Assembly (NCBI GenBank): GCA_964497135.1 | Contig: CAZCDO010000001.1 | Location: 239 to 64,238 of the forward strand | DNA from: an uncultured Verrucomicrobiota bacterium | GTDB lineage: Bacteria > Verrucomicrobiota > Kiritimatiellia > CAIKKV01 > CAIJXV01 | DNA length: 64,000 nucleotides | Reading direction: 5' to 3' | In this document: positions 1-64,000 of the stretch, piece after piece | Position numbering within the stretch: position 1 is the stretch's first letter | How the letters are laid out: each line of letters opens with the position of its first letter | Made by a program: the position numbers and the translations under genes | The notes under the pieces: model-generated | What the model was told of the DNA's origin: nothing | Seen by the model: only the letters and a program-made list of their open reading frames with translations | Database searches by the model: none

Positions 1-251
1 CCGGCATCGGCATCCGCACCACGTTCAGTGAACGACAGGCGGACGGGACGTTGCGACCCTGGAAAATCCGCTATGCGGGAATCGTGGTGGAAAACAACCT
101 GTGTACCGACAGCGTCGTCGGCATTGCCGTGGAAGACGGCGCCGATGTCGCTTTGCGGGGCAACGCATGCCGCGATGTGCAGTACCCGTTCAGCCGCGTG
201 AAGATTCCATTCCCGATTCTGGACGCAACCTATACCTCGAAGGAGAAATAG
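1..251 (+). CDS. partial CDS (3' end only; 5' end lies outside window): right-handed beta-helix protein, paralog of the gene at 2034..4514
   Basis: Open frame runs to the window edge with stop TAG at 249-251. The last ~60 aa (IVVENNLCTDSVVGIAVEDGADVALRGNACRDVQYP) align with the C-terminus of the 826-aa protein at 2034..4514 (LVVERNHLRDCHIGIAVEEGARAIVRRNTFKNVVYP). Confidence 0.55.
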   Translation, partial: GIGIRTTFSERQADGTLRPWKIRYAGIVVENNLCTDSVVGIAVEDGADVALRGNACRDVQYPFSRVKIPFPILDATYTSKEK

Positions 252-257
252 AACATC

Positions 258-1964
258 ATGCCCTTGAATGTCAAGATTGGTTCCGTATGCCAGGATGCCA
301 CGGAAGCTGCCCGAATTGTCGAGTCCCGTCTGGGTGAGATGGACGGCCCCTGGGAGACGCCCCTCCAGATTGATTTTGCGGACGATGCCATTCACGGCTT
401 CAATCTGGAGATGAAAAACGGGACGGCCCGCATCACGGCCCGGGAACCGCGGGAGTTCATCGCCGGCGCCGGCAGACTGCTGGCGGTCTTGCGCGCCTCC
501 GGCGGATCGCGCGACTGGCCGCAAGGCCAGTGGCGGGAGGACCCGCCGCAATCGCTGCGGACCCATTATCTGCCGGGACATTTCGGCAACTCCTTTGAAG
601 TGGCCTGGCCGAATGAGATGCAATGGTATCTGGAGGACCTGGCGCTCTGGGGCTCCAGCGGCTATAATGACTGGTTCGATCCCAACGACATGCCCGATCC
701 CTTCCATCCTCATGTTTACTGCAGTGGTTCCATGAGTTTGTGGCACCGCAAAAAGGAATTCATGCGGCGGGCGAAAAAACTGGGGCTGGATATCGGTCTC
801 GGCATCACCCACAACGTGGGCTTCCTGGATCAGATGCGCCCGGAATGGACCGGGGTGCGCAGCCTGAAACATCGCGTGCAGGGCCAGGTGCTCTGCCCCT
901 CCATTCCGGAGGCCCGTGCCGTCTGCCTGCGCAATCACGAGAATCTGTTCGCCGATCTGGCGGAAACCGGCGTGCAGATCGATAGCTTCACCTATGCGCC
1001 CTACGACGATGGCGGGTGTGCGTGCGAAAAATGCCAGCCGTATTTCCCGACTTTTCTCAAGATGGCCGCGGAAATTCAGGAGATTGCCCGCCGCTATTTT
1101 CCAAAGGCCAAGGGCAACCTGTGCGGCTGGTGGATGACCGCCGAGGAACTGCGCCAGGTGGCCGATTTTGTGAACGGGCCGGCCCGGAACTGGTTCGGTG
1201 TCTTCCAGATCAGCGTGGCCTATGATGCCTTTGGCGGCCCGGATGCGGGAAGGGAAGCCATCCTGAACGATCTTTCGCTCGGGATTTTCTTCCATATCGC
1301 CTACTCGGGCGACAAGCGCGATGTGTACCTGACGACGGGTGCCCATTCGGCGCCGCGCCGCATCCAAAGCGTCTTGCGCGGCGTCAAAGACCAGGGACTG
1401 CTTGGATTTGTCACCTACAATGAAAGTTTCGGGGATCACTTTAACCAGTTTCTTTGCACCCGGCTGGCCCGGGTGCCCGACGCCGAGCTGACGGAATTGA
1501 TCCGCGACTACTGTCGCCAGATGTATCGGTTGGGCGGGGAGGATCTGGACACGATGGCGACCGTGCTCGGGGAGCTCGAGTCCCTGTCGCCGGAAAAGGC
1601 GGCCGGCTGGGCGGATACCCTGTCGAGGCTCCGCCCCCGCGTCGTCGTTCCGGAACGCCAGCCCTGGGCCTTCGAGCACTTCGCGATCAAGGCCGAACTG
1701 CTCGCGCTGGATCATCGGATCGGGACCGGGGAGGACTGGAAAAGCGCCCACGAGGTGGAACCCATTCTCCCGCTGATCCGGAAGCGGCTGGATCTTTCCG
1801 AACGGTTGTGGCGGGGCGTTTACGGGTTGGGGGTTCTGAGGCATATTTTCACGCCCCTGTTTATGCTGCCCGCCTGGCACCGGCGCTATGCGGATCTGTG
1901 CCTGCCGGGGGAGGTGGAGCGTCGGCTCCGTCCCGATTTCGTGCGTGTTAGTGAGCAGGCCTGA
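258..1964 (+). CDS. hypothetical protein (568 aa), family not recognised; possibly carbohydrate-active given context
   Basis: Long ORF with AGGAG 11 nt upstream of ATG 258. Cys motif CACEKCQPYF. No signal peptide. Coding-like composition. Confidence 0.6.
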   Translation: MPLNVKIGSVCQDATEAARIVESRLGEMDGPWETPLQIDFADDAIHGFNLEMKNGTARITAREPREFIAGAGRLLAVLRASGGSRDWPQGQWREDPPQSLRTHYLPGHFGNSFEVAWPNEMQWYLEDLALWGSSGYNDWFDPNDMPDPFHPHVYCSGSMSLWHRKKEFMRRAKKLGLDIGLGITHNVGFLDQMRPEWTGVRSLKHRVQGQVLCPSIPEARAVCLRNHENLFADLAETGVQIDSFTYAPYDDGGCACEKCQPYFPTFLKMAAEIQEIARRYFPKAKGNLCGWWMTAEELRQVADFVNGPARNWFGVFQISVAYDAFGGPDAGREAILNDLSLGIFFHIAYSGDKRDVYLTTGAHSAPRRIQSVLRGVKDQGLLGFVTYNESFGDHFNQFLCTRLARVPDAELTELIRDYCRQMYRLGGEDLDTMATVLGELESLSPEKAAGWADTLSRLRPRVVVPERQPWAFEHFAIKAELLALDHRIGTGEDWKSAHEVEPILPLIRKRLDLSERLWRGVYGLGVLRHIFTPLFMLPAWHRRYADLCLPGEVERRLRPDFVRVSEQA

Positions 1965-2033
1965 TGGTATGCTTGACCTCACAACCCCAGGCCCGGTCTC
2001 GCCGCCGGAACCCTGCCGAAAGAGAAACTGACG

Positions 2034-4514
2034 ATGACAGCATCCACCCGTATCACTCAGGTTATGGAACCGGTTCTACCGGACACCTGCGCGGTTTTGA
2101 CCGTTGCCGGCGCGGATGAGCGGACCCGGCTCTATGCCTTTCCGCTCGCCGATCAGCGCCCCGGGCTTCCCGGAGATGCGCTGGCACCGGACGTAAACCC
2201 TTTTGCGGTGCGGATCCTCCAACGCAGTGGCGAATGCCTGACCGTGGCCATGCCCCGGCGCCCGGAACACGCCTGGGCCTTTCAGACCGCTCCCGACTAT
2301 CTTCCGGATGAAGCTTGGATCGTTAACCGTCCGCGGTTGGACTGGCATTGGGGATATCGCTGCAATCCCGGCGGGGACCTGGTACTGCTCGGTCGCAATT
2401 TGGTTGCAGCGCACCATTATCCGCGCCCGGATCGGGAGCATCCGGTGAGTTTCGGCGGTTTGCTGACGGGAAAGACCAAAGTCGTTGCGCGTCGGAAAGG
2501 GACCCAGCGCTTCATTCCGCTTAAGGCCACGATCTCCAGCGCTTATGAAGCGCATATCGTCCTGCCGGCGGACCTGTTGCCGGGATCGTACGAGGTCTAC
2601 GCCCACAGTGGGATTGGAGGCGCCCTGGGTTGGTCGGATCCCCTGGAGATTGACATCAAGCCGGCGGAGGTGTGGCCGGATACCGTTTTCGAGGCGGACC
2701 GCTACATTAAAAAATGCCGCGGGGATATAGACGCGGGCATTGCCCTGGCGCTGACAGCCATGATCCGGAACAAGGGCGGAATCCTGCGATTTTCGGCCCG
2801 GGTTTACGGCATAGGGAAAACCATTGTCATGCCGCCGCGATCCGTCCTGCGCGGCGCCGGGAAAGATCGGACCCTGCTTCGCCTTCCCGCGGGGGAAGGC
2901 CCGAAACCGCCGTTTGTGGCGGTCACCGGAGACCGGGATTTCGCGGTGGAGGATTTGCGGATCATCGGCGTGCATGCGCCCACGTTGATCTGTGCGCCGC
3001 GTTTCGTCGCCGATACCTTTGACGAAGCCTTCCTCATGAAGCGGGTCTGGCATGAAGGCCGCGCCTCCGGCATCCGCATCAGCCGCTGTCATCTGGAGCA
3101 GATTCCCTTCATGCACGAAATGCGCCGGAAGGACAAGGCACATCTGGCCCGCCTGGCGAAAAGCCTGTACATGGGGCCCCAGGGGCTGGGCGTGGAGATG
3201 TATCAGGCCGTGATGATTCACGGCGACGACTGTCTGATCGAAGACAACACCATTATGGGCGGCGGACACGCGGTCTGCCTGGACCGGTCGCAGGGCGTTC
3301 GGGTCAGCGGCAATGTGCTCAAAGCCGGGCCGGCCGGCACGGCGCTCTTCTTTGCGAGCAAACTGACCTGGCCGGACGATCCCGCCCAAGGCGGCGCACC
3401 CATTCGCGGCAATTACTGCAACCGGGCCCTGGTGGATGGCAATGAGATCACCACCTATTCCGAGCGCGCCCGCAACCTCCTGAGTTTTATATTCGGGGGC
3501 GAACGCCTGCATGTCGCCCGCAACCACATTCACGGGATTCAGCCGACCAACGACGCGGAGGCGCTCCTGACGCACCTCTGGAGCGCGCGCTGGAGCTCCG
3601 CGTCATTGCGAATGACCGGCCCGGTTACCGGTGACATCGTGGATCCGAAAGGCGAACTCGCAAACGAGTGCCTCGAAGACGGCGCGGTGGACCTGGTCGG
3701 CGGGCGGGGGGTCGGGCAGATCCGGCGCATCCTGTCCCGCCAGGGGAACCGGATTGAAATTGAGCGCCCCTGGAAAGCGGACCCTGACGATACCAGCCAG
3801 GTGGTGTTTACCGCGCCCCTGCCGTTCTGCATGATCAACCTGGTGGACAACCGGATTGTTTCGCAGGCGGTGAATATCATCGTCTGGGGCGTTTCCAACG
3901 ATGTCATGATCGATGGTAATTATACGGCGGACGGTCCGGGGATTTCCGTCTGGTCCATCCGCCTGGCACCGGACCAGAAGGTCTGGGGTGGTGCCGGGTT
4001 CACGCAGATCATCAACAATACCGTGGATCGCGGCTGGTCCTTCTGTGAACCGGGCGACAGCCTGAAACTGGCCCGGGTCAACGGCATCTTTATGGTCGCC
4101 AGCAAATGGAAGTCCTCCGCCCCGGATCTCGGGTATGATTTCCTGGGGCTGGTGATCCGCGACAATCTATTGCTGAACCATGCCGGCATTTCCCTGCCGA
4201 TGACGTACGATTGCGAGGCGGCGGACGGACACCGCCAGCGCTGGCGCATTAATGAATCCGGACTGGTGGTGGAACGTAATCATCTTCGTGACTGCCACAT
4301 CGGGATTGCCGTGGAAGAGGGTGCCCGGGCCATTGTGCGCCGCAACACGTTCAAGAACGTCGTCTATCCGCTACTCCGGCCGGGCGGAAGGGGTTCCCTA
4401 CCTGGGGATGACCTGCACGGTCCTGACCCTGATGCTGGACGGTCTCTGCGCAAAATATTCGTTAAGTCTCCTTTCGGGCGACCAGTGAGAGTTCCGATTA
4501 TTGGGAGCGACTAA
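2034..4514 (+). CDS. pectate-lyase-fold (right-handed parallel beta-helix, Pectate_lyase_3-like) protein, putative polysaccharide-active enzyme
   Basis: 826-aa ORF. N-terminal region resembles the Pectate_lyase_3 entry motif (GDIDAGIALALTAMI...GGILRFSARVYGIGKTIVMPPRSVLRGAGKDRTLL) followed by repeated beta-helix turns (GNVLKAG, NHIHGIQ, VDNRIV). Tandem paralog fragment at 1..251. Confidence 0.6.
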   Translation: MTASTRITQVMEPVLPDTCAVLTVAGADERTRLYAFPLADQRPGLPGDALAPDVNPFAVRILQRSGECLTVAMPRRPEHAWAFQTAPDYLPDEAWIVNRPRLDWHWGYRCNPGGDLVLLGRNLVAAHHYPRPDREHPVSFGGLLTGKTKVVARRKGTQRFIPLKATISSAYEAHIVLPADLLPGSYEVYAHSGIGGALGWSDPLEIDIKPAEVWPDTVFEADRYIKKCRGDIDAGIALALTAMIRNKGGILRFSARVYGIGKTIVMPPRSVLRGAGKDRTLLRLPAGEGPKPPFVAVTGDRDFAVEDLRIIGVHAPTLICAPRFVADTFDEAFLMKRVWHEGRASGIRISRCHLEQIPFMHEMRRKDKAHLARLAKSLYMGPQGLGVEMYQAVMIHGDDCLIEDNTIMGGGHAVCLDRSQGVRVSGNVLKAGPAGTALFFASKLTWPDDPAQGGAPIRGNYCNRALVDGNEITTYSERARNLLSFIFGGERLHVARNHIHGIQPTNDAEALLTHLWSARWSSASLRMTGPVTGDIVDPKGELANECLEDGAVDLVGGRGVGQIRRILSRQGNRIEIERPWKADPDDTSQVVFTAPLPFCMINLVDNRIVSQAVNIIVWGVSNDVMIDGNYTADGPGISVWSIRLAPDQKVWGGAGFTQIINNTVDRGWSFCEPGDSLKLARVNGIFMVASKWKSSAPDLGYDFLGLVIRDNLLLNHAGISLPMTYDCEAADGHRQRWRINESGLVVERNHLRDCHIGIAVEEGARAIVRRNTFKNVVYPLLRPGGRGSLPGDDLHGPDPDAGRSLRKIFVKSPFGRPVRVPIIGSD

Positions 4515-4931
4515 GCAGGTCGACGAAGTGTAACCGCGTAAGTGTGGGACGAAGTGTTGGGAGAATGAGACACCAACAGCCAACATCCAATGGCCAACAG
4601 CCAACCCCCAACTTTTGGCCCTTCCTGATGTGGTCATTGAACGCTCAATGATTGACAGCGGAAGGGGAGCGACTAATGAGGCTTTGTAGAGGATTCGCGA
4701 TGTCGTAGGGCCTTCGCTCGTCGAAGGCCGGCTTGGAACAGGCGCGCCGACGAGCGGCGGCCCTACGGTTTGTGCGGGCATGCAACATCCGGGCTGGCAA
4801 CATCCCACTTGTGTTTTGGGTGCGGTTCGGGCACACTTTTTTTCGAAACCGATGATTTAACGGCATGGGGTGGGCCAGGGTTCCTGCCGCTGCAACCGCG
4901 ATTTTGGTGCTTTAAAATACAAGGAAAATCC

Positions 4932-6971
4932 ATGAATTCCACCCTACTTCATGTTGAGATGGTCGCCTCTATTCGAGCGGCGGCCGAACGCCTGCAAGCG
5001 ATTTACCCCCCGCCTGACACTCTGAGTGACAGTGTGCGGATCTCGGCCGATGCCGCGGTGGAGGGGGAAGTGATTGCCCATTACCAGGGCGAACAGCGGA
5101 TTCGGTTGGGCCGCCATCGGATCGACTGGGGGGAGGGATCTTCCACTCCCCAACAGTTAACCTATCGGATGGGGTTTATCCACGACCTCGCCACCGCCTA
5201 TCGGGTGCTCAAAGACGAACGCTATGCCGAGGCGGCGCGGGATTATCTGGCCGAATACATCGCCTCCTTTTCGGCGGTCCCCATCGGGACCCATCATAAT
5301 GTCGATAATACCCTGACCCTGTGCGGGCGAAATGCCAACTGGAGCCGAAGCCTGCATCTGTTGGTCGACAGTCCCGCGTTCGATCCCGAATTCGTTGCGC
5401 GGGTGGTGGCCTTTATCGCCGCGCAGTTCGATTACCTTCGGAACAACCTGTCCACCACCATCAACTGGCGGGTCTTCAATGCGCGTAATCTGTTGGCGGG
5501 TGGTCAGTACCTGGCGTTTCTGGAGCAGGCCGCCGACTGGCGGCAATATGCCGTCCGGGTCCTGAACGATGCCTGGTTCCGGCAATTCCTGCCGGATGGC
5601 GTCCACTCTGAGCGGAACCCGATCTATCATACGGGCATGGCCGGCACCTTTTGCGATTTGCTGAAACTCAGCCGGGCGATGCCGGAACTGGGCTTGATCA
5701 TGACCCTGGAGTCCCTGATTCCGGCCTATGACTTTATCCTGGCCTGTGTCAAGCCGAACGGATATCTCTGCGGGATTCACGATTCGCAGTCTGAGTTCAC
5801 CGGGCATCGGCGCGATGACGTGCATACGACCTCGCACAAGGGCGTCGATAATACCCGGACGTGGGAGGAATTTCGCAAGGACTTTGATTTGTCGCTGGAC
5901 CGTCCGACGACCCGCCAGATATTCCCGGATGCGGGGCTGGCGTTTTTACGCACCGGATGGGATGAGGATGCCGGGTGGATGAGTTATGATGCCACCCAGT
6001 GGGGGGGAGGGCATTGCCACCTCAGCCGGAATGCCATCCAGTTGCACGCCTTCCGGCAGAGCATGATCATCGATCCCGGCTGGCTCAGTTATGAATCGAA
6101 TGAGTGGGGGGTGTATGGGCGGTCAACCCGGGCGCACAGCACCTGCAACCTGAACGGACGGAATCAGTTGTCCACCAATCCCAGTCGCCTGGCGACCCAT
6201 GGGGCGCCGGGTTACGAGGCGGTGTTCAGCGTGTATGAGGGGGGTTATTGGGATACCGATTTAAAGTGGACCTTTACGCATGCGGCGGAGGGACTCTGGG
6301 CCCAACACGCCCGGATTCTGTTCTGGGTCCAGGACCGGTTTGCGTTGGTCGTCGATAGTCTATTCCGTTTGCCGCATCGACCGGATGATCCGGAAGCGGA
6401 ACGCCCGAGTTATGAATGCGTGTGGCAATTGGCGCCGGGCGCCGAGATCGATCTGCAACCGGATCAAAACCGCGCCGTGGCTCAATGGAAGGCGGCCGGT
6501 CTTTTACTATTAAACCCCATCCGGCCGGCCGGGTCGCGCTATGAGATCCATACCGGCGAGACCGCCCCCCTGCGCGGCTGGGCGCCGGGCGAGGGACAGC
6601 ATCATCCCGCCCCGCAACTCGTGTTGAATACGCCCCGGATGGATCGCCCGCACGACTACTACGTGTCCGTATTGATGCCGTTTAAAGGGCGACAGGCGCC
6701 GGAGGTCGTGGTGGAGGCGAAGTCGCCGATGGGCCAGACGGGTTATGTTCGCCTGCGCGGGGCCGATGGCACGACGGATGAAGTTCATTGGGGATGCAAC
6801 TTCAACCTGATGCTGGGAAAACAAGCGGATTTTGAGACGGATTCCTCCCTGGTTCATCTGCGGAAGGATGCCGCCGGTCAGGTCGTGGGGGGGTGTTGTG
6901 TGAATGGAACTTATCTCAAGCCGTTCGATTCGACCCGGCGCGCGAAGCCGGAAACCTTCCGGTTTGAATGA
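4932..6971 (+). CDS. heparinase II/III-like polysaccharide lyase
   Basis: N-terminal alginate-lyase-like alpha/alpha domain. C-terminal Hepar_II_III signature WGGGHCHLSRNAIQLHAFRQSMIIDPGWLSY (GHxH...D...F...vDpG..Y pattern). Start chosen at MNSTLL (ATG 4932) downstream of an AAGGAAAA RBS; the ORF track begins upstream at 4770. Confidence 0.65.
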   Translation: MNSTLLHVEMVASIRAAAERLQAIYPPPDTLSDSVRISADAAVEGEVIAHYQGEQRIRLGRHRIDWGEGSSTPQQLTYRMGFIHDLATAYRVLKDERYAEAARDYLAEYIASFSAVPIGTHHNVDNTLTLCGRNANWSRSLHLLVDSPAFDPEFVARVVAFIAAQFDYLRNNLSTTINWRVFNARNLLAGGQYLAFLEQAADWRQYAVRVLNDAWFRQFLPDGVHSERNPIYHTGMAGTFCDLLKLSRAMPELGLIMTLESLIPAYDFILACVKPNGYLCGIHDSQSEFTGHRRDDVHTTSHKGVDNTRTWEEFRKDFDLSLDRPTTRQIFPDAGLAFLRTGWDEDAGWMSYDATQWGGGHCHLSRNAIQLHAFRQSMIIDPGWLSYESNEWGVYGRSTRAHSTCNLNGRNQLSTNPSRLATHGAPGYEAVFSVYEGGYWDTDLKWTFTHAAEGLWAQHARILFWVQDRFALVVDSLFRLPHRPDDPEAERPSYECVWQLAPGAEIDLQPDQNRAVAQWKAAGLLLLNPIRPAGSRYEIHTGETAPLRGWAPGEGQHHPAPQLVLNTPRMDRPHDYYVSVLMPFKGRQAPEVVVEAKSPMGQTGYVRLRGADGTTDEVHWGCNFNLMLGKQADFETDSSLVHLRKDAAGQVVGGCCVNGTYLKPFDSTRRAKPETFRFE

Positions 6972-6993
6972 GCCGGGGAATGAGGGACGTTCC

Positions 6994-7833
6994 ATGAAAT
7001 CATTTCGCGTCGGGGCCATAGCCCTTAACCCGGTTCCCGCCAACACGAGGGTCAATCTGGCCAATATCCTGCGTTGGACGGAACGTGCGGCGGGCGAAGG
7101 GGTTGAATTATGCCTGTTTCCTGAGGGGATTTTGTCCGGGTATGGTCTGACGGAAATCGATTCTTGTTCCCGGTCGATTGACGCCGTCGAAATTCGTGAA
7201 ATACGTGCTGCGGCGGAGCGCCTGAAAGTGATCGTTTCTTTTGGGCTTCTCGAGAAAGCCGCGGAAGGCTTCTATGTCTCACAGATCTTTACCGGTCCGG
7301 GGATTTTTGAAGTCTATCGGAAATGTCATCTGACCGAGGACGAAAAACTAAAGTGTCGGGCGGGAGACCGTTTATCGGTTCAGGATTTGGGTTTTGTCAA
7401 AGTGGGGACCCAAATCTGCTATGACAGCGCTTTCCTTCGAGCCTCCGAAACGCTGGTTCGGCGCGGTGCGGAGTTGCTGTTTACCCCGACGGGACATGCG
7501 TTTTACACTCGCGCCGATGAGCCCCGGGATTATCCCCGGGCCATTGAACAACGCCGGCGGCATGTCAATCAATACTGGCGGACCCGGGCCTATGATTTCT
7601 CCAGTTATGCCATTTATGTCGACAATGTTGGGGAGACGTCCACGGGGGAATGGTATCCCGGTTATGTCGGTGTTTTTGGACCCGACGGGAGTGTGTTGGC
7701 GGAAAGCACCACCGGGGCTGACGCGCTGGTCATGGCGGATCTCGACGGATCCTTTCTGGAAAAAGCACGTGCGGAGTGGATCGGCCATTATCGGGCCCTG
7801 GCGGATGGGCGTCCGGAACTTTACGATGCCTGA
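6994..7833 (+). CDS. carbon-nitrogen hydrolase (nitrilase-superfamily amidohydrolase)
   Basis: Glu-Lys-Cys catalytic triad contexts are present (CLFPEG, YRKCHL, ICYDSAF). Size ~280 aa. GAGGGA RBS 6 nt before ATG 6994. Confidence 0.7.
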   Translation: MKSFRVGAIALNPVPANTRVNLANILRWTERAAGEGVELCLFPEGILSGYGLTEIDSCSRSIDAVEIREIRAAAERLKVIVSFGLLEKAAEGFYVSQIFTGPGIFEVYRKCHLTEDEKLKCRAGDRLSVQDLGFVKVGTQICYDSAFLRASETLVRRGAELLFTPTGHAFYTRADEPRDYPRAIEQRRRHVNQYWRTRAYDFSSYAIYVDNVGETSTGEWYPGYVGVFGPDGSVLAESTTGADALVMADLDGSFLEKARAEWIGHYRALADGRPELYDA

Positions 7834-7935
7834 TTCTCTCGCGGATAGGGCTTGATGTGAGAGGAGAGAGGCGTATAGTTCCCCGCGATTGCCGAAAAGA
7901 CGGGTTTATGAATTGGATTTTTGAGGGTCACCCAC

Positions 7936-9198
7936 ATGCAAAACGATACGGTCAAACTGGGAATTATCGGTCTGGGCAGGCGGACGGAAACATTGCTTGT
8001 TTCGCTTTTTGCCACACCGGGGATCGAAGTGGTGGCGATGTGCGACCTGTCCGACGCGGCGCTCGCCAAAATCCAGGGTATTTTCACCCGGAACGGACGT
8101 TTGCTGCCGACTCCCTTCAAAAACTACCGGGATCTGTTGGCGCGCGAGGACATTGCGGCGGTCCTGATTCCCACCTCCTGGAACTCGCACCTGCCGATCG
8201 CGGCCGACGCGCTGAAGGCCGGCAAATATGCCGCGATCGAAGTGGGGGGCGCCTCTTCCACCGAGGAGCTCTGGCAGTTGGTGCATGCCTCTGAGCAGAC
8301 CGGCACCCCCTGCATGATGCTCGAAAATTGCTGTTACGGCCGGAATGAACTCATGGTTCTCAACATGGTCCGCCAGGGGCTGTTCGGGGAACTGATCCAT
8401 TGCGAAGGCGGCTATGAGCACGAAATGCGCGAGGGCCTGGCGCTGAATGTGGAGCACGGTTTTGAACGGGCCATCCACAATCGGCATCGGAATGGCGACC
8501 TCTATCCGACTCATCAACTGGGACCCATCGCCAAAATCCTGGGCATCAACCGGGGCAACCGCTTTGTGAGTCTGACCTCCACCGCCTCGAAATCGCGGAG
8601 TCTGGGGCTCGCGGCCCAGGCCCATTACGGGCGCGGGACGCCCTATGGGGATCTCACCTTCAACAAGGGCGACGTGGTCACGACGGTCATCAAATGCGCT
8701 GGTGGCGAAACCATCACCTTGACGCACAGCGTATCGCTGCCCCGGCCCTATTCGCGCAATGGCCGGGTACAGGGCACCCGGGGCATCTGGCTGGAGGACG
8801 CCAAGGGCATCTTCATCGATGGCCTCAGCCCCACCATCGAGGAGATCGATCCCGCCGGCAACCCGTACACCATGCACCGCTGGGACCCCGTTGAAAGTTT
8901 TTACGCAAAATACGACCATCCCATCTGGCGGGACTACCACCATGCCATGATCGGTGGGCATGGCGGCATGGACTGGCTGGCGATCCAGGCCTTTCTTGAC
9001 GCGGTCCGCCATAAAATCGCCACGCCGATCGATGTGTATGACTGCGCGGCCTGGATGAGTGTGACCTGCCTGTCGGAACAGTCGATCGCGCTCGGGAGTA
9101 TGCCGGTGGCGTTTCCTGATTTCACCAACGGCAAATGGATGAACCGGGCGCCGGCACCGTCCAATAAATGGGCGCTCGACACCGTGCATGAGGGGTGA
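7936..9198 (+). CDS. Gfo/Idh/MocA-family NAD(P)-binding oxidoreductase (GH109-like fold possible)
   Basis: N-terminal Rossmann motif VKLGIIGLGRRTE. Size ~420 aa. Characteristic C-terminal alpha/beta domain. GAGGG RBS 8 nt upstream of ATG 7936. Confidence 0.7.
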   Translation: MQNDTVKLGIIGLGRRTETLLVSLFATPGIEVVAMCDLSDAALAKIQGIFTRNGRLLPTPFKNYRDLLAREDIAAVLIPTSWNSHLPIAADALKAGKYAAIEVGGASSTEELWQLVHASEQTGTPCMMLENCCYGRNELMVLNMVRQGLFGELIHCEGGYEHEMREGLALNVEHGFERAIHNRHRNGDLYPTHQLGPIAKILGINRGNRFVSLTSTASKSRSLGLAAQAHYGRGTPYGDLTFNKGDVVTTVIKCAGGETITLTHSVSLPRPYSRNGRVQGTRGIWLEDAKGIFIDGLSPTIEEIDPAGNPYTMHRWDPVESFYAKYDHPIWRDYHHAMIGGHGGMDWLAIQAFLDAVRHKIATPIDVYDCAAWMSVTCLSEQSIALGSMPVAFPDFTNGKWMNRAPAPSNKWALDTVHEG

Positions 9199-9220
9199 AC
9201 CTTGATTCTGCGGAGAAAAC

Positions 9221-9502
9221 ATGACCCCTATCACGACCGGTCAGCGACTGAATGCTTGGGTGAAGCGCCATATCCGCAAGATTGAGATGACCGGGGTTCT
9301 GATGCGAATCTTTAGCTTCTCCCTGGTCAGTTGGCTAGGGCCCTCAAGTCCCTTCTTCTTCGTCTGGGCATTCAATACCACAGATGCGGTGATGCTCTCG
9401 TGGTGTTCATGCATCAAGAGAGATCCTGCTTACATTGTGTTGAATGTATTTTGGGTCGGAGTTGGAATCGTTGGGATGTCCCGTGCAGCGGGATGGTTCT
9501 GA
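9221..9502 (+). CDS. small hydrophobic (membrane) protein, weak resemblance to YgjV-family inner-membrane proteins; uncertain
   Basis: 93-aa ORF with GGAG RBS (ggagaaaacATG). Two to three hydrophobic segments. SWCSC motif. Lies in a low-GC island. Similarity to YgjV is recalled from memory only. Confidence 0.3.
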   Translation: MTPITTGQRLNAWVKRHIRKIEMTGVLMRIFSFSLVSWLGPSSPFFFVWAFNTTDAVMLSWCSCIKRDPAYIVLNVFWVGVGIVGMSRAAGWF

Positions 9503-9571
9503 GTAGTTCAACCGGCCAGCCGAACCACGAGCGGCCCCGTCCGTCGCACCGTGCCTCATCCGTGATATCTA

Positions 9572-9840
9572 CCCCTCACTCCGCAATCTCCGGGAGTCGG
9601 GCGGGGTGAGGGCACCCCCATACGTGTTAATCTAAGATCAAAAAACAACTCAAAGATTAAGCGATGCCGATTTTTCCCTCCCCCCGGCGAGGGGGAGGGT
9701 AGGGTGAGGGGGCTTGTATGTTTTCCAACCCCATTCGAATTTGTTGCACAACACCTTACAAATTATTCCGCGGATGATGCCCCCCCCTGATTATTAGGAT
9801 CCCCCTCACCCCTCCCTCCCCCGCGCCGGGGGGAGGGCGG
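9572..9840. repeat. three G/C-rich palindromic hairpin units (CCCTC(A)CCCC...GGGG(T)GAGGG-type) spaced ~110 bp apart
   Basis: Hairpin 1 is 9572-9612 (cccctcactccgc...gcggggtgaggg). Hairpin 2 is 9676-9699 (ccctccccccggcgagggggaggg). Hairpin 3 is ~9810-9840 (ccctccctcccccgcgccggggggagggcgg). Confidence 0.5.
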
Positions 9841-9921
9841 AACCCAACGCCGCCGCCAAAGTAAAGAGCGACAAACGGGAGCGTTTTCATAGTCTTAGCT
9901 TAATACGTATGAGGGCACCCC
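9608..9921. mobile_element. MITE-like non-autonomous element (~291 bp) with 17-bp imperfect terminal inverted repeats flanked by a perfect 11-bp direct repeat
   Basis: Left TIR ATACGTGTTAATCTAAG (9620-9636). Right TIR CTTAGCTTAATACGTAT (9894-9910), whose reverse complement ATACGTATTAAGCTAAG matches 15/17. Direct repeats GAGGGCACCCC at 9608-9618 and 9911-9921 (perfect). No ORF inside. The interior carries G/C hairpins 2 and 3. Confidence 0.5.
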
Positions 9922-9983
9922 GGCTCCAAGTTCATGAGGGGATTATTCATTGTTCCAAACACCTGCACGATTACATCTGGCAT

Positions 9984-10116
9984 CGACTAAGCGGTTGGAC
10001 TAAGCGTAACCGACAAAGTGTGGCGATGAAGTGTTGCTTCGCGCTATTCCAGGCCCATCCTCCAAACTCTTAGTCCCACACTTTGTCGGTTACGCTTAGT
10101 CGCCGCGCCTTAGTCA
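9984..10116. repeat. palindromic element built from GACTAAG heptamers with a perfect 26-bp inverted repeat core
   Basis: Left arm gactaagcggttggactaagcgtaaccgacaaagtgtgg (9984-10022). Right arm cttagtcccacactttgtcggttacgcttagtcgccgcgccttagtcag (10068-10116). Core GACTAAGCGTAACCGACAAAGTGTGG is perfectly inverted. GACTAAG occurs 5 times, at 9984+, 9997+, 10068-, 10094-, 10108-. A related half-copy lies at 4509-4560. Confidence 0.55.
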
Positions 10117-10348
10117 GATTGTCCATGCGGACCGGCTTGGCGCGCCGCGCGCGAAGACGGGCCGCATCTGCGGTTTTCCTCAGTGCCCCCGTGGCTCCGT
10201 GGTAAACCTGCCCCTGAGGATCCGGAGAACGAAGAGAATACCCCTCTGCAGGGATCCGTCTTCGTCCAAGCACTACGGCGGGACACGCGCGTCGGGCCAC
10301 CTCGGAAATCTACATCACCTGAATCGTTCCGGTTTACCGGCCTTCCAC

Positions 10349-10431
10349 CATGTCATAAAATGCATAGAAATATCAAAAAATGGACATGGCCAATAGCCGG
10401 CAAAAGAGGTATGATGATAATGGTATGGAAT
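10349..10431 (+). promoter_or_regulatory. conserved AT-rich upstream motif (copy A), candidate promoter/5' leader element of the giant gene
   Basis: catgtcataaaatgcatagaaatatcaaaaaatggacatggc (10349-10392) is ~88% identical to 50713-50755. Weaker similarity continues to ~10431. It lies ~90 nt upstream of ATG 10478. AAGGAG RBS at 10462-10467. Confidence 0.35.
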
Positions 10432-10477
10432 TATTGTTGCAGACTAAACGAATCATTTTTCATCAAGGAGATCCAAG

Positions 10478-13400
10478 ATGAGACAGATCCGAGCCCTTTT
10501 CTTTGTCGTTCTCTTGTTTTGCGGCGGCCTGTCGGCCGGGGCCACGGACTTCAATTTGTGGGATAAGGCCATGCCGATCACCTTCAGCGGCTACAATCCG
10601 CCCGGCGGCGGAACGCTGACGAACTTCCCCGTCCTGGTGACGCTCAGAACGAACCTCGCAGGGTTCAGCTACACGGACTTCGCTTCGCCCACGAATGGCG
10701 CCGACCTTCGGTTTTCCGCCAGCAATCAGACGGACGAGCTGAACTTCGAAATCGAAAAGTGGGACACCAACGGCGCCTCTTATGTCTGGGTTCAAGTGCC
10801 CACCCTCTCCGGCACGAACACGAAGATCTGGGCCTACTGGGGCAATCCGCTCGCCCCTGTGGCGCCGAGTCAAACCAACGGGATGACCTGGTCCACCGAC
10901 TTCCGCGGTGTGTGGCACATGCAGGAGACCAATGTGGTGGACGCCACGACGAACGGGAATATCGGCGTCGGGAAAAATGGGATCATCACCACCAATACCG
11001 GTTTGGCCGGGAATGCGCTTTCACTCGTCGCGAATAGTTCCTCTACCAGCAGTAATTACGTAGACTTCGGCACCGGATTGGCGATGGGGACCGGCCATGC
11101 CACGTTGAGTATCTGGTTCAAGACGGCCACCAACGCGTTGCAAGCGGGAATCATCGGCAAGTCGGTATATGCCAGTGCCGAACGGTATTCCCTGAGTGGC
11201 GCCAAATCACCGAACATCATCAATGCGGTTTTTCAGTCCACGAACCCCCCCGCATTAACGGCGATGACGAACACGGCTTGGGCGAGTGGGTACTACGATA
11301 ACCAATGGCATCAGTTGACCGCCACGTTCAACCGGTCGGGGAATATGACCCTCTACGTGGATGGCGCGCAGAAGAGCGCCACCAACATCAGTCCGGCTTC
11401 CAGCGCCAATCTGAACAACCCGACTCGGTTTCTGATTGGTGCCTACGGGAACGCGACGGGGACCGGGCCGCAGACTGACTACTATTTTCCGGGTTCACTC
11501 GACGAAGGCCGCCTGATGCGGGTCCCGGCGTCCTCGAACTGGGTCTGGGCCGCCTGGATGAACGCCGCGTCGAATGGGGCGTTCAACGCTTACGGCGCCG
11601 CCGAGTCCCAAGGCCTGACGGTTCGGGTGTCGGGCGCGACAGGAGTGGGCGCGACCACCGCCACGCTGAACGGAACAGTGGCCAACAACGCCGGCGACCC
11701 GGCAACGGAGGCCTTCTTCTGCTGGGATTACACGAACAAGGGCACGGCGACGACGGCGGACTGGGCCCACGTGGAATACGCGGGGAACTCTTTTACCAAC
11801 GGCCAGACCTTCCTCACGGCGATCAACGGCCTGCTTTCGGGCAGTACCTATGTCTATCGCTGTTACGCGACCAACTCGACCGGGTCGGCCTGGTCGGGAG
11901 ACGCGACGAATTTTCGCACGCTGTATGTGCCGTCGGTGACCCTTAACAGTGCGGAGATTCTTAACCTGACAACGGTTTTGTTTCAGGGTGCGGTCACGGA
12001 AACCGGCGGCGAAACTCCGAATGTGTGGTTCTTGTACTGGCTGGACGGAGACACTTTGACCAACGCGGTCGACGTCGGAGCGGTGACGGGGGCCTGCAGT
12101 GCGCAGGTCACCGGCTTGATGACGGCTTCGAACTATGGGTGCCGGGTCATGGCGTCCAACTCGGCCGGCATCGCGTATTCCGGAACGACTGGCTTTCAGA
12201 TGGCCTGGCCCAAGGACTTCGGGTCGATCCCCATCACCTTGAGCGGGTATAACAGATCGGAAGTCCTGACGAATTTCCCGGTTCTGATTGCCCTCAGCAC
12301 GAATCTCGAAGGATTCAGTTATTCGGCCTTCTCTTCGCCTGCGAATGGCGCGGATCTGCGGTTCACGGCCAGCAATCAGCTTGACGCGATTAACTTCGAG
12401 ATCGAAAAATGGGACACCAACGGCACCTCCTATGTGTGGGTCCAAGTGCCTTTGCTCGCCGGCACGAACACGCGAGTCTGGGCGCTCTGGGGCAACCCGA
12501 GCGCCGGCGTACCGGCGTGTCAGACCAATGGGGCGACCTGGTCCAACGGTTATGTGGCGGTCTGGCATCTGGGCGAGTCAACCCCCACGAATCGCGACTC
12601 GACGATAAACCGTAATGACGGCACCAATTTCGGCAACACCACCGTCACTTCATTCGGACGAATCGGGTCAGCCAAGTCCTTCGACGGCGCGGGCGATGGC
12701 GTGGACTGCGGTACGCCCGCGAGTCTGGATGTCGCGCTACCGCGCACCATCTCAGCCTGGATCAAACCGGCGGTACTGAATGCCAAGGCCGGCGTGGTGG
12801 GGAAGGACTCGCAAAGGGATGGGACCGGTTACTCATACCTCATGTGTATCACCAACGGCGCTCTGATGGCTTACGATAACGTCACCTGGCGGGTGTCCTC
12901 GAACGCAAGCATTGCTATCGGGAACTGGTATCATGTGGTGTACGAAACACGCGGCGACGGCAGGATACAATACTATGTCAATGGGCAGAGCGCCGGAACC
13001 TCCATCTGGAATCATACGGATACCGCTGCCCATAACATCTACATCGGCAGTTGGTACAAGATGGCGACGACCTTTGATTTCAACGGTGTGATCGATGAGG
13101 TGAACCTGTCGAGTGTGGCGCGCGGATCCAACTGGGTCTGGGCAAGTTGGGCCAACCAAGTGACGAACTCCACGTTTACCGCCTACGGTTCGGCGCAAAA
13201 CGTGCTGGGCCTTCAATCCCTGCCCGCGACCGCCATCGGGGTTACGAATGCCACGTTAAACGGCATCCTGCTGAACGACCCTGTATCGCTCAACACCGAG
13301 ATCGCCTTCTGCTGGGGACCTGCCGACGCCGGTCAAGGCGCTACGAGCGATTGGCCGAATGTCGTCTCCCTGGGATCGGGATGGAGCCAGGGGGATTCAT

Positions 13401-16400
13401 TCAGCAACACACTCGCCAGCCTGCTCTCCGGCAGTACCTACGTCTATCGCTGTTACGCGACGAATGCGGGTGTGGTGGTGGGGCCGGTCTGGTCGGCCGC
13501 GCAGAGTTTCACCACCGTCTATCGTCCGTCCGTGACGAACCTGGGACCGGTGAACGGTTACGCCACCACCTGGTTGCGGGGGCAGGTGACGGATACCGGC
13601 CTCGAAACACCCTCTGTCTGGTTCTATTGGTGGGCGAATGGCAGTGCGACGACCAACATCGTTCCGATGGGACAGCCGGTGGGCGCCTTCTCGAACGCCG
13701 TCACCGGGCTCGCTCCCTATACGAATTATCAATACAGCATCCTGGCGTCCAATCTTGCGGGCGGAACGTGGTCGTCCGTCTCCAACTTCCAGACGCTCAT
13801 CACCTTTGCCGTCGTCACGAACGGAGGGGCTCAGCCGCTGACCCCGTCGATTGAATTCCTGCAGGGCGGGGTGACCAACACCGGCGGGGACACGCCGCAA
13901 GTCTGGTTCCTCTACTGGATCGCCGGTGGTGCCACGACCAATGCGTATGGGGTGGGCGCCCAGACCGGCGCGTGCAGCGCCACGGTCTCGGGTTTACTGC
14001 CCGGCTCCAACTACGTTTTCATGCTGATGGCGTCTAATCTGGCTGGCGCCGCCTACTCCGGAACCGCCGCATTCCAGACCACGTCGGAAACCATCTATTT
14101 CGTCGCCACCAACGGCAATAACAGTTGGGATGGTCTCACTTGGGGCACCGCCGTGAGCAACGTCGAAGTCGGCGTCCAACGCGCCAGTTTGTGTACCGGT
14201 ACCGTTGTCGTCGGTGACGGCTCCTTCGCCATCACCTCGTTCTGGGTTCAGATTGCCAGCGCCATCACCGTCCGCAGTCTCAATGGGCCGAACTCCACCA
14301 CTCTCAGGGCGGTCGGGACAAGCAGCACCTATCGGCGGGTCATGCTGGTGAGCAACGCGAATGCCTTCGTCTCCGGCTTTACGATGACGGACGGAAACCT
14401 GGGGAACAATAACGGGGAAGGGGGGGGCCCGGGGGGGCTGCGGCTCGTCGCGGGCACCGTGTCTAACTGCGTCATCCACGGCAATTTTGGGTCGGACAAT
14501 TCCGGCGGGATCGACATGAAAGGCGGGCTTCTCACCCACTGTACGGTATCGAGCAACCAGGCCATTCGGGCCAATAACCCGGGCTATGGCACCGGTGGAG
14601 GCATCACGCTGTCCGGTGGAACGGTTCAGTTCTGCGTCATCAGCAACAATTACGCCCGAAAGACGGGAAGCGGGATCCGGCAGACGGGCGGAACGGTGCG
14701 AGACAGCCTGATTGTCCGCAACTACCATGTTTACTCGGACATTTCCACAGGGGTCGGGGTGCATCAGAGTGGCGGCACGCTGGAGCGCTGCGAGATCCGT
14801 TCCAACGCCGGCGCGTGGTTTGCCGGAGGACTTTACCTCGATGGAAACGGCTTGGCGCGGAACTGTCTCTTCGCGAACAACACCGCCCTGTATGACGGCG
14901 GCGGTGTTTATATGACGACCGGCCGGTTGATCAACGCCACGCTTGCCGGGAACCGGGCGGATATCAATGGCCCTGGGCTTTACATGACGGCGGGCTGGGT
15001 GAGCAACTCGGTCGTTTACGGGAACGGCTCCACGCGCTACGTGAACCTCGCGAGCAATGTTTTCAAGAGCGGCGGCACGTTTGCCTACGGCTGCGCCACG
15101 CCCCTGGTCGCCGGCACGGACAACGTGGCGGTCGACCCGCTCTTCGTGAATGCCGCGGCAGGCGACTACCGGCTCTCCGTGGGATCGCCCTGCATCGATA
15201 CCGGCGCCAACCTGGCTGATGTCACGAACGATCTCCTGCGCGCCGCCCGGCCTCAGGACGGCAATGGGGATGGTTCCTCGGTGACCGATCGGGGCGCCTA
15301 TGAAGCCGGACCGTTGAGCGGCGGGCCTTTCACCTGTAGTTTCGATGTCGCGCCGGAGGAAGGCTATCTCTCGGTGAACGCGACCTTCACCGCCTTTGTC
15401 GGAGGTCCGAACACCAACATCACCTGGTACGGCTGGGACTTTGAGAACGACGGGATCATTGATGACGCGGGGGCGGACAAGCGCGTGACGACCCACACGT
15501 TCGGGGTGGGGTACTACGACGTGTCCCTCACGGTCAGCAACTCGGACAGCGCGGCCACCAGCGTTGTGCGCCTGGCCTGCGTTCGCGTGGCGCCGTCGAC
15601 CAATTATGTGTGGAAGTCCGGCTCGCACACGGCGCCGTTCGATACTTGGGCCAAGGCCGCCCGGGATATCCAGAGTGCGGTGGATGTGGCCTGGTCCTCG
15701 GATTCCACGCCGGCGACGGTGCTGGTCACGAATGGCGTTTACACCAACACCAGCCAAATCGCCATCACGCGGCCCCTGATCGTCCGCAGTGTGAATGGTC
15801 CGACGGTTACCACCGTAAATCTCGGTAACGTGGACGGTCGGCGCGCCTTCCAAGTTGCGAACTCGAATGCCTGGCTGGAGGGATTCACCGCTACGGGCGG
15901 CAAGATCGGAAACAATTCAGATGGCGGCGCGGGCATTCTGCTGGACCGCGGGACGGTGACGAATTGCATCGCCACCGGGTGTTCCTCCATCAGGTGCGGG
16001 GCCGGGATATGGGTCAAGAGTGGGCTGCTGGTCAAGTGCCGGATCTTCGGGAACACGACGTTGGCGCAAAACAGCGAGGCTCCGGGCTTGTACCTTACGG
16101 GTGGCACGGCGCGGGACTGCGATAGCGTCAGCAACAATGTTCCCGGCAATAATGTTATCGGGGGTGGGGTTTACATGACCGGTGGCACGTTGGAACGCTG
16201 CCGCGTCAGCTGGAATACCGCTGGAAACGTCAGCCGCGCGGGCGGGACCGGCGGCGGCATCTTCATGACCGGCGGCACGGCGGTTGACAGCTACATCATC
16301 GGCAACACGCAGTATGGCAACGGGGGCGGGGTCTACATGACCGGTGGCACGCTCCGCAACTGCCTGGTGGTGAGCAATACCTCGCCCGCGAACAATGGAG

Positions 16401-18265
16401 GCGGCATTTATATGGCCGGCTCCGCCGCGCAGGTGGAGAACTGCACCGTGGCCGATAACAGCGCCCTCCTCAATGGCAATGGTCTTTACCAGGCATCTGG
16501 CGGGGTGACCAACACCGTCATTTTCTTTAACACCGCCGTGCCCAACGTTTACCAGACCGGCGGCAGTATTGGGTTCTCGAGCATGGATCCGGTGGTGACG
16601 GGTGCGGGCAATACGAATAATTTGAGTGCGGATCCGTTCTTTGTCGATGGTTATCGCCTCGGGCCGGGTTCGCTTTGTATTGACGGCGGAACCAACCTTC
16701 CCTGGTCGGAGACGGGCAAGGACCTGGCGGGCAGTAACCGGGTGGTGAACGATATTGTGGATATGGGCGCCTTCGAGAAGCCCGCCGCGGGCGCGGGTGA
16801 CCCGCTCGGATGCAATTTCGATGCGGTTCCGGTCTCGGGATCCCTCACGCTGACGCCCACCTTCACCGCGCTCTTGTCGGGCGGGAACACGAACACCGAG
16901 TGGTTTCGGTGGGACTACGGCGATGGCGTGACCGAACAGAGCGCCACTCTTGGCACGACGTCGCACACCTATGGTCCCGGCTGGTACACCGTGACCCTCA
17001 CCGTTCGGAATACCGACAGCGCCGAGACGTCAGCCGTCCGCACCGCCTACATCAAGGTGGCTCCGGCGACGAACTATGTGGCCAAGGGCGCCTCGAATGT
17101 TCCGCCCTACCTGACGTGGGCGACGGCTGCCTCCAACGTGGAAGACGCGGTTGACGCCGCGCCCCTGACCGTCTTGGTTTCCAACGGAACATTCAACAGT
17201 ACGAGAACCGTTATGGTGGAACGGGATATGACGATTCGGAGCCTGAATGGGCCGGCCGCTACGGTCATCAATGCCGGCAATGTGTCCTTCCGGCGCGTAT
17301 TCCAGGTCTCTGCCACGAATGCCTGGATCGAGGGCTTCACCCTCTATGGGGGGTCGTACGGAAGCTACTCCGATGGCGGGGCGGGGGTTCTGCTGGAGAA
17401 TGGGACGGTGACGAACTGCTGGATCACCTCCTGTGTGAACTACCAAAACGGCGCGGGAGCCTGGGTCAAGAACGGACTGCTCGTCGGGTGCCGGGTGTAT
17501 GGCAACAACTCCGGTGCGAATCAGGGGGAATCGGTCGGCGTCTATCTGACGGGGGGAACGGTGCGTGACTGTGTGATCGTCAGCAACGGCTTCACGAGTA
17601 GCGGGCACATGCTCGGGGCCGGGGTGTACCAGACCAGCGGTTATTTGGAGCGTTGCCGGGTGGAGGGCAATATGGGTGGAAATGTCGGCAATACCAACAG
17701 CGCCGGCGGCGGCATCTATCTGGAGGGCGGACTCGCGACGGACTGCATTATCGCCAAAAACACGACCTACGGTAACGGGGGGGGCGTCTATCTCGTCGGC
17801 GGTGTGTTACGCAATTCCCTGGTGCTGACCAATCGGGCGGCCCTGCACAACGCCGGTGGCCTTTATGTGGGGGCGGGGCGCGCCGAGAACTGCACGGTGG
17901 TGAGCAATACGGCCCTAGGCGTCGGGAATGGACTCTATCTGGCGGGGGGCGGAGTGACCAATACCATCGTGTACTTCAACGGGGCGATCAATGTTCACCG
18001 GATCGGCGGCAGTATCGCCTACTCGTGTATGACACCGCTGGTGACCGGCGCCGAAAACACGGATGCCGATCCCCAGTTCAAGGCCGCCGCGTTGGGCGAC
18101 TACCATTTGGCCGGCGACTCCCCTTGCATCAACGCCGGAACCAATCTGTCATGGTCAGCTTCCGGAACCGATTTGGACGGTCTGAAGCGGATGTATAGCG
18201 GGCGGGTGGATATGGGGGTTTTTGAATCGCTCCCCACCGCCGGTACGATTTTTACCATTCGATAA
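10478..18265 (+). CDS. giant secreted modular surface protein (2595 aa): [DUF2341 - LamG/concanavalin-like - FN3-like x2] x2, then [right-handed beta-helix - PKD] x2
   Basis: Signal peptide MRQIRALFFVVLLFCGGLSAGA. DUF2341-type motif (GADLRF.ASNQ.D..NFEIEKWDTNG.SYVWVQVP) occurs twice, at aa ~55-130 and ~600-680. LamG-like modules (GSLDEGRL / IDEVNLS). YVYRCYATN FN3-like repeats. Gly-rich beta-helix turns (GGGVYMTGGTL). Two PKD domains (WYGWDFENDG...VSLTVSN / WFRWDYGDG...VTLTVRN). Confidence 0.75.
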   Translation: MRQIRALFFVVLLFCGGLSAGATDFNLWDKAMPITFSGYNPPGGGTLTNFPVLVTLRTNLAGFSYTDFASPTNGADLRFSASNQTDELNFEIEKWDTNGASYVWVQVPTLSGTNTKIWAYWGNPLAPVAPSQTNGMTWSTDFRGVWHMQETNVVDATTNGNIGVGKNGIITTNTGLAGNALSLVANSSSTSSNYVDFGTGLAMGTGHATLSIWFKTATNALQAGIIGKSVYASAERYSLSGAKSPNIINAVFQSTNPPALTAMTNTAWASGYYDNQWHQLTATFNRSGNMTLYVDGAQKSATNISPASSANLNNPTRFLIGAYGNATGTGPQTDYYFPGSLDEGRLMRVPASSNWVWAAWMNAASNGAFNAYGAAESQGLTVRVSGATGVGATTATLNGTVANNAGDPATEAFFCWDYTNKGTATTADWAHVEYAGNSFTNGQTFLTAINGLLSGSTYVYRCYATNSTGSAWSGDATNFRTLYVPSVTLNSAEILNLTTVLFQGAVTETGGETPNVWFLYWLDGDTLTNAVDVGAVTGACSAQVTGLMTASNYGCRVMASNSAGIAYSGTTGFQMAWPKDFGSIPITLSGYNRSEVLTNFPVLIALSTNLEGFSYSAFSSPANGADLRFTASNQLDAINFEIEKWDTNGTSYVWVQVPLLAGTNTRVWALWGNPSAGVPACQTNGATWSNGYVAVWHLGESTPTNRDSTINRNDGTNFGNTTVTSFGRIGSAKSFDGAGDGVDCGTPASLDVALPRTISAWIKPAVLNAKAGVVGKDSQRDGTGYSYLMCITNGALMAYDNVTWRVSSNASIAIGNWYHVVYETRGDGRIQYYVNGQSAGTSIWNHTDTAAHNIYIGSWYKMATTFDFNGVIDEVNLSSVARGSNWVWASWANQVTNSTFTAYGSAQNVLGLQSLPATAIGVTNATLNGILLNDPVSLNTEIAFCWGPADAGQGATSDWPNVVSLGSGWSQGDSFSNTLASLLSGSTYVYRCYATNAGVVVGPVWSAAQSFTTVYRPSVTNLGPVNGYATTWLRGQVTDTGLETPSVWFYWWANGSATTNIVPMGQPVGAFSNAVTGLAPYTNYQYSILASNLAGGTWSSVSNFQTLITFAVVTNGGAQPLTPSIEFLQGGVTNTGGDTPQVWFLYWIAGGATTNAYGVGAQTGACSATVSGLLPGSNYVFMLMASNLAGAAYSGTAAFQTTSETIYFVATNGNNSWDGLTWGTAVSNVEVGVQRASLCTGTVVVGDGSFAITSFWVQIASAITVRSLNGPNSTTLRAVGTSSTYRRVMLVSNANAFVSGFTMTDGNLGNNNGEGGGPGGLRLVAGTVSNCVIHGNFGSDNSGGIDMKGGLLTHCTVSSNQAIRANNPGYGTGGGITLSGGTVQFCVISNNYARKTGSGIRQTGGTVRDSLIVRNYHVYSDISTGVGVHQSGGTLERCEIRSNAGAWFAGGLYLDGNGLARNCLFANNTALYDGGGVYMTTGRLINATLAGNRADINGPGLYMTAGWVSNSVVYGNGSTRYVNLASNVFKSGGTFAYGCATPLVAGTDNVAVDPLFVNAAAGDYRLSVGSPCIDTGANLADVTNDLLRAARPQDGNGDGSSVTDRGAYEAGPLSGGPFTCSFDVAPEEGYLSVNATFTAFVGGPNTNITWYGWDFENDGIIDDAGADKRVTTHTFGVGYYDVSLTVSNSDSAATSVVRLACVRVAPSTNYVWKSGSHTAPFDTWAKAARDIQSAVDVAWSSDSTPATVLVTNGVYTNTSQIAITRPLIVRSVNGPTVTTVNLGNVDGRRAFQVANSNAWLEGFTATGGKIGNNSDGGAGILLDRGTVTNCIATGCSSIRCGAGIWVKSGLLVKCRIFGNTTLAQNSEAPGLYLTGGTARDCDSVSNNVPGNNVIGGGVYMTGGTLERCRVSWNTAGNVSRAGGTGGGIFMTGGTAVDSYIIGNTQYGNGGGVYMTGGTLRNCLVVSNTSPANNGGGIYMAGSAAQVENCTVADNSALLNGNGLYQASGGVTNTVIFFNTAVPNVYQTGGSIGFSSMDPVVTGAGNTNNLSADPFFVDGYRLGPGSLCIDGGTNLPWSETGKDLAGSNRVVNDIVDMGAFEKPAAGAGDPLGCNFDAVPVSGSLTLTPTFTALLSGGNTNTEWFRWDYGDGVTEQSATLGTTSHTYGPGWYTVTLTVRNTDSAETSAVRTAYIKVAPATNYVAKGASNVPPYLTWATAASNVEDAVDAAPLTVLVSNGTFNSTRTVMVERDMTIRSLNGPAATVINAGNVSFRRVFQVSATNAWIEGFTLYGGSYGSYSDGGAGVLLENGTVTNCWITSCVNYQNGAGAWVKNGLLVGCRVYGNNSGANQGESVGVYLTGGTVRDCVIVSNGFTSSGHMLGAGVYQTSGYLERCRVEGNMGGNVGNTNSAGGGIYLEGGLATDCIIAKNTTYGNGGGVYLVGGVLRNSLVLTNRAALHNAGGLYVGAGRAENCTVVSNTALGVGNGLYLAGGGVTNTIVYFNGAINVHRIGGSIAYSCMTPLVTGAENTDADPQFKAAALGDYHLAGDSPCINAGTNLSWSASGTDLDGLKRMYSGRVDMGVFESLPTAGTIFTIR

Positions 18266-20893
18266 ATGAACCCAAACCAGATAACGCCCCGGGGCGATTC
18301 TATTTTTACCCGCGTTTTCGATGTCGGCGTGTTCGGCGCCGGGTATGCCGGCTTTGCCGCGGCCATGGACCTGGCGAAGGCGGGAAAGAGCGTCTTTCTC
18401 GCCGACTTGCGCGGCGATCTGCTATGGGAAAGCGGACGCGCCTTCCAGACGACAACCGGGCCCTGGACCCCCGGCTTCCGCCTCCTTTCGGACTGCCTGG
18501 CGCGGATCACCGGGGTCACCTCCGAGTGGTTTGACGGCGGCACAACCGAAGTCGTCGCCACCGAACTGTTGCGCGATGCCCGGTTGCCGGCCCTCTATTA
18601 TGTCGCGCCGCTCGGGGTCGTGCGCGACGGCGACGAATTGCGCGCGGTGATCGTGGCGACCAAGGGGGGCCTGCGCCGTTTGGCCGCCCGGCAATGGATC
18701 GACGCGACGGAACACGGTACGATCGTGCGGTTGCTAGATCCCGCGTTGCGGCCGCGGAGCCCGGCGCGCCTCCGGATGCACGTCATGCTCCAGCGCATGC
18801 GCTGGCCGGTGACGCCCGCCGGTGCGCTGGACGCTCCCGCAGGACTCGCGAAAGGCCGGCTCGAATGGGCCCCCACGCCTTATGCCAGCGAGCGCGACCT
18901 GACCATTGACCTGCCCGGGAACGAGACCCGATGTCTGCGAACGGTGGCGCCGGCGCTCCGCGCCTTGCGCGCCCAGCTCGGGGGCGAACTCTCCGATGCG
19001 TTTGTAAGTCATGTCAGTTTCATGCCCTATCCGTTGTACGATTCCGCGCACGGGGTGGAGTCGCCGGCGGCCAACCTGTCGCTGGCGGTCCCGGGTCTGG
19101 TCGGGCAACCGGTGCGGACGCTGGTCGAGCGATTTGAAATGGGACTCGCCGCCGCACGGCAATTGCAGGATCGGCGGGTGGGCAAGGCCGATGTGAACGT
19201 GACGGCAAAAGACCTGCCGGTCCCGCCGGTTTGCCGTGTGGAGACGGCGGCGGTCGCGGTTGCGGGCCTGGGAACGGGAGGGGTGCTTGCGGCCGTTGCT
19301 GCAGCGCGCGCCGGGGCCGATGTGATGGCTTTCGATATGGCCGCGTTCGCCGGTGGCATCGGCGTCGGCGGAGGCATACCGGACTACTACTACGGCTGTT
19401 CCGGCGGGCTTCAGGACGAGGTGGACAGCCGCGTGCGGGAGTTGATGCCGCTGTTCGCGTCTCGCGCGGTCTGGGTGCATGGCTTTCACCCCGACGTCAA
19501 ACGGATCGTGGTCGATGACCTGCTGCATGCCGCCGGGGTTCGCACTCTGCTGGGCGCGATGACCGGCACGGTGGAGCGGTCCGGCCGGCGGGTCCAGGCT
19601 GTGGTGGCGGCCACCCCGGACGGACCGGTCCGTATCCGTGCCCGCGCCTGGATCGATGCCAGCGGTGACGGGGATCTTTGCGCGATGGCCGGCGCCCGGT
19701 TCCATCTCGGGCGGAGCGGCGACGGCAAACTTCAACCGTACACCCAGTCCTGCGGCAGTTTTTGTCATGTCGGCAATCGCCTCGTCAATAATACCACCAA
19801 TCCCGATTCGGGGGTGACGGACCCGACCGATGCCGAGGATCTGACGCGCGCGCGGATCCAGGGCATTCATGCGTTGAATATGACGGTGGTCAATGCCATG
19901 AACCGGCTCACCTATGTCGCGCCCCTGATCGGCCTTCGGCAAGGTCGGCGCATCGAGACTGACTACCGGTTGACGCTGGATGATCTCGTGGCGCGTCGGC
20001 GTTTCAAGGATGCCGTGGGATATACCGGCAGTCACTATGACAACCATGCGCCGGACTACGAGTGCGAGAGCGACGAAGCTTTTTTTTACGTCGCTTGCGC
20101 GGGCCTGTGGTCTCTGCGCACAGCATGCGAGATTCCTTACCGCATGCTCCTGCCGAAGGGATTGGACAACGTCTGGATCGGCTGCCGGGCGGCGGGTGTG
20201 TCCGAGGAGGCCATGCACAGTTTCCGCATGCAGCGGGATATCCAGCGGATCGGTGAAGTCTGCGGGCTGGCCGCGGCGCTATCGATCAAGGGTCGCGCGG
20301 CCAGTCGCTCAATATCGCAGGGGCTCCTGCGGAAGCATCTCGAAACCAGCGGCGCCCTGCCGATGGGCGAACCGAAAAGCAGGGATTTCGGCAAAGCGGT
20401 CGGTCCCCAGGACTTCACCGTGCCGGGCGACCCGGTGCCGGCGAAGACCCGGCTCGAGATGGATCGGGATGCCCTGCAAACGCCGGATTTCGGTTTGGCA
20501 CTCTGGCGACTCTACCGGGCCGGACAAAAAAAAGCCGGGCCCGGTCTGCGGCCCTGGCTGGGCGGGCGGGATGATCAACGGAGCTGGCAGGCGGCGGAAC
20601 TTTTTGCCATGTGGGGCGACCCCGCCGCGGAGCCGCGACTCCGGCGCGCGATCACAACCCGCGAACAGGGGCCGGAGCATGATCCTTCAGCATTTGATCC
20701 CCGCAAGGGGTCCCGGCGGATTCTTCCGCGCTGGTGGGCGGCCGTGACTTTGCTGCGCTGCTGCGGAACCCCGAAATCCCTTCCGGTCCTGGACCGTCTG
20801 GCCGCTGAGCCGGATTTGCCTTTTCATGTGAAGGCGGCCGCCGGGCTCACCGTGACGCGGATCGGCGAGCGATGTCGGAAGAACCGCTCATGA
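18266..20893 (+). CDS. FAD-dependent oxidoreductase (PF12831-like) with two FAD-binding modules and a C-terminal HEAT/ARM-like tail
   Basis: Two GxGxxG dinucleotide-binding motifs (VFGAGYAGFAAA at the N-terminus; VAGLGTGGVLAAVAAARAG mid-protein). ATG 18266 directly abuts stop TAA of the giant gene (TAAATG). Paralog at 55972..58992. Confidence 0.65.
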   Translation: MNPNQITPRGDSIFTRVFDVGVFGAGYAGFAAAMDLAKAGKSVFLADLRGDLLWESGRAFQTTTGPWTPGFRLLSDCLARITGVTSEWFDGGTTEVVATELLRDARLPALYYVAPLGVVRDGDELRAVIVATKGGLRRLAARQWIDATEHGTIVRLLDPALRPRSPARLRMHVMLQRMRWPVTPAGALDAPAGLAKGRLEWAPTPYASERDLTIDLPGNETRCLRTVAPALRALRAQLGGELSDAFVSHVSFMPYPLYDSAHGVESPAANLSLAVPGLVGQPVRTLVERFEMGLAAARQLQDRRVGKADVNVTAKDLPVPPVCRVETAAVAVAGLGTGGVLAAVAAARAGADVMAFDMAAFAGGIGVGGGIPDYYYGCSGGLQDEVDSRVRELMPLFASRAVWVHGFHPDVKRIVVDDLLHAAGVRTLLGAMTGTVERSGRRVQAVVAATPDGPVRIRARAWIDASGDGDLCAMAGARFHLGRSGDGKLQPYTQSCGSFCHVGNRLVNNTTNPDSGVTDPTDAEDLTRARIQGIHALNMTVVNAMNRLTYVAPLIGLRQGRRIETDYRLTLDDLVARRRFKDAVGYTGSHYDNHAPDYECESDEAFFYVACAGLWSLRTACEIPYRMLLPKGLDNVWIGCRAAGVSEEAMHSFRMQRDIQRIGEVCGLAAALSIKGRAASRSISQGLLRKHLETSGALPMGEPKSRDFGKAVGPQDFTVPGDPVPAKTRLEMDRDALQTPDFGLALWRLYRAGQKKAGPGLRPWLGGRDDQRSWQAAELFAMWGDPAAEPRLRRAITTREQGPEHDPSAFDPRKGSRRILPRWWAAVTLLRCCGTPKSLPVLDRLAAEPDLPFHVKAAAGLTVTRIGERCRKNRS

Positions 20894-20907
20894 TTGAAAC
20901 AGAACGA

Positions 20908-21300
20908 TTATCCCCGCCAGAGCAGGAGGCCGGCCACGTTGGTGAAATGAGAGTCACCGGTCACCAGAAAGGATCCACTTTCGGTCGCGTGGGCGGCGAG
21001 CCAGACATCGTTGATGGGGATCGGAGTGCCGGCTTTTCTAAGCCGGTGTTTGATGGTGCCGAAGATATCCGAGGTCTCCTGGGTGGCGGTCAGAATGCGG
21101 ACGGTGGGGCGCCGCAGAAAGTCCTCCAACTGCTCTCGGTTTTTCCGCTCTCTATCCCCGCCTTTAAAGCCGGCATACAGTTCGCCCAAAACAAAGACGG
21201 ACATAAAAACGGTATCGGCGCGGCCCAGCACGTCCAGCACCTCCCTGTCACCGCGGAGCAGGCTCATATAGGCATTGGTATCCAGAAGAACCTTTTTCAT
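20908..21300 (-). CDS. vapC: type II toxin-antitoxin system toxin, PIN-domain ribonuclease VapC
   Basis: MKKVLLDTNAYMSLL... with conserved acidic PIN residues (D at position 7, E ~40, D ~95 with LVTGDSHF). 130 aa. ATG (21300-21298) overlaps the TGA of the upstream antitoxin (ATGA). The ORF track extends to a TTG at 21306. Confidence 0.8.
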   Translation of the reverse strand: MKKVLLDTNAYMSLLRGDREVLDVLGRADTVFMSVFVLGELYAGFKGGDRERKNREQLEDFLRRPTVRILTATQETSDIFGTIKHRLRKAGTPIPINDVWLAAHATESGSFLVTGDSHFTNVAGLLLWRG

Positions 21301-21599
21301 TTCCAATCCTCCGGGTCGATGCGTTGGGTGTCAGCCACCCGGGCCTCAAACTCCCGTGCATCTTTCTCTTTCCAGGTTCCACAGAAACCGGCAAAATCAT
21401 CTCGATGCGGTGGAACAGCCGGCACCTTGATCCCCAATCCCTCCGCCAGGATCTGTTTTATGAGTTCATTCATGCTCAGGGATTGTTCCCGGGCGCGACG
21501 CTTGATCTGTGCCGCCAACTGCTCATCCAGGGCGTGGATCGTAAGTGATTTCACAATGACCTCTTTATGAACCGTTAATTGATTCATGTTGCGAACCAT
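21297..21599 (-). CDS. ribbon-helix-helix antitoxin (VapB/FitA-like)
   Basis: ~100 aa. RHH pattern: beta-strand SLTIHAL, helix DEQLAAQIKRRAREQ, helix SMNELIKQILAEGL. Stop TGA overlaps the vapC start. It appears as the C-terminal tail of a spurious 956-aa antisense ORF. Alternative start at 21587 (MNQLTV). Confidence 0.65.
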   Translation of the reverse strand: MVRNMNQLTVHKEVIVKSLTIHALDEQLAAQIKRRAREQSLSMNELIKQILAEGLGIKVPAVPPHRDDFAGFCGTWKEKDAREFEARVADTQRIDPEDWK

Positions 21600-21611
21600 A
21601 AAATAGAAAAT

Positions 21612-24188
21612 ATGAACCAAACGGTCAAACAAAATACGGCGGCTGACAGGGGGCGTTTTTTGCCCGGCCTCACGCCGCGCTCGCTGTTTGCCAGTCTGTT
21701 TTGCATGCTGTTGGCCGGGATCTATACGCAATACTCGATGGTGATCATTGCGGAAGGGAACCAGAGTCCTGAACAGGTTTTGCCGGTGCCGGCCATGGCC
21801 GTTTTGCTGTTGCTGGTGGGGGTCGTCGGCGCGCTCTATGCGCTGTTCAAGGTGCGCCTGTTGACGCGGGCGGAACTGCTCTGCGTGACGTTTACCCTGT
21901 TCTTTTCCGTTCCGCTGATGACCCAGGGCATGTGGCACCGGTTTGTCGGTCTGATCGCGGCGCCTCTGCGGACCTCCAGTTTCGACTACATCGATGCCTA
22001 CAACGAGAACCTGTGGCCGCACGGCCCCAACCTGCTGCAGGGAAGGCTGATCGAGGGGCGTGTCGAGACCTCCGGAAACGCGCCCGTCTGGGCCGAGCTG
22101 GAGTACGAGGAGGGGCGCCAGGCGCGGCTTCCCCGGCTGAAGAACACAACTCCGGACGAAGTGAGTTCGGTCTCGATCGTCGTGCCGGCGGCGGAGCAGG
22201 GGGATATCCGCGGGGTCGCCAATCCGCACCTGGTCAGCATCCTCGCGCGGGCCCAGGGCATGGAAGCCGAGAGCCTGATCTTCTGCCGGGTCTATGCGGA
22301 TGGAGCGGACTCGGGCAATGAACTGTTCTCCGAACGGAAGGCCGAGAAAAAAACCTATCTGCATAAGCGGGGCTTCGTGCGATTGGGCGCCTACGGCATG
22401 CCGCTGGCCGACCAGTGCCGGTCGACGCTGCGGGTGGAATTCGGTCTGCGGGGCCGGGGCGAAGTGATTCTGGCCGATCCGAAGGGAATGAGCGTCGCTG
22501 CCATCGAAGGGGCGTTCCGGGGACGCCCGATCATGGTGCAATCCGAATACGAGCGCTTGCCGCCCGCGGAGCGACCGCCGGGGATGATCGTCAAGCCGGA
22601 CCGGATGTGGAGTCTGGCCGGTCTGAAGTTTCTCGTCGGCGGCTACATCCCGTTGCGCGAATGGCTGAGACCGGCCCTGGTCTGGTCGGCTTTTGTGTTG
22701 CTGCTGGCGGCGGCGTGTTTCGCCGTGAACGTGATCATGCGCAAGAAATGGGCTGAGAGCGAGCGTTACCCCCTGCCGAACGTGCGCATTCCGCTGGCGT
22801 TGATCGGCGCCGAGGAACCCGGGGAGAGCGCGTTGGGCCGGGTGTGGAGCAATCCCTATATGTGGGCCGGCTTTGGGGTCGCGGTGTTCTGGGGCGGCCT
22901 GAAAGGCTGGCATGCGTTCAACCCGGCGGTTCCTGACCTGTCGATCGACATTGCGCTGGGGCCCTACGTTCAGAATCCCGTGTGGGGTGGCATGTTCAAT
23001 ACCTCGTTTTCGGTCAGTCTGTTCATTGTCAGCATCGCGGTGTTTTTCGAATTGAACGTGCTGATCAGCATGGTGCTGGGCTATTGGATCTGCCGGTCGG
23101 TATTCTGGATCGGACAGGTCACCAACCTTAAGGTAAACATTGGATTTCCCTGGCGCGATCAGCAGGCGGTCGGCGCTTACCTGGGATACTTTTTCATCGT
23201 GCTGGCCTTGTCGCGCAAGTACCTGGTGTCGGTATTCAAGGCGGCCGTGCGGGGCGATTCCCGCGAGGAGGGCGATACGCTGTCGAGCCGTGCGGCGGTC
23301 GGGCTCCTGTTGGGTTGTTGTCTCGGGGCTCTGATCTGGGGGCGGATGGTGGGGGCATCGCTGCTGAGCATGGGCGTGTATTTCGGTTTCCTGGTCATGC
23401 TGGGGTTCGTTACGTCGAAATTTCGCGCTGAATGCGGGTTGCCGTTCGGCTACTTCACCCCGTATAACGCGATGCTGATCGTCTCCCTGTGCGGCGGCCT
23501 GCCGGTGTTCGGTGCGGAGGGGATGCTGGTGGCGCTGTTGCTCTCCGGATTCCTTTCGGTGACGGTGTTTTTCCTGGTGCCGGGGGCGCAGTTCGAACTG
23601 ATCCAACTGGGCAAGCGGATGCGGATCCAGCCGCGGCACATCATCTATACGGCGCTCATCGGTATCCTGGGAGGTCTGTTCATCGGCGGGTGGGTGTTCC
23701 TCTCCAATGCCTATGCCTTTGGAGGTGACAACATCCGGTTTCAGTGGGCGTTCAACGGATTGAACTGGTTCATGCAGACCTTCCGCAGTGAATTGGGGAC
23801 CACGACCGCCGCCTGGCTGCGCGAATCCAGCCCCGCGGCGGTGGGCGGTACGGACTGGGGGGCGCGCATGATGGTCGCCTGGGGCGCGATCGCCATGATC
23901 CTGACGGTGCTCCGGCAACTTTTTTCGGGTTTTTGGTTTCATCCGATCGGGTTCATTCTGGGCAGTTCCAATATGATGGAAGGCGCCGTCTGGGGGAGCC
24001 TGCTGGTCGCGTGGGCCGTGCGGGGGCTGGTGCTCAAGGTGGGCGGGGCCACCAGCGTGAAGAATAAACTCCAGCCCTTTTTTGTCGGGGTGTTTGTCGG
24101 CTCGTTGGTCGTCCTCATGTTGTTCTCGGTGGTGAACAGTCTGAGCGTAACGCACGGGGCTACCCAACTTTACCAGGAGATTCCGTGA
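21612..24188 (+). CDS. polytopic integral membrane protein (~858 aa) with a ~300-aa extracytoplasmic loop; first gene of the ABC/M28-like operon; family not recognised
   Basis: >=10 strongly hydrophobic predicted TM segments, with Gly-rich helices in the C-terminal half. Start MNQTVKQ at 21612. Stop TGA (24186-24188) overlaps ATG of the next gene. Confidence 0.55.
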   Translation: MNQTVKQNTAADRGRFLPGLTPRSLFASLFCMLLAGIYTQYSMVIIAEGNQSPEQVLPVPAMAVLLLLVGVVGALYALFKVRLLTRAELLCVTFTLFFSVPLMTQGMWHRFVGLIAAPLRTSSFDYIDAYNENLWPHGPNLLQGRLIEGRVETSGNAPVWAELEYEEGRQARLPRLKNTTPDEVSSVSIVVPAAEQGDIRGVANPHLVSILARAQGMEAESLIFCRVYADGADSGNELFSERKAEKKTYLHKRGFVRLGAYGMPLADQCRSTLRVEFGLRGRGEVILADPKGMSVAAIEGAFRGRPIMVQSEYERLPPAERPPGMIVKPDRMWSLAGLKFLVGGYIPLREWLRPALVWSAFVLLLAAACFAVNVIMRKKWAESERYPLPNVRIPLALIGAEEPGESALGRVWSNPYMWAGFGVAVFWGGLKGWHAFNPAVPDLSIDIALGPYVQNPVWGGMFNTSFSVSLFIVSIAVFFELNVLISMVLGYWICRSVFWIGQVTNLKVNIGFPWRDQQAVGAYLGYFFIVLALSRKYLVSVFKAAVRGDSREEGDTLSSRAAVGLLLGCCLGALIWGRMVGASLLSMGVYFGFLVMLGFVTSKFRAECGLPFGYFTPYNAMLIVSLCGGLPVFGAEGMLVALLLSGFLSVTVFFLVPGAQFELIQLGKRMRIQPRHIIYTALIGILGGLFIGGWVFLSNAYAFGGDNIRFQWAFNGLNWFMQTFRSELGTTTAAWLRESSPAAVGGTDWGARMMVAWGAIAMILTVLRQLFSGFWFHPIGFILGSSNMMEGAVWGSLLVAWAVRGLVLKVGGATSVKNKLQPFFVGVFVGSLVVLMLFSVVNSLSVTHGATQLYQEIP

Positions 24189-27100
24189 TGACGGGGGACG
24201 GCTCCAACGGACGCGTTGCCCAGGCGATCGGGGCGGCGATATTTGCGGTGCTGACCGTGGTGACGGCCGCCGTCTTCCTCCGCGTTTTTGCGCCGCGATC
24301 GTACGTGCCGCCGACTGCCGGAGCCCCGTCCTACGATCGCACCGCGATGCAGCAGGCGCTGACTCGAGAGGCGGTCCGGGACCAATTGGCGGCCATCGAA
24401 CAGTGCGGTTCGCGCTCGCCGGGCCAGCCGGGCCACGCCGCCTGCGGCCGGCTGATCGCCGAACGCTACGCGCAGGCGGGACTGGAGGTGTTCGAGCAGG
24501 AACTCGACGCGGCCTATCCCGTCTGCTCCGAGGCGCGCCTGACCGGCGACGGCGCGCCGCTGGAGGTGGCGCTCTGGCCGGCCCCGCCTAATCACGTTCA
24601 GCCGATGACGACACCGGAGTCGGGTTTGCAGGGCGAACTGATGTTGATCACCGAGGAGAGCGTGCGCGCCGCCGGCCGTTTCGACGACCAGATCGCGCTG
24701 GTCGACCTGGCCCGGCCGCTATTCAAGGAACTGGGAATCAACCCGGCTCGCTTCGCCGACCTGGGATTCAAGGCGCTGATCGTCGGACATTCCGGAGGGT
24801 TCGAACAGATTCCCTGGCGCAATCTGAAGAGCCTGCGGCTGGGTCTGCCGCTCAACTATGTGCGGCTGATCGCGGACGAGCGCATCTTCGCCTATGCCGG
24901 ACGTCGCGTCCGGCTGGATGTCCGCACCGCCTATACGAATGTTCCCGTTCGCAACATCGTGGGCGTTCTGCATGGACCCCGCGCGGCGCGCGGCGCGGTG
25001 ATCATCAGCGCCGCTTACGACGGGTTTACAGCGTTGCCGGATCTGGCCTCGGGATCGGTGCAGGCTTTGCAACTGGCCCTGCAACTGCGGTTGCTCGACG
25101 GCCTGGCGCCCCATCGTGAAACCCTCCAGCGCGATGTCATCTGGGTGTCGTGCGGCAGCGACTACATGGCCCAGAACAGCCTGAATCAACTCCTGTCCGC
25201 CATCGGTCGTCCCGGAGAAGCGGCCGTTGCCAAGGCCCGCCTGGACGCCGATCTGCGCGAGCAGACGGAGAAAGCCGGCGCCCTGACGTCCGTGGTGGCG
25301 CTTTTCTCCGATGAACGGTTCGGGCGAGAGGCGGGTCCGAGCGGGACCGCCCTGGACGGGATCGATGCCGAAGCCCGGCTGATTTTCGACGAAGAGTTCC
25401 GGACCGTTCTCAGGCAGCGGGTCTTCGATGCCGGTGAACGCCTGCTCCAGGCGCAGATCGCGTTCGAGCATAACCCGAAGGATCTGACCGGTCCCGCCTA
25501 TCGCGCCTTTCGGGCCGCCAAACAGGATTTTGACCGGCTGAATACGGCATCGGCGTTGCCGGTCCGGCGTTTCCTGGAGCGCCCTTCGGATGGCTATGAT
25601 CTTCGGGCGGCTCTGCTGGCACGGTTCCAGGTGTTGAGGGGCTACCACGACACCCGGGTCCGGCGGTTGCGACAGGAACTGGCGCTGAATGCCCTGATGG
25701 CGGGTTACGATGAAGTGCTGGTCCTGGCGCCCAGCCTGAACCCGGCGGCCGTTCAGCCGAAACGCGAAATTCTCAGTTTCTCCGGGGGATCGGGAATCCC
25801 GCATGCCGAAGCTGCGGATGCCTTCCGCCGCCTGCTTCAGGAGGCGGTATTCACACTCGGCCTGCAGGATCGGGTGAGCATCGATTTCCGCGGCGCCCGG
25901 CACGGCGACGCCATGGCCGCGTTTCTGTCCGACCTGCCGCTCCAATCCCAGCCCTGGTCGGTCATGTCCTATCCGGCGTTCGCACTGATCAGTCCGCGGA
26001 ACGACTATGCGCATTTCATTTCGCCGGTTCCCTCGCCCCTGATTACGAACCTCACCAGCCTGGCCGGGTCCCTGCAGGTGCTGGGCGAGGCGACGCTGTC
26101 GGCGGCCCATGGCGCCGGACGGTTTCCCGCGCTCCAGCGGAATTCAACGTATGCAACGCGGGGGACGGTTTATGCCGCCGGGATCGGTAATGCCGTGGTC
26201 CCGAATTTTTCCGTGGCCGGGGCGCTGGTGTTCGCCAAAGCGGAGGCCGGTCCGGCCCCTCTCGGGTTCCAGCGACGTCCGATCTTCTTCGCGGATCCGT
26301 ATGGCCATTTTGATCACCCGGTGATGACGATGCCGTTTCCGAACTGGGCGGACACTTTTATCCCGGAGGCGGCCCACTATGGCCCGGGCGGCACGATTGA
26401 CTATTACAAGGACAGCGGACTGACGGCGCAGAATATTTATAAATCGGATATCCTGCCCGGCGACGGGTCACCCGTCAATCTGATCCTTTACCGCGGCACA
26501 GCGGTGTCGATCCTCAATCGAGTCAATCCGCAGACCATGCGCAGTTTTACGGGGGCGGCTTTTCTGCGTCCCTCCGGCTTGACGCCGTTTGCCAGCACCG
26601 CCAAAATCGTCAACGACGATGGTATTTGCGATTTCATCGATCCCAAGGCCCGGTTCTTCGTCACCCTGAAGGCGGGCTCGCCGGATAACGAGCAGGTGGC
26701 CGAGACGCGCGCGTTCTGCCTGAACACCCGCGCCCCCGGTTTCGTTCCGGACCCCGCGATCGAGATCGATGGCCCCGGCTATCTGGCGCAGGATACCCCC
26801 GTGGTGCGGGAGATCGCCGCGGAATCCGCCTCCTCGATGGCCCTCCTGGCCGCCAAACGCATCCGGTTGCAGGAACCCTACGGGATGGTGGACGAGATGA
26901 CGACCGCGTTCCAGGAGCGGAGTCTGCAACTGGCGGCGGAGGCCGGGCGTGCCGACCGGCCGGCGTTGACGCGATTAGGCGAGTTTCGGCAGGCCATGAC
27001 CTACCTGATCCTGAATCACCCGGTCATCCGGGGGTCGATCGCCGAAGCCATCTGGGGCATCCTCTGGTATATGGGGTTGCTCGTGCCGTTTGTCTTCTTC

Positions 27101-29191
27101 TTCGAGAAGCTCATGTTCGGATTCACCGATATCCGTAAACAGTTGTTGGCGGAGGGCGTCATCTTCCTGGTGGTGTTCGGGTTGCTCTGGTTTTTGCATC
27201 CGGCCTTCAAGATGATCCGGTCCTCGGTCATGATTCTTTTGGGGTTCGTCATCATTCTGATCTCGGGCGGCATCACCCTGTTGCTGTCGTCCAAATTCCG
27301 CGAAAACCTCGATGCCTTGAAACGGCTTCAGGGCTCGGACAAGGGCGCTGAGGTGAACAAGGCGGGAATCCTGATGACGGCGTTCATGCTCGGGTTGAAT
27401 AACATGCACCGTCGCAAGGTGCGCACGGGACTGACCTGTGCCACGCTGGTGCTGATGACTTTCGTCATGATCTGTTTTACCTCCGTGCGCAGCAACATCG
27501 TCGACCAGGAAAAGGCCCTGTCCAAGGCCGCCTACCAGGGATTGCTGGTCAAGGAGGCGCGATTCAAGCCAATCGCCGCCAGCGAGATTTCAGCCCTCGA
27601 CAGCCGGTTTGGCGAGATGTTCACGGTCAACGAGCGGGTGGCCCTGGTGGGACGGCGCGACTGGAATCTGGCGCAACTGGTGCCGCCGGAGGTGGAGGTG
27701 GCCGTCGGCGAGGCGCCGGAGATCAGCCGCCAGACCGCGAAGTCGGTCCTGTTGCTGCGGCAAACCGAGCCCCTGCGCGCCAGCCTGCGCCTGCTCACCA
27801 CGAACGGCTGGTTTTCGGCGGCGCAGGCTGCGCAAACCCAGGGACCCTATCCCGTGCTGTTGCCGGACACGATGGCCGAAAATCTCGGGCTGACCGTCGC
27901 GGCGGTGGATACGGGTTCTGTGAAAGTGCGCATCAATGGGGTGGTTTTTGCGGTGCACGGGGTGTTCGAATCATCCTCTCTATCGCAGGCGGGCGATCTC
28001 GATGGTGACAACCTGTTACCGTTCGATACGGAGGGACTGGTCAACCCGGAGATCAGCGACAGCCAGGTGCTGGCCGAACGCGAGGACCCGCGCGTTGCGG
28101 CGGGGCAAACCGTGATAGCGCTGGTGGACGCGTTTCCCGTTCAGGTTAACGGGGCCTGGCGGACGTTGTCCGTGGCGGTTGACATGGGCCAGACCGGGTT
28201 TGCGTCCGCCAAGCGTGAAATCGCCACGTATCTGGAGCAGACCGGGCGGGAAACGTGCTACGGCCTCGACGGTACCGCCTATATCGGGCGCCGCGCCCGC
28301 GCCAAAGCGGTGGGCGGTCTGGCCGATCTGTTGATACCGTTGATCATTGCCGCGCTGACCGTCCTCAATACCATGAAAGGTTCGGTTTACGAACGGCGCG
28401 ATGAAATCTTCGTCTATAACGCCGTCGGCATTGCGCCGCGCTATGTTTTTTTCATGTTCATCGCCGAGGCCCTGGTGTATGCGGTGGTCGGCGCGGTACT
28501 CGGCTACCTGCTCAGTCAGGGGACGGGGCGGGTTCTGACCGCGATGGGGTGGACCGGCGGATTAAATATGAATTTCACCTCGCTATCCACGGTCTATGCC
28601 TCGCTGGCCATCGCGGCGGCCACGCTGTTATCCACCTACTTCCCGGCGAAATCGGCCATGGAAATCGCCAAGCCGGCGGAGAAGGCCGGCTGGGAACTAC
28701 CCCCGGCCGAAGCGGATGAGATGACGTTCGCCCTGCCGTTCACGTTTACGCATTTCGATCGCATTGCCGTGATGGGCTTTTTCCACCAGTATTTCGTCAA
28801 CCACGGGGAGGGCAGTGCCGGGCCGTTTTTTGCCTCCGAGCCGCGGCTGACGTTGTGCGATCGGCGCGACCCCCTGGCGGACGACGGCTACATTCCGAGC
28901 ATCGAGGTGCCCGTCTGGCTCAAACCGTTCGATCTGGGCGTGTCCCAACGCATCGTGATCGAACTGGCCACGGATGCCGACACCGGCGAATACATCGCCA
29001 CGATGCGCCTCCTGCGCCTCACCGGGACGAAGGAGGCCTGGTTGCGTCTGAACGCACCCCTGGTGAGCCGCATTCGTCGCCATTTTCTGCATTGGCGGGC
29101 CGTGTCCGACGATTTGAAACAGGAATTCCATGGCCGGGCCCGGGAACTTTTGGAAGCGCACGTGGCCGAGGGGGGGCGTCTGCATGGCTAA
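24188..29191 (+). CDS. fusion protein: N-terminal signal-anchored M28-peptidase-like (probably non-catalytic) domain + multi-TM linker + MacB/FtsX-type ABC permease (TM1, periplasmic domain, FtsX 3-TM domain) + C-terminal tail
   Basis: M28-like block NIVGVLHGPRAARGAVIISAAYDGFTALPDLASGS, where canonical AHYDS has become AAYDG. Probable EE region reads CGSDY. MacB-like TM1 GLNNMHRRKVRTGLTCATLVLMTFVMI. FtsX domain LIPLIIAALTVLNTMKGSVYERRDEIFVYNAVGIAPRYVFFMFIAEALVYAVVGAVLGYLLS. Confidence 0.65.
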   Translation: MTGDGSNGRVAQAIGAAIFAVLTVVTAAVFLRVFAPRSYVPPTAGAPSYDRTAMQQALTREAVRDQLAAIEQCGSRSPGQPGHAACGRLIAERYAQAGLEVFEQELDAAYPVCSEARLTGDGAPLEVALWPAPPNHVQPMTTPESGLQGELMLITEESVRAAGRFDDQIALVDLARPLFKELGINPARFADLGFKALIVGHSGGFEQIPWRNLKSLRLGLPLNYVRLIADERIFAYAGRRVRLDVRTAYTNVPVRNIVGVLHGPRAARGAVIISAAYDGFTALPDLASGSVQALQLALQLRLLDGLAPHRETLQRDVIWVSCGSDYMAQNSLNQLLSAIGRPGEAAVAKARLDADLREQTEKAGALTSVVALFSDERFGREAGPSGTALDGIDAEARLIFDEEFRTVLRQRVFDAGERLLQAQIAFEHNPKDLTGPAYRAFRAAKQDFDRLNTASALPVRRFLERPSDGYDLRAALLARFQVLRGYHDTRVRRLRQELALNALMAGYDEVLVLAPSLNPAAVQPKREILSFSGGSGIPHAEAADAFRRLLQEAVFTLGLQDRVSIDFRGARHGDAMAAFLSDLPLQSQPWSVMSYPAFALISPRNDYAHFISPVPSPLITNLTSLAGSLQVLGEATLSAAHGAGRFPALQRNSTYATRGTVYAAGIGNAVVPNFSVAGALVFAKAEAGPAPLGFQRRPIFFADPYGHFDHPVMTMPFPNWADTFIPEAAHYGPGGTIDYYKDSGLTAQNIYKSDILPGDGSPVNLILYRGTAVSILNRVNPQTMRSFTGAAFLRPSGLTPFASTAKIVNDDGICDFIDPKARFFVTLKAGSPDNEQVAETRAFCLNTRAPGFVPDPAIEIDGPGYLAQDTPVVREIAAESASSMALLAAKRIRLQEPYGMVDEMTTAFQERSLQLAAEAGRADRPALTRLGEFRQAMTYLILNHPVIRGSIAEAIWGILWYMGLLVPFVFFFEKLMFGFTDIRKQLLAEGVIFLVVFGLLWFLHPAFKMIRSSVMILLGFVIILISGGITLLLSSKFRENLDALKRLQGSDKGAEVNKAGILMTAFMLGLNNMHRRKVRTGLTCATLVLMTFVMICFTSVRSNIVDQEKALSKAAYQGLLVKEARFKPIAASEISALDSRFGEMFTVNERVALVGRRDWNLAQLVPPEVEVAVGEAPEISRQTAKSVLLLRQTEPLRASLRLLTTNGWFSAAQAAQTQGPYPVLLPDTMAENLGLTVAAVDTGSVKVRINGVVFAVHGVFESSSLSQAGDLDGDNLLPFDTEGLVNPEISDSQVLAEREDPRVAAGQTVIALVDAFPVQVNGAWRTLSVAVDMGQTGFASAKREIATYLEQTGRETCYGLDGTAYIGRRARAKAVGGLADLLIPLIIAALTVLNTMKGSVYERRDEIFVYNAVGIAPRYVFFMFIAEALVYAVVGAVLGYLLSQGTGRVLTAMGWTGGLNMNFTSLSTVYASLAIAAATLLSTYFPAKSAMEIAKPAEKAGWELPPAEADEMTFALPFTFTHFDRIAVMGFFHQYFVNHGEGSAGPFFASEPRLTLCDRRDPLADDGYIPSIEVPVWLKPFDLGVSQRIVIELATDADTGEYIATMRLLRLTGTKEAWLRLNAPLVSRIRRHFLHWRAVSDDLKQEFHGRARELLEAHVAEGGRLHG

Positions 29192-31280
29192 AATCGACCA
29201 GGAATTGGAACAGTACCGCAACCTGCTGGCGACCCCGGACACCTATGAGGAGGGGTTCGGCTGGATGACGGTCGCCGGCATCCTGTTCTGCGGGTTCATC
29301 ATGATGCCCGGCGCCATCTACCTCGGGTTGATGACCGGCGGCAGTATGGGCAGTGCAGCCACCTGGGTGACGGTGATTTTGTTCAGCGAGGTCACCCGGC
29401 GCGCGATGAAGACCCTCAGCAAGGGACACCTGGTCGTCCTCCTGCATGCCGCGGGCGTCATGATGGCCGGCAGTGCCCTGTTTCCCGGCGGACCCTTCGG
29501 CGGGCTGGTTTACCGGGCCTTCCTGGTGACCTCCGATGCCGCCCGCGATATGGGGATGCGCGATGCCTTCCCGGCCTGGTGGTGTCCCAAGCCCGACAGT
29601 CCGGCCATCGCCGAACGGTTGTTGCTGCACAGCGACTGGCTCCAGCCGATCGCCCTGCTGGCGTTCATCGCCGTCATCGGGTTGGTCAAAAAATACACGC
29701 TCGGCTATTTCTTTTTCCGCCTTTGCAGCGATGTCGAGCGGTTGCCCTTTCCGCTGGCGCCCATCAGCGCGCAGGGCGCTCTGGCGCTGTCGGATTCCAC
29801 CCGGAAGGAGGAGGACCTGGAGGCCGCTGAGAAGCAGGTTGACGAGACGGGCCGCAAGGTCTTTTCCAAGTGGCGGATTTTTTCGCTGGGTTCGTTGATC
29901 GGCATCGCCTTCGGGATCGTGCAGGTCGGTGTGCCGGCGATTACCGGCCTGATGCTGGACAAGCCGGTGTTTCTGATTCCGCAACCCTTTGTCGATTTGA
30001 CCACGCTGACCGAGAGCCTGTTGCCGGCGACGCCCACCGGCCTGGTGATCGATCCCGGCATCATCCTGATCGGCATGGTTTTGCCGTTTTGGGCGGTCAT
30101 CGGCACGTTCAGTGCCATTGTCGTGACGTTGGTGGCCAATCCCGTCCTGCAGATGGGCAATGTCCTGGCCCAGTGGCAGCCGGGGATGAACACGATCAAC
30201 ACCCAGTTTGTGAACTCGGTTGATTTCTGGATGAGTTTCGGGTTCGGCACCTCGGCGGCGATCGCGCTGATCAGTATTTATTCGACCGTGCGGGACGTGG
30301 TGCGGCGCGCCCGCCAGGCGCGCCGCGCGCGGGACTCCGGGCAGCTCGCCATCGGGCGCCAGGCCGAGATCGGCAGTCTCTGGAAAACGCCCGATATCGG
30401 CCGCGGCGACTACCCGATGTGGCTGGCGCTGACCGGCTATGTCCTGGCGGCCGGAGCCATGGTGATCGTGTGTGACCGGTTGGTTCCGGGCATCACCGGA
30501 TTCCTGCTGGTATTCGCCTTCCTCTACAATCCCTTTGTATCCTATGTCAACGCGCGCCTGCTGGGGTTGGTCGGGCAACAGGTCGATATCCCCTTTGTGC
30601 GGGAAGGGGCCTTTATTCTCTCCGGTTGCAAGACGCTGGACATCTGGCTGGCGCCGGTGCCGATCGAAAACTACGGCAGCATGGCGCAGTCCTTCCGCGT
30701 CAATGAACTCACCGGGGTGCGGTTCCGCTCGCTGATGAAGGCCGACCTGGTCGCCTTGCCCGCCCTGTTCCTGATGTCGCTGTTGTTCTGGGCCTTCATT
30801 TGGAAATCCAATGCGGTGCCCTCCGACATCTACCCGGCCGCGCGCCTCAACTGGGAACTGGCGGCCAAGCAGAACACCCTCCTGTATTCGGCCACTTTTT
30901 CTCCGGACACCGCCGGCGGCGTCCGCGATATCACCCATTTTGCCGACACCGAATTCGCCAAGGCGTTGCATCCGAAGTTCATCGCGGCCGGCAGCGTGCT
31001 GACGTTGCTGTTGTTCGGAATCTTCAGCGCGTTCAGTCTGCCCACGCTCTTTATCTACGGGATGATCCGCGGGTTCGGCCAGCTTCCGCATGTGATGCTG
31101 CTCGAAATTGCCGGGGCGCTCCTGGGGCGGTATGTGCTCCAGAAGAAGTTCGGATCGGGCCCGTTTTTGCGAATGGCCCCGGCCCTGCTGGCGGGGTATT
31201 ACACCGGCGTCGGCCTGATCGGTATGGCCACGATCGCCATGAACCTCATAAAAAATGCCGTTTCCAGCGCACCCTTTTAG
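29184..31280 (+). CDS. polytopic integral membrane protein (~698 aa), transporter-like (OPT-like topology possible); family not recognised
   Basis: ~14-16 hydrophobic predicted TM segments. Start MAKIDQELEQ at ATG 29184 overlaps the upstream stop (29189-29191). Confidence 0.55.
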   Translation: MAKIDQELEQYRNLLATPDTYEEGFGWMTVAGILFCGFIMMPGAIYLGLMTGGSMGSAATWVTVILFSEVTRRAMKTLSKGHLVVLLHAAGVMMAGSALFPGGPFGGLVYRAFLVTSDAARDMGMRDAFPAWWCPKPDSPAIAERLLLHSDWLQPIALLAFIAVIGLVKKYTLGYFFFRLCSDVERLPFPLAPISAQGALALSDSTRKEEDLEAAEKQVDETGRKVFSKWRIFSLGSLIGIAFGIVQVGVPAITGLMLDKPVFLIPQPFVDLTTLTESLLPATPTGLVIDPGIILIGMVLPFWAVIGTFSAIVVTLVANPVLQMGNVLAQWQPGMNTINTQFVNSVDFWMSFGFGTSAAIALISIYSTVRDVVRRARQARRARDSGQLAIGRQAEIGSLWKTPDIGRGDYPMWLALTGYVLAAGAMVIVCDRLVPGITGFLLVFAFLYNPFVSYVNARLLGLVGQQVDIPFVREGAFILSGCKTLDIWLAPVPIENYGSMAQSFRVNELTGVRFRSLMKADLVALPALFLMSLLFWAFIWKSNAVPSDIYPAARLNWELAAKQNTLLYSATFSPDTAGGVRDITHFADTEFAKALHPKFIAAGSVLTLLLFGIFSAFSLPTLFIYGMIRGFGQLPHVMLLEIAGALLGRYVLQKKFGSGPFLRMAPALLAGYYTGVGLIGMATIAMNLIKNAVSSAPF

Positions 31281-31289
31281 GTGCCGCCC

Positions 31290-32330
31290 ATGAGCCAACC
31301 CATGCCAGACCAGATTAGCCTGCCGTTGCGAATCGCCTTTGAGGTGGTGGTGCAGGGGTTGCGCATCCGCTTGGGCCGCTCCCTCGTCACCCTGACCGGG
31401 GTGACCTGCGGCATCGCTTTCCTGATGTCGATTCTGACCGGCCAGCTCGTCAAAAAGGGCGTGGCGGCCGAGGATGCCTGCCGGGAGGAGGTCGCCCGCA
31501 TGGGGAGTTTCATCCGGTCCGACCTGCCGAACTTGCGCGGCAAGGCGATCGGCCTGATCGGGAGCGGGCGCCTCGACGAGGTCGAGACGCGGGTGCTCGA
31601 ACGTCTGCGAGCTGACGGTGACAGTATCCTGCTGATGGCCGACGGTCTGGCCCCCGAACCGCGGCGGCCGATGGCGGGGTGTGAAGTCGTGGAGGGCGGG
31701 CAACTGACCGAGCGGGCCGCCGTGATCTTCGTGATGGGCGACGGTCCGGTGCCGGCGTTCGACTGGCGGCGGTTTTTCGATCGGTCGCGGAATGCCATGG
31801 CGGCGTACACCCGGACCGGGGGCGCGAGGTTGGCCACGGACCGGGAGGAGCGGTGGGTCCGCTTGTCGAGGGACTGGCCGCCGGACGAAATTGCGCGCAA
31901 GGCGCTACAGGCGCGGCAGGCGCGTTTTCGCGGAATCTGGGTCGGTGTGATTTCGCTGCTGGTGACGGTCATCGGCATTTCCAACGCCATGCTGATGTCG
32001 GTCACGGAACGCTTCCGCGAGATCGGCACGATGAAATGTTTGGGGGCTTTGTCGGGTTTTGTCACGCGCCTCTTCGTGCTGGAGGCGTCCCTGCTGGGGT
32101 TCGTGGGCGGACTGGCGGGCGCGGTGGCGGGTGCGGTCTTCGCCGTGAGCGTATACACCTTGACCTACGGGGCCGGCCTCGTTTTTGCGTCGCTGCCGGT
32201 GGCGTCGATCCTGTCGTTCGGCGCAGTCAGCCTGGTCGCGGGGATTCTGTTGTCGATTGTGGCGGCGCTCTATCCGGCCCGCGTGGCGGCATCCATGGTG
32301 CCGGCGACGGCCCTGAGGTCAACGTTATGA
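31290..32330 (+). CDS. FtsX-family (MacB/LolC-type) ABC transporter permease
   Basis: TM1 (LVTLTGVTCGIAFLMSILTG), ~180-aa periplasmic domain, and a C-terminal FtsX 3-TM module (GISNAMLMSVTERFREIGTMKCLGA...LYPARVAASMVPATALR). ATG 10 nt after upstream stop. Confidence 0.7.
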   Translation: MSQPMPDQISLPLRIAFEVVVQGLRIRLGRSLVTLTGVTCGIAFLMSILTGQLVKKGVAAEDACREEVARMGSFIRSDLPNLRGKAIGLIGSGRLDEVETRVLERLRADGDSILLMADGLAPEPRRPMAGCEVVEGGQLTERAAVIFVMGDGPVPAFDWRRFFDRSRNAMAAYTRTGGARLATDREERWVRLSRDWPPDEIARKALQARQARFRGIWVGVISLLVTVIGISNAMLMSVTERFREIGTMKCLGALSGFVTRLFVLEASLLGFVGGLAGAVAGAVFAVSVYTLTYGAGLVFASLPVASILSFGAVSLVAGILLSIVAALYPARVAASMVPATALRSTL

Positions 32331-33124
32331 AGAAGGACCCGATGGAACCCATTGACCCCCGCCGTTTTCAAGCGCTCTTCAATCCGCCCGCCGGTCAGGG
32401 AGCCCCCGTTGTGATCCGCGGTGTCGACATCCGCAAGGTGTATCGCCGGGGCACCCAGGAGACACACGCCTTGCGCGGCGCTACGCTGGACGTCTACCGC
32501 GGCGAATACCTGTCGATCATGGGCCCCTCCGGATCGGGAAAAACGACGTTGTTCAACGCGATTGGCGCCCTGGTCAAGCCGACCTCGGGCAAGGTCTATA
32601 TCGATCAGGTCGATATTGCGCAACTCGACACCGAGGAATTGGCGTGGCTTCGATGCCGGAAGATCGGCTACGTGTTCCAGACCTACAATCTGATCCAGGT
32701 GATGACCTGTTTGGAAAATGTGACCCTGCCGATGAGTTTTGCCGGCCTGAGCGGCGAGGAGGCGCGCGAAAAAGGCGTCCGGATTTTGAAAATGGTGGGG
32801 CTCAGCCATCGCGCCCTGCACAAGCCGGCGGAACTGTCGGGCGGTCAGCAGCAGCGCGTCGCGATCGCGCGGGCGCTGGCCAATTCGCCGGCCATCATTC
32901 TCGCCGATGAACCCACGGCGAATCTGGACCAGACGACTGGGCAGGAGATCATCGACCTGTTCACCCGTTTGCAGCGGGACCTGGGCGTGACCATTATTTC
33001 CGCCACGCACGATCTCAAGATGCTTCAGGCTTCAAACCGCATCCTGTGGATCGAGGACGGCTGCATTGTGAAATCGGCCCGCCCCGAGGAGATCAATTTC
33101 GCCACCGATGAATTCGGGCATTGA
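32327..33124 (+). CDS. ABC transporter ATP-binding protein (MacB/LolD-type ATPase), copy 1
   Basis: Walker A GPSGSGKTT. Signature LSGGQQQRVAIARAL. Walker B ILADEPT. ATG overlaps upstream TGA (ATGA). Confidence 0.85.
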   Translation: MKKDPMEPIDPRRFQALFNPPAGQGAPVVIRGVDIRKVYRRGTQETHALRGATLDVYRGEYLSIMGPSGSGKTTLFNAIGALVKPTSGKVYIDQVDIAQLDTEELAWLRCRKIGYVFQTYNLIQVMTCLENVTLPMSFAGLSGEEAREKGVRILKMVGLSHRALHKPAELSGGQQQRVAIARALANSPAIILADEPTANLDQTTGQEIIDLFTRLQRDLGVTIISATHDLKMLQASNRILWIEDGCIVKSARPEEINFATDEFGH

Positions 33125-33134
33125 GAGATCAATC

Positions 33135-33869
33135 ATGGATACGATCATTCGAACCGAGAACGTGAAAAAACGTTATGTGACCGGCGACCAGGAATTGTGG
33201 GCGTTGAAGGGGATCGATCTCGATATCGGCCGCGGCGAATTTCTCTCCATCATGGGACCTTCCGGATCGGGCAAGTCGACGCTGTTCAACCAGATCGGCG
33301 CGCTCGACGTGCCCACCGAGGGGCGCGTGCTGTTCGAGGGGCAGTCCGTGTTCGACATGACCGAAAAACAGCAGGCGTGGTTCCGGTGCAACCGCATCGG
33401 GTACATCTTCCAGACGTTCAACCTGATCCAGGTGATGACCGCGTTGCAGAACGTGACCCTGCCCATGGTCTTCCAGGGGACCCCCCGGGAGGATGCCGTC
33501 CGGCGCGGCACGGCCATTCTGGAACGCGTGGGACTCGGCCATCGCCTGCATAACAAACCGTTCGAGCTCTCCGGCGGCCAGCAACAGCGCGTGGCTGTGG
33601 CCCGCGCGCTGGCCAATACGCCCAGTGTGGTCCTCGCCGATGAACCCACGGGTAACTTGGACACGAAGACCGGCGCCGAGATCATCGAACTGCTCAAGGA
33701 GCTGAACCGCGCGGAAGGGGTGACCGTGATTTGTTCCACCCACGATCCGAAGATGCTGCGCAGTTCCGATCGGATTTGCTGGATGCTCGACGGGCGGCTC
33801 GACAAAATCATCCAGCAGGCCGATTTTTCGTTGGCGGCCATGAAGCAGGACACCCAGGGCCGTGAGTGA
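33135..33869 (+). CDS. ABC transporter ATP-binding protein (MacB/LolD-type ATPase), copy 2 (paralog)
   Basis: Walker A GPSGSGKST. Signature LSGGQQQRVAVARAL. Walker B VLADEPT. ~50-60% identical to copy 1 by eye. Confidence 0.85.
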   Translation: MDTIIRTENVKKRYVTGDQELWALKGIDLDIGRGEFLSIMGPSGSGKSTLFNQIGALDVPTEGRVLFEGQSVFDMTEKQQAWFRCNRIGYIFQTFNLIQVMTALQNVTLPMVFQGTPREDAVRRGTAILERVGLGHRLHNKPFELSGGQQQRVAVARALANTPSVVLADEPTGNLDTKTGAEIIELLKELNRAEGVTVICSTHDPKMLRSSDRICWMLDGRLDKIIQQADFSLAAMKQDTQGRE

Positions 33870-34281
33870 TCCCGTCTCCAGACCGGTGGCGGATGGGACG
33901 GCGGGGCCGGTCGCGGCCGACCTGGCCCAGTTGTTAAACGGGGTGCCCTATCTGAATCCGGCCGTTGAAACCCTCCACGATCCCCAGCGGGGATGTGCGC
34001 TCTCGTGGAAGAGTGAGTCGGGGAACCGGCGCGGCTGGCGGGCGCTCCTGATGGGGCCGGTGCGGCGCCGGCGACTGGAACTCGACGACCTGGGTCGCCG
34101 TACGGTTGAACTGTGCGACGGCCGCCGCAGGGTGGGGGAAATTGCCGCCCAGCTCGCCGCCGAACACCAGGTTGAACTCGGGGTCATGCAACGCGCCACC
34201 CTGGCCTTTCTCGCGGAACTCGTCCGTCGCAACGCCGCCCAGATTGTGGATGATTCGAAGGAGATTCGGACCGGGTCATAA
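33862..34281 (+). CDS. PqqD-family (RiPP-recognition-element-like) peptide-binding/chaperone protein
   Basis: 139-aa ORF, GTG start overlapping the ATPase stop. PqqD-like core RRRLELDDLGRRTVELCDGRRRVGEIAAQLAAEHQV...ATLAFLAELVRRN (winged-helix wHTH with a 3-strand sheet pattern). Assignment by eye. Confidence 0.5.
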   Translation: MSDPVSRPVADGTAGPVAADLAQLLNGVPYLNPAVETLHDPQRGCALSWKSESGNRRGWRALLMGPVRRRRLELDDLGRRTVELCDGRRRVGEIAAQLAAEHQVELGVMQRATLAFLAELVRRNAAQIVDDSKEIRTGS

Positions 34282-34414
34282 AGTGACAATAGATATCAGA
34301 ATTTGGTCATTGAGTGTTCGAATGCTTTGCGGGATTATTATGAATTTCCGCTTTTGAGTGGGCGCTGCGAATGGCCGCCGGCGATCCATCACCGCAAACA
34401 AAGAACGGAATGCC

Positions 34415-37400
34415 ATGAAGAATTCGATTCGGACCCTGATAGCGCTGGTCGTCTCAACCAGTTGTTTCGGTGCCGGTGAAAGCAGGGTTTTATTCAAGGA
34501 CGCCTTTGACGGCACCGGGGACAAGCCCGCCGGCTTTACCGAGGCCTGTTCCATCAGCGAATATCCGCCCAGCCTCAAATCGCTCGCCTTTCGGCCTGTG
34601 AACGGCAAGCCGACCGAAGTCCATCAGGGGCTTTTTACCTTGCCGAAGGGGACCGCGGAGTGCAAGGACTACGAATTGAGCTTCAAGTTCTTGTTCCCGC
34701 GTGCGAGCAAAAAAGAATTCACATTGAACATCGTCTCCGGGAATCCCGGCGAGAAGCGGGGACCGGTTTCGGAACTCATCACGATTTCGGAGAAGACGAT
34801 CGCCATTCGCCCGGACGCCTCGGGAAAGATCGTCTTCCCGACCAAGGGCGTCCCGGCGCCGGACATCCTGTTGATGCCGGACGGTGTATGGCACCAGGCG
34901 TTTGTCAAGGTCAGGGGAAAATCTCTCGAACTATTCATCGAGAACGATGGATGCGTGCGCAAGTTCGCGGAGGTGCAGCGTCGCAACGCGCCGTTGATCG
35001 GTTTCAACTTCGCCGGCTCCACGGCGGTGGATTTCGATGACCTTGAGGTTCGCCGGATCGATCTGGCCTCGGCGCGGGATTTCCGGGGCGAGGAGGGCGT
35101 CCGAACTCGCCAAGCCGCGGAAGCCATGGCCGGGATTCCAGCGGGTGCTTGGGTGGCGCATACCAACGGCGAAGCTCTCCTGATGGCGATTCCGGATGGA
35201 ACCGTGCTGGCGGCGGCGAGTTTCCGCATCGGTACGTACCCCGGGGCGATGACGATCAAGATCGGGTATGCCGACGGCTCGGTGAAAGACATTGCCGTGA
35301 AGACCTTTGCGTCGGAATACGCGAAGAAGGTTCTCCGGCAAGACAAGGTGGTCGAGGAGAAAGTGGTCCTCCCCGATGCGGGGATGAAGTTCACTGAGCA
35401 GCAGGCCAAAGACCCGAAGTCCGCTTGGAGCCTGAGCTACAATACGCGGCCGAACCTTCAATACCGCTACACACCAGAGGGCGAACTGCGGATCGTTTCC
35501 AACTGGGAGAGCTTCCGGGCGGCCTCGCGGAAGTTCATCCGGTTCGAACTGCGTCCGGACGAGAAGGGCGCACAGATCTGGATCGATGGCCGCTATGCCG
35601 GCCGCTTTGACCATGCGGTGAAGCTCAAAACGCTGACCTTTGTCCTGCCGGCGAACGGCGCGGTGATGGGCCAGGAAATTTCATCGAAACCGTTCAGCAG
35701 CAGATATCTGGCGCTCGATGTGAGCCAGATCGCCAACCCCGGCTTACTGACCGATGCCACGCTCTCGTTTCCCAAAGGCGCGAACACCATCTCTGGAATT
35801 CCGTTTCTGGTCACCGACGGACCCGGCAATGCGGATACCGGGGTCTGCCGCGAGAATCTCGGCAGTTTCGCCCTGGAATGCGATGGATACCTGTCGCGCA
35901 CACCGTTCGAAGGCATGCCGGAAAGTCTGCTCTTGAGTGTTCCCCTGGCTCAATACAACCGGGCCTGGGCGCTTTGTGCCGTTGAGGACGATCCCGACAA
36001 GGTGTCCGTGATCACTGCGCGCCTGACGAAATTCCTGCCGGGCTCTGCGGTCGGGCGGGGTCCGGCCATCGCCGACACCGCGATCACCCTGCCCCGCTCC
36101 GGCGAACCCCTGCCGGAGGGCGTGCAGAAGGTGGGCGAGGTGAAGACCGGCGGCAAGACCCTGTCCCTTTATCTTGTGGAGTTCAAGATGGACACCGGCA
36201 ACCTCCAGGAGATCATTTTTCAGGAGCGCCCCGTCTGGCTGGATTTCGAACTGCTCGGGAAGCGCAACGACAAGGACAACTTTTATTTCGACCGCTCGCG
36301 CAAACCCTCGGACGATATCAGCGGCGTTCATGTTTTCGCCGCCACCCTCGAGCGGTCGCCGGTGGAGATGTGGATCATGCCGGCCGTGTTCGGCAATATC
36401 TACCAGCCCGGCGAGAAGCCCGCGATGACCGCCACCTTATCCTCGGTCGAAAAAAGCTCGTGCCGGTTGGAGTGGGCCGTCCGCGATATCCACGGAAAAA
36501 TTATCGAGCAGGGCAGTCGGAACGTCTCCTTCGCGCGGGCCGGTGAGGAAACGAAGATCGAAACCCCGTTCGCACAGAAGGATCTGGGCTGGTACGGCGT
36601 GGACTACCGGCTCACCGGCAAGGACGGGCGCGAACTCCTCCAGCATACGGCGTCTTTTGCGCGGATCGCCGCCGACACGCGCAATGCCGGCTATGAGTCG
36701 CCGTACTTCGCGTGGAACTTCGGCGGCGCGCACGGGACGATCGGGGACATCGCCGTTTCCGGCCCCTTGCTCCTGAAAGCCGGCATTCGCAGCACGCACG
36801 TCAAAAGCGAGACGGACGGCGCGCCGTGGAAGCTGACGATGAGTCAACTTCCCCGCCTGGCGCCCAAAAGCAAAGATCCCCAGAAAGCGGAAAAAGAACT
36901 CGAGGTGCTGATCAAGAAAGCCATCTCAAATTATCCGCACGCCTCCATGGCTTTGATTTTCCACGAAAGCGGCGGCGGCCCGTTCCCCCTCGAACTGCTG
37001 GGCGGCAAAACCGAGGTGGATGACCGGCAGGCGGCGGATGACCGGAACCGGGCAGAGCATGTGGCGATGATCGCCAAGGCCTACCGCAAATATGCCCCGC
37101 AGATCAAGCTGGTCGTGGGCAATTCCGGCACGGCCACGCCGGGTTTGCTGGCCCAACTCTTTCGCGCCAAGGTTCCGCGTGAATATATCGACTATATCGG
37201 CGAAGAGACCGTCGGCATGACGATGCCTCCTGAACTCAGTGTAGCAAAGGAAAACTGGATACTCCGGGAAACCGCCCGCGTTTTCGGTTACGGTGAAATT
37301 CCGGTCAGCGCCTGTTACGAGTGGAAGTGCCGCCGTTCGCGGAATCTCGGCCTGGAGCGGCTCGCGGAATGGAATGTGCGCGATATTCTGATTGCTCATG

Positions 37401-38524
37401 CGTGGAACTTTCCCCTCATCTCGACGGTCGGCCTGCCGGATGTGTCCTACAGCTATTACAACAGCGTCTGGGGCGACTCGGCGTTTACCCACAACCCGCA
37501 GGTCTATCCGAAGCCCGGCTATCCGGCGGTGTCGACGGCAACGCTCGTGCTGGACTGCGCGAAATTCAAACGCCAGATATCAACCGGTTCATTGACTGTT
37601 TATGCGCTGGAGTTCAAGCGCGGGACCGAGTTCATCTACGCGTTCTGGACTGCGCGGGGAGAACTGGATGCCACGCTGACGCTTGAGAAAGCGGCTTCTG
37701 TCCGGCTCACCGAACTTCTGGGCCGCTCGTCGGAATTGAAGAGTTCCGGCGGCACGCTCACGATTCGCGTGGGCGAAGGTGCCGTGTATTTGACAAGTCC
37801 CGTGGCCTTGAAGGCGGTGTCTTCCCTGGGAGAGCGGAGCTTCCCGCGCGAACAGCCCCCGGTCGAAGCGAAAATTATCGTGGCCAACCGGATGGATCAA
37901 GCCGGAGAGTGGAAAATCGAGGGGACCGTCGATGCTCGCATCGACATCCCCGCGACGCACCCGGCCGCCCTCTACCGGCCCTTTCGCCGGCCCGGCGTCT
38001 ATGACCTGCGCTCGGTCAAAGACGAACAAAAAGGCGATTGTCTGGAGCTCGAACTCATCCAGACGAACGACTGCCCGGTACTTCTGCAGGAATACGCATT
38101 CCTCAGGTTGACAAATGCCATCGCGCAACCCGGAACGCCTCACACCATCGGGTTGTGGGTCAAAGGCAACTCCTCCTGGGGCAAGGTGTTTTGGGAAATC
38201 GAGGACGCCGAAGGCGAGAAATGGCTCTCCGCCGGCAGCGGCGGGTATGGCTGCGACGTCTATGACTGGCCCGAACTGGCTGGAATCAATTTTGACGGCT
38301 GGCACTTCCTGCAGTTCCCGATCACAGGCAAATCACCCATTTCCGTGCAGAGTCCGGGGCAGGATGGCTATCAGTGGCAACACGACGGGACCGGGAACCG
38401 GCGGATCGACTATCCCATCAAGGTCACCGGGGTCGCGGTCTCCATGCCGCGCAAGGCCCTTAATCTGCTGGAGATGATGCCGGTCAGGACCCTATTGCGT
38501 TTGAAGGATATCTCAACCTACTGA
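34415..38524 (+). CDS. large secreted protein (1369 aa) with N-terminal DUF1080-like (3-keto-disaccharide-hydrolase/LamG-type jelly-roll) domain
   Basis: Signal peptide MKNSIRTLIALVVSTSCFGAG. DUF1080-type motifs LFKDAFDG...HQGLFTLPKG...DYELSFKFLFP...FTLNIV. AT-rich leader. Confidence 0.55.
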   Translation: MKNSIRTLIALVVSTSCFGAGESRVLFKDAFDGTGDKPAGFTEACSISEYPPSLKSLAFRPVNGKPTEVHQGLFTLPKGTAECKDYELSFKFLFPRASKKEFTLNIVSGNPGEKRGPVSELITISEKTIAIRPDASGKIVFPTKGVPAPDILLMPDGVWHQAFVKVRGKSLELFIENDGCVRKFAEVQRRNAPLIGFNFAGSTAVDFDDLEVRRIDLASARDFRGEEGVRTRQAAEAMAGIPAGAWVAHTNGEALLMAIPDGTVLAAASFRIGTYPGAMTIKIGYADGSVKDIAVKTFASEYAKKVLRQDKVVEEKVVLPDAGMKFTEQQAKDPKSAWSLSYNTRPNLQYRYTPEGELRIVSNWESFRAASRKFIRFELRPDEKGAQIWIDGRYAGRFDHAVKLKTLTFVLPANGAVMGQEISSKPFSSRYLALDVSQIANPGLLTDATLSFPKGANTISGIPFLVTDGPGNADTGVCRENLGSFALECDGYLSRTPFEGMPESLLLSVPLAQYNRAWALCAVEDDPDKVSVITARLTKFLPGSAVGRGPAIADTAITLPRSGEPLPEGVQKVGEVKTGGKTLSLYLVEFKMDTGNLQEIIFQERPVWLDFELLGKRNDKDNFYFDRSRKPSDDISGVHVFAATLERSPVEMWIMPAVFGNIYQPGEKPAMTATLSSVEKSSCRLEWAVRDIHGKIIEQGSRNVSFARAGEETKIETPFAQKDLGWYGVDYRLTGKDGRELLQHTASFARIAADTRNAGYESPYFAWNFGGAHGTIGDIAVSGPLLLKAGIRSTHVKSETDGAPWKLTMSQLPRLAPKSKDPQKAEKELEVLIKKAISNYPHASMALIFHESGGGPFPLELLGGKTEVDDRQAADDRNRAEHVAMIAKAYRKYAPQIKLVVGNSGTATPGLLAQLFRAKVPREYIDYIGEETVGMTMPPELSVAKENWILRETARVFGYGEIPVSACYEWKCRRSRNLGLERLAEWNVRDILIAHAWNFPLISTVGLPDVSYSYYNSVWGDSAFTHNPQVYPKPGYPAVSTATLVLDCAKFKRQISTGSLTVYALEFKRGTEFIYAFWTARGELDATLTLEKAASVRLTELLGRSSELKSSGGTLTIRVGEGAVYLTSPVALKAVSSLGERSFPREQPPVEAKIIVANRMDQAGEWKIEGTVDARIDIPATHPAALYRPFRRPGVYDLRSVKDEQKGDCLELELIQTNDCPVLLQEYAFLRLTNAIAQPGTPHTIGLWVKGNSSWGKVFWEIEDAEGEKWLSAGSGGYGCDVYDWPELAGINFDGWHFLQFPITGKSPISVQSPGQDGYQWQHDGTGNRRIDYPIKVTGVAVSMPRKALNLLEMMPVRTLLRLKDISTY

Positions 38525-38530
38525 GGAACG

Positions 38531-40360
38531 ATGAAAATTACAAAACCCGGGATTGCTCGCGGAACATCACACAGTCGGGATGACCTGCAAGGATTGATCG
38601 GCTTATTGGCGAAAGATCGCACCACGGGGTTGCACCGGATCCGGTTCGAGCAGGTGACCGAACCCGGGCTCTGCGAGGTTGAGCGGCAGGGATTGGAAAT
38701 GGTGGTCCGGTATGCCACCCCGGCCCAAGTCGGCCGGGCGTTGGGGGCCTTGAAGGCGGGGCTGGTCCCGGCCAAAGGCGTGTATCGCGAAACCACCCCG
38801 TTCAAGACCCTGGGGGTCATGCTGGACTGCTCGCGCAACGCCGTCATGACGGTGGAACACCTGACCGGGGTCTGGCTCCCGCGGCTGGCGTTGCTCGGGT
38901 ACAACCAGGTGATGTTGTACACGGAAGACACCTATGAACTGCCCGGAGAACCCTACTTCGGCTACCAACGGGGTGCCTATACCGCCCGGGAGCTTTCCAC
39001 CATCGTGGCGGCGGCGGCAGTTTTGAATGTCGAGGTTGTCCCGTGCATTCAGACGCTCGGCCATTTGGCGCAGATTTTAAAACATGGCGCCTACGGGCCG
39101 GTGCGCGACACGGGTTCCGTCCTCATGGTTGGCGAACCGAAGACCTATGAGCTGATCGAGAAAATGATTGCGCACTGGGCCGGGATCATGCGGACCCGCC
39201 GCATCCATATCGGAATGGACGAAACCCACGATCTGGGCCGCGGTCGATACATGGACCGCCACGGCTACCGGAACGGGTTCGATCTCTTCAACGAGCACTT
39301 GAAAAAAGTGGCGGCGATTTGCCGGAAATACGGGCTGAAGCCCATGATCTGGTCCGACATGTATTTCCGGCTGGGCAGCAAAACGAATGACTACTACGAT
39401 CGTAAGGCGACGATCCCCCCGCGTGTGGCCAAACGTATTCCGCGCGACGTCGATCTGGTTTACTGGGACTACTACCACGACGATCCGGCTTTCTATCTCG
39501 ACTGGATTGAGCGGCACCGCAAGCTCGGGAAGGAACCGATCATGGGGTCCGGCATCTGGACCTGGAACATGCACTGGCACCATCGCCGGCTGACGGAGGC
39601 CAACGCGGGCGCCTGCGTGCGCGCCTGCTACCAGGCCAAGCTCAAGGAGGTGCTGTTCACGATGTGGGGCGATAACGGAGCTTTCTGCGATCACGATTCC
39701 GCGTTCGCCGGCATGGCGTACTGCGCCGATCTGGCCTACGGCAGTGCCAAGCCCTCCGCGGCCCGGCTCGAGAAACGGTTTGCGGCCGTCTGCGGCGGGA
39801 GTTACGCCGCGCACCAACTGGCCGGCGACTTGTATTTAGCCACTAATTACAGCAACAATGGTCCCGGGCCGTGGCCCTCGTTGTGGGACGATCCGTTCGG
39901 CGAGACGGGGTTTCGCACCTGGGCGAAGGATGACCCGCGCCGGATGGCCCAATCGGCCCGTCACTATGCGAAACTGGCGGATAAACTGCGGCCGTTATCC
40001 GGCGATCGCGCCTGCGGCGACCTGGGGTATGCCCATAGCGTGGCGTGGTTGCTCGCGGAACGCTACCGCCTGTGCACCGACCTGATGACGGTGTATCGGC
40101 GCGGGGACCGGCCGGGACTGCGGGCCGTTCGGCGGCGCATCCCGCGGGTGTTGACCGCCCTGAAAGATCTCGAAAAAACGTTCCGGCGGATGTGGCTGAG
40201 CCACAACAAGCCGGAAGGCATGGAGGCGATCCAGGGGCGGTTCGGATGGATCGAGGTCCGGTATCGGGAACTCGATCAACGTCTCGGTGAATACCTGGCC
40301 GGGAAATGCGCCACCCTGGCGGAATTCGAGTACCGGTGTCCACCCGGAGCGGCTCAATGA
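38531..40360 (+). CDS. glycoside hydrolase family 20-like (beta-N-acetylhexosaminidase-like) TIM-barrel enzyme
   Basis: GVMLDCSRN (GH20 barrel entry motif, RGxMLDxSR). IHIGMDETHD (variant of the GH20 catalytic H-x-G-G-D-E). Confidence 0.5.
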   Translation: MKITKPGIARGTSHSRDDLQGLIGLLAKDRTTGLHRIRFEQVTEPGLCEVERQGLEMVVRYATPAQVGRALGALKAGLVPAKGVYRETTPFKTLGVMLDCSRNAVMTVEHLTGVWLPRLALLGYNQVMLYTEDTYELPGEPYFGYQRGAYTARELSTIVAAAAVLNVEVVPCIQTLGHLAQILKHGAYGPVRDTGSVLMVGEPKTYELIEKMIAHWAGIMRTRRIHIGMDETHDLGRGRYMDRHGYRNGFDLFNEHLKKVAAICRKYGLKPMIWSDMYFRLGSKTNDYYDRKATIPPRVAKRIPRDVDLVYWDYYHDDPAFYLDWIERHRKLGKEPIMGSGIWTWNMHWHHRRLTEANAGACVRACYQAKLKEVLFTMWGDNGAFCDHDSAFAGMAYCADLAYGSAKPSAARLEKRFAAVCGGSYAAHQLAGDLYLATNYSNNGPGPWPSLWDDPFGETGFRTWAKDDPRRMAQSARHYAKLADKLRPLSGDRACGDLGYAHSVAWLLAERYRLCTDLMTVYRRGDRPGLRAVRRRIPRVLTALKDLEKTFRRMWLSHNKPEGMEAIQGRFGWIEVRYRELDQRLGEYLAGKCATLAEFEYRCPPGAAQ

Positions 40361-41904
40361 GTCAACATCGCTACCAGGGGATTCGGCCGACGGATCGTTT
40401 CGGCCGGTGTGGCCTCCTCAATCCGGAACGCGGATTGCGCCTCGAGGTGCAGGTGGGTCGATTGACGACGGACCGGTATCCGGAGATTTACCAGCAGGAC
40501 TTCATGCGGGCGCAAGGCGGGTACTACTCGGATTACTACTGGGTTTGGCAGGCGGAACAGTATCGGACCGACGGAGTGACGGTCGTTCAGGCGTACTGCT
40601 ATCTCGATCGGTATATGGATTGCGAGATTCCGAGCGAGGCCCTGGATGCGATCCAGCGCAGTTTTGACCGGGCCCGTGAAGCCGGCATCAAATTTCTCCT
40701 GCGCTTTGCGTACGGGCATGACGACAATCAGTTCGCCTGTCCGGACCTCCTGCGCATCCTGGCTCACATGGACCAACTGGCGCCGCTCATCCAGCGCAAC
40801 GCCGATGTCATCTATGTGCTGCAATGCGGCTTCCTGGGCGCCTGGGGCGAGTTCCACAGCTCGGCGAATGGTATTGACCGGAAGATCGAGTGTACCTGTG
40901 AGGTGGTCCGTAAGACGCTTGAGATCCTGCCCGACGATCTGTTTACCCAGATGCGGCGGGGGGAATATAAGATGCGGAATCTGAAGGCCTTAAACGCCTT
41001 CGAGGTGCTGAGCGATCGGATCGCCTTTACGCAGCACCCCGCCGCGCGGATCGGATTTTTCAACGACGCGACGCTGGCGAACATCGGGGACGCCGGAACG
41101 TGGACCGAAGCGCCCTATGGTCAGCCCGGTTCCGCGCAATTCGATTACGTCACGACAGAGGCGCCCTTCATGCCGGTGGATGGCGAACTCTTCTGGACCG
41201 GGTCGATCGCCCAGCGCAACAGCGATGGCGGGTTGTGCTCCGAGCGGTTGCGCCTGCACCATTACACAACCTTCAGTTATGTTCACAGCTATTCGCAACT
41301 CGATAAAATGCATGGTGTGCCTCACACGATTGACGATTGGAAGGCGTGGCCGGTTTCGGAAGCCGACCTGCGCGCCCGGCGTCTGCCGGTGTCGGACGGC
41401 TATTTCGCGGGGTCCGGGGAAACGCCGGTCGTCGTGCGCACGGCCTTCGAGTATATCCGCGACCATCTCGGCTATCGGCTGGAAATGCAACACGCGGAGT
41501 GGCCCGATGAAACGGCGGCCGGCCGCGATTTCACCGTGTCCTGCGCGTTGATCAATCGCGGGTTTTCGACCCCGATCAAGCGTCGCGCCGCGCGCGTTCT
41601 GCTTTTACATGCATCCGGTGAATGCGTTGACATTCCATCCGATGGCCAGGCGCAGGCTTGGCAGCCGTATACGCCCGGCGATGCCGGGTTCGCGCCGTTG
41701 ACGCACTCGATCACGGCTCGGATCCGGTTGCCCGAGACGATGAAGGCGGGCGAGTGGGAGGTTGCGCTCTGGCTGCCGGATGCAGCGGAAACGCTGAGTC
41801 TGCGGCCGGAATATGCGATCCGGCTGGCGAATCGCGACACGCCCTGGCGGGAGGTCGGCGGACGAGGCTGTAATATTTTGGGTCGGGTTCTGGTAACACG
41901 GTGA
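40357..41904 (+). CDS. DUF4874/DUF4832-like putative glycoside hydrolase
   Basis: NPERGLRLE... N-terminal motif characteristic of DUF4874 followed by a TIM-barrel-like region. ATG overlaps the upstream stop (ATGA). Family assignment from memory. Confidence 0.45.
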   Translation: MSQHRYQGIRPTDRFGRCGLLNPERGLRLEVQVGRLTTDRYPEIYQQDFMRAQGGYYSDYYWVWQAEQYRTDGVTVVQAYCYLDRYMDCEIPSEALDAIQRSFDRAREAGIKFLLRFAYGHDDNQFACPDLLRILAHMDQLAPLIQRNADVIYVLQCGFLGAWGEFHSSANGIDRKIECTCEVVRKTLEILPDDLFTQMRRGEYKMRNLKALNAFEVLSDRIAFTQHPAARIGFFNDATLANIGDAGTWTEAPYGQPGSAQFDYVTTEAPFMPVDGELFWTGSIAQRNSDGGLCSERLRLHHYTTFSYVHSYSQLDKMHGVPHTIDDWKAWPVSEADLRARRLPVSDGYFAGSGETPVVVRTAFEYIRDHLGYRLEMQHAEWPDETAAGRDFTVSCALINRGFSTPIKRRAARVLLLHASGECVDIPSDGQAQAWQPYTPGDAGFAPLTHSITARIRLPETMKAGEWEVALWLPDAAETLSLRPEYAIRLANRDTPWREVGGRGCNILGRVLVTR

Positions 41905-41922
41905 GGTTGAAAAGGACAAATC

Positions 41923-43785
41923 ATGAAGAAACGTAAATTGTTTTTTGCGGGGGTCGGGCTCGTGCTCCTGGGAGGCGCTGCGCTGGCCGCGGACGGTATC
42001 GCCAATCCGATCTACCAGGCCCAGTCCGCACGGGCCGTGAAGAACAGGGCCGCCAACCAGCTTAAGGTGAGCGAGGCGCTGAAAGCGGCGTCGTTGCCGG
42101 GCGGACTGATCGCCTATTTTGTCGTCCCCGCCATGAGCGATGTGATGCGGCTGGCCGACACCTATCCCGACGACGGGCGCCTCAACGGCGAGTTGCGGAT
42201 CGTGGCCGCTCAGGACGAATTCGAGCCGGCATCGTTCCAGCTCTACTCGTTCACCGGGCGGAAGGATGTGAAACTGGCGGTTTCGGCGTTGAAAGGACCG
42301 GGAGACGCATTCATCCCGGCCGGCGAACTTGACCTGAAAGTCGTCAAGGTTTGGTTCCAAAACGGTAACGCCTGGATCAGCTACTTTGCCGATGTCGGGT
42401 TGAAACTGGTGCCCGAGTTGTTGCTCCACGATGAGAACATGGTGAAGGTCGACAGCCAGGAGGTGGCGAACTACGCCCGGCTCAAGGACCCGAGCGGCGA
42501 GCGGTGGGTCTGGATCTCGGCGCCCCGCAAATTGGAGACCTCGACCTTCAGTCCCACGCTGGAGCCGTTCGAGGACGCCCCGTCGTTGTTGCCGGTGGCG
42601 CTCCCGGCCGGGGAATTCAAACAGTTCTTTCTGACCGCCCACGTTCCGAAGAACCAGACCCCGGGCGTGTACCAAGGGGCCGTCACGGTGACCGACGGCA
42701 GCAAGTCCCTGATTGAAATTCCGGTTTCCGTGCGGGTCCTGCCGTTCGAATTGCCGAGGCCGCGCCCATATTTCGATTTGAAGCGGGACTTCCTCGTCTC
42801 GGTCATGGGGGGGACGACCTTGTCCGGGATGAAAAGGCTTTTCGGGGGCGACGAGAAACTCGCCACAGAGAAGTACCGTCAGTACCTGGTGAACCAGCGC
42901 AATCACGGCATTTTCAATCCCGTCGTGGACCAGGATGAGGAGAACTTCGCCTTGCTCAAAGAGTTGGGGTTGCCGACCAAGCCGGTCATGGAAGGTGGCG
43001 GCAGGCGGTTCATGCCCTGGCCAGGCTTGAATTTCGGGGGTCGTCTTTCGTTCGACCAGTACATGGCGTACAAGGAGGGGGCTCAGAAATGCGCTGAATA
43101 CTACATGAAGCTGGTGGGCCACACGGATCTGCTGGCCAGCTACGGGGATGAGCAGGGGCCCGCTTTCGTGGCCACGCACCGGAACGCCTTCAAGTACTAC
43201 GAGGACTATGGCATCAAGATCGGGTGCGCTGGGCACGCGGCGCTCATGAACAAGGGCGGGTACACGTACGGCGTTCACCCGATGGGAGGCGAACCGGATT
43301 CTGTCGAGCGCATCCGGCCCTGGAACGAGATCGGAGATAAGTACGTGGGCTTCTACGCGTCGCAGCATACGGGGTCGGAAAATCCTCAGTTCGTGCGCCG
43401 TCAGCATGGCCTGCTCGGATACCTCAGCAACTTGAGCATGGTGTATAACTACGAGTTTGCCCTGGGGCCGTGGAACGATCTCACGTGGGATTTATACAAG
43501 CCCATGGTTCTGGCCTACCTCAACCGGGGTGGATTGGTCGATACCCTGCAATGGGAAGGATTCCGTGAAGGTATCGACGATATGCGCTATGCCACCCAGC
43601 TCAAACTGCTGGTGCAGAAGGCCGTGGAGTCGGGTAATACGGAACGTATGCTGGAGGGCAAGAAGGCGCTCCAGTACCTCGCGTTGCTGAAGGGCGCCGA
43701 GATGGATCTGAATGCGGTCCGAGCCGAAATGATCAATTACATCCTGAAACTGATGAGCCTGCAAGGGCCGGGGGAGAGCCGATAA
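41923..43785 (+). CDS. secreted hypothetical protein (620 aa), likely carbohydrate-active
   Basis: Signal peptide MKKRKLFFAGVGLVLLGGAALA. Operon context. No recognised catalytic motif. Confidence 0.55.
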   Translation: MKKRKLFFAGVGLVLLGGAALAADGIANPIYQAQSARAVKNRAANQLKVSEALKAASLPGGLIAYFVVPAMSDVMRLADTYPDDGRLNGELRIVAAQDEFEPASFQLYSFTGRKDVKLAVSALKGPGDAFIPAGELDLKVVKVWFQNGNAWISYFADVGLKLVPELLLHDENMVKVDSQEVANYARLKDPSGERWVWISAPRKLETSTFSPTLEPFEDAPSLLPVALPAGEFKQFFLTAHVPKNQTPGVYQGAVTVTDGSKSLIEIPVSVRVLPFELPRPRPYFDLKRDFLVSVMGGTTLSGMKRLFGGDEKLATEKYRQYLVNQRNHGIFNPVVDQDEENFALLKELGLPTKPVMEGGGRRFMPWPGLNFGGRLSFDQYMAYKEGAQKCAEYYMKLVGHTDLLASYGDEQGPAFVATHRNAFKYYEDYGIKIGCAGHAALMNKGGYTYGVHPMGGEPDSVERIRPWNEIGDKYVGFYASQHTGSENPQFVRRQHGLLGYLSNLSMVYNYEFALGPWNDLTWDLYKPMVLAYLNRGGLVDTLQWEGFREGIDDMRYATQLKLLVQKAVESGNTERMLEGKKALQYLALLKGAEMDLNAVRAEMINYILKLMSLQGPGESR

Positions 43786-46232
43786 TGAAAACAAAATATA
43801 TTTTTGCTGTTATTTCCCTGGTGATCGCCTGTGGCGCGGGATGGGCCGCGGAACCGGTGGGGGGGCCGCCGGTCGTCAGCGAAACCACGCTGACCCTGTT
43901 AAAGGAAGCCCAGACCGTGGCCCGGCAGAATAAGCCCGATGAATCTATCGCGGCCTATGCCAAGGTGTTCGCGGCTGCCGATCTTACGACGGACCAGCGG
44001 ATTGCCGCCCACCTCGATCTCGGCCGGGTCCTATCGGCCAAGGGACCTATTGACGCGGCGGCCGCCGAGTATGACCAGGCACTGGCGGTACCCGGGCTGG
44101 ATGCGGTTCAGAAGATCAAGATCCTGAACACGTTGGCCCAGCTCTGGTTCAACAGTAATTTCAAGGGAGCCTGGGCTTCCTACACGACCGCCGGGATCGA
44201 CAAGGCGGCGGACCTCTATCGGCAGATTGGGGCGATGCCGGAGGCCTCCCCGGCCGACAAGGTCGCCGCCTACAACTCGCTGGCGAACTGCCAGCTTGAA
44301 CGCATGGAGATCGCCGCCGCCAATGCCACGCTCGACGAAGCGCTCAAGTTGCCCGGCCTGAAAGAGGCGGATCTCTTTGCGGCCCGGAAGAATAAGGCCG
44401 ACGCGTTGTACCGCCAACTTGAGTTCGCGCGGGCCCTGCCGATTTACGAAGGACTCTGGAGCACCAACCTGACGGGCGTCCTGCGCAGCAGTATCGAGAA
44501 TCGAATTGTCGAGATTGTCAGTCGCGAAAAAGGCGGGGACGAGGCGTTTCGCTTGTTGAAAGAAAAGTTCCAGCGCGGCCCGCTGGGCCTCGCGGAATTC
44601 TGCAGCAATAGCGGAAAACAGGCGGAGGCCATCCGGCTTTACGATGGGGTGTTGGCGGATGGGCAGGCCGACTACCGCACGCGGATCGATACGCTCGAAA
44701 AACTGATGTTCATTTTTGGCGCCGATTCGAACTTCGACGCGTTTTTGGCGAACGCCGAACGCCGCATAGCCTCGCTGATCGCCGCCGAACCGAAAGCGTC
44801 GGAAATTTACGGCCGACTGGGTAGCCGGAGCTTTTCGAGGCTTCCGATCGCGGGCACTCCCCGCTTCAAGCGGTGGCTCGACGAGAAGTTGCTCGCCACG
44901 ACCCCCCGTTCGCCCAAGGACCGGGCAGCGGCCGCCCGGGCGCAGTTCGAGGAACTCCTCAAACAGCGCGACTTTGCCCCGGCAATGGACGTGGCCCGGA
45001 CCCTGCTCGCGGACACGAACACGCCCCCCGCATTCCGCCTGACCTGCAACCTGAGCCTGGTCGTATTCGATACGAAGGGCAATGCCTCCGGGGTTATCAA
45101 AAAAGTCCAGTCCGCACTCGACCAGGACGCCACCCTCCGGACAAACCCGGTGGCGCGCGCCGAGGGGTTGCTGAATACGGCGCGCATCGCCATGGATATG
45201 CGGTATGAGAAGGTCGCGCGGGTCCTCTACGCGGAGCGGGACAAGATGCTGGTGCAGGCCGAACGTCGTTCGCTCCCCTGCACCTTCCTCGAGAAGGCGC
45301 CGAAAGACATCACGGCATTCATGAATTCCGCCTACTTCAAAGACCCGAAAAACCGGGGCGTGCTGGATCGCAAGTATGGCGACAATGTCCAGTTCCTTCT
45401 GGACACGGATGCGGCGCTCACCGGACGGAAGGTCACGGAGAAAAAGGACGACTTTGTGCCCACGGAATTTGTCGCGGTCTGCGACGCGGACGGCATCAAG
45501 CTCTTCTTTTTCGCGACAACGACCAAGGCGAAGGATGTCGCGGATGGCCTGGTTGCCATGGGCGGGTATGAAACGTACCTGGCGGCCGGTCCGGATGCTC
45601 CGTATCATTGTTTCCTGATCGACCTGCCGCCCGGCGAAATGTCCGACGATTTCGTCACGCAGTACAAAAACAAGACCTTCCGACGTGCCCGTCAGAAGGA
45701 GAACACGGCAACCATCGAGCACCAGGTACTCGAGAATGGAGTGGCCACGCTGTTGACCGTGTCGTGGGCGGCGTTCTTCAATGCCATTCCGCAGAATGGC
45801 GACGCCTGGGACTTTGAGCCGATACACTGGGAACAGGGCGGGTATTCGTGGGGCGGAAGTCAATCGGTGCACAACCGGTCCAGTTTCGGGTCCCTGATAT
45901 TCGCCAATATGACCCCGGCGAATGTCAACGCCATTAAGCGCCGGCTCATCCCCGTGGCGGTTGCCGCCTATCGGAAAGAGCTGAGCTCCGAAAACGGATA
46001 TGTCGAGATCTGGCAGGATCCCGAACTGGGCGACCGGACGTTCTATTTTGAAAAGGTCAAGCCGCTAACGGACAAACTCAGCCAGTACCTGGGAAAAGTC
46101 AAACCCGGCATGACGGCCGAAGAGGTTGATTGGTTGTATGCCGAAGCGGTGCCGTCGTGGATGAACATCAAATACATTGTGGCGGACCTGCGGCGCGATT
46201 ACCTGGATGCGCGGCGCGTCGCCGGTCAATAA
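43785..46232 (+). CDS. secreted TPR-like repeat protein (815 aa)
   Basis: Signal peptide MKTKYIFAVISLVIACGAGWA. N-terminal helical repeat region (AAYAKVF...AAAEYDQAL...). TAATG overlap with the upstream gene. Confidence 0.55.
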   Translation: MKTKYIFAVISLVIACGAGWAAEPVGGPPVVSETTLTLLKEAQTVARQNKPDESIAAYAKVFAAADLTTDQRIAAHLDLGRVLSAKGPIDAAAAEYDQALAVPGLDAVQKIKILNTLAQLWFNSNFKGAWASYTTAGIDKAADLYRQIGAMPEASPADKVAAYNSLANCQLERMEIAAANATLDEALKLPGLKEADLFAARKNKADALYRQLEFARALPIYEGLWSTNLTGVLRSSIENRIVEIVSREKGGDEAFRLLKEKFQRGPLGLAEFCSNSGKQAEAIRLYDGVLADGQADYRTRIDTLEKLMFIFGADSNFDAFLANAERRIASLIAAEPKASEIYGRLGSRSFSRLPIAGTPRFKRWLDEKLLATTPRSPKDRAAAARAQFEELLKQRDFAPAMDVARTLLADTNTPPAFRLTCNLSLVVFDTKGNASGVIKKVQSALDQDATLRTNPVARAEGLLNTARIAMDMRYEKVARVLYAERDKMLVQAERRSLPCTFLEKAPKDITAFMNSAYFKDPKNRGVLDRKYGDNVQFLLDTDAALTGRKVTEKKDDFVPTEFVAVCDADGIKLFFFATTTKAKDVADGLVAMGGYETYLAAGPDAPYHCFLIDLPPGEMSDDFVTQYKNKTFRRARQKENTATIEHQVLENGVATLLTVSWAAFFNAIPQNGDAWDFEPIHWEQGGYSWGGSQSVHNRSSFGSLIFANMTPANVNAIKRRLIPVAVAAYRKELSSENGYVEIWQDPELGDRTFYFEKVKPLTDKLSQYLGKVKPGMTAEEVDWLYAEAVPSWMNIKYIVADLRRDYLDARRVAGQ

Positions 46233-46259
46233 GGCTGGGTCATCCACGGTTTGAACAAA

Positions 46260-46284
46260 TTCACCGGCCGTGTTGGCCGGTGAA
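46260..46284 (+). terminator. perfect 10-bp stem / 5-nt loop hairpin between the 815-aa gene and the SGNH gene (terminator-like, no U-tract)
   Basis: ttcaccggcc-gtgtt-ggccggtgaa. 28 nt after stop 46232. Confidence 0.3.
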
Positions 46285-46320
46285 CCCACCTGAAAGGGAT
46301 TGGTTGTGAAAAATAATCGT

Positions 46321-47550
46321 ATGGCAATCTGGGGTCTCACCGTGCTGGTCCCCCTTCTGTTGACGGAGGCCGCGTTTGCCACCGCGCAGGAACCGGTGTC
46401 CCGGGGCTCCCTGATCAACCTCTGGAACGACAAGGCCTGGAAGCGTTTTCGCAATCCATCTGCCGAGCTCGGGCAGACAAATCGATATGTGGTCGCCTCG
46501 CTGAGCGGACGCCGGATGACGGTCCCGGGTAATCGCCCGAACGACACTCACAAGATCTACTTCATCAATGAATACACTTTCGAGCGGGATCTCGACGGCG
46601 CTGTTTTCCTGACTCACCTCTCCGCGTTCTACCGCGAGCCGCACATGGAAGTTGCCGTTCTCCTGAATGGCAAAGTGCTGGCCACCTTCACTCCCTTCGA
46701 ACTGCCCCTGAATCTCAAGATTGCCGACACCATCCATGCGTCCGACCAGGTGACGGTCGCCGTTCGAAGCACCAGCGGGAAGGAGGTCTCAAACGTCCTC
46801 TCGTTTGCCTTGGAGTCGTTCAAAGACGGACACCCTGGCCCGGCGATTGAGACGCTGCATCCACCCGCCGGAGTCGCCGCTCCGAAGAGGACCTACACGG
46901 GCACGATTGAACCCGCTTACCAAGCGCGCCACGACAGCCAGCAGGCTCAGATTACAAAGCAGAAGCCGCGAGTGATCTTCGCCGGCGACTCCATTACCGA
47001 CGGTTTTAGTGGCCCGGGTCGGGAGTCGTGGGCTACGCTGCAGAACTTCCATCCGGCCAACATGGGCATTGGCGGCGACTGGACCCATAACCTGCTGTGG
47101 CGCCTGGAAAACAGCGTGATCGATCAGATCGCGCCGGAACTCATCATCGTGATGATCGGCACTAACGACGGCGCCTATTCCGAGGATGAAGTTGTCCGGG
47201 GCATCAAGGCCATCCTCGACTGCATCCGGAAAAAGAGCCAGACCACCCGGATCCTGCTGCACGGCATTTTGCCCCGCGATGGCGATTTTCCCGTTGGCAA
47301 CCGCTATGAAAAGATCAACCGTCGGGTGGCCGAATGGGCCGATGGCCGGACGGTGATCTACCTGGATCTCACGCCCCTCTTTCTAACCCCCGACCGCAAG
47401 GTCCGAAAGGACTTGCTCCCTGACGGCTTGCACCCCAATGCGAAGGGATATGAGGTGTGGGTCGAGGCCCTCCTGCCAAAGCTTAACGAACTACTGCCTG
47501 CGGCCAGCGCCCCGACGGGGACCGCCACGAACGCGGCTTCCCTTCAATAG
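46321..47550 (+). CDS. SGNH/GDSL-family hydrolase (carbohydrate esterase-like) with N-terminal extra domain
   Basis: Signal peptide. GDSITDG block I. GIGGDW block II. GTND block III. DGLHP catalytic His block. Alternative GTG start at 46300. Confidence 0.7.
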   Translation: MAIWGLTVLVPLLLTEAAFATAQEPVSRGSLINLWNDKAWKRFRNPSAELGQTNRYVVASLSGRRMTVPGNRPNDTHKIYFINEYTFERDLDGAVFLTHLSAFYREPHMEVAVLLNGKVLATFTPFELPLNLKIADTIHASDQVTVAVRSTSGKEVSNVLSFALESFKDGHPGPAIETLHPPAGVAAPKRTYTGTIEPAYQARHDSQQAQITKQKPRVIFAGDSITDGFSGPGRESWATLQNFHPANMGIGGDWTHNLLWRLENSVIDQIAPELIIVMIGTNDGAYSEDEVVRGIKAILDCIRKKSQTTRILLHGILPRDGDFPVGNRYEKINRRVAEWADGRTVIYLDLTPLFLTPDRKVRKDLLPDGLHPNAKGYEVWVEALLPKLNELLPAASAPTGTATNAASLQ

Positions 47551-47582
47551 GAGCACGAGGGCAGAGCCTCTCCAAACGCGCG

Positions 47583-48524
47583 TTATCGCTTTGGGGGCTT
47601 GGGTTTTCCAAGCGGCGAGGGGGGGGCTGGTTTTTTGGGCGTTTCCGAGGGGCCGAATGTCAGCGGCATGATCCCGTTTCGCCGGAACTGGGTCGGCGTA
47701 CAGTGAAGGACGCGCTGGAACGTACGCATGAAGCTGGCGGACGTTTCGTAGCCTAGTCGGCTGGCGATTTCCTTGACAAACAGGGATTCGGTTTTCAGTA
47801 AACTGCAGGCGGCCAGCATCCGGGTGTTCTGGATGTGATCGTGGGGTGAAACCCCGGTCTGCTGTTTCACAATCCGCGAAAGATGCTCAGCGGAAACGGA
47901 GAGGCGGGCGGCGATTTCGCCGACCGAAATGCGTTTCCCGGTCGCCAGTTTGATGATGTCATGGAAACGCCGGATCAGGGTATGATCGGCCTGTTTTTCC
48001 GGGATGGGGGTCTTGCTGTCGACCAAGGCATCCAGCAGGTCCGTGGTCAGGCGGGTGCTCTCGCGCAAGGAGAGGATGCAGCCGACTTCATGATAGACGT
48101 GAAAGGATAGCAGTTTCTGGATGATGACGTGGTCGAGGGGCAGGTCGTAGATGGCGCCGAAGCGGCGGATGAGGTCGCGTGCCATCGCATGGGCGGCGGA
48201 TCCGAGGATATCGATGAAGATAAAGTGCCAGGGATCGCGGGTCTGATGGGGGTAGTAGTAGGTGATCGTGGGATCATGGGCTTCGCATAAAAAACCCCGG
48301 CCGGCCCGCAATTGATGCAGGCCCCGATCGTCCTTGAATAGGCCGCTGCCGGCCAGCGTGTATTGAAAAATCACGCGCGGGCGATCGCGCCGCCACCGTC
48401 CCTCGACGCGATAGGCCCGGGTATTTCTCGTTTCCTTGCCGATACAGTCGGGGCGGGGAAAGTGAGGTAATCCATCGAAGGTGTGGATATAGAGAAAGAA
48501 ATCGCGCATATCAGATTCCGTCAC
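47583..48524 (-). CDS. AraC-family transcriptional regulator
   Basis: C-terminal AraC HTH (SVGEIAARLSVSAEHLSRIVKQQTGVSPHDHIQNTRMLAACSLLKTESLFVKEIASRLGYETSASFMRTFQRVLHCTPTQFRR). Convergent with the upstream operon and divergent from the gene at 48633. Confidence 0.8.
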   Translation of the reverse strand: MTESDMRDFFLYIHTFDGLPHFPRPDCIGKETRNTRAYRVEGRWRRDRPRVIFQYTLAGSGLFKDDRGLHQLRAGRGFLCEAHDPTITYYYPHQTRDPWHFIFIDILGSAAHAMARDLIRRFGAIYDLPLDHVIIQKLLSFHVYHEVGCILSLRESTRLTTDLLDALVDSKTPIPEKQADHTLIRRFHDIIKLATGKRISVGEIAARLSVSAEHLSRIVKQQTGVSPHDHIQNTRMLAACSLLKTESLFVKEIASRLGYETSASFMRTFQRVLHCTPTQFRRNGIMPLTFGPSETPKKPAPPSPLGKPKPPKR

Positions 48525-48632
48525 TTAATGTCACGTAGTGCCATTCCTTGAAGGTTGCGTTTTCGACGGGTAAAAACTACTCTATTTGCTTACGGATCGC
48601 AACTGTGTAAACAACGGGACGGAGAACCCCTC

Positions 48633-50687
48633 ATGTCGAAACACGATAAAATGTCACTTCCCGCGTGTGGCCTGTTTCTGGGCTCCGGTATTTACGACCA
48701 TTCCGGCAAACTGGTCTGCTCCGGGAAAGCCTTTACGTACTGGGCACCGGACTTTCCCTCGGCCCGGGAAACCGTTGATCTGATCGTCCAGGACAACCAG
48801 GGCAATACGGCCCAATTCTGGCAGAGTGGCGAGGCTTTGCTGGCGCTGGCCAAAGCCGCAACCGCCCAGGGACTGTACGTGACCTTCCTGTATTCCAGTG
48901 CGCCGGCTGAGATTTCCGCCCAGTTCAAGTCGTTGGGAAAGCAGTATCTCGGCTATGATTTTGGCGAGCGGTATACGTTCGGCATTTACGATCAGGATCT
49001 GCCACCGGGCAAAACACTGGCTGAGGTCACGCTCGAGGATCTGGCCCACGGACTGATGGGCAAAGTCGCGGCGCATGTCAAGGAACGGCACGAGACCGGA
49101 TGGGGCCCGGTCATGGCGACCAGCAGTAATTTCTATATCGACTATGAGATCGCCGCCGGTGCTGACATTCCCGTGCCCGAAGATTTTGCCTTCCGCCATC
49201 TATCGATGGCATCGGCTATTTCGCGCGGCCTTTACCGGCAGTACGACCTGCCGCTGTGGGGGTCTCATCTGGCCCATGAATGGTATTCCTGGCTGCCTCA
49301 GGCCAATCCGCTGAAGTTCCCCTTGTTCCGGGCCAGCCTGTACCTGAAGTACCTGACCGGCGCAAAATTGATCATCAACGAAAGCGGGAATTGGGCGCTC
49401 CAGTCCTCGCTCTGCCCGGACTCGCCCATGCACACCCTGCCCCGCGTGGAGGGGCCGACGCCGGGATTGCGCCACACGGGCAAGGAGTTTGTCGACCGCC
49501 ATATCGACGAGGCGCGCAAGCTGTTCTGTAACATCGACTACCGCTCTCCCACCGCGTCAAAATACCGCCAGGAGATTTCCGACTTCTACGATTTCGTCAA
49601 GGCCCATCCCGCCCCGGTCGGTCAGCCGGAATCGACCCTGGCCATCGCCAAGGGCAACTACGATATTTGTTGCGGGGAATTCTCTCCCAACTCGGCGATT
49701 GCCGGTGCCTTCCAGGTGGCCCAGACCAATCCGGATTGGTACGAGGGCGCTCCCGAGCGCGGGTGGGACATTGTCAAGTCCGTCTTCTATCCCCGGCCGC
49801 CGGTGCTGGCGCCGCACAAGAACTTCCACCTGTCGGGATCGCCCTACGGCATGGTGGACATCGTCAGTTTTGCGGCCGATCAGATCTCCGCGGCATTTCT
49901 GAAAGCGAACTACAAGGCGCTGATCCTGTCCGGTTGGAACACCTGTTCGGCGAAACAATATGCCGTTTTGGTCGACTATGTGAAGGCCGGCGGCACGTTG
50001 TGCCTGGCGATCCCGCACCTGTCCATGAACAAATCGCGCAATTACCACCACTACGGTGTGGACGATTTGGTCAACCGCGGCGATTTCTCCGAGTTATGCG
50101 GGGTGAAGGTGCTGGGGCAGGGGGATCGGTTCTATTGGGCAACGGGACCGGAGCGTACGCCCAACGCACTGGGACTGGCCGTGCCCCGCCGGTATGGCAT
50201 CATGGCGGCGGCGCTCGGCAACCTTGAGATCGTTGATCCCAGTGCCGTTGAAGTGCTGGCCGCCGATGATGAGCAGTTCCGCCCTTTCATTCTGCGATGC
50301 AAATCCGGTCAGGGAACGGTGTTTTTCATCAACTCCTGGGCGTATCCCGGCGCGCTCAACACCGACGACGGTCCCGGTTGCACGGTGGACTCCAAGGGGT
50401 TGATGGGATTGCTGTACGGATATATCGGACAAATTTCGCGCGGGCATGTCTGGATCACGGGCCCGGATGCCGTTCATCCCGATGGGGACTGCGAATACAT
50501 TGCCTACTCCTATTTCCCCGATGCCGGGAAAATCTGCCTGCAGAATGTCGACTTCAAGAATCCGCGCCGCTGTATCCTGCACCAGTTTGGGGATGTGGAC
50601 CCGATCGAATTGGCACCGGCGGAGTTCAGAATCCTGAACTCGGTGGTTTTGAAGCCCGGCGAAAAGTGCAATCCCGAACCGGGATGA
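48633..50687 (+). CDS. hypothetical protein (684 aa), no signal peptide; family not recognised
   Basis: Long ORF. GGAGAA RBS 6 nt before ATG 48633. Divergent from AraC. Confidence 0.5.
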   Translation: MSKHDKMSLPACGLFLGSGIYDHSGKLVCSGKAFTYWAPDFPSARETVDLIVQDNQGNTAQFWQSGEALLALAKAATAQGLYVTFLYSSAPAEISAQFKSLGKQYLGYDFGERYTFGIYDQDLPPGKTLAEVTLEDLAHGLMGKVAAHVKERHETGWGPVMATSSNFYIDYEIAAGADIPVPEDFAFRHLSMASAISRGLYRQYDLPLWGSHLAHEWYSWLPQANPLKFPLFRASLYLKYLTGAKLIINESGNWALQSSLCPDSPMHTLPRVEGPTPGLRHTGKEFVDRHIDEARKLFCNIDYRSPTASKYRQEISDFYDFVKAHPAPVGQPESTLAIAKGNYDICCGEFSPNSAIAGAFQVAQTNPDWYEGAPERGWDIVKSVFYPRPPVLAPHKNFHLSGSPYGMVDIVSFAADQISAAFLKANYKALILSGWNTCSAKQYAVLVDYVKAGGTLCLAIPHLSMNKSRNYHHYGVDDLVNRGDFSELCGVKVLGQGDRFYWATGPERTPNALGLAVPRRYGIMAAALGNLEIVDPSAVEVLAADDEQFRPFILRCKSGQGTVFFINSWAYPGALNTDDGPGCTVDSKGLMGLLYGYIGQISRGHVWITGPDAVHPDGDCEYIAYSYFPDAGKICLQNVDFKNPRRCILHQFGDVDPIELAPAEFRILNSVVLKPGEKCNPEPG

Positions 50688-50712
50688 TGAGCCGATCATG
50701 CGGTATGCCTGC

Positions 50713-50783
50713 CATGTCAAAAAATGCACTGAAATATCAAAAAAGGGACATAGCGAGAGGTTTGTAATGAGTGTATCATAGAC
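50713..50783 (+). promoter_or_regulatory. conserved AT-rich motif (copy B) paralogous to 10349-10431
   Basis: catgtcaaaaaatgcactgaaatatcaaaaaagggacatagc, ~88% identical to copy A over ~44 nt. Lies upstream of a decayed ORF fragment. Confidence 0.3.
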
Positions 50784-50807
50784 ACCGGTACGTGGTTGTT
50801 CAATTAG

Positions 50808-51020
50808 GGAGGTGGCCTTTACCTGATCAGCTCGGCCTATTCTGCGAACGGGACCACGTGGGTGACGAATTTTACCAGTACGAACGTTTCGGCTGAAAAA
50901 ACGGTTTATGTCGGATTGTCCCTGGGCGTGCCCGAGACGCAATTGATGTACTGCTATTTCGACAACCTCGAACTGACCGCGTTGCCCCAGCCGGCCGGGT
51001 CCCTATTTACGGTGTGGTAA
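50808..51020 (+). pseudogene. start-less ORF fragment encoding a jelly-roll/LamG-like C-terminal segment (gene remnant)
   Basis: Frame reads ...LISSAYSANGTTWVTNFTSTNVSAEKTVYVGLSLGVPETQLMYCYFDNLELTALPQPAGSLFTVW* with no plausible start (in-frame stop at 50805). Protein-like composition. Confidence 0.35.
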
Positions 51021-51098
51021 CGGGGCGGCAGGGGTGGCCAAGGGTCCTGAACACCGAACGCTGAACCCGGGGCGCTTGAACCGCCGCCTGGAGACAAT

Positions 51099-51773
51099 AT
51101 GTTCACAACACTGGCGATGAAAGAGGTCTTGTTCCCGGACTCGTTTCTGTGGGGTGCCGGCGGAGCCGGGCACCAGAACGAATTTTTTATTCATGCCATC
51201 AAGACGGGTGAATTGGTGCTTCCGTACACCGACGCCGAGTCGTCGGATGAGGTCAAGGGCAGCCTCGACTATTGGGGTGTAAATTATTACACGCGACACA
51301 TGGCCAGCGCGCGGACGCTGAATTTCAGCGCACCGCGTTTCCCGTTCGACCGCGTCAGCATGATTGACGAGAGCATGTACCTCGAGGAGTTCTATCCCGA
51401 TGGCTTCGTTCAGCATTTGCCGCGATTCACGGACCATCCGATTTACATTTGCGAAAACGGTTGTGCTTGCGATGACGACCGCTTGCGGATAGTGTACCTC
51501 GCGCGTCACCTCAGCGCCTTGCGCGAAGCCATGAAGATGGGGGCGGATGTGCGCGGCTACATTCATTGGTCGCTGATGGATAATTACGAATGGGGGTCGT
51601 TTAAGCCGCGGTTCGGCTTGATTCACGTCGATTTTGAGACCTTCCGGCGGACCCTCAAACCGAGCGCTCATTTTTATCGTGAGATCATTGAGAACCACGG
51701 TATAACAGGTTCTGTACTCGACCGGTATGTCCGACCCCTGTCGGATATCAAAGGCTATCCTCCAAAGGGTTGA
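51099..51773 (+). pseudogene. glycoside hydrolase family 1 (beta-glucosidase-type) remnant with ~200-aa internal deletion
   Basis: 224 aa versus ~450 expected. Retains GH1 N-terminus (FPDSFLWGAGGAGHQNE), the YICENG nucleophile region and the C-terminal HWSLMDNYEW...FGLIHVDF motif. It lacks the central region, including the acid/base (T-L-N-E-P) segment. Confidence 0.5.
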
Positions 51774-54145
51774 TGGAAATCATGGATCAGACCTTGTGCC
51801 GATATCTTTCCGGCCTGACTTTGAAGCGGAGCGGCGACTCGGAACAGGCGGGGCTGTGCCTTGCATCCGTTCCGGTGCCGCGCGGGGCGCCCCGTACTCT
51901 CGCGCTGGGCGGGCGCGAGACCTGGTGCCAGAGTCTTGGACGCTGGCCGGATGGGGGCGGCGGACCCTCCCCCCGACGCCTTCTCATGATCGCTGACGGG
52001 GGCCAAGTGCCGGCTTCATTGAGTGTGACCGAGGCTGGCAGGACACCCGCCGGGCAGCCGCCCGTGGCAGAGACCCGCCTGGTGGCGGAAGCGCCGGACT
52101 TCTTTTTTCCTTGGGAATCGCATGCCGTACGCATCTCCTGGGGCGGGCGGGCCGTGGACCTCATCATGGGCCTGCGGACGGCGGGGACGATCCACTGGTG
52201 GCAGGCAGCACGGCTCATGGTTCTCGAGGAAAGCGCCGCCTGCCGGGTGATCGAGATGGGGGGGGCGATCCCGCTGAAGCAGATGAGGCTCAATGATTTG
52301 CAGGATTGCCCCAGCCATGCCAACCCCTTCCTGCACAAGCACAACTGGCTGAACGGGCACCTGTCTGCGCGACTGCATGCCAACGGGGTCTGTGAGGTCT
52401 TTGCCCATTTTATCAACAGCAAATTTTTTGACGATGGTTTACCGCTGAGGGATGCCGTGCCGGTGATCGGTATTCGGAGCGATACCCAGGACGACTCAGG
52501 CGATCTGTGCGGACCGCTGGATGGAAGCCGGACTTCATTGCGTCTGGGTGAGGTGGAGTTTGACCTGACCGATGCGGCCCATCTGGCCACGCCGCAACAG
52601 CCGGGCTGTCTGACGAAGGAAGGGGACTTCCTGATCTGGCAGCCCTTCCGCGGGATGGAACTCTATGCCGGGGAGCCGACCCGGGAGATCACCGGTGACG
52701 AATACGTTTGTCGGGCGGAAGACCAGGTCATCCCCCGTGGCCTGGCGCGTACCCTTCGTTTTAATTTCAGTCTGAACCCTGACCGTTCCCCGCGGGTCGC
52801 GCGGTATCTGCCGCCGGACTGGTGGTATGGCTTGTGCGAGGAATTTCTGCCGCAGGCGGTGTTGCCCGTCTCCAATGAATTCGATGGCTCGCTCCAGGCG
52901 GCCATGGACTGGCGGAACACCTGGAGTTCGCAGGCGGGATTCGACGATGGTTCCGTGGCGCGGCACGCAAAGCGCGGGAACAGCGGGCGTTTCGAGCCGG
53001 GGTGGGAGGGCGAGACTCCGTATGCGCATATGCTTCAGTCCTGGCGTACCGGCGATGCGCAGGAGTACGATCAGGCGCTCCGCTCCTGCTATTTTTTTAC
53101 CGATGTCTGTGTGGATCATGCGGCGAAGATGGTTCGCATGCACGCCTACCCGCCCAACGCCTTCTCGGTGCCGATGGCGCGGGTGCAGTCCTGCGTCGCC
53201 GCCTGGCTGGAAACGGGAGACGCCTATGCGCTCGACACCGCCCGGGCGGTGATCGACACGGCCTACTGGGTCCACAAGAATTCCTGGCCGCGTCTGGCAG
53301 TGGGGCGCGATGCCTGTTTCATCCGCGGGGCGATTTTTCTGTACCGGTACCTGGATAGTGAGCATTATCGGGCGATGGCGCGCGACGCTTTGCGCGATAC
53401 CCTGGCGTCCCAGAATCCCGACGGAAGCTTTGGCGATCAGGGTGGCGGGAGCGGCGTTCATCAATGGTCCGCCTATATCGTCAAGCCCTGGATGGGCCTG
53501 ATGGCGACCAACCCGATGCTGGACTATCTCGAACTGTTCCCGGATGAACCGGACCTGCTCGACAGTATCCGGCGGTTCGGGGAGTGGCTGCTCCGGGAAC
53601 GTCATGACCACGCCGGCATCCAGGGTTGGAGTTACCAGCATTATTTCCGCGGCGGGTTGGACTTCATTGACGGCCAGGGGTGGACGAAGCTTAAGGGAGG
53701 CCGCCTCTGGCACAACGAGTATCTCGCCCGTTTCCTGGGCTACTGCGCCTTGAGGTTCAATCGGGCCGAGTATCTCGAGGCGTGGGAAGAAAGCTATCGC
53801 GGAAATCAGGGGAAGGTGGGGGGCGACTACGAGGTGGCACCGGTGCTCCAGTTCATCCCCTGGCTTCAGGCTAAACTCTGGCAGGTGACGGTCGACGAGA
53901 AGGGGCTGGTCGCGCATCCGGTCTGGTTCGGGTCGAAAACACCGGAATCCGGCATCGTGTCCACCCCCTTCGGCCGGGTCGAACTTCGGTGGTCCACCGA
54001 GGCGGAGCCACACCCCGTCCTAACGAATCCCGACAGATCGCTGTCCCTGCTGATCCGGGAGTGTCGGCTGCGGGAGTGCCCCTCCCCGCTGAAGTCGCTT
54101 GCCGGGGAACAAACGGGGCCATCTTCAGGCGTGCAATGTCCGTAA
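51773..54145 (+). CDS. hypothetical protein (790 aa), family not recognised (possibly alpha/alpha-toroid glycosidase-like)
   Basis: Long ORF whose ATG overlaps the stop of the GH1 remnant. Trp/Tyr-rich C-terminal half. Confidence 0.5.
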   Translation: MEIMDQTLCRYLSGLTLKRSGDSEQAGLCLASVPVPRGAPRTLALGGRETWCQSLGRWPDGGGGPSPRRLLMIADGGQVPASLSVTEAGRTPAGQPPVAETRLVAEAPDFFFPWESHAVRISWGGRAVDLIMGLRTAGTIHWWQAARLMVLEESAACRVIEMGGAIPLKQMRLNDLQDCPSHANPFLHKHNWLNGHLSARLHANGVCEVFAHFINSKFFDDGLPLRDAVPVIGIRSDTQDDSGDLCGPLDGSRTSLRLGEVEFDLTDAAHLATPQQPGCLTKEGDFLIWQPFRGMELYAGEPTREITGDEYVCRAEDQVIPRGLARTLRFNFSLNPDRSPRVARYLPPDWWYGLCEEFLPQAVLPVSNEFDGSLQAAMDWRNTWSSQAGFDDGSVARHAKRGNSGRFEPGWEGETPYAHMLQSWRTGDAQEYDQALRSCYFFTDVCVDHAAKMVRMHAYPPNAFSVPMARVQSCVAAWLETGDAYALDTARAVIDTAYWVHKNSWPRLAVGRDACFIRGAIFLYRYLDSEHYRAMARDALRDTLASQNPDGSFGDQGGGSGVHQWSAYIVKPWMGLMATNPMLDYLELFPDEPDLLDSIRRFGEWLLRERHDHAGIQGWSYQHYFRGGLDFIDGQGWTKLKGGRLWHNEYLARFLGYCALRFNRAEYLEAWEESYRGNQGKVGGDYEVAPVLQFIPWLQAKLWQVTVDEKGLVAHPVWFGSKTPESGIVSTPFGRVELRWSTEAEPHPVLTNPDRSLSLLIRECRLRECPSPLKSLAGEQTGPSSGVQCP

Positions 54146-54165
54146 ACACAGATAAGGTAATTCCC

Positions 54166-55935
54166 ATGACGATTCAAACGACTCCTTTTCCAACCCAAAC
54201 CCACCGGGTCGATTTTTGTGTGGTCGGCGGTGGAATGGCCGGCCTGTGTGCGGCGGTCGCGGCCGCGCGCCGGGGCGCCCAAGTGGTCCTGATGCACGAG
54301 CGCCCGGTTCTCGGCGGGAACGCCTCTTCGGAGATTCGCATGTGGGTTTGCGGCGCCCATGGCGCGAACAACCGCGAAACGGGAATTTTGGAAGAGATTA
54401 TGCTCGATAATTTGCACCGGAATCCGACGCAGAATTTCTCCCTCTGGGACAGCATTCTATACGAGAAGGCGCGCTTCGAGCCGAACCTCACGCTCCTGCT
54501 GAACTGCTCATGCACCGATGCCGTGACCGTCGAGGGACGTCTCCGGTCGGTCACCGGCTGGCAGTTGACGACGCAGACGTGGCACACCGTCGAGGCTGCG
54601 TTGTTTGCCGATTGCTCGGGAGACAGCATCCTGGCGCCTTTGACCGGCGCGGAATACCGGGTCGGACGCGAAGCCCGGCGAGAGTTTGGCGAGGACATCG
54701 AGCCCGAAGAGTCCGACCGGAAGACCATGGGGATGAGCTGTCTGATCCAGGCCCGGGAGACCGACCGGCCGCAGACCTTCATTCCGCCCTCCTGGGCCAA
54801 TGTGTACCGGACGGATGACGACCTGCCGAATCGCGACCATGCCCTGGGGCTGAACGGCAATTTCTGGTGGCTTGAATTGGGCGGCGAGCAGGATTCCATC
54901 CACGATACGGAGACCATCCGGGACAATCTGCTCAAGGCGGCGTTCGGGGTGTGGGATCACATCAAGAACCATGGCGATCACGGGGCGGAGTGCTGGACTC
55001 TGGAATGGCTGGGCTTCCTGCCGGGCAAACGCGAGAGCCGGCGCTATCTCGGCGACCACATCCTGACGCAGAACGATGTGCGGGCCGGCGGGCGGTTCGA
55101 CGACCTGGTGGCCTATGGAGGCTGGCCCATGGATGACCACCACCCGGCAGGGCTGGAGTGGCCGGGGATTCCGACCGTCTTCCATGGCGCGCCCTCGCCC
55201 TATGGCATCCCATATCGCTCCCTCTATTCGCGCACGATCGACAACCTGTTTTTTGCCGGGCGAAATATCAGCGTGACGCATGCCGGCCTCAGTTCCACGC
55301 GGGTCATCGCGACTTGTGCGATCATCGGCCAGGCCGTGGGCACCGCCGCCGCCCTGGCGGTGCGCCACACCTGCGCGCCTCGCGACATCTACCGGGAGGA
55401 CCACCTCGCCGAGTTGCAGCAGGCCTTGATGGACGATGATTGTTACCTGCCCTGGCAATCGCGGGCCGTGCCATCCCTGACGCGGCGCGCAGGCTTGACC
55501 GCCTCCGAAGGCAATCCGGAACCCCTGCGCAACGGGCTGGATCGCCCGGATGAAACATCCGACAACGGTTGGACCGGGGCGGCGGGGGGTGGGTGGGTGA
55601 CCTATACCTTCGAGGCGCCGACGCGCATTCACCGCCTGCGCTTCATTTTTGACAGCGATCTCAATCGCGATGGTCCGCACCCCTGCCATCGGAATATCCG
55701 CTGCAGTTATCCGCTGCAGTCCCTTCCGCGCGCGCTCCCCTCATCGCTGGCGAAGGCCTTTCGGATTGAGGCACAGGGCTCGGATGGCGTCTGGAAAACG
55801 ATCCTACACGTCAAGGACAACCATCAGCGACTGGCGTGTTTCGCAGTGGATGCGGAAGTCAGCGCCATCCGGTTTGTTTCCGAGACGACCTGGGGTTCCG
55901 AGCGGATCCGTCTCTTTGCGTGGGATGTGCGCTAG
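54166..55935 (+). CDS. FAD-dependent oxidoreductase (PF12831-like, single module)
   Basis: DFCVVGGGMAGLCAAVAAARRGAQVVLMHERPVLGGN (GxGxxG + downstream G-G). Same family as 18266..20893 and 55972..58992. Confidence 0.65.
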   Translation: MTIQTTPFPTQTHRVDFCVVGGGMAGLCAAVAAARRGAQVVLMHERPVLGGNASSEIRMWVCGAHGANNRETGILEEIMLDNLHRNPTQNFSLWDSILYEKARFEPNLTLLLNCSCTDAVTVEGRLRSVTGWQLTTQTWHTVEAALFADCSGDSILAPLTGAEYRVGREARREFGEDIEPEESDRKTMGMSCLIQARETDRPQTFIPPSWANVYRTDDDLPNRDHALGLNGNFWWLELGGEQDSIHDTETIRDNLLKAAFGVWDHIKNHGDHGAECWTLEWLGFLPGKRESRRYLGDHILTQNDVRAGGRFDDLVAYGGWPMDDHHPAGLEWPGIPTVFHGAPSPYGIPYRSLYSRTIDNLFFAGRNISVTHAGLSSTRVIATCAIIGQAVGTAAALAVRHTCAPRDIYREDHLAELQQALMDDDCYLPWQSRAVPSLTRRAGLTASEGNPEPLRNGLDRPDETSDNGWTGAAGGGWVTYTFEAPTRIHRLRFIFDSDLNRDGPHPCHRNIRCSYPLQSLPRALPSSLAKAFRIEAQGSDGVWKTILHVKDNHQRLACFAVDAEVSAIRFVSETTWGSERIRLFAWDVR

Positions 55936-55971
55936 AAGGCCTGAGCCGGAGTTTATTTCAGCTCCCGGTCG

Positions 55972-58900
55972 TCAGCGGGCCGGTGAATGCTCTTCCAATA
56001 CCAGGGAGGCATGGGTTGCATAGGCGGACCGGGGATCGGCGGCATAGGCTTCGAGTGCGGTCTTTCCTCTCTGGGCGGAGTCATCCCCCAATCGGTACAA
56101 TGCCCGGACCAGCGCCAGTTCCCGCAAACACTGGTTTCGCTCCATAGTGCCGGCTTCTCCTGAATAAGAAGCGTTGCCTTTGGCGTCGGCGTAAACGGGG
56201 AAGGATTGTTTCCAGGCCAGCGCATGTCCGCTGATTTGTGGCTTTTGGAGTACGGCCGACAATACCGGCACAGCGGAAGCGTCGCCGATTCCCTCACAGG
56301 CCAGTGCGACAGCCCGGAAATGGGAATAGGCGACAGTTTGGTCCAACAGCGCCGCCAAGCGGAGAATATCCGGGAGCGCCGGAGTGTATCCGATGCGTCC
56401 CAACGCCATCAAATAGGTGTCAAAGTGGCTGAGTTTCCGTCCGAAGCCCGGTCTCCAATCCCACCCGCCGTAATCCCAATTCGCCGCCATCGAAAGAGGC
56501 GCGAGAATCCCGGGGGCGCCATACGCGTCGCCGAACAGGGCCAGTACCGTGCCATACCGGGCCTTCGCGGTTGGGTTCGTTGTCGCGTCATACGCGCGGC
56601 GCAGTCCCGGAATGGCGCGGTTGGTGTCGGTCATCAGAACCCAGACGCCGGCATATTCGTCGGGAACCTGGACGATCGCATTGCTAAACGCGCGGTCGGA
56701 AAGCGGGTAATTATCGGTGTAGTTCAACACCCGCGGGGTCAAAATCCCCTTTTCCATGAGATGTTGCTGAAGCGCCTTAACATCGATCGCGCGCAGCATC
56801 ACGGCCTCCTTCACCGCCAGGGCCGCCGCGTATCCGGCCGCATAGCCCTGGTTTTGAACGTCCCGCTGCATCCGCAACACCGCCATGGTGTCGCGATGCG
56901 CGCTGATTCCCAGACCGGTGACCAGCAGGCCGTCGAGCTGCTTTGGTAACAAGGCGCGATACGGAAGATTGGCCTCGTACTCCGCCTCCGGATGGGAGAT
57001 TCGGCTCATCATGAGCAGATCGTGGGTCGCCTGCCCGTGGGTATCGTGCGTGGATTTGCATTGCACAATCGTGTCGGGGAAAGTCCGCTGGTTCATGAAG
57101 TCCGTTGGGACCAGATACACCTCGCCGATCAGTCGACGGCGCTCGCGGCTGTCCACCAGTTGGCTTTGATCCCAGTACTGGCCGAGCCCCCAGGTCTGAC
57201 GGGCGCGCAGGGGCAAGAAGCACATATCATAGCCGTCGGTATCATTGACGAAGCTGATGCCGATATTGACCGAGCTCTTGCCCAGCGGCCGGTAGTTCAT
57301 CGTGGCGCTTTGGAGTGAGCATTCCCTGGAATCCAGGAACTCAGTCGGTTCACCCGCCGCCGCCGCGAGATCGGCATTACCCGTGGCATCGATCACCGCG
57401 CCCGCCCGGATCACCCCGCGCCGGCCATCCGGTCCGGCCACCACTGCGCCCACCACCCGATGGCCGCTCATCACCACGCCGCAACCCATGGTTCCGAAAA
57501 GAATCTTGCCCCCGGAAGCCCGGATCTGGCGGCGGTACCACTCGGCCTTGGACTGCACTCCCACCGCTCCAGTGGCCCGGGTTCCGGCGTCAATCTCAAG
57601 CGTAAATCCGCAGGGATTGCCATGGTAATAACTGCCGAGCAAGCCCACCGTCTGCACTCCGCCCAGCGCATACTGGTATTCGCAGATGATGACGGAACGC
57701 CCGGCGCGGGCGGCCGCAATGGCCGCCGGCGAGCCGGCGGTGCCGCCTCCGACCACCAGCACATCGCAGGTCCCCAGCACCGGCAGGTCGCACACCGCAG
57801 TCGGAATCGTTCCTGTGGCACTGCGGGCCGCCGACAGCCAGGGTCCGAAATATTCCCGGACGATTTCCGGGTCGGAACGGGACTTTGGTTCTGATGCGAC
57901 GTGGACCGGGCCGACATTGCCCCGCCCGGCGGCCACCCCGGCGACCGCCGTTCCGAGGCGGTGACCCAGCGTCATACCGTTGATCGGACTGGCATACACA
58001 CTGGCCGCGGCGTCGCGGGAAACATCGGCCAGCGGTCCCAGCACCCAGATATAGGAGAGTCCTTTCGGACGCATGACGTCCAGTGACAGCGACTCGGGCG
58101 ACGGAGCGGGTTCCCGGGAAGACACCGTTCCAATGATCGAATCCGGCGGAGTAAAGATGACTTTCTCGGCGCTATCCAACTGCGAGGACACAAACACCGC
58201 ATCCCGCAGCGTCTGCTGGGCTTCGGCCTGTGCCGACACCGACCCGTCGGTCAGCGGTAGATTCATCGTGCAGATAAAAAGCGATCCGGTAATGACCGAC
58301 GGCATGCCGGTCGGCGTTGCGACTTTCCAGCCGTAATCCACCGCCGTAACCCAGCGCTGGGTGAACTGCAGCGTACTCAGGCCCTCGGCAACCGGGGCTT
58401 CTCCGGCGATCACCACCTGTGTCATCGGATAGGTTCCGGCTTTAAAAGACCGGAACTTCGCGCCTGCCTGACGGGTCAGCCAGGCCCGATCGGTGGCATC
58501 GATGACGCACTTCGCCCGGACCACGAAACGGCCGCTGCGATTGAGCAGGACTGCGCCCGCCGGCTTTCCGGCGGCATCCAAAAGGGTTTCGGTGGCATAG
58601 GTTCCGGTTATGAATCGCACCTGATTATCGATTAGCGCCCGATCGAGTATCTGTTTGACTTTTAAGGGCGTGGTGCGCACCGCCGGTTGGTTCTCCCCGG
58701 GCTTGGGATCGCCGTAGATCCGCTTCGAAAGAGGCGACACCCGTACCTCGCCCTCATCCGCCCATAACCGGAGGGTCCCGGCCATGTCATCGCCCAAATA
58801 CGGCCGCGGCGCTGCCAGGAAGACGGAGGCGCCTGCCTGTGCCGCCGCGACTGCGGCGTCAACCGCGGCCCCCGAGCCTCCGACCACTAGTACATCCACA

Positions 58901-58992
58901 TCGTGAACCCGCGGCAACGTCCCCGCCGGCTGACGCGCGGCCTCGCACAGGCAGGCCACCGCGCAAAAAAGTAAACAACACCATCTTTTCAT
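55972..58992 (-). CDS. secreted FAD-dependent oxidoreductase with two FAD-binding modules + C-terminal HEAT-like tail (paralog of 18266..20893)
   Basis: Signal peptide MKRWCCLLFCAVACLCEA. Motifs VLVVGGSGAAVDAAVAAAQAGASV and VLVVGGGTAGSPAAIAAARAGRSV. Start at 58992. Confidence 0.65.
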   Translation of the reverse strand: MKRWCCLLFCAVACLCEAARQPAGTLPRVHDVDVLVVGGSGAAVDAAVAAAQAGASVFLAAPRPYLGDDMAGTLRLWADEGEVRVSPLSKRIYGDPKPGENQPAVRTTPLKVKQILDRALIDNQVRFITGTYATETLLDAAGKPAGAVLLNRSGRFVVRAKCVIDATDRAWLTRQAGAKFRSFKAGTYPMTQVVIAGEAPVAEGLSTLQFTQRWVTAVDYGWKVATPTGMPSVITGSLFICTMNLPLTDGSVSAQAEAQQTLRDAVFVSSQLDSAEKVIFTPPDSIIGTVSSREPAPSPESLSLDVMRPKGLSYIWVLGPLADVSRDAAASVYASPINGMTLGHRLGTAVAGVAAGRGNVGPVHVASEPKSRSDPEIVREYFGPWLSAARSATGTIPTAVCDLPVLGTCDVLVVGGGTAGSPAAIAAARAGRSVIICEYQYALGGVQTVGLLGSYYHGNPCGFTLEIDAGTRATGAVGVQSKAEWYRRQIRASGGKILFGTMGCGVVMSGHRVVGAVVAGPDGRRGVIRAGAVIDATGNADLAAAAGEPTEFLDSRECSLQSATMNYRPLGKSSVNIGISFVNDTDGYDMCFLPLRARQTWGLGQYWDQSQLVDSRERRRLIGEVYLVPTDFMNQRTFPDTIVQCKSTHDTHGQATHDLLMMSRISHPEAEYEANLPYRALLPKQLDGLLVTGLGISAHRDTMAVLRMQRDVQNQGYAAGYAAALAVKEAVMLRAIDVKALQQHLMEKGILTPRVLNYTDNYPLSDRAFSNAIVQVPDEYAGVWVLMTDTNRAIPGLRRAYDATTNPTAKARYGTVLALFGDAYGAPGILAPLSMAANWDYGGWDWRPGFGRKLSHFDTYLMALGRIGYTPALPDILRLAALLDQTVAYSHFRAVALACEGIGDASAVPVLSAVLQKPQISGHALAWKQSFPVYADAKGNASYSGEAGTMERNQCLRELALVRALYRLGDDSAQRGKTALEAYAADPRSAYATHASLVLEEHSPAR

Positions 58993-59005
58993 TTTTTCCG
59001 GACTT

Positions 59006-61624
59006 TCAAGGCACGACGGAAGAGCGGACGAACGTATTATCCGTCAAGATATCGTTCCGTGCGCCAGGGTTGCTCACCTTGGTGTCGCTGAACCGGTTCC
59101 CCAGCCACAGTCCCGAATACATGCCCTTGTCCCCATGCTGTTTGGACAGGGAAACCGGGCCGCCCAGGAACGTGTTGCCGCAGATGTAAGTCTCCGTCAG
59201 CGTCCCGAACGATGCCTTCACGGTCTTTCCGGTTTCGCCGAACGTGTTGTCCGCGAATTTCATGTACTGGCTTCGGCCATACACGGTCAGGTTGTGCTTG
59301 ATCGTGTTCCCGCTGAAGACGTGATTGAGCCCGGCGCAGACGATCAAGCCGCTGTGGGATTCAAAGGAGTTGTTGCGGATGAGATCGTCCTGCGAGAATT
59401 CCCAGCCGTCTTCCCAGTCGATGTCACAACCGGGCATCCGGCCGCCGTTCCGGCGGAAGATATTGCCTTCGATCCGCCAGTTGATCCCCCCGCAGGCGGC
59501 AAAGCCGCAGGAGTAATTGTCTTCGATGATGCAGTTGCGAATATAATTCCGGATCGGCGGATGGTAGTTCGTGAAGAAGCCGATCGCATTGTTAAAGTCG
59601 GGGTGTCCCTGGGTGATTGGCGCATCCCAATGCAGAACGACGTGTGCATAGCGGGCCGCCGCGGGTTTGGAGTATTTCCGATAGCTCAACCGCCCCCATC
59701 GGCGCTCCAGCAACGTCTTGTTCGAATCGTAGAAGAGGATGTCGTACACCCGCACCCGGAGGGTGTTGTAGCCCATGTAGCCCAGCGGAAGTCCCAGTTC
59801 GAAGGAGTCATGAAGGGGGGCGAGATCGAGGAACTCCTTGGTTCTCTGGACCAGCGGGGAGTCGATTTTGCCGCCTTGGGCGTCGAAATCGCCGAACTCA
59901 AGGTTCGTAAACTTCAGGGGAATGGGGCCCACGCCGACGGCTCCGGCGGATTGTTGTCCGAGCCGCGATGCCATGTTGAACCCGATCCCTTTTTTGACGG
60001 TGAGGGATTCGATCCCGTTGTTCGGCCCTTCTTCAAACGAGATGGCCAAGGCGCCTTCTGTTTTAGGGTCGTTTTTCCATTTCGGAAAAATAGCTTCTTT
60101 GAAATCCCGCTCGCCCAGAATCGTCCCGTTGCGCAGGCGGCAGTTCTCGAGCACCGTGGTAATCTTCCCGCAAATCACCGGTTGATCGAAGAAGAGTTCC
60201 GCGCCGCCATTATCCATCCAAATCAACAGTTCCGAGCCGACCGAGTCGTAATCCGTTTGGGAACGCAAACGATGTTCGAATTCGGTCGTGTTAAACCGTT
60301 GTCCCGTTATGTCGGAAATCCACAGGTTGCCAAAGTCATTGGACGCCACAATGGTCTTTCCCTGGTAGTAATTTAATTTAAACCGGACCGCAATCTTGAG
60401 ACGAACGGCCGGGTTGGTCGCATGATTGACCACGGCGACCGGGCAGGAGAGAAGGATCGGCGCCCCGCGTTCGAGGACCCGAATCGTTTGATCCCGGGCG
60501 TCCTTCGCCGGAAGATCGCCGACGGGAATCGGTTTTGAGCGCAGGGAGGTGCTGCCCGCGGCGAAGTCGTATTTGTTCAGGGAGCGAGGCGACAGGGAGG
60601 GCCGCATGGCTGGTTGACCGGCCGGACTGAATGAGTCGAAAAGATTCGGCTGGTTGAGTTCCCGGAACCGGATCAGCGCATATCGGGCGTATCCATTCGG
60701 CCGGATTTGCCAGGTCGAACCATTCAGATCGATGATCAAGTTGCTTCGCATGGAAATGGACTGGAGGGGGTCCAGCACATAGAGCCCGGCGGGGAAAACG
60801 ACTTTTCGATAGCCGTGCCGTTGTGCGTAGAGCAGAGCCGTGTTGATGCCGATCGAATTTTGAATCGATTGTTTCTCATCCGCGCGATCCCGGACGATGC
60901 CGAACTTGCCCAGCTCGACTTGATACGTTTCCGCGGGAGAGGGGTCGGCATCCGGTTTCGCAGCTTTCACGGAAACAGTGATGCTGTCCTTGCAGCCATT
61001 GGGGGTTCGGACGGTCAGGGTAACCCGGCCTTCGCCGACGGCTTTTGCGATGTTTGCGGAGTGTGCCTGAACCACTTGCGGATCGCTGGTCTCCAACGTA
61101 TAGGGATTATCGTCGAAAACGCTGTAGGGCAGGCAGACGCCGACAATGCCAATCTCGTCGCCGACCGTCATTTCATCGATTTCATTCGCGATCCGAATGC
61201 CCTTGATGGTTCGCGGAGTCGCGTTTGTTGCCGCCGGCGGGCGGTCCCCGGCCACCTCGACGAGACAGTCCGCCGTCACCTCGGTATTGTCAGCCAGTGT
61301 CGCCGAAACCGTGAGGGCTCCCTCATGGATGGCTGTCACGAGCCCGTTTGAATTGACGGTTGCGAGTCCCGGATTGAACGAGGACCACTGGACACTCCGG
61401 TCGGAGTTCCTGACCTTTGCCTGCAGTTGGAAGGTACCCCCGACTTTCAGGGTCAGCCGGTTGCTGTTCAATACGATATCCGGCTTCGAGGCCTGCGGGG
61501 CCTCGGGACCGGCCGTGGGCTGAACGGGGGAAGGAGTCGTTTCCTTCACGATCGTACAGCCGATCAGGGAAGCCCACAGGATGGCGGACAACAGGGTCAG
61601 ACCCGGCAAACGGAAATGGCGCAT
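59006..61624 (-). CDS. lipoprotein with two Big_2 (bacterial Ig-like) domains and a right-handed beta-helix (pectate-lyase-fold) catalytic-like domain
   Basis: Lipobox LIGC. Big_2-like segments (LTLKVGGTFQLQAKV...VTAIHEGALTVSATL). C-terminal beta-helix turns (CIIEDNYS...IEGNIFRRNGG...IRNNSFESHSG...FSGNTIKHN). Confidence 0.65.
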   Translation of the reverse strand: MRHFRLPGLTLLSAILWASLIGCTIVKETTPSPVQPTAGPEAPQASKPDIVLNSNRLTLKVGGTFQLQAKVRNSDRSVQWSSFNPGLATVNSNGLVTAIHEGALTVSATLADNTEVTADCLVEVAGDRPPAATNATPRTIKGIRIANEIDEMTVGDEIGIVGVCLPYSVFDDNPYTLETSDPQVVQAHSANIAKAVGEGRVTLTVRTPNGCKDSITVSVKAAKPDADPSPAETYQVELGKFGIVRDRADEKQSIQNSIGINTALLYAQRHGYRKVVFPAGLYVLDPLQSISMRSNLIIDLNGSTWQIRPNGYARYALIRFRELNQPNLFDSFSPAGQPAMRPSLSPRSLNKYDFAAGSTSLRSKPIPVGDLPAKDARDQTIRVLERGAPILLSCPVAVVNHATNPAVRLKIAVRFKLNYYQGKTIVASNDFGNLWISDITGQRFNTTEFEHRLRSQTDYDSVGSELLIWMDNGGAELFFDQPVICGKITTVLENCRLRNGTILGERDFKEAIFPKWKNDPKTEGALAISFEEGPNNGIESLTVKKGIGFNMASRLGQQSAGAVGVGPIPLKFTNLEFGDFDAQGGKIDSPLVQRTKEFLDLAPLHDSFELGLPLGYMGYNTLRVRVYDILFYDSNKTLLERRWGRLSYRKYSKPAAARYAHVVLHWDAPITQGHPDFNNAIGFFTNYHPPIRNYIRNCIIEDNYSCGFAACGGINWRIEGNIFRRNGGRMPGCDIDWEDGWEFSQDDLIRNNSFESHSGLIVCAGLNHVFSGNTIKHNLTVYGRSQYMKFADNTFGETGKTVKASFGTLTETYICGNTFLGGPVSLSKQHGDKGMYSGLWLGNRFSDTKVSNPGARNDILTDNTFVRSSVVP

Positions 61625-61651
61625 TATTTTTCTCCTCCTTCTAACTCGATT

Positions 61652-63580
61652 TTATCCTTTGAATTCAACCAACAGACTCGCATGGGGCCCCAGTTCAGCC
61701 TCGATCCTGCCGGATCGTGCAACAACGGGTTCGTCCGTCCAGAAATTTCGGCCGGTGCGGGACGACAGGCCCAACGCCTTGAGATCCAGGGATACCGGCT
61801 TCTTTCGATCGCTCCAGTTCACGAGAAGGATCCGGACCCCGTGCCCGACCCGCTGATGCCACTGGGCGGGATATTGTGCCGAGAATAAATCCAGCGCCAC
61901 CCCCGCGGTGCCCCGCTCCGCGGCAACAGTCCGCCGCACGAGGTCCAATCCGGCGCTATTGAGCCGGGTCAGATCGTCGGACAGATTCACCGCGCCGCCG
62001 GAGATAATGACCAGGCTGAGCAGGGTTCGTGCTTCGGCTAATCCCATGGTGGCCAGTTTGAGATCTTGCCAAGGGGCCCACGGCGCCTCCGGTTTGACGA
62101 AGACCGCGCACGGGTTGAGGCGCGCGAGGTCCGGGTCGTCGGAAGTCTCGGGACCGCGGGCGAGGGCGAAGTCCGGGTCATTTCCCCACCACCGTCCCTG
62201 TGCCCACCAGCGGGTGGCGATGGAGGCGACGTTCTCACACACGGAATCCCAGCGCGCATGGATGTCGCTGGAGGTGCGCGCTTCGTCCACCAGTGCGGCG
62301 CCGGCGTGAAAATCATAGCCGCACCCCATCAGCTTCGCCCGGCCCTTCATGCCGGCTCGGGCGGCCTCCACCAGCATCCGGACAATGTGCCCGCGCGGCA
62401 CCACCGGATCGGCGAAAATGGGGGCCTTGAGCGTTTGGATCAGGAAATCCAGCTTGAAGTACTGGTATCCCATGGACGCATATCGGTCGAACAAGTCATG
62501 GATCCATTGCCTGGCCTTGGGTACGGTCGGGTCGAGCACGAACCCGTGCCGCTGCATGCAGGTGAAGGCCATGCAGGGCAGGCCGGAATTGCCGCGGGCC
62601 AGCATGTCCGGGTCCCATTGCGCAATGCGGGCATGCGGTTCCACGATGGATGGCGCGAACCAAAGCCCTGGCTCGAAGCCCAGGGCCGACAGCCGTTTGG
62701 CCATCCAGCCCATGCCGTGCGGGAAAAGCGGATTGGCATCCCATTCCCCATACGCATATTCCCAGCCATCGTCGATGATGATGCGCTTCACATGCCGGCG
62801 CAATACCGGGTCGGCGGCGATGAATTCCGCGTTTTTCAGCACGGCCTCTTCGCTGATGGTCCAGCGGTAATAGTCCCAGGAGTTCCAACCCGCAACCGGA
62901 TCGACCGGTTTTTTAGGCGGGGGAGATTGCGCTTCGGCCCAGGCCTCCATGAGGCCATGGCCATCGCCATCGGCAAAGAGCGACACCGGTTCCGAGCGCG
63001 GGGCCTTTACGGCGCGCCCCGACAGCGGGGTCGTGACGGACAAGTCCTTGATCCCGTCGCGGATGCGGGCGGAGAGTCGCGTGGGGTTATCTTGCAGAAG
63101 GGGCAAACAGATTTGGAGCGTGATAGGACCCCGGGTGATCATCTGCTGATGATAACTCTCGATCGTTTCTTCCTTCAAAATGGGTAAAGGGATCAACCGG
63201 CAACCGCCGGCCGAGCGTCCCTGGAGGAGGAGATGGTCAGCCTTCAAGCGGGCGACGTTCAGCGGCGCCAGATCCGTCACGTGCGCCCCTTTCGTCAGAC
63301 GGCCCTGCATGTCGATCCGCACACCGGAAACACCCCGGGTATTCCGCACGGCGTTGAATATCAGTTCCCACCGGCCGGATCGCGTTCGACCCGTGAGGTG
63401 TACGATGTCCCCTTTTCGGGACGCACCGGTCCACGTCACCGGCTCGGACGCGCCGCCGTCGGACATGACGCGCGCCTCGCAACCCGCCAGGCGAAACCCC
63501 GGCAGTTCCAGCGCATATTCGGGCCGCCCCGGCGTGACCGTCAGCGCGATTTTGCCCCATCGGTGTTTAAAGGATTTCAT
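61652..63580 (-). CDS. glycoside hydrolase family 36/27-like alpha-galactosidase
   Basis: IIIDDGWE (DDGW motif). YFKLDFL (nucleophile Asp context). WGNDPDF (acid/base DPD). AGGAGA RBS before ATG 63580 (MKSFKH). Confidence 0.65.
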   Translation of the reverse strand: MKSFKHRWGKIALTVTPGRPEYALELPGFRLAGCEARVMSDGGASEPVTWTGASRKGDIVHLTGRTRSGRWELIFNAVRNTRGVSGVRIDMQGRLTKGAHVTDLAPLNVARLKADHLLLQGRSAGGCRLIPLPILKEETIESYHQQMITRGPITLQICLPLLQDNPTRLSARIRDGIKDLSVTTPLSGRAVKAPRSEPVSLFADGDGHGLMEAWAEAQSPPPKKPVDPVAGWNSWDYYRWTISEEAVLKNAEFIAADPVLRRHVKRIIIDDGWEYAYGEWDANPLFPHGMGWMAKRLSALGFEPGLWFAPSIVEPHARIAQWDPDMLARGNSGLPCMAFTCMQRHGFVLDPTVPKARQWIHDLFDRYASMGYQYFKLDFLIQTLKAPIFADPVVPRGHIVRMLVEAARAGMKGRAKLMGCGYDFHAGAALVDEARTSSDIHARWDSVCENVASIATRWWAQGRWWGNDPDFALARGPETSDDPDLARLNPCAVFVKPEAPWAPWQDLKLATMGLAEARTLLSLVIISGGAVNLSDDLTRLNSAGLDLVRRTVAAERGTAGVALDLFSAQYPAQWHQRVGHGVRILLVNWSDRKKPVSLDLKALGLSSRTGRNFWTDEPVVARSGRIEAELGPHASLLVEFKG

Positions 63581-63695
63581 CGATAGACGTCTCTCCTGAA
63601 ACGAATATTGTGGAACTTGCCGTCCCAATCATCAAGGCGCGATTTATGATATTTACATCCAATTCATGATCCAGTTCTACTTTTTGTCGGGGCCG

Positions 63696-64000
63696 TCATA
63701 TCCCACGAGGTCCGACAACAGCGGGGCCAAGGAACGGCGGAGACCGCCGGTATGGAGATGGCCGTCCACGGCCATTATAATGGGGGGGCGGTTGGGGAGT
63801 ATTTTCACGCAGAGCCGCAGAGGTCGCGGAGGATAGAGCCAGAAAAGAAGGACGCGCGACGAGCGCTCCCGAAACGGGATCGTCCGTCACGCGTCCGGTT
63901 CCCGGTCTTAATTCAGTGGTTTTTGCCAGATCTCGTTGGGTCAGACCGGCTTTTTGCCGCATGGCGACCAACCGGGCAAGCACCTGCTGGTACTCCGGAC
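63696..64000 (-). CDS. partial CDS (5' end outside window), possible XRE-type HTH segment; weak
   Basis: Frame open to the window edge. LARLVAMRQKAGLTQRDLAK resembles helix-turn-helix helix 2-3. Pro/Gly-rich low-complexity C-terminus lowers confidence. Confidence 0.25.
   Translation of the reverse strand, partial: PEYQQVLARLVAMRQKAGLTQRDLAKTTELRPGTGRVTDDPVSGALVARPSFLALSSATSAALRENTPQPPPHYNGRGRPSPYRRSPPFLGPAVVGPRGI

Follow-up and report, generated by a model that had tools for sequence, protein, structure and literature searches.

Active M28 peptidases carry five co-catalytic zinc ligands, namely His, a bridging Asp, Glu, Asp and His, and use the first Glu of a Glu-Glu pair as general base. 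In bacterial envelopes, FtsEX switches hydrolases through EnvC, PcsB or RipC. Type VII ABC proteins, which may be homodimers, heterodimers or fusions, work by mechanotransmission (PMC5985334), and can partner periplasmic enzymes, as in YbbAP-TesA (PMC12646458) and FtsEX-EnvC (PMC7668044). The gene analysed here lies in a 64,000-nucleotide window from an uncultured Verrucomicrobiota bacterium, and an earlier note had described its product as a catalytically degenerate M28-like domain fused to a MacB-type permease with extra transmembrane (TM) helices. Both the fusion and the extra helices are upheld: four TM helices additional to the MacB/LolC-type unit, an anchor and three others, are found in one polypeptide with an M28-like head. 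The note also called this fusion unusual, which holds only relative to characterised systems, given a family of 1242 clusters and a cassette found at no fewer than 502 loci.

An M28/PA head on a MacB/LolC-type permease unit

The open reading frame (24185..29191; this and all features below are on the + strand) is single and intact, and encodes 1668 amino acids when counted from the GTG at 24185, as judged from ORF calls, start codons and full-length homologues of 1650-1760 residues. The true start is probably the ATG at 24188, which shares the overlap TGATG with the stop codon of the preceding gene. Independent assemblies from several phyla contain more than 60 full-length homologues that match this protein in length and architecture. 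The product is an 8-TM inner-membrane protein with a periplasmic head of about 900 residues, arranged as signal anchor, M28/PA head, beta-rich domain, stalk, three TM helices, MacB/LolC-type unit and cytoplasmic tail. The eight TM helices comprise one anchor, three extra helices and four in the MacB unit; hydropathy gave seven peaks, without TM4, and the eighth helix was placed at residues 1467-1495 by a second AF2 model. At the N-terminus, hydropathy and an AF2 helix delineate an uncleaved signal-anchor TM helix (residues 8-34, 24206..24286), and Pro37 after "VFA" is near-invariant (at least 90% conserved across the family).

The first ectodomain (residues ~47-650) is an M28 fold containing a PA (protease-associated) domain. 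Taken alone, the window protein had no PF04389 match in Pfam, even at E<=10, no phmmer match in the PDB and no M28 signal in NCBIfam, and a profile of only eight close homologues reached PDB leucine aminopeptidases at just E 0.26-0.37. Single-sequence and eight-homologue searches were thus too weak, and deeper family sampling was needed to reveal the M28 signal. An HMM of 89 family members matched YwaD (6hc6, E 2.4e-12) and 2ek8 (E 2.7e-12) in the PDB, followed more weakly by nicastrin (E 3e-5) and AAP (E 2e-3); Gaa1 and nicastrin profiles were also matched by the family, and 6 of 10 divergent members scanned singly passed the Pfam M28 threshold (P0117, P0119, P0125, P0139, P0147 and P0148). 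Profile-profile comparison by hhalign with the YwaD-family alignment gave a probability of 98.7% with a helical insertion kept, and of 99.3% (E 2.3e-20, 391 columns, YwaD 36-435) once this 160-residue insertion was excised. The AF2 model of the head has a pLDDT of 92.5, and its best Foldseek matches are 2ek8, PaAP (8ack) and BSAP (6hc6) at E 1e-14, all of them PA-containing M28 enzymes, with the transferrin receptor (TfR) and GCPII at E 3e-11, about 1000-fold weaker than the YwaD-type enzymes. The M28-like nature of the domain is thus borne out by the family HMM, by hhalign and by AF2 with Foldseek.

Within this fold, the N-terminal segment (residues ~47-124, 24323..24556) carries a GSRxxGxPG motif and aligns by hhalign to YwaD 36-113, besides the weak PDB leucine aminopeptidase matches. 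The inserted PA domain (residues ~125-240, 24557..24904), recognised by hhalign to the YwaD PA region and by Foldseek, includes the family-invariant G194 and R227, and in one relative (P0147) it matches Pfam PA. An M28-like core with degenerate active-site motifs (residues 241-344, 24905..25216) was delimited from motif positions, HMMER, hhalign and a family census. It is followed by the inserted helical bundle of ~160 residues (residues 345-507, 25217..25705), which is seen as AF2 helices at 346-506 and whose excision raises the hhalign score. The C-terminal M28-like segment (residues 508-650, 25706..26134) is supported by hhalign without the insertion and by HMMER domain 2 against 2ek8, and includes an invariant P614 that corresponds to the Pro in YHTPxD, an M28 motif; hhalign with this segment alone gave a probability of only 10%. 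An alternative alignment with the insertion kept, which laid the C-terminal half of YwaD on the insertion helices at low confidence, was rejected because the excised alignment scores higher and agrees with HMMER domain 2 and with the AF2 strand and helix pattern.

Downstream of the M28 fold, AF2 predicts a beta-rich periplasmic domain (residues ~651-870, 26135..26794) with strands at 656-845 and high pLDDT, for which no sequence match was found in Pfam or the PDB. Three stalk helices (residues 877-949, 26813..27031) come next in the AF2 models; the last runs unbroken into the first extra TM helix, so that a 50-residue helix joins the head stalk to the membrane segment. The three extra TM helices (residues ~950-1048, 27032..27328), identified by hydropathy, conservation and AF2, are highly conserved, with E974 and H1005 as invariant polar residues.

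The C-terminal half is a permease unit of the MacB/LolC/HrtB type (type VII ABC), belonging to the FtsX family (27359..28669). The MacB-type fusion proposed earlier is confirmed by Pfam FtsX (PF02687, E 7.8e-13 at residues 1385-1492), by PDB matches of the family HMM to MacB, YtrF and LolC in this half, and by Foldseek on the second AF2 model, which returned MacB (E 1.4e-9 over ~480 columns, a span also reached with LolC) along with LolC/E and HrtB; MacB_PCD matched weakly (E 0.008). The unit consists of an amphipathic helix (1059-1076), TM1 (1078-1099), a periplasmic domain (1104-1375) that AF2 models as an alpha/beta domain on stalk helices, TM2 (1379-1403), the coupling-helix motif GSVYERRDEIFVYNAVG, TM3 (1418-1454) and TM4 (1467-1495). 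Few stretches of the family are as conserved as the coupling-helix motif that separates TM2 from TM3, GSVYERRDEI.VYNAVG. The protein ends in a cytoplasmic alpha/beta domain (residues ~1500-1668, 28682..29188), defined by AF2 and conserved motifs and with no match in Pfam or the PDB.

Loss of the catalytic residues

The degenerate motifs quoted in the earlier note are all present at the expected places: AAYDG at residues 276-280 (25010-25024), CGSDY at 323-327 (25151-25165) and PDLASGS at 285-291 (25037-25057). Ligand mapping by HMMER and hhalign agrees that AAYDG replaces the canonical AHYDS and that CGSDY replaces the Glu-Glu pair, and the profile alignment, which the note had named as the test that could refute it, does not recover a full set of His/Asp/Glu/Asp/His ligands. 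Relative to YwaD, the first His (H250) becomes A277, the general base (E294) D326 and the Glu ligand (E295) Y327, and the Asp of HxD (D252) is kept as D279, in the window protein as in 88 of the 89 members. From the weaker alignment of the C-terminal segment, the Asp ligand (D323) corresponds to S517 and the second His (H401) to I612.

The note had also considered the Asp of PDLASGS to be retained, a claim that finds mixed support. In both the HMMER and hhalign alignments the bridging Asp of YwaD (D262) faces a gap and D286 falls in a four-residue insertion; its counterpart would be D286 by the register of the D-x-A-S-G motif and by the AF2 helix, which starts at residue 291. The two registers score about equally (2.2 vs 3.6), almost every further offset being strongly negative, and D286 is conserved in 76 of 89 members.

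Across the 89 members, each keeps between zero and three of the six canonical residues. The general-base column reads R/H/Q/G/E/D, being R, H, Q or G in most members and E in seven, and a Glu-Glu dipeptide occurs near the site in a single member. R227 and R316 are invariant and family-specific. As read from these alignments, the head is an M28 fold that lacks the zinc ligands and general base, both in the window protein and throughout the family. Given that this degenerate domain is conserved and confidently folded, with R227 and R316 invariant and D279 and D286 conserved, its maintenance despite lost catalysis indicates that a non-catalytic function has likely been kept.

A widespread six-gene cassette

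The dead-M28 gene is the second of six, in the order DUF6785/6784 protein, dead-M28 protein, OPT-like permease, 349-residue FtsX protein, ABC ATPase 1 and ABC ATPase 2. All six overlap or abut, and on this sequence arrangement they are judged to be translationally coupled. The upstream partner (21579..24188) is a polytopic membrane protein with DUF6785 and DUF6784, identified by Pfam and synteny; its stop overlaps the dead-M28 start, and it adjoins the dead-M28 gene in nearly all loci that reach far enough upstream. The downstream partner (29184..31280) is a polytopic permease resembling the OPT superfamily, based on Pfam OPT (E 5e-9), its start codon and synteny, and overlaps the dead-M28 stop by 8 nt. 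A BLASTP comparison of the DUF6785 and OPT-like proteins as possible paralogues found nothing, and hhalign gave a probability of only 13% for an alignment that is long and collinear, with an ER.P.P motif common to both. The small FtsX-type permease (349 residues, 31281..32330) was assigned from Pfam FtsX, a LolC/E-like NCBIfam match and synteny. ABC ATPase 1 (32327..33124), whose start overlaps the FtsX stop codon as ATGA, and ABC ATPase 2 (33108..33869) both match Pfam ABC_tran, are 56% identical to each other, and retain intact Walker A/B, Q-loop, signature and H-loop motifs; the one cassette ATPase scanned against NCBIfam matched LolD (TIGR02211, E 6e-64) and FtsE (E 2e-59).

The initial impression of a rare family, from seven matches in a first word-indexed search, was rejected after an exhaustive HMM search recovered 1242 representative clusters. 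The cassette itself is conserved at 502 or more loci of species-representative genomes, with up to three copies per genome and variable flanks. It is common among Lentisphaerae, Verrucomicrobia, Planctomycetes and their relatives, and its conservation takes in PVC bacteria, Sumerlaeota and Armatimonadota. Among 121 flanking ORFs, sugar-catabolic genes and GntR/periplasmic-binding-type regulators are enriched in an otherwise heterogeneous context, the commonest flank family occurring in only five. In the window, genes for heparinase II/III, GH20, DUF4832/4874 and LamG/PKD surface proteins run in the same direction as the cassette and form an array with it. The 25 commonest of the 110 Pfam families in the flanking ORFs include no HlyD/MFP (MacA) adaptor or outer-membrane factor, Pfam scans of the window genes likewise detected no MacA/HlyD-family or outer-membrane-factor gene, and clustering of all neighbours yielded no conserved seventh gene of any kind, whether hydrolase, MFP adaptor or outer-membrane factor.

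Candidate functions and relation to known systems

Overall, these observations are probably best explained by a non-catalytic binding head mounted on an asymmetric, LolCDE-like type VII ABC mechanotransducer. From synteny and the overlapping genes, the large and small FtsX proteins would pair as an asymmetric heterodimer, in the manner of LolC and LolE, powered by a heterodimer of the two ATPases. As for other type VII ABC proteins, the long stalk helices would relay ATP binding and hydrolysis to the periplasmic domains. The dead M28/PA head would itself cleave nothing and would instead serve as a ligand-binding or docking module, i.e. a pseudoenzyme receptor whose position or openness may be driven by the ATPase cycle. 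The regulated clamp or receptor suggested in the earlier note is a plausible role for the head, and the one we favour.

Several other explanations were weighed against this one. The simplest, that the M28 likeness arose by chance in an alignment made by eye or that misassembly or an artefactual fusion produced the long ORF, could draw on the single sequence having neither a Pfam M28 nor a PDB match; it is refuted by profile, profile-profile and structure comparisons that are all highly significant, and by the recurrence of the same length and architecture in the independent assemblies noted above. Conservation of D279 and D286, together with an Asp at the general-base position of the window protein, would be compatible with a head that is still an active metallopeptidase with a non-canonical (e.g. 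mononuclear) site formed by D279, D286 and D326. We regard such activity as very improbable, since both His and the Glu and second Asp ligands are replaced (A277, I612, Y327, S517), the general base is substituted in most members, and none keeps more than half of the canonical residues.

Two further alternatives accept an inactive head and assign it a different partner. The head might dock and activate a separate periplasmic hydrolase, such as a peptidase, amidase or glycosidase, under an ATP-driven switch as in FtsEX, a reading consistent with a conserved yet non-catalytic domain, with the secreted glycan-active enzymes in which the window is rich, and with the common control of periplasmic enzymes by type VII ABC systems (PMC7668044, PMC12646458). 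However, flanking-ORF clustering gives neither a hydrolase conserved with the cassette nor any recurrent seventh family, and several copies per genome alongside two conserved polytopic permease-like partners are not FtsEX-type features, which makes this scenario unlikely. Alternatively, as in LolCDE, YbbAP or HrtBA, the complex might extract from the inner membrane a molecule that is embedded there or held by a lipid anchor, whether lipoprotein, glycolipid or hydrophobic compound, with the head as chaperone or hand-off platform to the outer envelope. The two-permease layout resembles LolCDE in its asymmetry, although the cassette ATPases differ from each other where LolCDE has one kind in two copies; LolC/E and HrtB are among the Foldseek matches; and the invariant E974 and H1005 could line a lateral membrane site. 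An envelope-biogenesis machine would however be expected to be single-copy and stable in context, unlike these loci with up to three copies and variable, catabolism-flavoured flanks, and the role of the OPT-like partners would be left unexplained, so that we give extraction little weight.

For the binding head on a mechanotransducer that we prefer, a possible, still tentative, elaboration is that a nutrient resembling a peptide, glycopeptide or oligosaccharide is caught by the head and passed on to the OPT-like and DUF6785 permeases, the cassette being a nutrient-acquisition module plugged into different catabolic loci. This reading is drawn from the multiple copies, the variable flanks with their sugar-catabolic and regulatory genes, the glycan-related array of the window, and the lack of MFP or outer-membrane-factor genes among the families listed. 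More speculatively, and doubtful at present, the cassette could represent a new class of ATP-powered, receptor-mediated uptake machine in PVC-type bacteria, in which the type VII ABC motor would drive the dead-aminopeptidase receptor, with paralogues serving different catabolic loci much as SusCD pairs do in Bacteroidota. To our knowledge, the type VII ABC superfamily is known only for export, extraction or enzyme regulation; with no system of this type known to support import, such an uptake function would be without precedent.

The host phyla specialise in the degradation of complex glycans, and their substrate-uptake machinery is poorly understood. Our searches found no paper describing the cassette, and nothing relevant on DUF6785 or DUF6784 (full text) or on the combination of FtsX, M28 and permease; both DUFs are families of unknown function in Pfam, and the dead-M28 protein, where named, carries no annotation beyond "ABC transporter permease" or "hypothetical protein". 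Given an abundant cassette, a barely annotated dead-M28 protein and two DUFs without papers in full-text searches, a clear function would allow thousands of genes to be annotated, and a mechanism new to transport or to the envelope could come to light. The head also adds a bacterial, motor-coupled case to the short list of M28-fold pseudoenzyme receptors and scaffolds.

Among known proteins, the head shares its fold and domain order, in which a PA insert divides the M28 part into an N-terminal and a C-terminal portion, with the PA-containing bacterial M28 aminopeptidases, namely B. subtilis YwaD/BSAP (6hc6), Aneurinibacillus AP (2ek8) and P. aeruginosa PaAP (8ack), and also has in common with them the Arg of G-x-R-x-x-G, the Asp of HxD and the Pro of YHTPxD. 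These are secreted enzymes, whereas the head is anchored in the membrane as part of a polypeptide with further domains and a permease, has its zinc ligands and general base replaced, and carries the inserted 160-residue helical bundle. The transferrin receptor, nicastrin (gamma-secretase) and Gaa1 (GPI transamidase) are likewise M28-derived ectodomains without catalysis that act as receptor or scaffold in the membrane. The transferrin-receptor-type likeness proposed in the earlier note holds in part: TfR has an N-terminal anchor and a PA/apical insert as the head does, and TfR and GCPII by Foldseek, and nicastrin and Gaa1 by profile, are matched. However, the best matches are bacterial YwaD/PaAP-type enzymes, and the helical element of the head is internal (residues 345-507), unlike the C-terminal helical domain that mediates TfR dimerisation. 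These three proteins are moreover eukaryotic and not coupled to an ATPase motor, and their link to the head is seen at the level of the M28 superfamily only.

On the transporter side, LolCDE likewise combines two different FtsX-type permeases, in both of which a periplasmic domain separates TM1 from TM2, with cytoplasmic LolD/MacB-type ATPases and no MFP/TolC. The cassette differs in having two distinct ATPase genes, two polytopic permease-like proteins and no evident LolA-like partner, and in that one of its permeases bears an additional 900-residue head, four extra TM helices and a C-terminal cytoplasmic domain. MacB is the best structural match of the permease unit, with its 4-TM FtsX fold, stalk helices and periplasmic domain; unlike in MacAB-TolC, the cassette ATPases are encoded separately from the permease, neither MacA nor TolC genes are seen nearby among the commonest flank families, and the putative assembly would be a heterodimer rather than the MacB homodimer. 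Finally, YbbAP-TesA and FtsEX-EnvC resemble the cassette in concept, in that an ABC mechanotransducer is physically coupled to a periplasmic module of hydrolase fold (PMC12646458, PMC7668044), their partner being separate and active or activating, whereas the head described here is fused to the permease and catalytically dead.

Membrane layout and fold of the periplasmic head

The large protein is encoded by a single + strand ORF running from a GTG at 24185 to a stop codon at 29191 (1668 aa, numbered from the GTG). The alternative start at ATG 24188, used in the earlier note, shares its A with the TGA of the upstream gene and has an AGGAG 9-13 nt on its 5' side. Hydropathy (7 peaks) and two AlphaFold models, the second of which adds TM4, together indicate eight transmembrane (TM) helices. 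After a signal anchor (aa 8-34) comes a near-invariant Pro, expected to prevent cleavage by signal peptidase, and a periplasmic region of ~915 aa then extends to three closely spaced extra TM helices (aa ~950-1048, window 27032-27328). After a cytoplasmic linker come a four-TM unit (TM1 1078-1099, periplasmic domain 1104-1375, TM2-4 1379-1495) and a cytoplasmic tail of ~170 aa (aa ~1500-1668, window 28682-29188). The extra TM helices are among the best-conserved parts of the protein and carry polar residues that are invariant or nearly so (E974, D982, R984, H1005), hinting at a functional site within the membrane or at a contact surface for the permease-like partners. The C-terminal cytoplasmic domain is alpha/beta and conserved, with near-invariant LPFTF, HGEGS.G.F, WLKPFDLGVSQ and HFLHWRAV motifs, and had no sequence relatives in Pfam or the PDB.

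Taken alone, the sequence matched only FtsX in Pfam, with no M28 match even at E ≤ 10 on aa 1-400, and phmmer found no match in the PDB. The M28 signal was unambiguous once the family was sampled to the depth of an exhaustive HMM search: a word-indexed search returned only 7 homologues, from Lentisphaerae MAGs, and the exhaustive search using their alignment as query returned 1242 representative clusters (726 at E ≤ 1e-10), most of them measuring 1650-1760 aa and matched end to end. Pfam Peptidase_M28 was matched by 9 of 29 N-terminal fragments of homologues (best E 7.7e-9), alongside nicastrin (5, weak), Gaa1 (2) and PA (1), and six of ten divergent homologues scanned singly scored above Pfam's M28 threshold. 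An HMM of 89 family members matched YwaD/BSAP (6hc6, E 2.4e-12, profile positions 16-342), 2ek8 (E 2.7e-12), PaAP/keratinase KP1 (E 9e-8), 3iib (E 7e-6), nicastrin (E 3e-5) and the Aeromonas aminopeptidase (E 2e-3) in the PDB. In an hhalign comparison with 28 aligned YwaD-family enzymes, each with Pfam PA and M28, the probability was 98.7% with a helical insertion left in, and 99.3% (E 2.3e-20, 391 columns, YwaD 36-435) once aa 345-505 were excised. Some database homologues, truncated or chimeric through artefacts of assembly or gene calling, can mislead alignments (loci such as L002 5574-10857): P0005 turns into unrelated sequence after ~aa 610, and apparent frameshifts break up P0007.

For aa 1-950, an AF2 model made from a 50-sequence alignment (mean pLDDT 92.5, pTM 0.89) found its best Foldseek matches in the PDB among PA-containing M28 aminopeptidases (2ek8, PaAP and BSAP, E 1e-14 to 2e-14), followed by 3iib (E 7e-12) and then by the transferrin receptor and glutamate carboxypeptidase II (~E 3e-11). 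Family HMM, profile alignment and model agree with the original proposal of an M28-like head. AF2 and hhalign together place an M28 N-terminal segment at aa 47-124, a PA insert at aa 125-240, the M28 core at aa 241-344 (strand 270-277, loop, helix 291-313, strand 317-323), a helical bundle inserted into the M28 fold at aa 345-507, and an M28 C-terminal segment at aa 508-650. In the AF2 models these are followed by a beta-rich domain (aa 651-870) with no detectable relatives and by three stalk helices (aa 877-949), the last of which forms a single 50-residue helix with the first extra TM helix.

Loss of the M28 catalytic apparatus

Metal ligands were taken from invariant columns of the YwaD-family alignment (H250, the bridging D262, E294, E295, D323 and H401; D252 is the Asp of HxD), and HMMER and hhalign yielded the same equivalences. 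The three motifs originally picked out by eye are present (AAYDG aa 276-280, PDLASGS aa 285-291, CGSDY aa 323-327), and the substitutions suspected in AAYDG and CGSDY were borne out: the first His ligand H250 is replaced by A277, the general base E294 by D326 and the Glu ligand E295 by Y327. In addition, the Asp ligand D323 is replaced by S517 and the second His ligand H401 by I612; the HxD Asp is kept as D279 and the Pro of YHTPxD (YwaD P403) as the invariant P614. Confidence in the S517 and I612 assignments is lower, since on its own the C-terminal segment reached an hhalign probability of only 10%; they are backed by the independent HMMER domain-2 alignment to 2ek8, by the score gain without the insertion and by the AF2 strand pattern. 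Retention of the bridging Asp, also proposed in the earlier note, is one of two competing readings. Both HMMER and hhalign set the family P-G (aa 289-290) on the M28 P-G, leaving a gap at D262 and the conserved L-P-D286 in an insertion, whereas the register read by eye pairs D286-L-A-S-G with D-N-A/G-S-G and has a helix beginning directly after the Gly, as in M28 enzymes. The two registers score equally, both above nearly all other offsets.

Across the 89 members, His occupies the first His column in only 15 (e.g. GHYDA in homologue P0006) and the second in 4. The general-base column holds R, H, Q, G and others, with Glu in 7, and the Glu-ligand column holds hydrophobic or small residues. No member keeps more than three of the six canonical residues, and an EE dipeptide occurs near the site in one member and at the aligned catalytic columns in none. 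A divergent clade (among homologues P0073-P0141, alignment A4) keeps a more M28-like sequence (YYDS, LDLT and GTPxD, with YHTPLDT in one member) but no EE; many of its members have G-H at the former EE position. Judged from these alignments, the active site of the family looks like the product of stepwise, graded decay. At the same time, D279 is conserved in 88 of the 89 members, and P285 and D286 are conserved too (D286 in 76). Fully invariant are G194 and R227 in the PA domain, along with R316, which immediately precedes the former EE strand. This conservation pattern points to a head that is not decaying as a whole and has probably retained a non-catalytic function. When tested for membership of the M28 peptidases, the head was found to lack the ligand and general-base residues, and we therefore name it an M28-fold pseudoenzyme.

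A MacB-type permease in a conserved six-gene cassette

The permease half was recognized as MacB-type, as first proposed, from several lines of evidence. Pfam FtsX matched aa 1385-1492 (E 7.8e-13) and MacB_PCD weakly (E 0.008), while NCBIfam gave partial MacB, FtsX, LolC and ADOP matches, all far under trusted cut-offs. In the PDB, the family HMM matched YtrF (E 5e-11), MacB (E 3.6e-10) and LolC (E 2e-3), and an AF2 model of aa 870-1668 (pLDDT 86, pTM 0.66) matched, by Foldseek, MacB (E 1.4e-9), LolC/LolE, HrtB, a pneumococcal MacB-like transporter and YtrF over ~470-510 columns. Between TM2 and TM3, at the coupling-helix site of MacB-type proteins, GSVYERRDEI.VYNAVGIAP is among the most conserved stretches. 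We therefore assign this half to the type VII ABC permease units as described in PMC5985334, and it showed the features of that superfamily that could be tested. It is not a MacB in the strict sense, since the ATPase is separate from the permease and no MFP/OMF partner turned up among the window genes scanned or the 25 commonest of 110 flank families. That review describes homodimers, heterodimers (LolCE) and internal fusions (BceB, YbbP), and the excerpts covered here list no arrangement with an extra N-terminal ectodomain and four TM helices.

The gene stands second in a run of six + strand genes that overlap or abut one another (window 21579-33869), namely a DUF6785 + DUF6784 polytopic protein (21579-24188), the large protein (24188-29191), an OPT-like polytopic protein (29184-31280, Pfam OPT E 5e-9), a 349-aa FtsX-type protein (31281-32330) and two ABC ATPases, ABC1 and ABC2 (32327-33124 and 33108-33869), which share 56% identity; in both, the motifs (Walker A, Q-loop, signature, Walker B-Glu, H-loop) are intact. 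Relatives of the large protein are encoded at at least 502 loci in species-representative genomes. The 80 loci retrieved came from Lentisphaerales, Victivallales, Kiritimatiellia, several Verrucomicrobiota orders, Planctomycetota, Sumerlaeota/BRC1 and Armatimonadota, with the nearest relative among them at 62% identity, which hints at a Lentisphaerales origin for the window. Most loci of sufficient length carry the same six genes in the same order, about ten carry the DUF6785 gene and the large gene alone, and some genomes hold 2-3 cassette copies. Clustering of all other neighbouring ORFs at related loci revealed no seventh recurrent family. The DUF6785 protein, which has a ~270-aa insert between its TM2 and TM3, aligns weakly but collinearly with the OPT-like protein (profile-profile, 432 columns, probability 13%, ER(Y/L)P(L/F)P in both), and the two may be distant paralogues in the OPT superfamily. 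Directly 5' of the cassette lies a 232-aa ORF (20872-21570, +) with a 22-nt overlap onto the gene before it. With neither a Pfam/NCBIfam match nor a counterpart in any of 84 related loci, it may be specific to this lineage or not a genuine gene.

In the window, the cassette lies inside a co-directional array of ~37 kb that spans 10.5-47.5 kb. The array also encodes a LamG/PKD surface protein of 2595 aa, an FAD-oxidoreductase-like protein (PF12831), GH20, DUF4832/DUF4874 and several large secreted proteins that match nothing in Pfam; heparinase II/III and beta-helix proteins are encoded upstream. These surroundings (4770-6971, 10478-20893, 34358-47550 and 55972-58992 (-)) are akin to a polysaccharide-utilisation region, their content including DUF2341 in the LamG/PKD protein, a second PF12831 protein and NosD-like beta-helix proteins; several large signal-peptide proteins, among them those at 34358-38524, 41923-43785 and 43785-46232, had no Pfam match.

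Possible roles and relation to known systems

By analogy with what is established for the superfamily (PMC5985334, PMC7668044, PMC12646458), the large and small FtsX-type proteins would form a pair, as LolC and LolE do, on a heterodimer of ABC1 and ABC2. Movement driven by ATP would pass along the stalk helices to the periplasmic domains, and the dead M28/PA head would serve for binding or docking, not as an enzyme. We tentatively favour, as one possible role, capture of substrate by the head for uptake. M28 pockets bind free peptide termini and PA domains are ligand-binding lids, and we favour uptake for this reason, because the co-encoded partners are OPT-like permeases, and because the cassette is multi-copy in variable, catabolism-flavoured surroundings: in a Pfam census, 121 flanking ORFs of related loci were heterogeneous and leaned to sugar catabolism and regulation (GFO/IDH/MocA 5; GntR + Peripla_BP_3 4; fucose isomerase, GH94 and GDSL esterases 2 each). 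No HlyD/MFP or outer-membrane factor occurred among the 25 commonest of the 110 families in this census.

An extractor or exporter in the manner of LolCDE/YbbAP/HrtBA seems unlikely. We consider it similarly doubtful that the complex is an FtsEX-like regulator of a separate hydrolase, the recurrent genes being the six of the cassette. Residual non-canonical peptidase activity of the head, with its conserved Asp residues and substituted ligands, is highly improbable. Overall, the architecture, a well-supported and fairly interesting finding, is shown together with the loss of the catalytic residues, the MacB-type unit, the intact ATPases and the conserved cassette, while the biological role is only predicted.

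Family members, where named in their source, are called only "ABC transporter permease" or "hypothetical protein"; full-text literature searches yielded no papers on DUF6785 or DUF6784, and the single paper in which FtsX, M28 and permease occur together deals with something else. Among known systems, the YwaD/PaAP-type PA-M28 aminopeptidases are closest to the head in fold, whereas the dead M28 ectodomains of the transferrin receptor, nicastrin and Gaa1 are closest in concept. The likeness to transferrin-receptor-type inactive M28 domains drawn in the earlier note is apt in concept and partial in structure. In layout, the closest system is LolCDE.

Follow-up and report, generated by a model that had tools for sequence, protein, structure and literature searches.

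A PqqD/RRE-fold protein encoded with a conserved FtsX/ABC/OPT-like operon of PVC bacteria, and its proposed role as an accessory subunit

Domains of the PqqD/RRE fold normally deliver peptides to the enzymes that modify them, and their presence is taken to mark RiPP gene clusters whatever the class. A census published in 2025 found that approximately 40% of more than 90,000 RREs had no recognizable RiPP neighbor, and left these cases unexplained (PMC12710340). The two RRE-Finder papers do not mention an association of PqqD with transporters, and our literature searches found no study combining PqqD, an ABC transporter and FtsX, nothing relevant on RRE/orphan/transporter and Planctomycetes/M28/FtsX, no paper on DUF6785 and no publication on an FtsX/ABC/OPT-like operon. 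The closest described transport systems are the Type VII (MacB/LolCDE/FtsEX-like) ABC systems, in which FtsX permeases with large extracytoplasmic domains are combined with MacB/LolD/FtsE-type ATPases. To our knowledge, none of MacAB, LolCDE and FtsEX includes an OPT-like protein, a DUF6785/6784 protein, a giant nicastrin-like FtsX protein or a cytoplasmic RRE protein.

Here, we analyzed a stretch of 64,000 nucleotides from an uncultured bacterium (hereafter the window), in which a gene for a PqqD-like protein lies at the 3' end of such an operon. The genes are as follows:

21579..24188, + strand: DUF6785 + DUF6784 polytopic membrane protein, first operon gene (869 aa; Pfam DUF6785 2.9e-62, DUF6784 9e-16)
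24185..29191, + strand: giant FtsX-type permease (1668 aa; Pfam FtsX 7.8e-13; start overlaps the stop of the gene upstream)
29130..31280, + strand: OPT-like polytopic membrane protein (716 aa, likely start ATG 29184; Pfam OPT 5.2e-9)
31281..32330, + strand: small FtsX/LolC-like permease (349 aa; Pfam FtsX 3.1e-13; 4 TM segments and a periplasmic loop in a TM scan)
32327..33124, + strand: ABC ATPase 1, MacB/LolD/FtsE type (265 aa; Pfam ABC_tran 3.4e-33)
33108..33869, + strand: ABC ATPase 2, MacB/LolD type (253 aa; Pfam ABC_tran 1.6e-32)
33862..34281, + strand: PqqD/RRE-fold protein (139 aa, GTG start, pI 8.8; Pfam PqqD, AF2, Foldseek, family alignment, synteny)

Two of the proteins carry FtsX domains and two others an ABC_tran domain, which gives the operon the composition of a Type VII ABC system, but no equivalog cut-off was reached. 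ATPase 2 scored 232 bits against the NCBIfam LolD model (cut-off 307.75) and 210 bits against DarD (375), and further scores, for FtsE (207 versus 264.85) and MacB (211 versus 966), were likewise below cut-off, as was that of the 349-aa permease against lolCE (51 bits versus 362). No membrane-fusion/HlyD match emerged when the operon proteins were scanned with Pfam. Unlike the Type VII systems, this operon adds the OPT-like protein, the DUF6785/6784 protein, the 1668-aa nicastrin-like FtsX protein and the cytoplasmic RRE protein. A TM scan of the 1668-aa protein revealed an N-terminal TM segment, an ectodomain of about 920 aa, four TM segments, a second ectodomain of about 275 aa (weak MacB_PCD match, 0.015) and a C-terminal FtsX domain. 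The large ectodomain opens with a ligand-less PA/M28-like module of the nicastrin/transferrin receptor type, and its profile matched the PA/M28 aminopeptidase 2EK8 (7.7e-13), nicastrin (6.5e-6) and also the transferrin receptor in the PDB. The zinc ligands of this module are replaced, as they are in nicastrin and the transferrin receptor, which are catalytically dead M28-PA proteins; judged from its residues, the ectodomain is inactive, and it differs from both in its fusion to a bacterial 8-TM FtsX permease. Orthologs of the 1668-aa protein share 57-67% identity in related loci, and those of ATPase 1, whose ATG overlaps the stop of the 349-aa FtsX gene (ATGA), share 70-85%. The most conserved operon-specific component is the OPT-like protein (48-77% identity in 22 metagenome loci), whose N-terminal cytoplasmic tail, KIDQELEQYRNLLATPDTYEEGFGW, is acidic and has been conserved from Lentisphaerae through to Planctomycetes. 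Neither this protein nor the DUF6785 protein had a sequence homolog in the PDB, and BLASTP detected no similarity between the two. Scans of positions 33000-35000 and 20500-22000 detected no promoter or terminator signal beyond the level expected from shuffled sequence.

Analysis of the last ORF confirmed that its product is a genuine PqqD/RRE-fold protein, as the initial annotation had proposed; we read it as soluble, cytoplasmic and basic. It matched Pfam PF05402 (PqqD) with 38.1 bits (E 1.9e-9, gathering cut-off 23.4, residues 67-124), and no HTH family was matched in the Pfam scan. The AF2 model (mean pLDDT 86.9) contains the three-strand and three-helix winged-helix core of an RRE, and its top Foldseek matches in the PDB were PqqD (5SXY) and the lasso B1 proteins 5V1U and 6JX3, with target-normalized TM-scores of 0.74-0.84 and rmsd values of 2.2-2.5 A. 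The predicted elements are:

Strands: extra b0, residues 27-31; b1, 36-40; b2, 44-50; b3, 69-74; extra C-terminal strand, 126-130
b2-b3 insertion: residues 51-68, 18 residues, basic/aromatic, with a conserved Trp
Helices: a1, residues 76-84 (GRRTVEL); a2, 91-102; a3, 106-122

Like PqqD (5SXY) and the lasso B1 proteins (TbiB1, 5V1U; TfuB1, 6JX3), this is a small stand-alone protein, but it is basic and adds the N-terminal strand, the b2-b3 insertion and the C-terminal strand, and in the genome it is paired with a membrane transport operon, whereas no PqqA/E, lasso B2/C, rSAM or YcaO partner and no precursor was found. Sequence alignments place it in a distinct basic PqqD subfamily, whose members have 120-150 aa, the N-terminal strand, the Trp-containing b2-b3 insertion, the C-terminal strand and the motif R-x-[LV]-x-L-D-x-x-G ... 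D-G; as we define the subfamily, its genes also lie beside FtsX/ABC/OPT-like genes, and the window ORF shows all of these features. A subfamily profile retrieved 328 representatives at E<1e-3 and a second search 243 clusters, and the pI of sampled members ranged from 8.8 to 11.5. Positions conserved throughout the family alignment (L74, D75, G78, L84, D86, G87, I94, F116 and L120) look like the structural core and do not point to a binding surface.

The GTG start (33862-33864) overlaps the ATPase 2 stop (TGA, 33867-33869) by 8 nt (...CAG GGC CGT GAG TGA), exactly the overlap on which the annotation had based a function with the transporter. Beyond this overlap, comparison of related loci (numbered with the prefix L) showed that the PqqD subfamily is accompanied by the same gene set (FtsX permease, giant M28/nicastrin-like FtsX protein, OPT-like protein, MacB/LolD-type ATPase or ATPases and often DUF6785/6784) in three gene orders. 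In order A, found in the window and in Lentisphaerales/Victivallaceae MAGs, the PqqD gene is located directly 3' of ATPase 2 (the window, L007, L008, L011, L012 and L013); in seven further loci (L001-L006 and L010), an R-M cassette separates the two genes and the position is otherwise kept. Orthologs in the same position of related operons share 38-70% identity. In order B, the gene lies between two ATPase genes in three metagenome contigs (L024, L028 and L030), whose OPT-like proteins are 48-57% identical to that of the window. In order C, seen in Planctomycetota/Phycisphaerae, it is the operon head in all eight long contigs sampled, and the operon proteins are homologous to those of order A. 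The genes 3' of the operon differ between relatives, so that it is the ABC operon, and not the gene that follows, to which the PqqD gene is linked. One such downstream neighbor is a Radical_SAM/BATS gene located about 8 kb away in L001-L006, which is absent from the window and the other loci. The PqqD gene was missing from three contigs (L021, L029 and L036) whose operons have sequence 3' of ATPase 2, and one ortholog lies in an unrelated neighborhood (L015) and another 2.8 kb off on the other strand (L014); the PqqD protein must therefore either be dispensable or be able to be supplied in trans. Thus, the PqqD gene is a regular conserved companion of the FtsX/ABC/OPT-like operon in Lentisphaerota, Kiritimatiellota and Planctomycetota, and its linkage in three gene orders and three phyla supports a function together with the ABC operon. 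It also makes the earlier label of an 'orphan' misleading, since the protein belongs to a conserved system as one of its regular parts.

In Planctomycetota, a soluble domain of about 300 aa (domain X) is fused to the PqqD protein or encoded just upstream, and it is the only domain ever seen fused to, or encoded just 5' of, a member of this subfamily. It is predicted to consist of two beta-sheet-plus-helix modules, a tandem PsbP/DcrB/Eag/Mog1-like arrangement, and its best PDB matches were PsbP (E 1.9e-5), TplEi, DcrB, Tsi3, EagT6/SciW and Mog1. All of these matches, among which are Eag/DUF1795 chaperones and PsbP/DcrB/Mog1-fold proteins, are non-enzymatic protein-binding modules, and by its model domain X is likewise a non-enzymatic binding fold. 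The likeness is at the fold level (target-normalized TM-score of about 0.45-0.6), with no sequence or Pfam match and no type VI secretion genes nearby. Searches with phmmer and an HMM found no homolog of domain X in the window or in the operons of orders A and B.

With a probability of roughly 60%, we consider the 139-aa protein to be an accessory subunit dedicated to a membrane machine that is conserved in the PVC superphylum, located in the cytoplasm and binding a peptide stretch of either a partner or a cargo molecule. The machine would comprise the FtsX permease, the giant nicastrin-like FtsX protein, the OPT-like protein, the MacB/LolD-type ATPase or ATPases and often DUF6785/6784, and the PqqD protein would dock on its cytoplasmic face, possibly through helix a1 (GRRTVELxDG), which is conserved within the lineage, and through the b2-b3 insertion with its basic and aromatic residues. 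By analogy with every characterized RRE, a short extended peptide would be gripped in the b3/a3 groove as an added beta-strand. As its ligand, we favor the cytoplasmic tail of another subunit, a candidate being the conserved acidic N-terminus of the OPT-like protein, over the alternative of an unmodified peptide or protein cargo; with either ligand, the PqqD protein would link its partner to the cycle of the ATPases. On this best explanation of the available observations, the protein stands outside RiPP and PQQ pathways.

The alternative that survives best makes the protein a cargo adaptor, which is the idea of the initial annotation minus the RiPP chemistry. Unmodified peptides or proteins with genes elsewhere would carry a leader-like segment that the RRE recognizes, and the RRE would hand them to the membrane complex for export or capture them after import via the OPT-like channel. 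Characterized RREs all bind substrate leaders, and two of the top structural matches, 5V1U and 6JX3, are leader complexes. The domain fused in Planctomycetes resembles Eag/DUF1795 chaperones, which hold cargo segments for secretion, and PsbP/DcrB modules; peptide themes recur in the operon (the OPT-like transporter and the M28/nicastrin-like ectodomain), and the ATPases have relatives among RiPP and bacteriocin exporters (DarD and the lactococcin-972 ABC). However, the DarD and bacteriocin-ABC scores are far under the family cut-offs, no candidate cargo gene is conserved beside about 20 operons, and we know of no transmembrane substrate path from the cytoplasm in FtsX/MacB-type transporters, so that this alternative appears rather unlikely. 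The same low expectation applies to its wider form, in which the RRE fold came to serve, outside RiPP biosynthesis, as a cytoplasmic subunit for recognition in an undescribed PVC envelope machine that selects or holds unmodified peptide or protein cargo for translocation. In such a machine, FtsX mechanotransmitters with a nicastrin-like receptor ectodomain would act with OPT-like and DUF6785 channels and the ATPases, and in Planctomycetes the tandem PsbP/Eag-like chaperone domain would join the RRE protein. If this were true, it would represent a new kind of ATP-coupled peptide or protein transport with a leader-recognition step.

The absence of RiPP partners and pqq genes from the 64 kb, as first noticed, was borne out. 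Pfam scans of selected large ORFs across the window found no Radical_SAM, YcaO, LanB/C, lasso B2/C or PqqA/B/C/E, and no six-frame ORF of at least 150 aa contained a CxxxCxxC motif. The initial annotation had further inferred that the substrate is leader-guided and RiPP-like, its gene being located elsewhere or consisting of a tiny ORF, and this part gained no support. All-against-all clustering of all six-frame ORFs of at least 30 aa in 13 loci revealed no conserved small ORF beside the operons, every conserved cluster being an operon gene or a shadow frame thereof, although such clustering would miss rapidly evolving precursors of fewer than 30 aa or with matches that do not reach blastp E 1e-4. 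Within the operon, the genes overlap or abut and the sole gap beside the PqqD ORF measures 76 nt (34282-34357), which leaves no space for an unannotated precursor gene. No RiPP enzyme recurred in about 20 related loci covering all three gene orders. Three specific assignments were not supported: a PQQ-biosynthesis PqqD, given the missed equivalog cut-off (TIGR03859, 23.5 bits versus 46) and the lack of pqq genes in the window; a lasso peptide B1 protein, since the likeness to 5V1U/6JX3 is structural only and B2/C genes were found neither in the window nor in related loci; and an RRE-dependent RiPP cluster, with no modifying enzyme fused or adjacent and no precursor gene found near the operon.

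These results bear on a second alternative, a canonical RRE of a RiPP pathway for which the ABC operon is a dedicated exporter or immunity pump and whose maturase and precursor are encoded at another place in the genome. Some RiPPs, such as darobactin, are exported by FtsX-type ABC systems, and DarD was among the ATPase hits; the PqqD family match, the RRE fold and the radical-SAM gene about 8 kb downstream in L001-L006 also speak for this alternative. But that gene is missing from the window and the other loci, no RiPP enzyme recurs in the three architectures and three phyla, no CxxxCxxC protein occurs in the 64 kb, and the protein falls far short of the cut-offs set for the PqqD, GeoRSP-PqqD and ApyI equivalog models. 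In about 60% of known cases, RREs act in cis with the enzymes they serve, and the others have no explanation (PMC12710340). We therefore regard a RiPP pathway as improbable.

Equally poor are the prospects of a winged-helix, nucleic-acid-binding autoregulator of the operon without peptide binding. The RRE fold is a variant of the winged helix-turn-helix, the family is strongly basic, the gene may be first or last in the operon, and a putative transcription regulator (3DEE) was among the weak structural matches. However, 3DEE had an E-value of 1.4 and the best structural matches are all peptide-binding RREs; the conserved positions of helix a3 (A112, L114, F116 and L120) are hydrophobic, not polar or basic as expected of a recognition helix; the gene lies between two ATPase genes in three operons and, in Planctomycetes, is fused to the 300-aa PsbP-like binding domain; and no HTH family was matched. 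Finally, a chance ORF or a decaying, functionless remnant, for which the one argument would be the absence of the gene from three related contigs, has practically no probability and is already refuted by the conservation of intact orthologs, which hold their position even after insertion of the R-M cassette, besides the significant Pfam score, the confident fold and a coding-type GC3 (0.757, similar to the adjoining genes).

One set of RiPP-less RREs here resolves into a coherent subfamily tied to a large uncharacterized transport operon, which suggests that the PqqD fold also works outside natural-product synthesis. If this is true, RiPP genome mining picks up the subfamily as a false positive, and the RRE fold can act in transporters as an accessory or adaptor subunit. 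The operon, hosted by bacteria with poorly understood envelope biology, would then offer a soluble protein that is easy to purify and from which the search for its ligand and function could start.

The first operon gene, for the DUF6785/DUF6784 protein, has a likely ATG start near 21613. Its product has about 12 predicted TM segments and, in comparison with L040, an insertion of about 230 aa between TM2 and TM3; this insertion was considered as a hidden domain X and rejected (hhalign probability 0.05). Homologs of the protein are present in L024, L028, L029, L030 and L040.

The PqqD-like ORF (33862-34281, + strand) comprises 139 codons with a GTG start, and direct reading of the sequence placed this start (33862-33864) in an 8-nt overlap with the end of the preceding ATPase gene (stop TGA, 33867-33869). 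Its GC3 was 0.757 (0.68-0.85 in neighbouring genes). The protein matched the Pfam PqqD family (PF05402) over residues 67-124 with 38.1 bits (E 1.9e-9; gathering score 23.4), and its NCBIfam matches, to the PQQ PqqD, GeoRSP PqqD and ApyI equivalogs, were all sub-threshold. An AlphaFold2 model based on a 37-sequence family alignment (mean pLDDT 86.9, pTM 0.75) had as its best PDB matches PqqD (5SXY) and the lasso B1 proteins TbiB1 (5V1U) and TfuB1 (6JX3); E-values ran from 2.7e-4 to 1e-3, TM-scores normalised to the target from 0.74 to 0.84, and rmsd from 2.2 to 2.5 A. Since all of these matches are leader-peptide-binding RREs, the PqqD/RRE fold is confirmed. Thus, both the family assignment and the overlapping start proposed in the initial annotation were borne out.

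The gene is the last of the following operon:

21579-24188, + strand, DUF6785/DUF6784 polytopic protein
24185-29191, + strand, 1668-aa (giant) FtsX protein
29130-31280 (from 29184 if the ATG there is the start), + strand, OPT-like polytopic protein
31281-32330, + strand, 349-aa FtsX/LolC-like permease
32327-33124, + strand, MacB/LolD-type ATPase 1
33108-33869, + strand, MacB/LolD-type ATPase 2
33862-34281, + strand, PqqD-like protein

Its genes overlap or abut (junctions 24185/24188, 31280/31281, 32327/32330 as an ATGA overlap, 33108/33124 and 33862/33869, as well as 29184/29191, provided that the OPT-like gene starts at ATG 29184), and the only gap adjoining the PqqD-like gene and the operon end is 76 nt long (34282-34357). 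Thus, a hidden precursor gene has no room inside the operon, and the tiny unannotated precursor ORF suggested previously does not lie there. Pfam scans of chosen large ORFs across the 64-kb window detected no Radical_SAM, YcaO, LanB/C, lasso B2/C or pqq genes, and the CxxxCxxC motif was absent from all six-frame ORFs of 150 aa or more in the window, in agreement with the earlier claim that RiPP maturases and pqq genes are missing from this region.

Features of two membrane components also bear on function. First, about 340 residues at the start of the giant FtsX ectodomain (residues about 60-400 of the protein) resembled PA/M28 aminopeptidases (2EK8, E 7.7e-13; YwaD), and the ectodomain also matched nicastrin and the transferrin receptor. 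Because the M28 metal (zinc) ligands were replaced in all 11 aligned giant FtsX sequences, this is probably a non-catalytic, receptor-like binding domain rather than a peptidase. Second, the OPT-like protein begins with an acidic cytoplasmic tail before TM1 (KIDQELEQYRNLLATPDTYEEGFGW, 29184-29270), whose consensus, xD[KR]ELEQYRxLxxxPxxFE[DE]GFxW, was near-invariant from Lentisphaerae to Planctomycetes. The tail was found also where the operon has no adjacent PqqD gene; that it could be a docking ligand for the basic RRE protein is only an idea.

A first homology search with the PqqD-like protein returned only three clusters, whose named members were Lentisphaerae and Kiritimatiellia MAG proteins. 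The 49%-identical cluster lay in six metagenome contigs with the gene order of the window, in which a DNA-methylase/EcoO109I-like restriction-modification (R-M) cassette separates ATPase 2 from a retained PqqD gene. This type II cassette (L001 8072-9996; likewise L002-L006 and L010) encodes a 400-aa DNA_methylase and a 241-aa RE_EcoO109I protein on the operon strand, with spacers of 4-7 nt. A scan of species-representative genomes yielded eight loci from MAGs of Lentisphaerales, Victivallaceae and Kiritimatiellae. Where upstream sequence was present, PqqD directly followed ATPase 2 in L008, L011, L012, L013 and the separately fetched L007, and followed the cassette in L010. In a Kiritimatiellae MAG (L014), 2.8 kb separate PqqD (9896-10390, +) from an oppositely oriented, reduced operon (2463-7119, -) that consists of OPT-like, FtsX and a single ATPase gene and lacks a giant FtsX gene upstream; in a Lentisphaerales MAG (L015), PqqD lay between SDR and GDSL genes (9944-10408) with no operon within 10 kb. 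In the reverse direction, a metagenome search with the OPT-like protein recovered 22 loci. Three with only 48-57% identity in this protein (L024, L028 and L030) carried a PqqD-family gene between both ATPase genes (HMM E 1e-15 to 6e-21). No PqqD gene was found on the contigs of L021, L029 and L036, all of which reach past ATPase 2. Thus, the PqqD gene is frequent in these operons and not obligatory in cis.

An exhaustive profile search extended the subfamily to 328 representatives (E<1e-3), mostly 120-150 aa and mostly aligning over nearly the whole profile, including stretches outside the Pfam domain. A second search gave 243 clusters, the named ones from Phycisphaerae, Planctomycetaceae and Planctomycetota MAGs. 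In the subfamily signature, an N-terminal strand (GVPxLxPxVE) precedes b1 and b2; a basic/aromatic insertion containing a conserved Trp comes next, and R-x-[LV]-x-L-D-x-x-G...D-G leads into helix a1; sampled members were basic (pI 8.8-11.5). All eight sampled long contigs of the distant branch (L040 and L042-L048) shared one architecture: domain X, PqqD, FtsX (about 500-900 aa), ABC ATPase, giant FtsX with an M28 hit (1671-2105 aa) and OPT, although L040 ends at a contig edge and shows only an upstream DUF6785/6784 gene, X-PqqD and FtsX. The giant FtsX of the window aligned with its Planctomycete counterpart in its membrane part as well as its N-terminal ectodomain, and the small FtsX proteins aligned too; the three gene orders are thus versions of one system.

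Domain X is a soluble region of ~275-315 aa that either has a gene of its own, which overlaps the start of PqqD, or forms part of 370-466-aa fusions with PqqD. It always opens the FtsX-ABC-FtsX(M28)-OPT operon (L042 10001-11263; L043 9111-10447; L044-L048). X sequences matched no Pfam family and lacked TM segments and signal peptides, and no X homologue was found in the window. The AF2 model of one fusion (P0165; pLDDT 80.4, pTM 0.72) contained two beta-sheet-plus-helix modules ahead of the RRE, and its best PDB matches were PsbP (E 1.9e-5), the tandem immunity protein TplEi, DcrB, Tsi3, the Eag/DUF1795 chaperones EagT6 and SciW, and Mog1, all non-enzymatic binding modules. X is therefore predicted to be a tandem PsbP/DcrB/Eag-like, non-enzymatic fold, and the only fusion partner seen for the subfamily is thus not a peptide-modifying enzyme. 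In window-type operons, the DUF6785 protein is interrupted between TM2 and TM3 by a soluble stretch of ~230 aa (residues about 115-345) that matches no Pfam family and is absent from the Planctomycete homologue in L040; compared with X, this insertion proved unrelated.

Taken together, the RRE fold of this protein is genuine; the protein belongs to a distinct subfamily and is repeatedly linked, in rearranged orders and across three PVC phyla, to a homologous transport gene set, which supports the earlier view that it functions with the ABC operon. It appears to be a dedicated cytoplasmic accessory subunit of the transport machine (probability about 0.6). Its b3/a3 groove would take up a short, extended peptide, most probably the tail of a partner subunit, and the protein would couple this peptide to the ATPase-driven machine. 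The peptide might alternatively be unmodified cargo, and a role as cargo adaptor is possible but rather unlikely. The initial interpretation fared only partly well: the transporter link stood, but the leader-guided substrate implied for the machine found no support, and no RiPP enzyme or conserved precursor recurred with the subfamily in related loci, and service as the RRE of a RiPP pathway encoded in trans seems improbable. It would be equally surprising if the protein were a DNA-binding autoregulator, as its basic pI might suggest: the conserved positions of a3 present a hydrophobic face, three operons have the gene between their ATPase genes, and fusions to X occur. A chance ORF is hardly credible.

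Sequence and fold place the 139-aa protein in the PqqD/RRE superfamily, yet the context features defining PQQ PqqD, lasso B1 and RRE-dependent RiPP clusters were absent around it. The operon is of the same type as MacB/LolCDE/FtsEX but fell below every equivalog cut-off, and to our knowledge some of its components are not known from those systems. NCBI already annotates these proteins as 'PqqD family protein', so the family itself is not new; what is new is the fixed partnership of this subfamily with a transport machine. Our literature search found no paper on DUF6785, this operon or the PqqD-operon association, and a 2025 census, in which about 40% of RREs had no RiPP neighbour, did not mention transporters of this kind (PMC12710340). 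The association offers a concrete, testable lead to a non-RiPP role of the RRE fold, and also to an uncharacterised PVC envelope system.

By Pfam, the large window ORFs chosen for scanning form a glycan-degradation-type neighbourhood, with a giant LamG/PKD/DUF2341 protein, three PF12831 FAD oxidoreductases, heparinase II/III, GH20, DUF4832/4874, melibiase, a GDSL esterase, beta-helix proteins and an AraC regulator. The transport operon sits within this polysaccharide-utilisation-like region, and its flanks were not conserved in related loci. The paralogous PF12831 genes (18266-20893, 53989-55935 and 55972-58992), two of which show domain duplication or splitting, are interspersed with the genes for glycoside hydrolases, heparinase, GDSL and beta-helix proteins. 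A VapBC-type toxin-antitoxin pair separates the first gene of the operon from the preceding FAD-oxidoreductase gene and is composed of a 132-aa PIN-domain toxin (20908-21306, - strand; Pfam PIN 1.8e-15) and a FitA-like ribbon-helix-helix antitoxin (about 21300-21560, - strand); the + strand ORF 20872-21570 is probably a shadow of this pair because its GC3 is 0.59. Finally, the ~1.2 kb upstream of the 2595-aa LamG/PKD/beta-helix gene (9234-10478) held only short overlapping ORFs on both strands, and 7906-9234 held long ORFs on both strands with low GC3 and no Pfam match.
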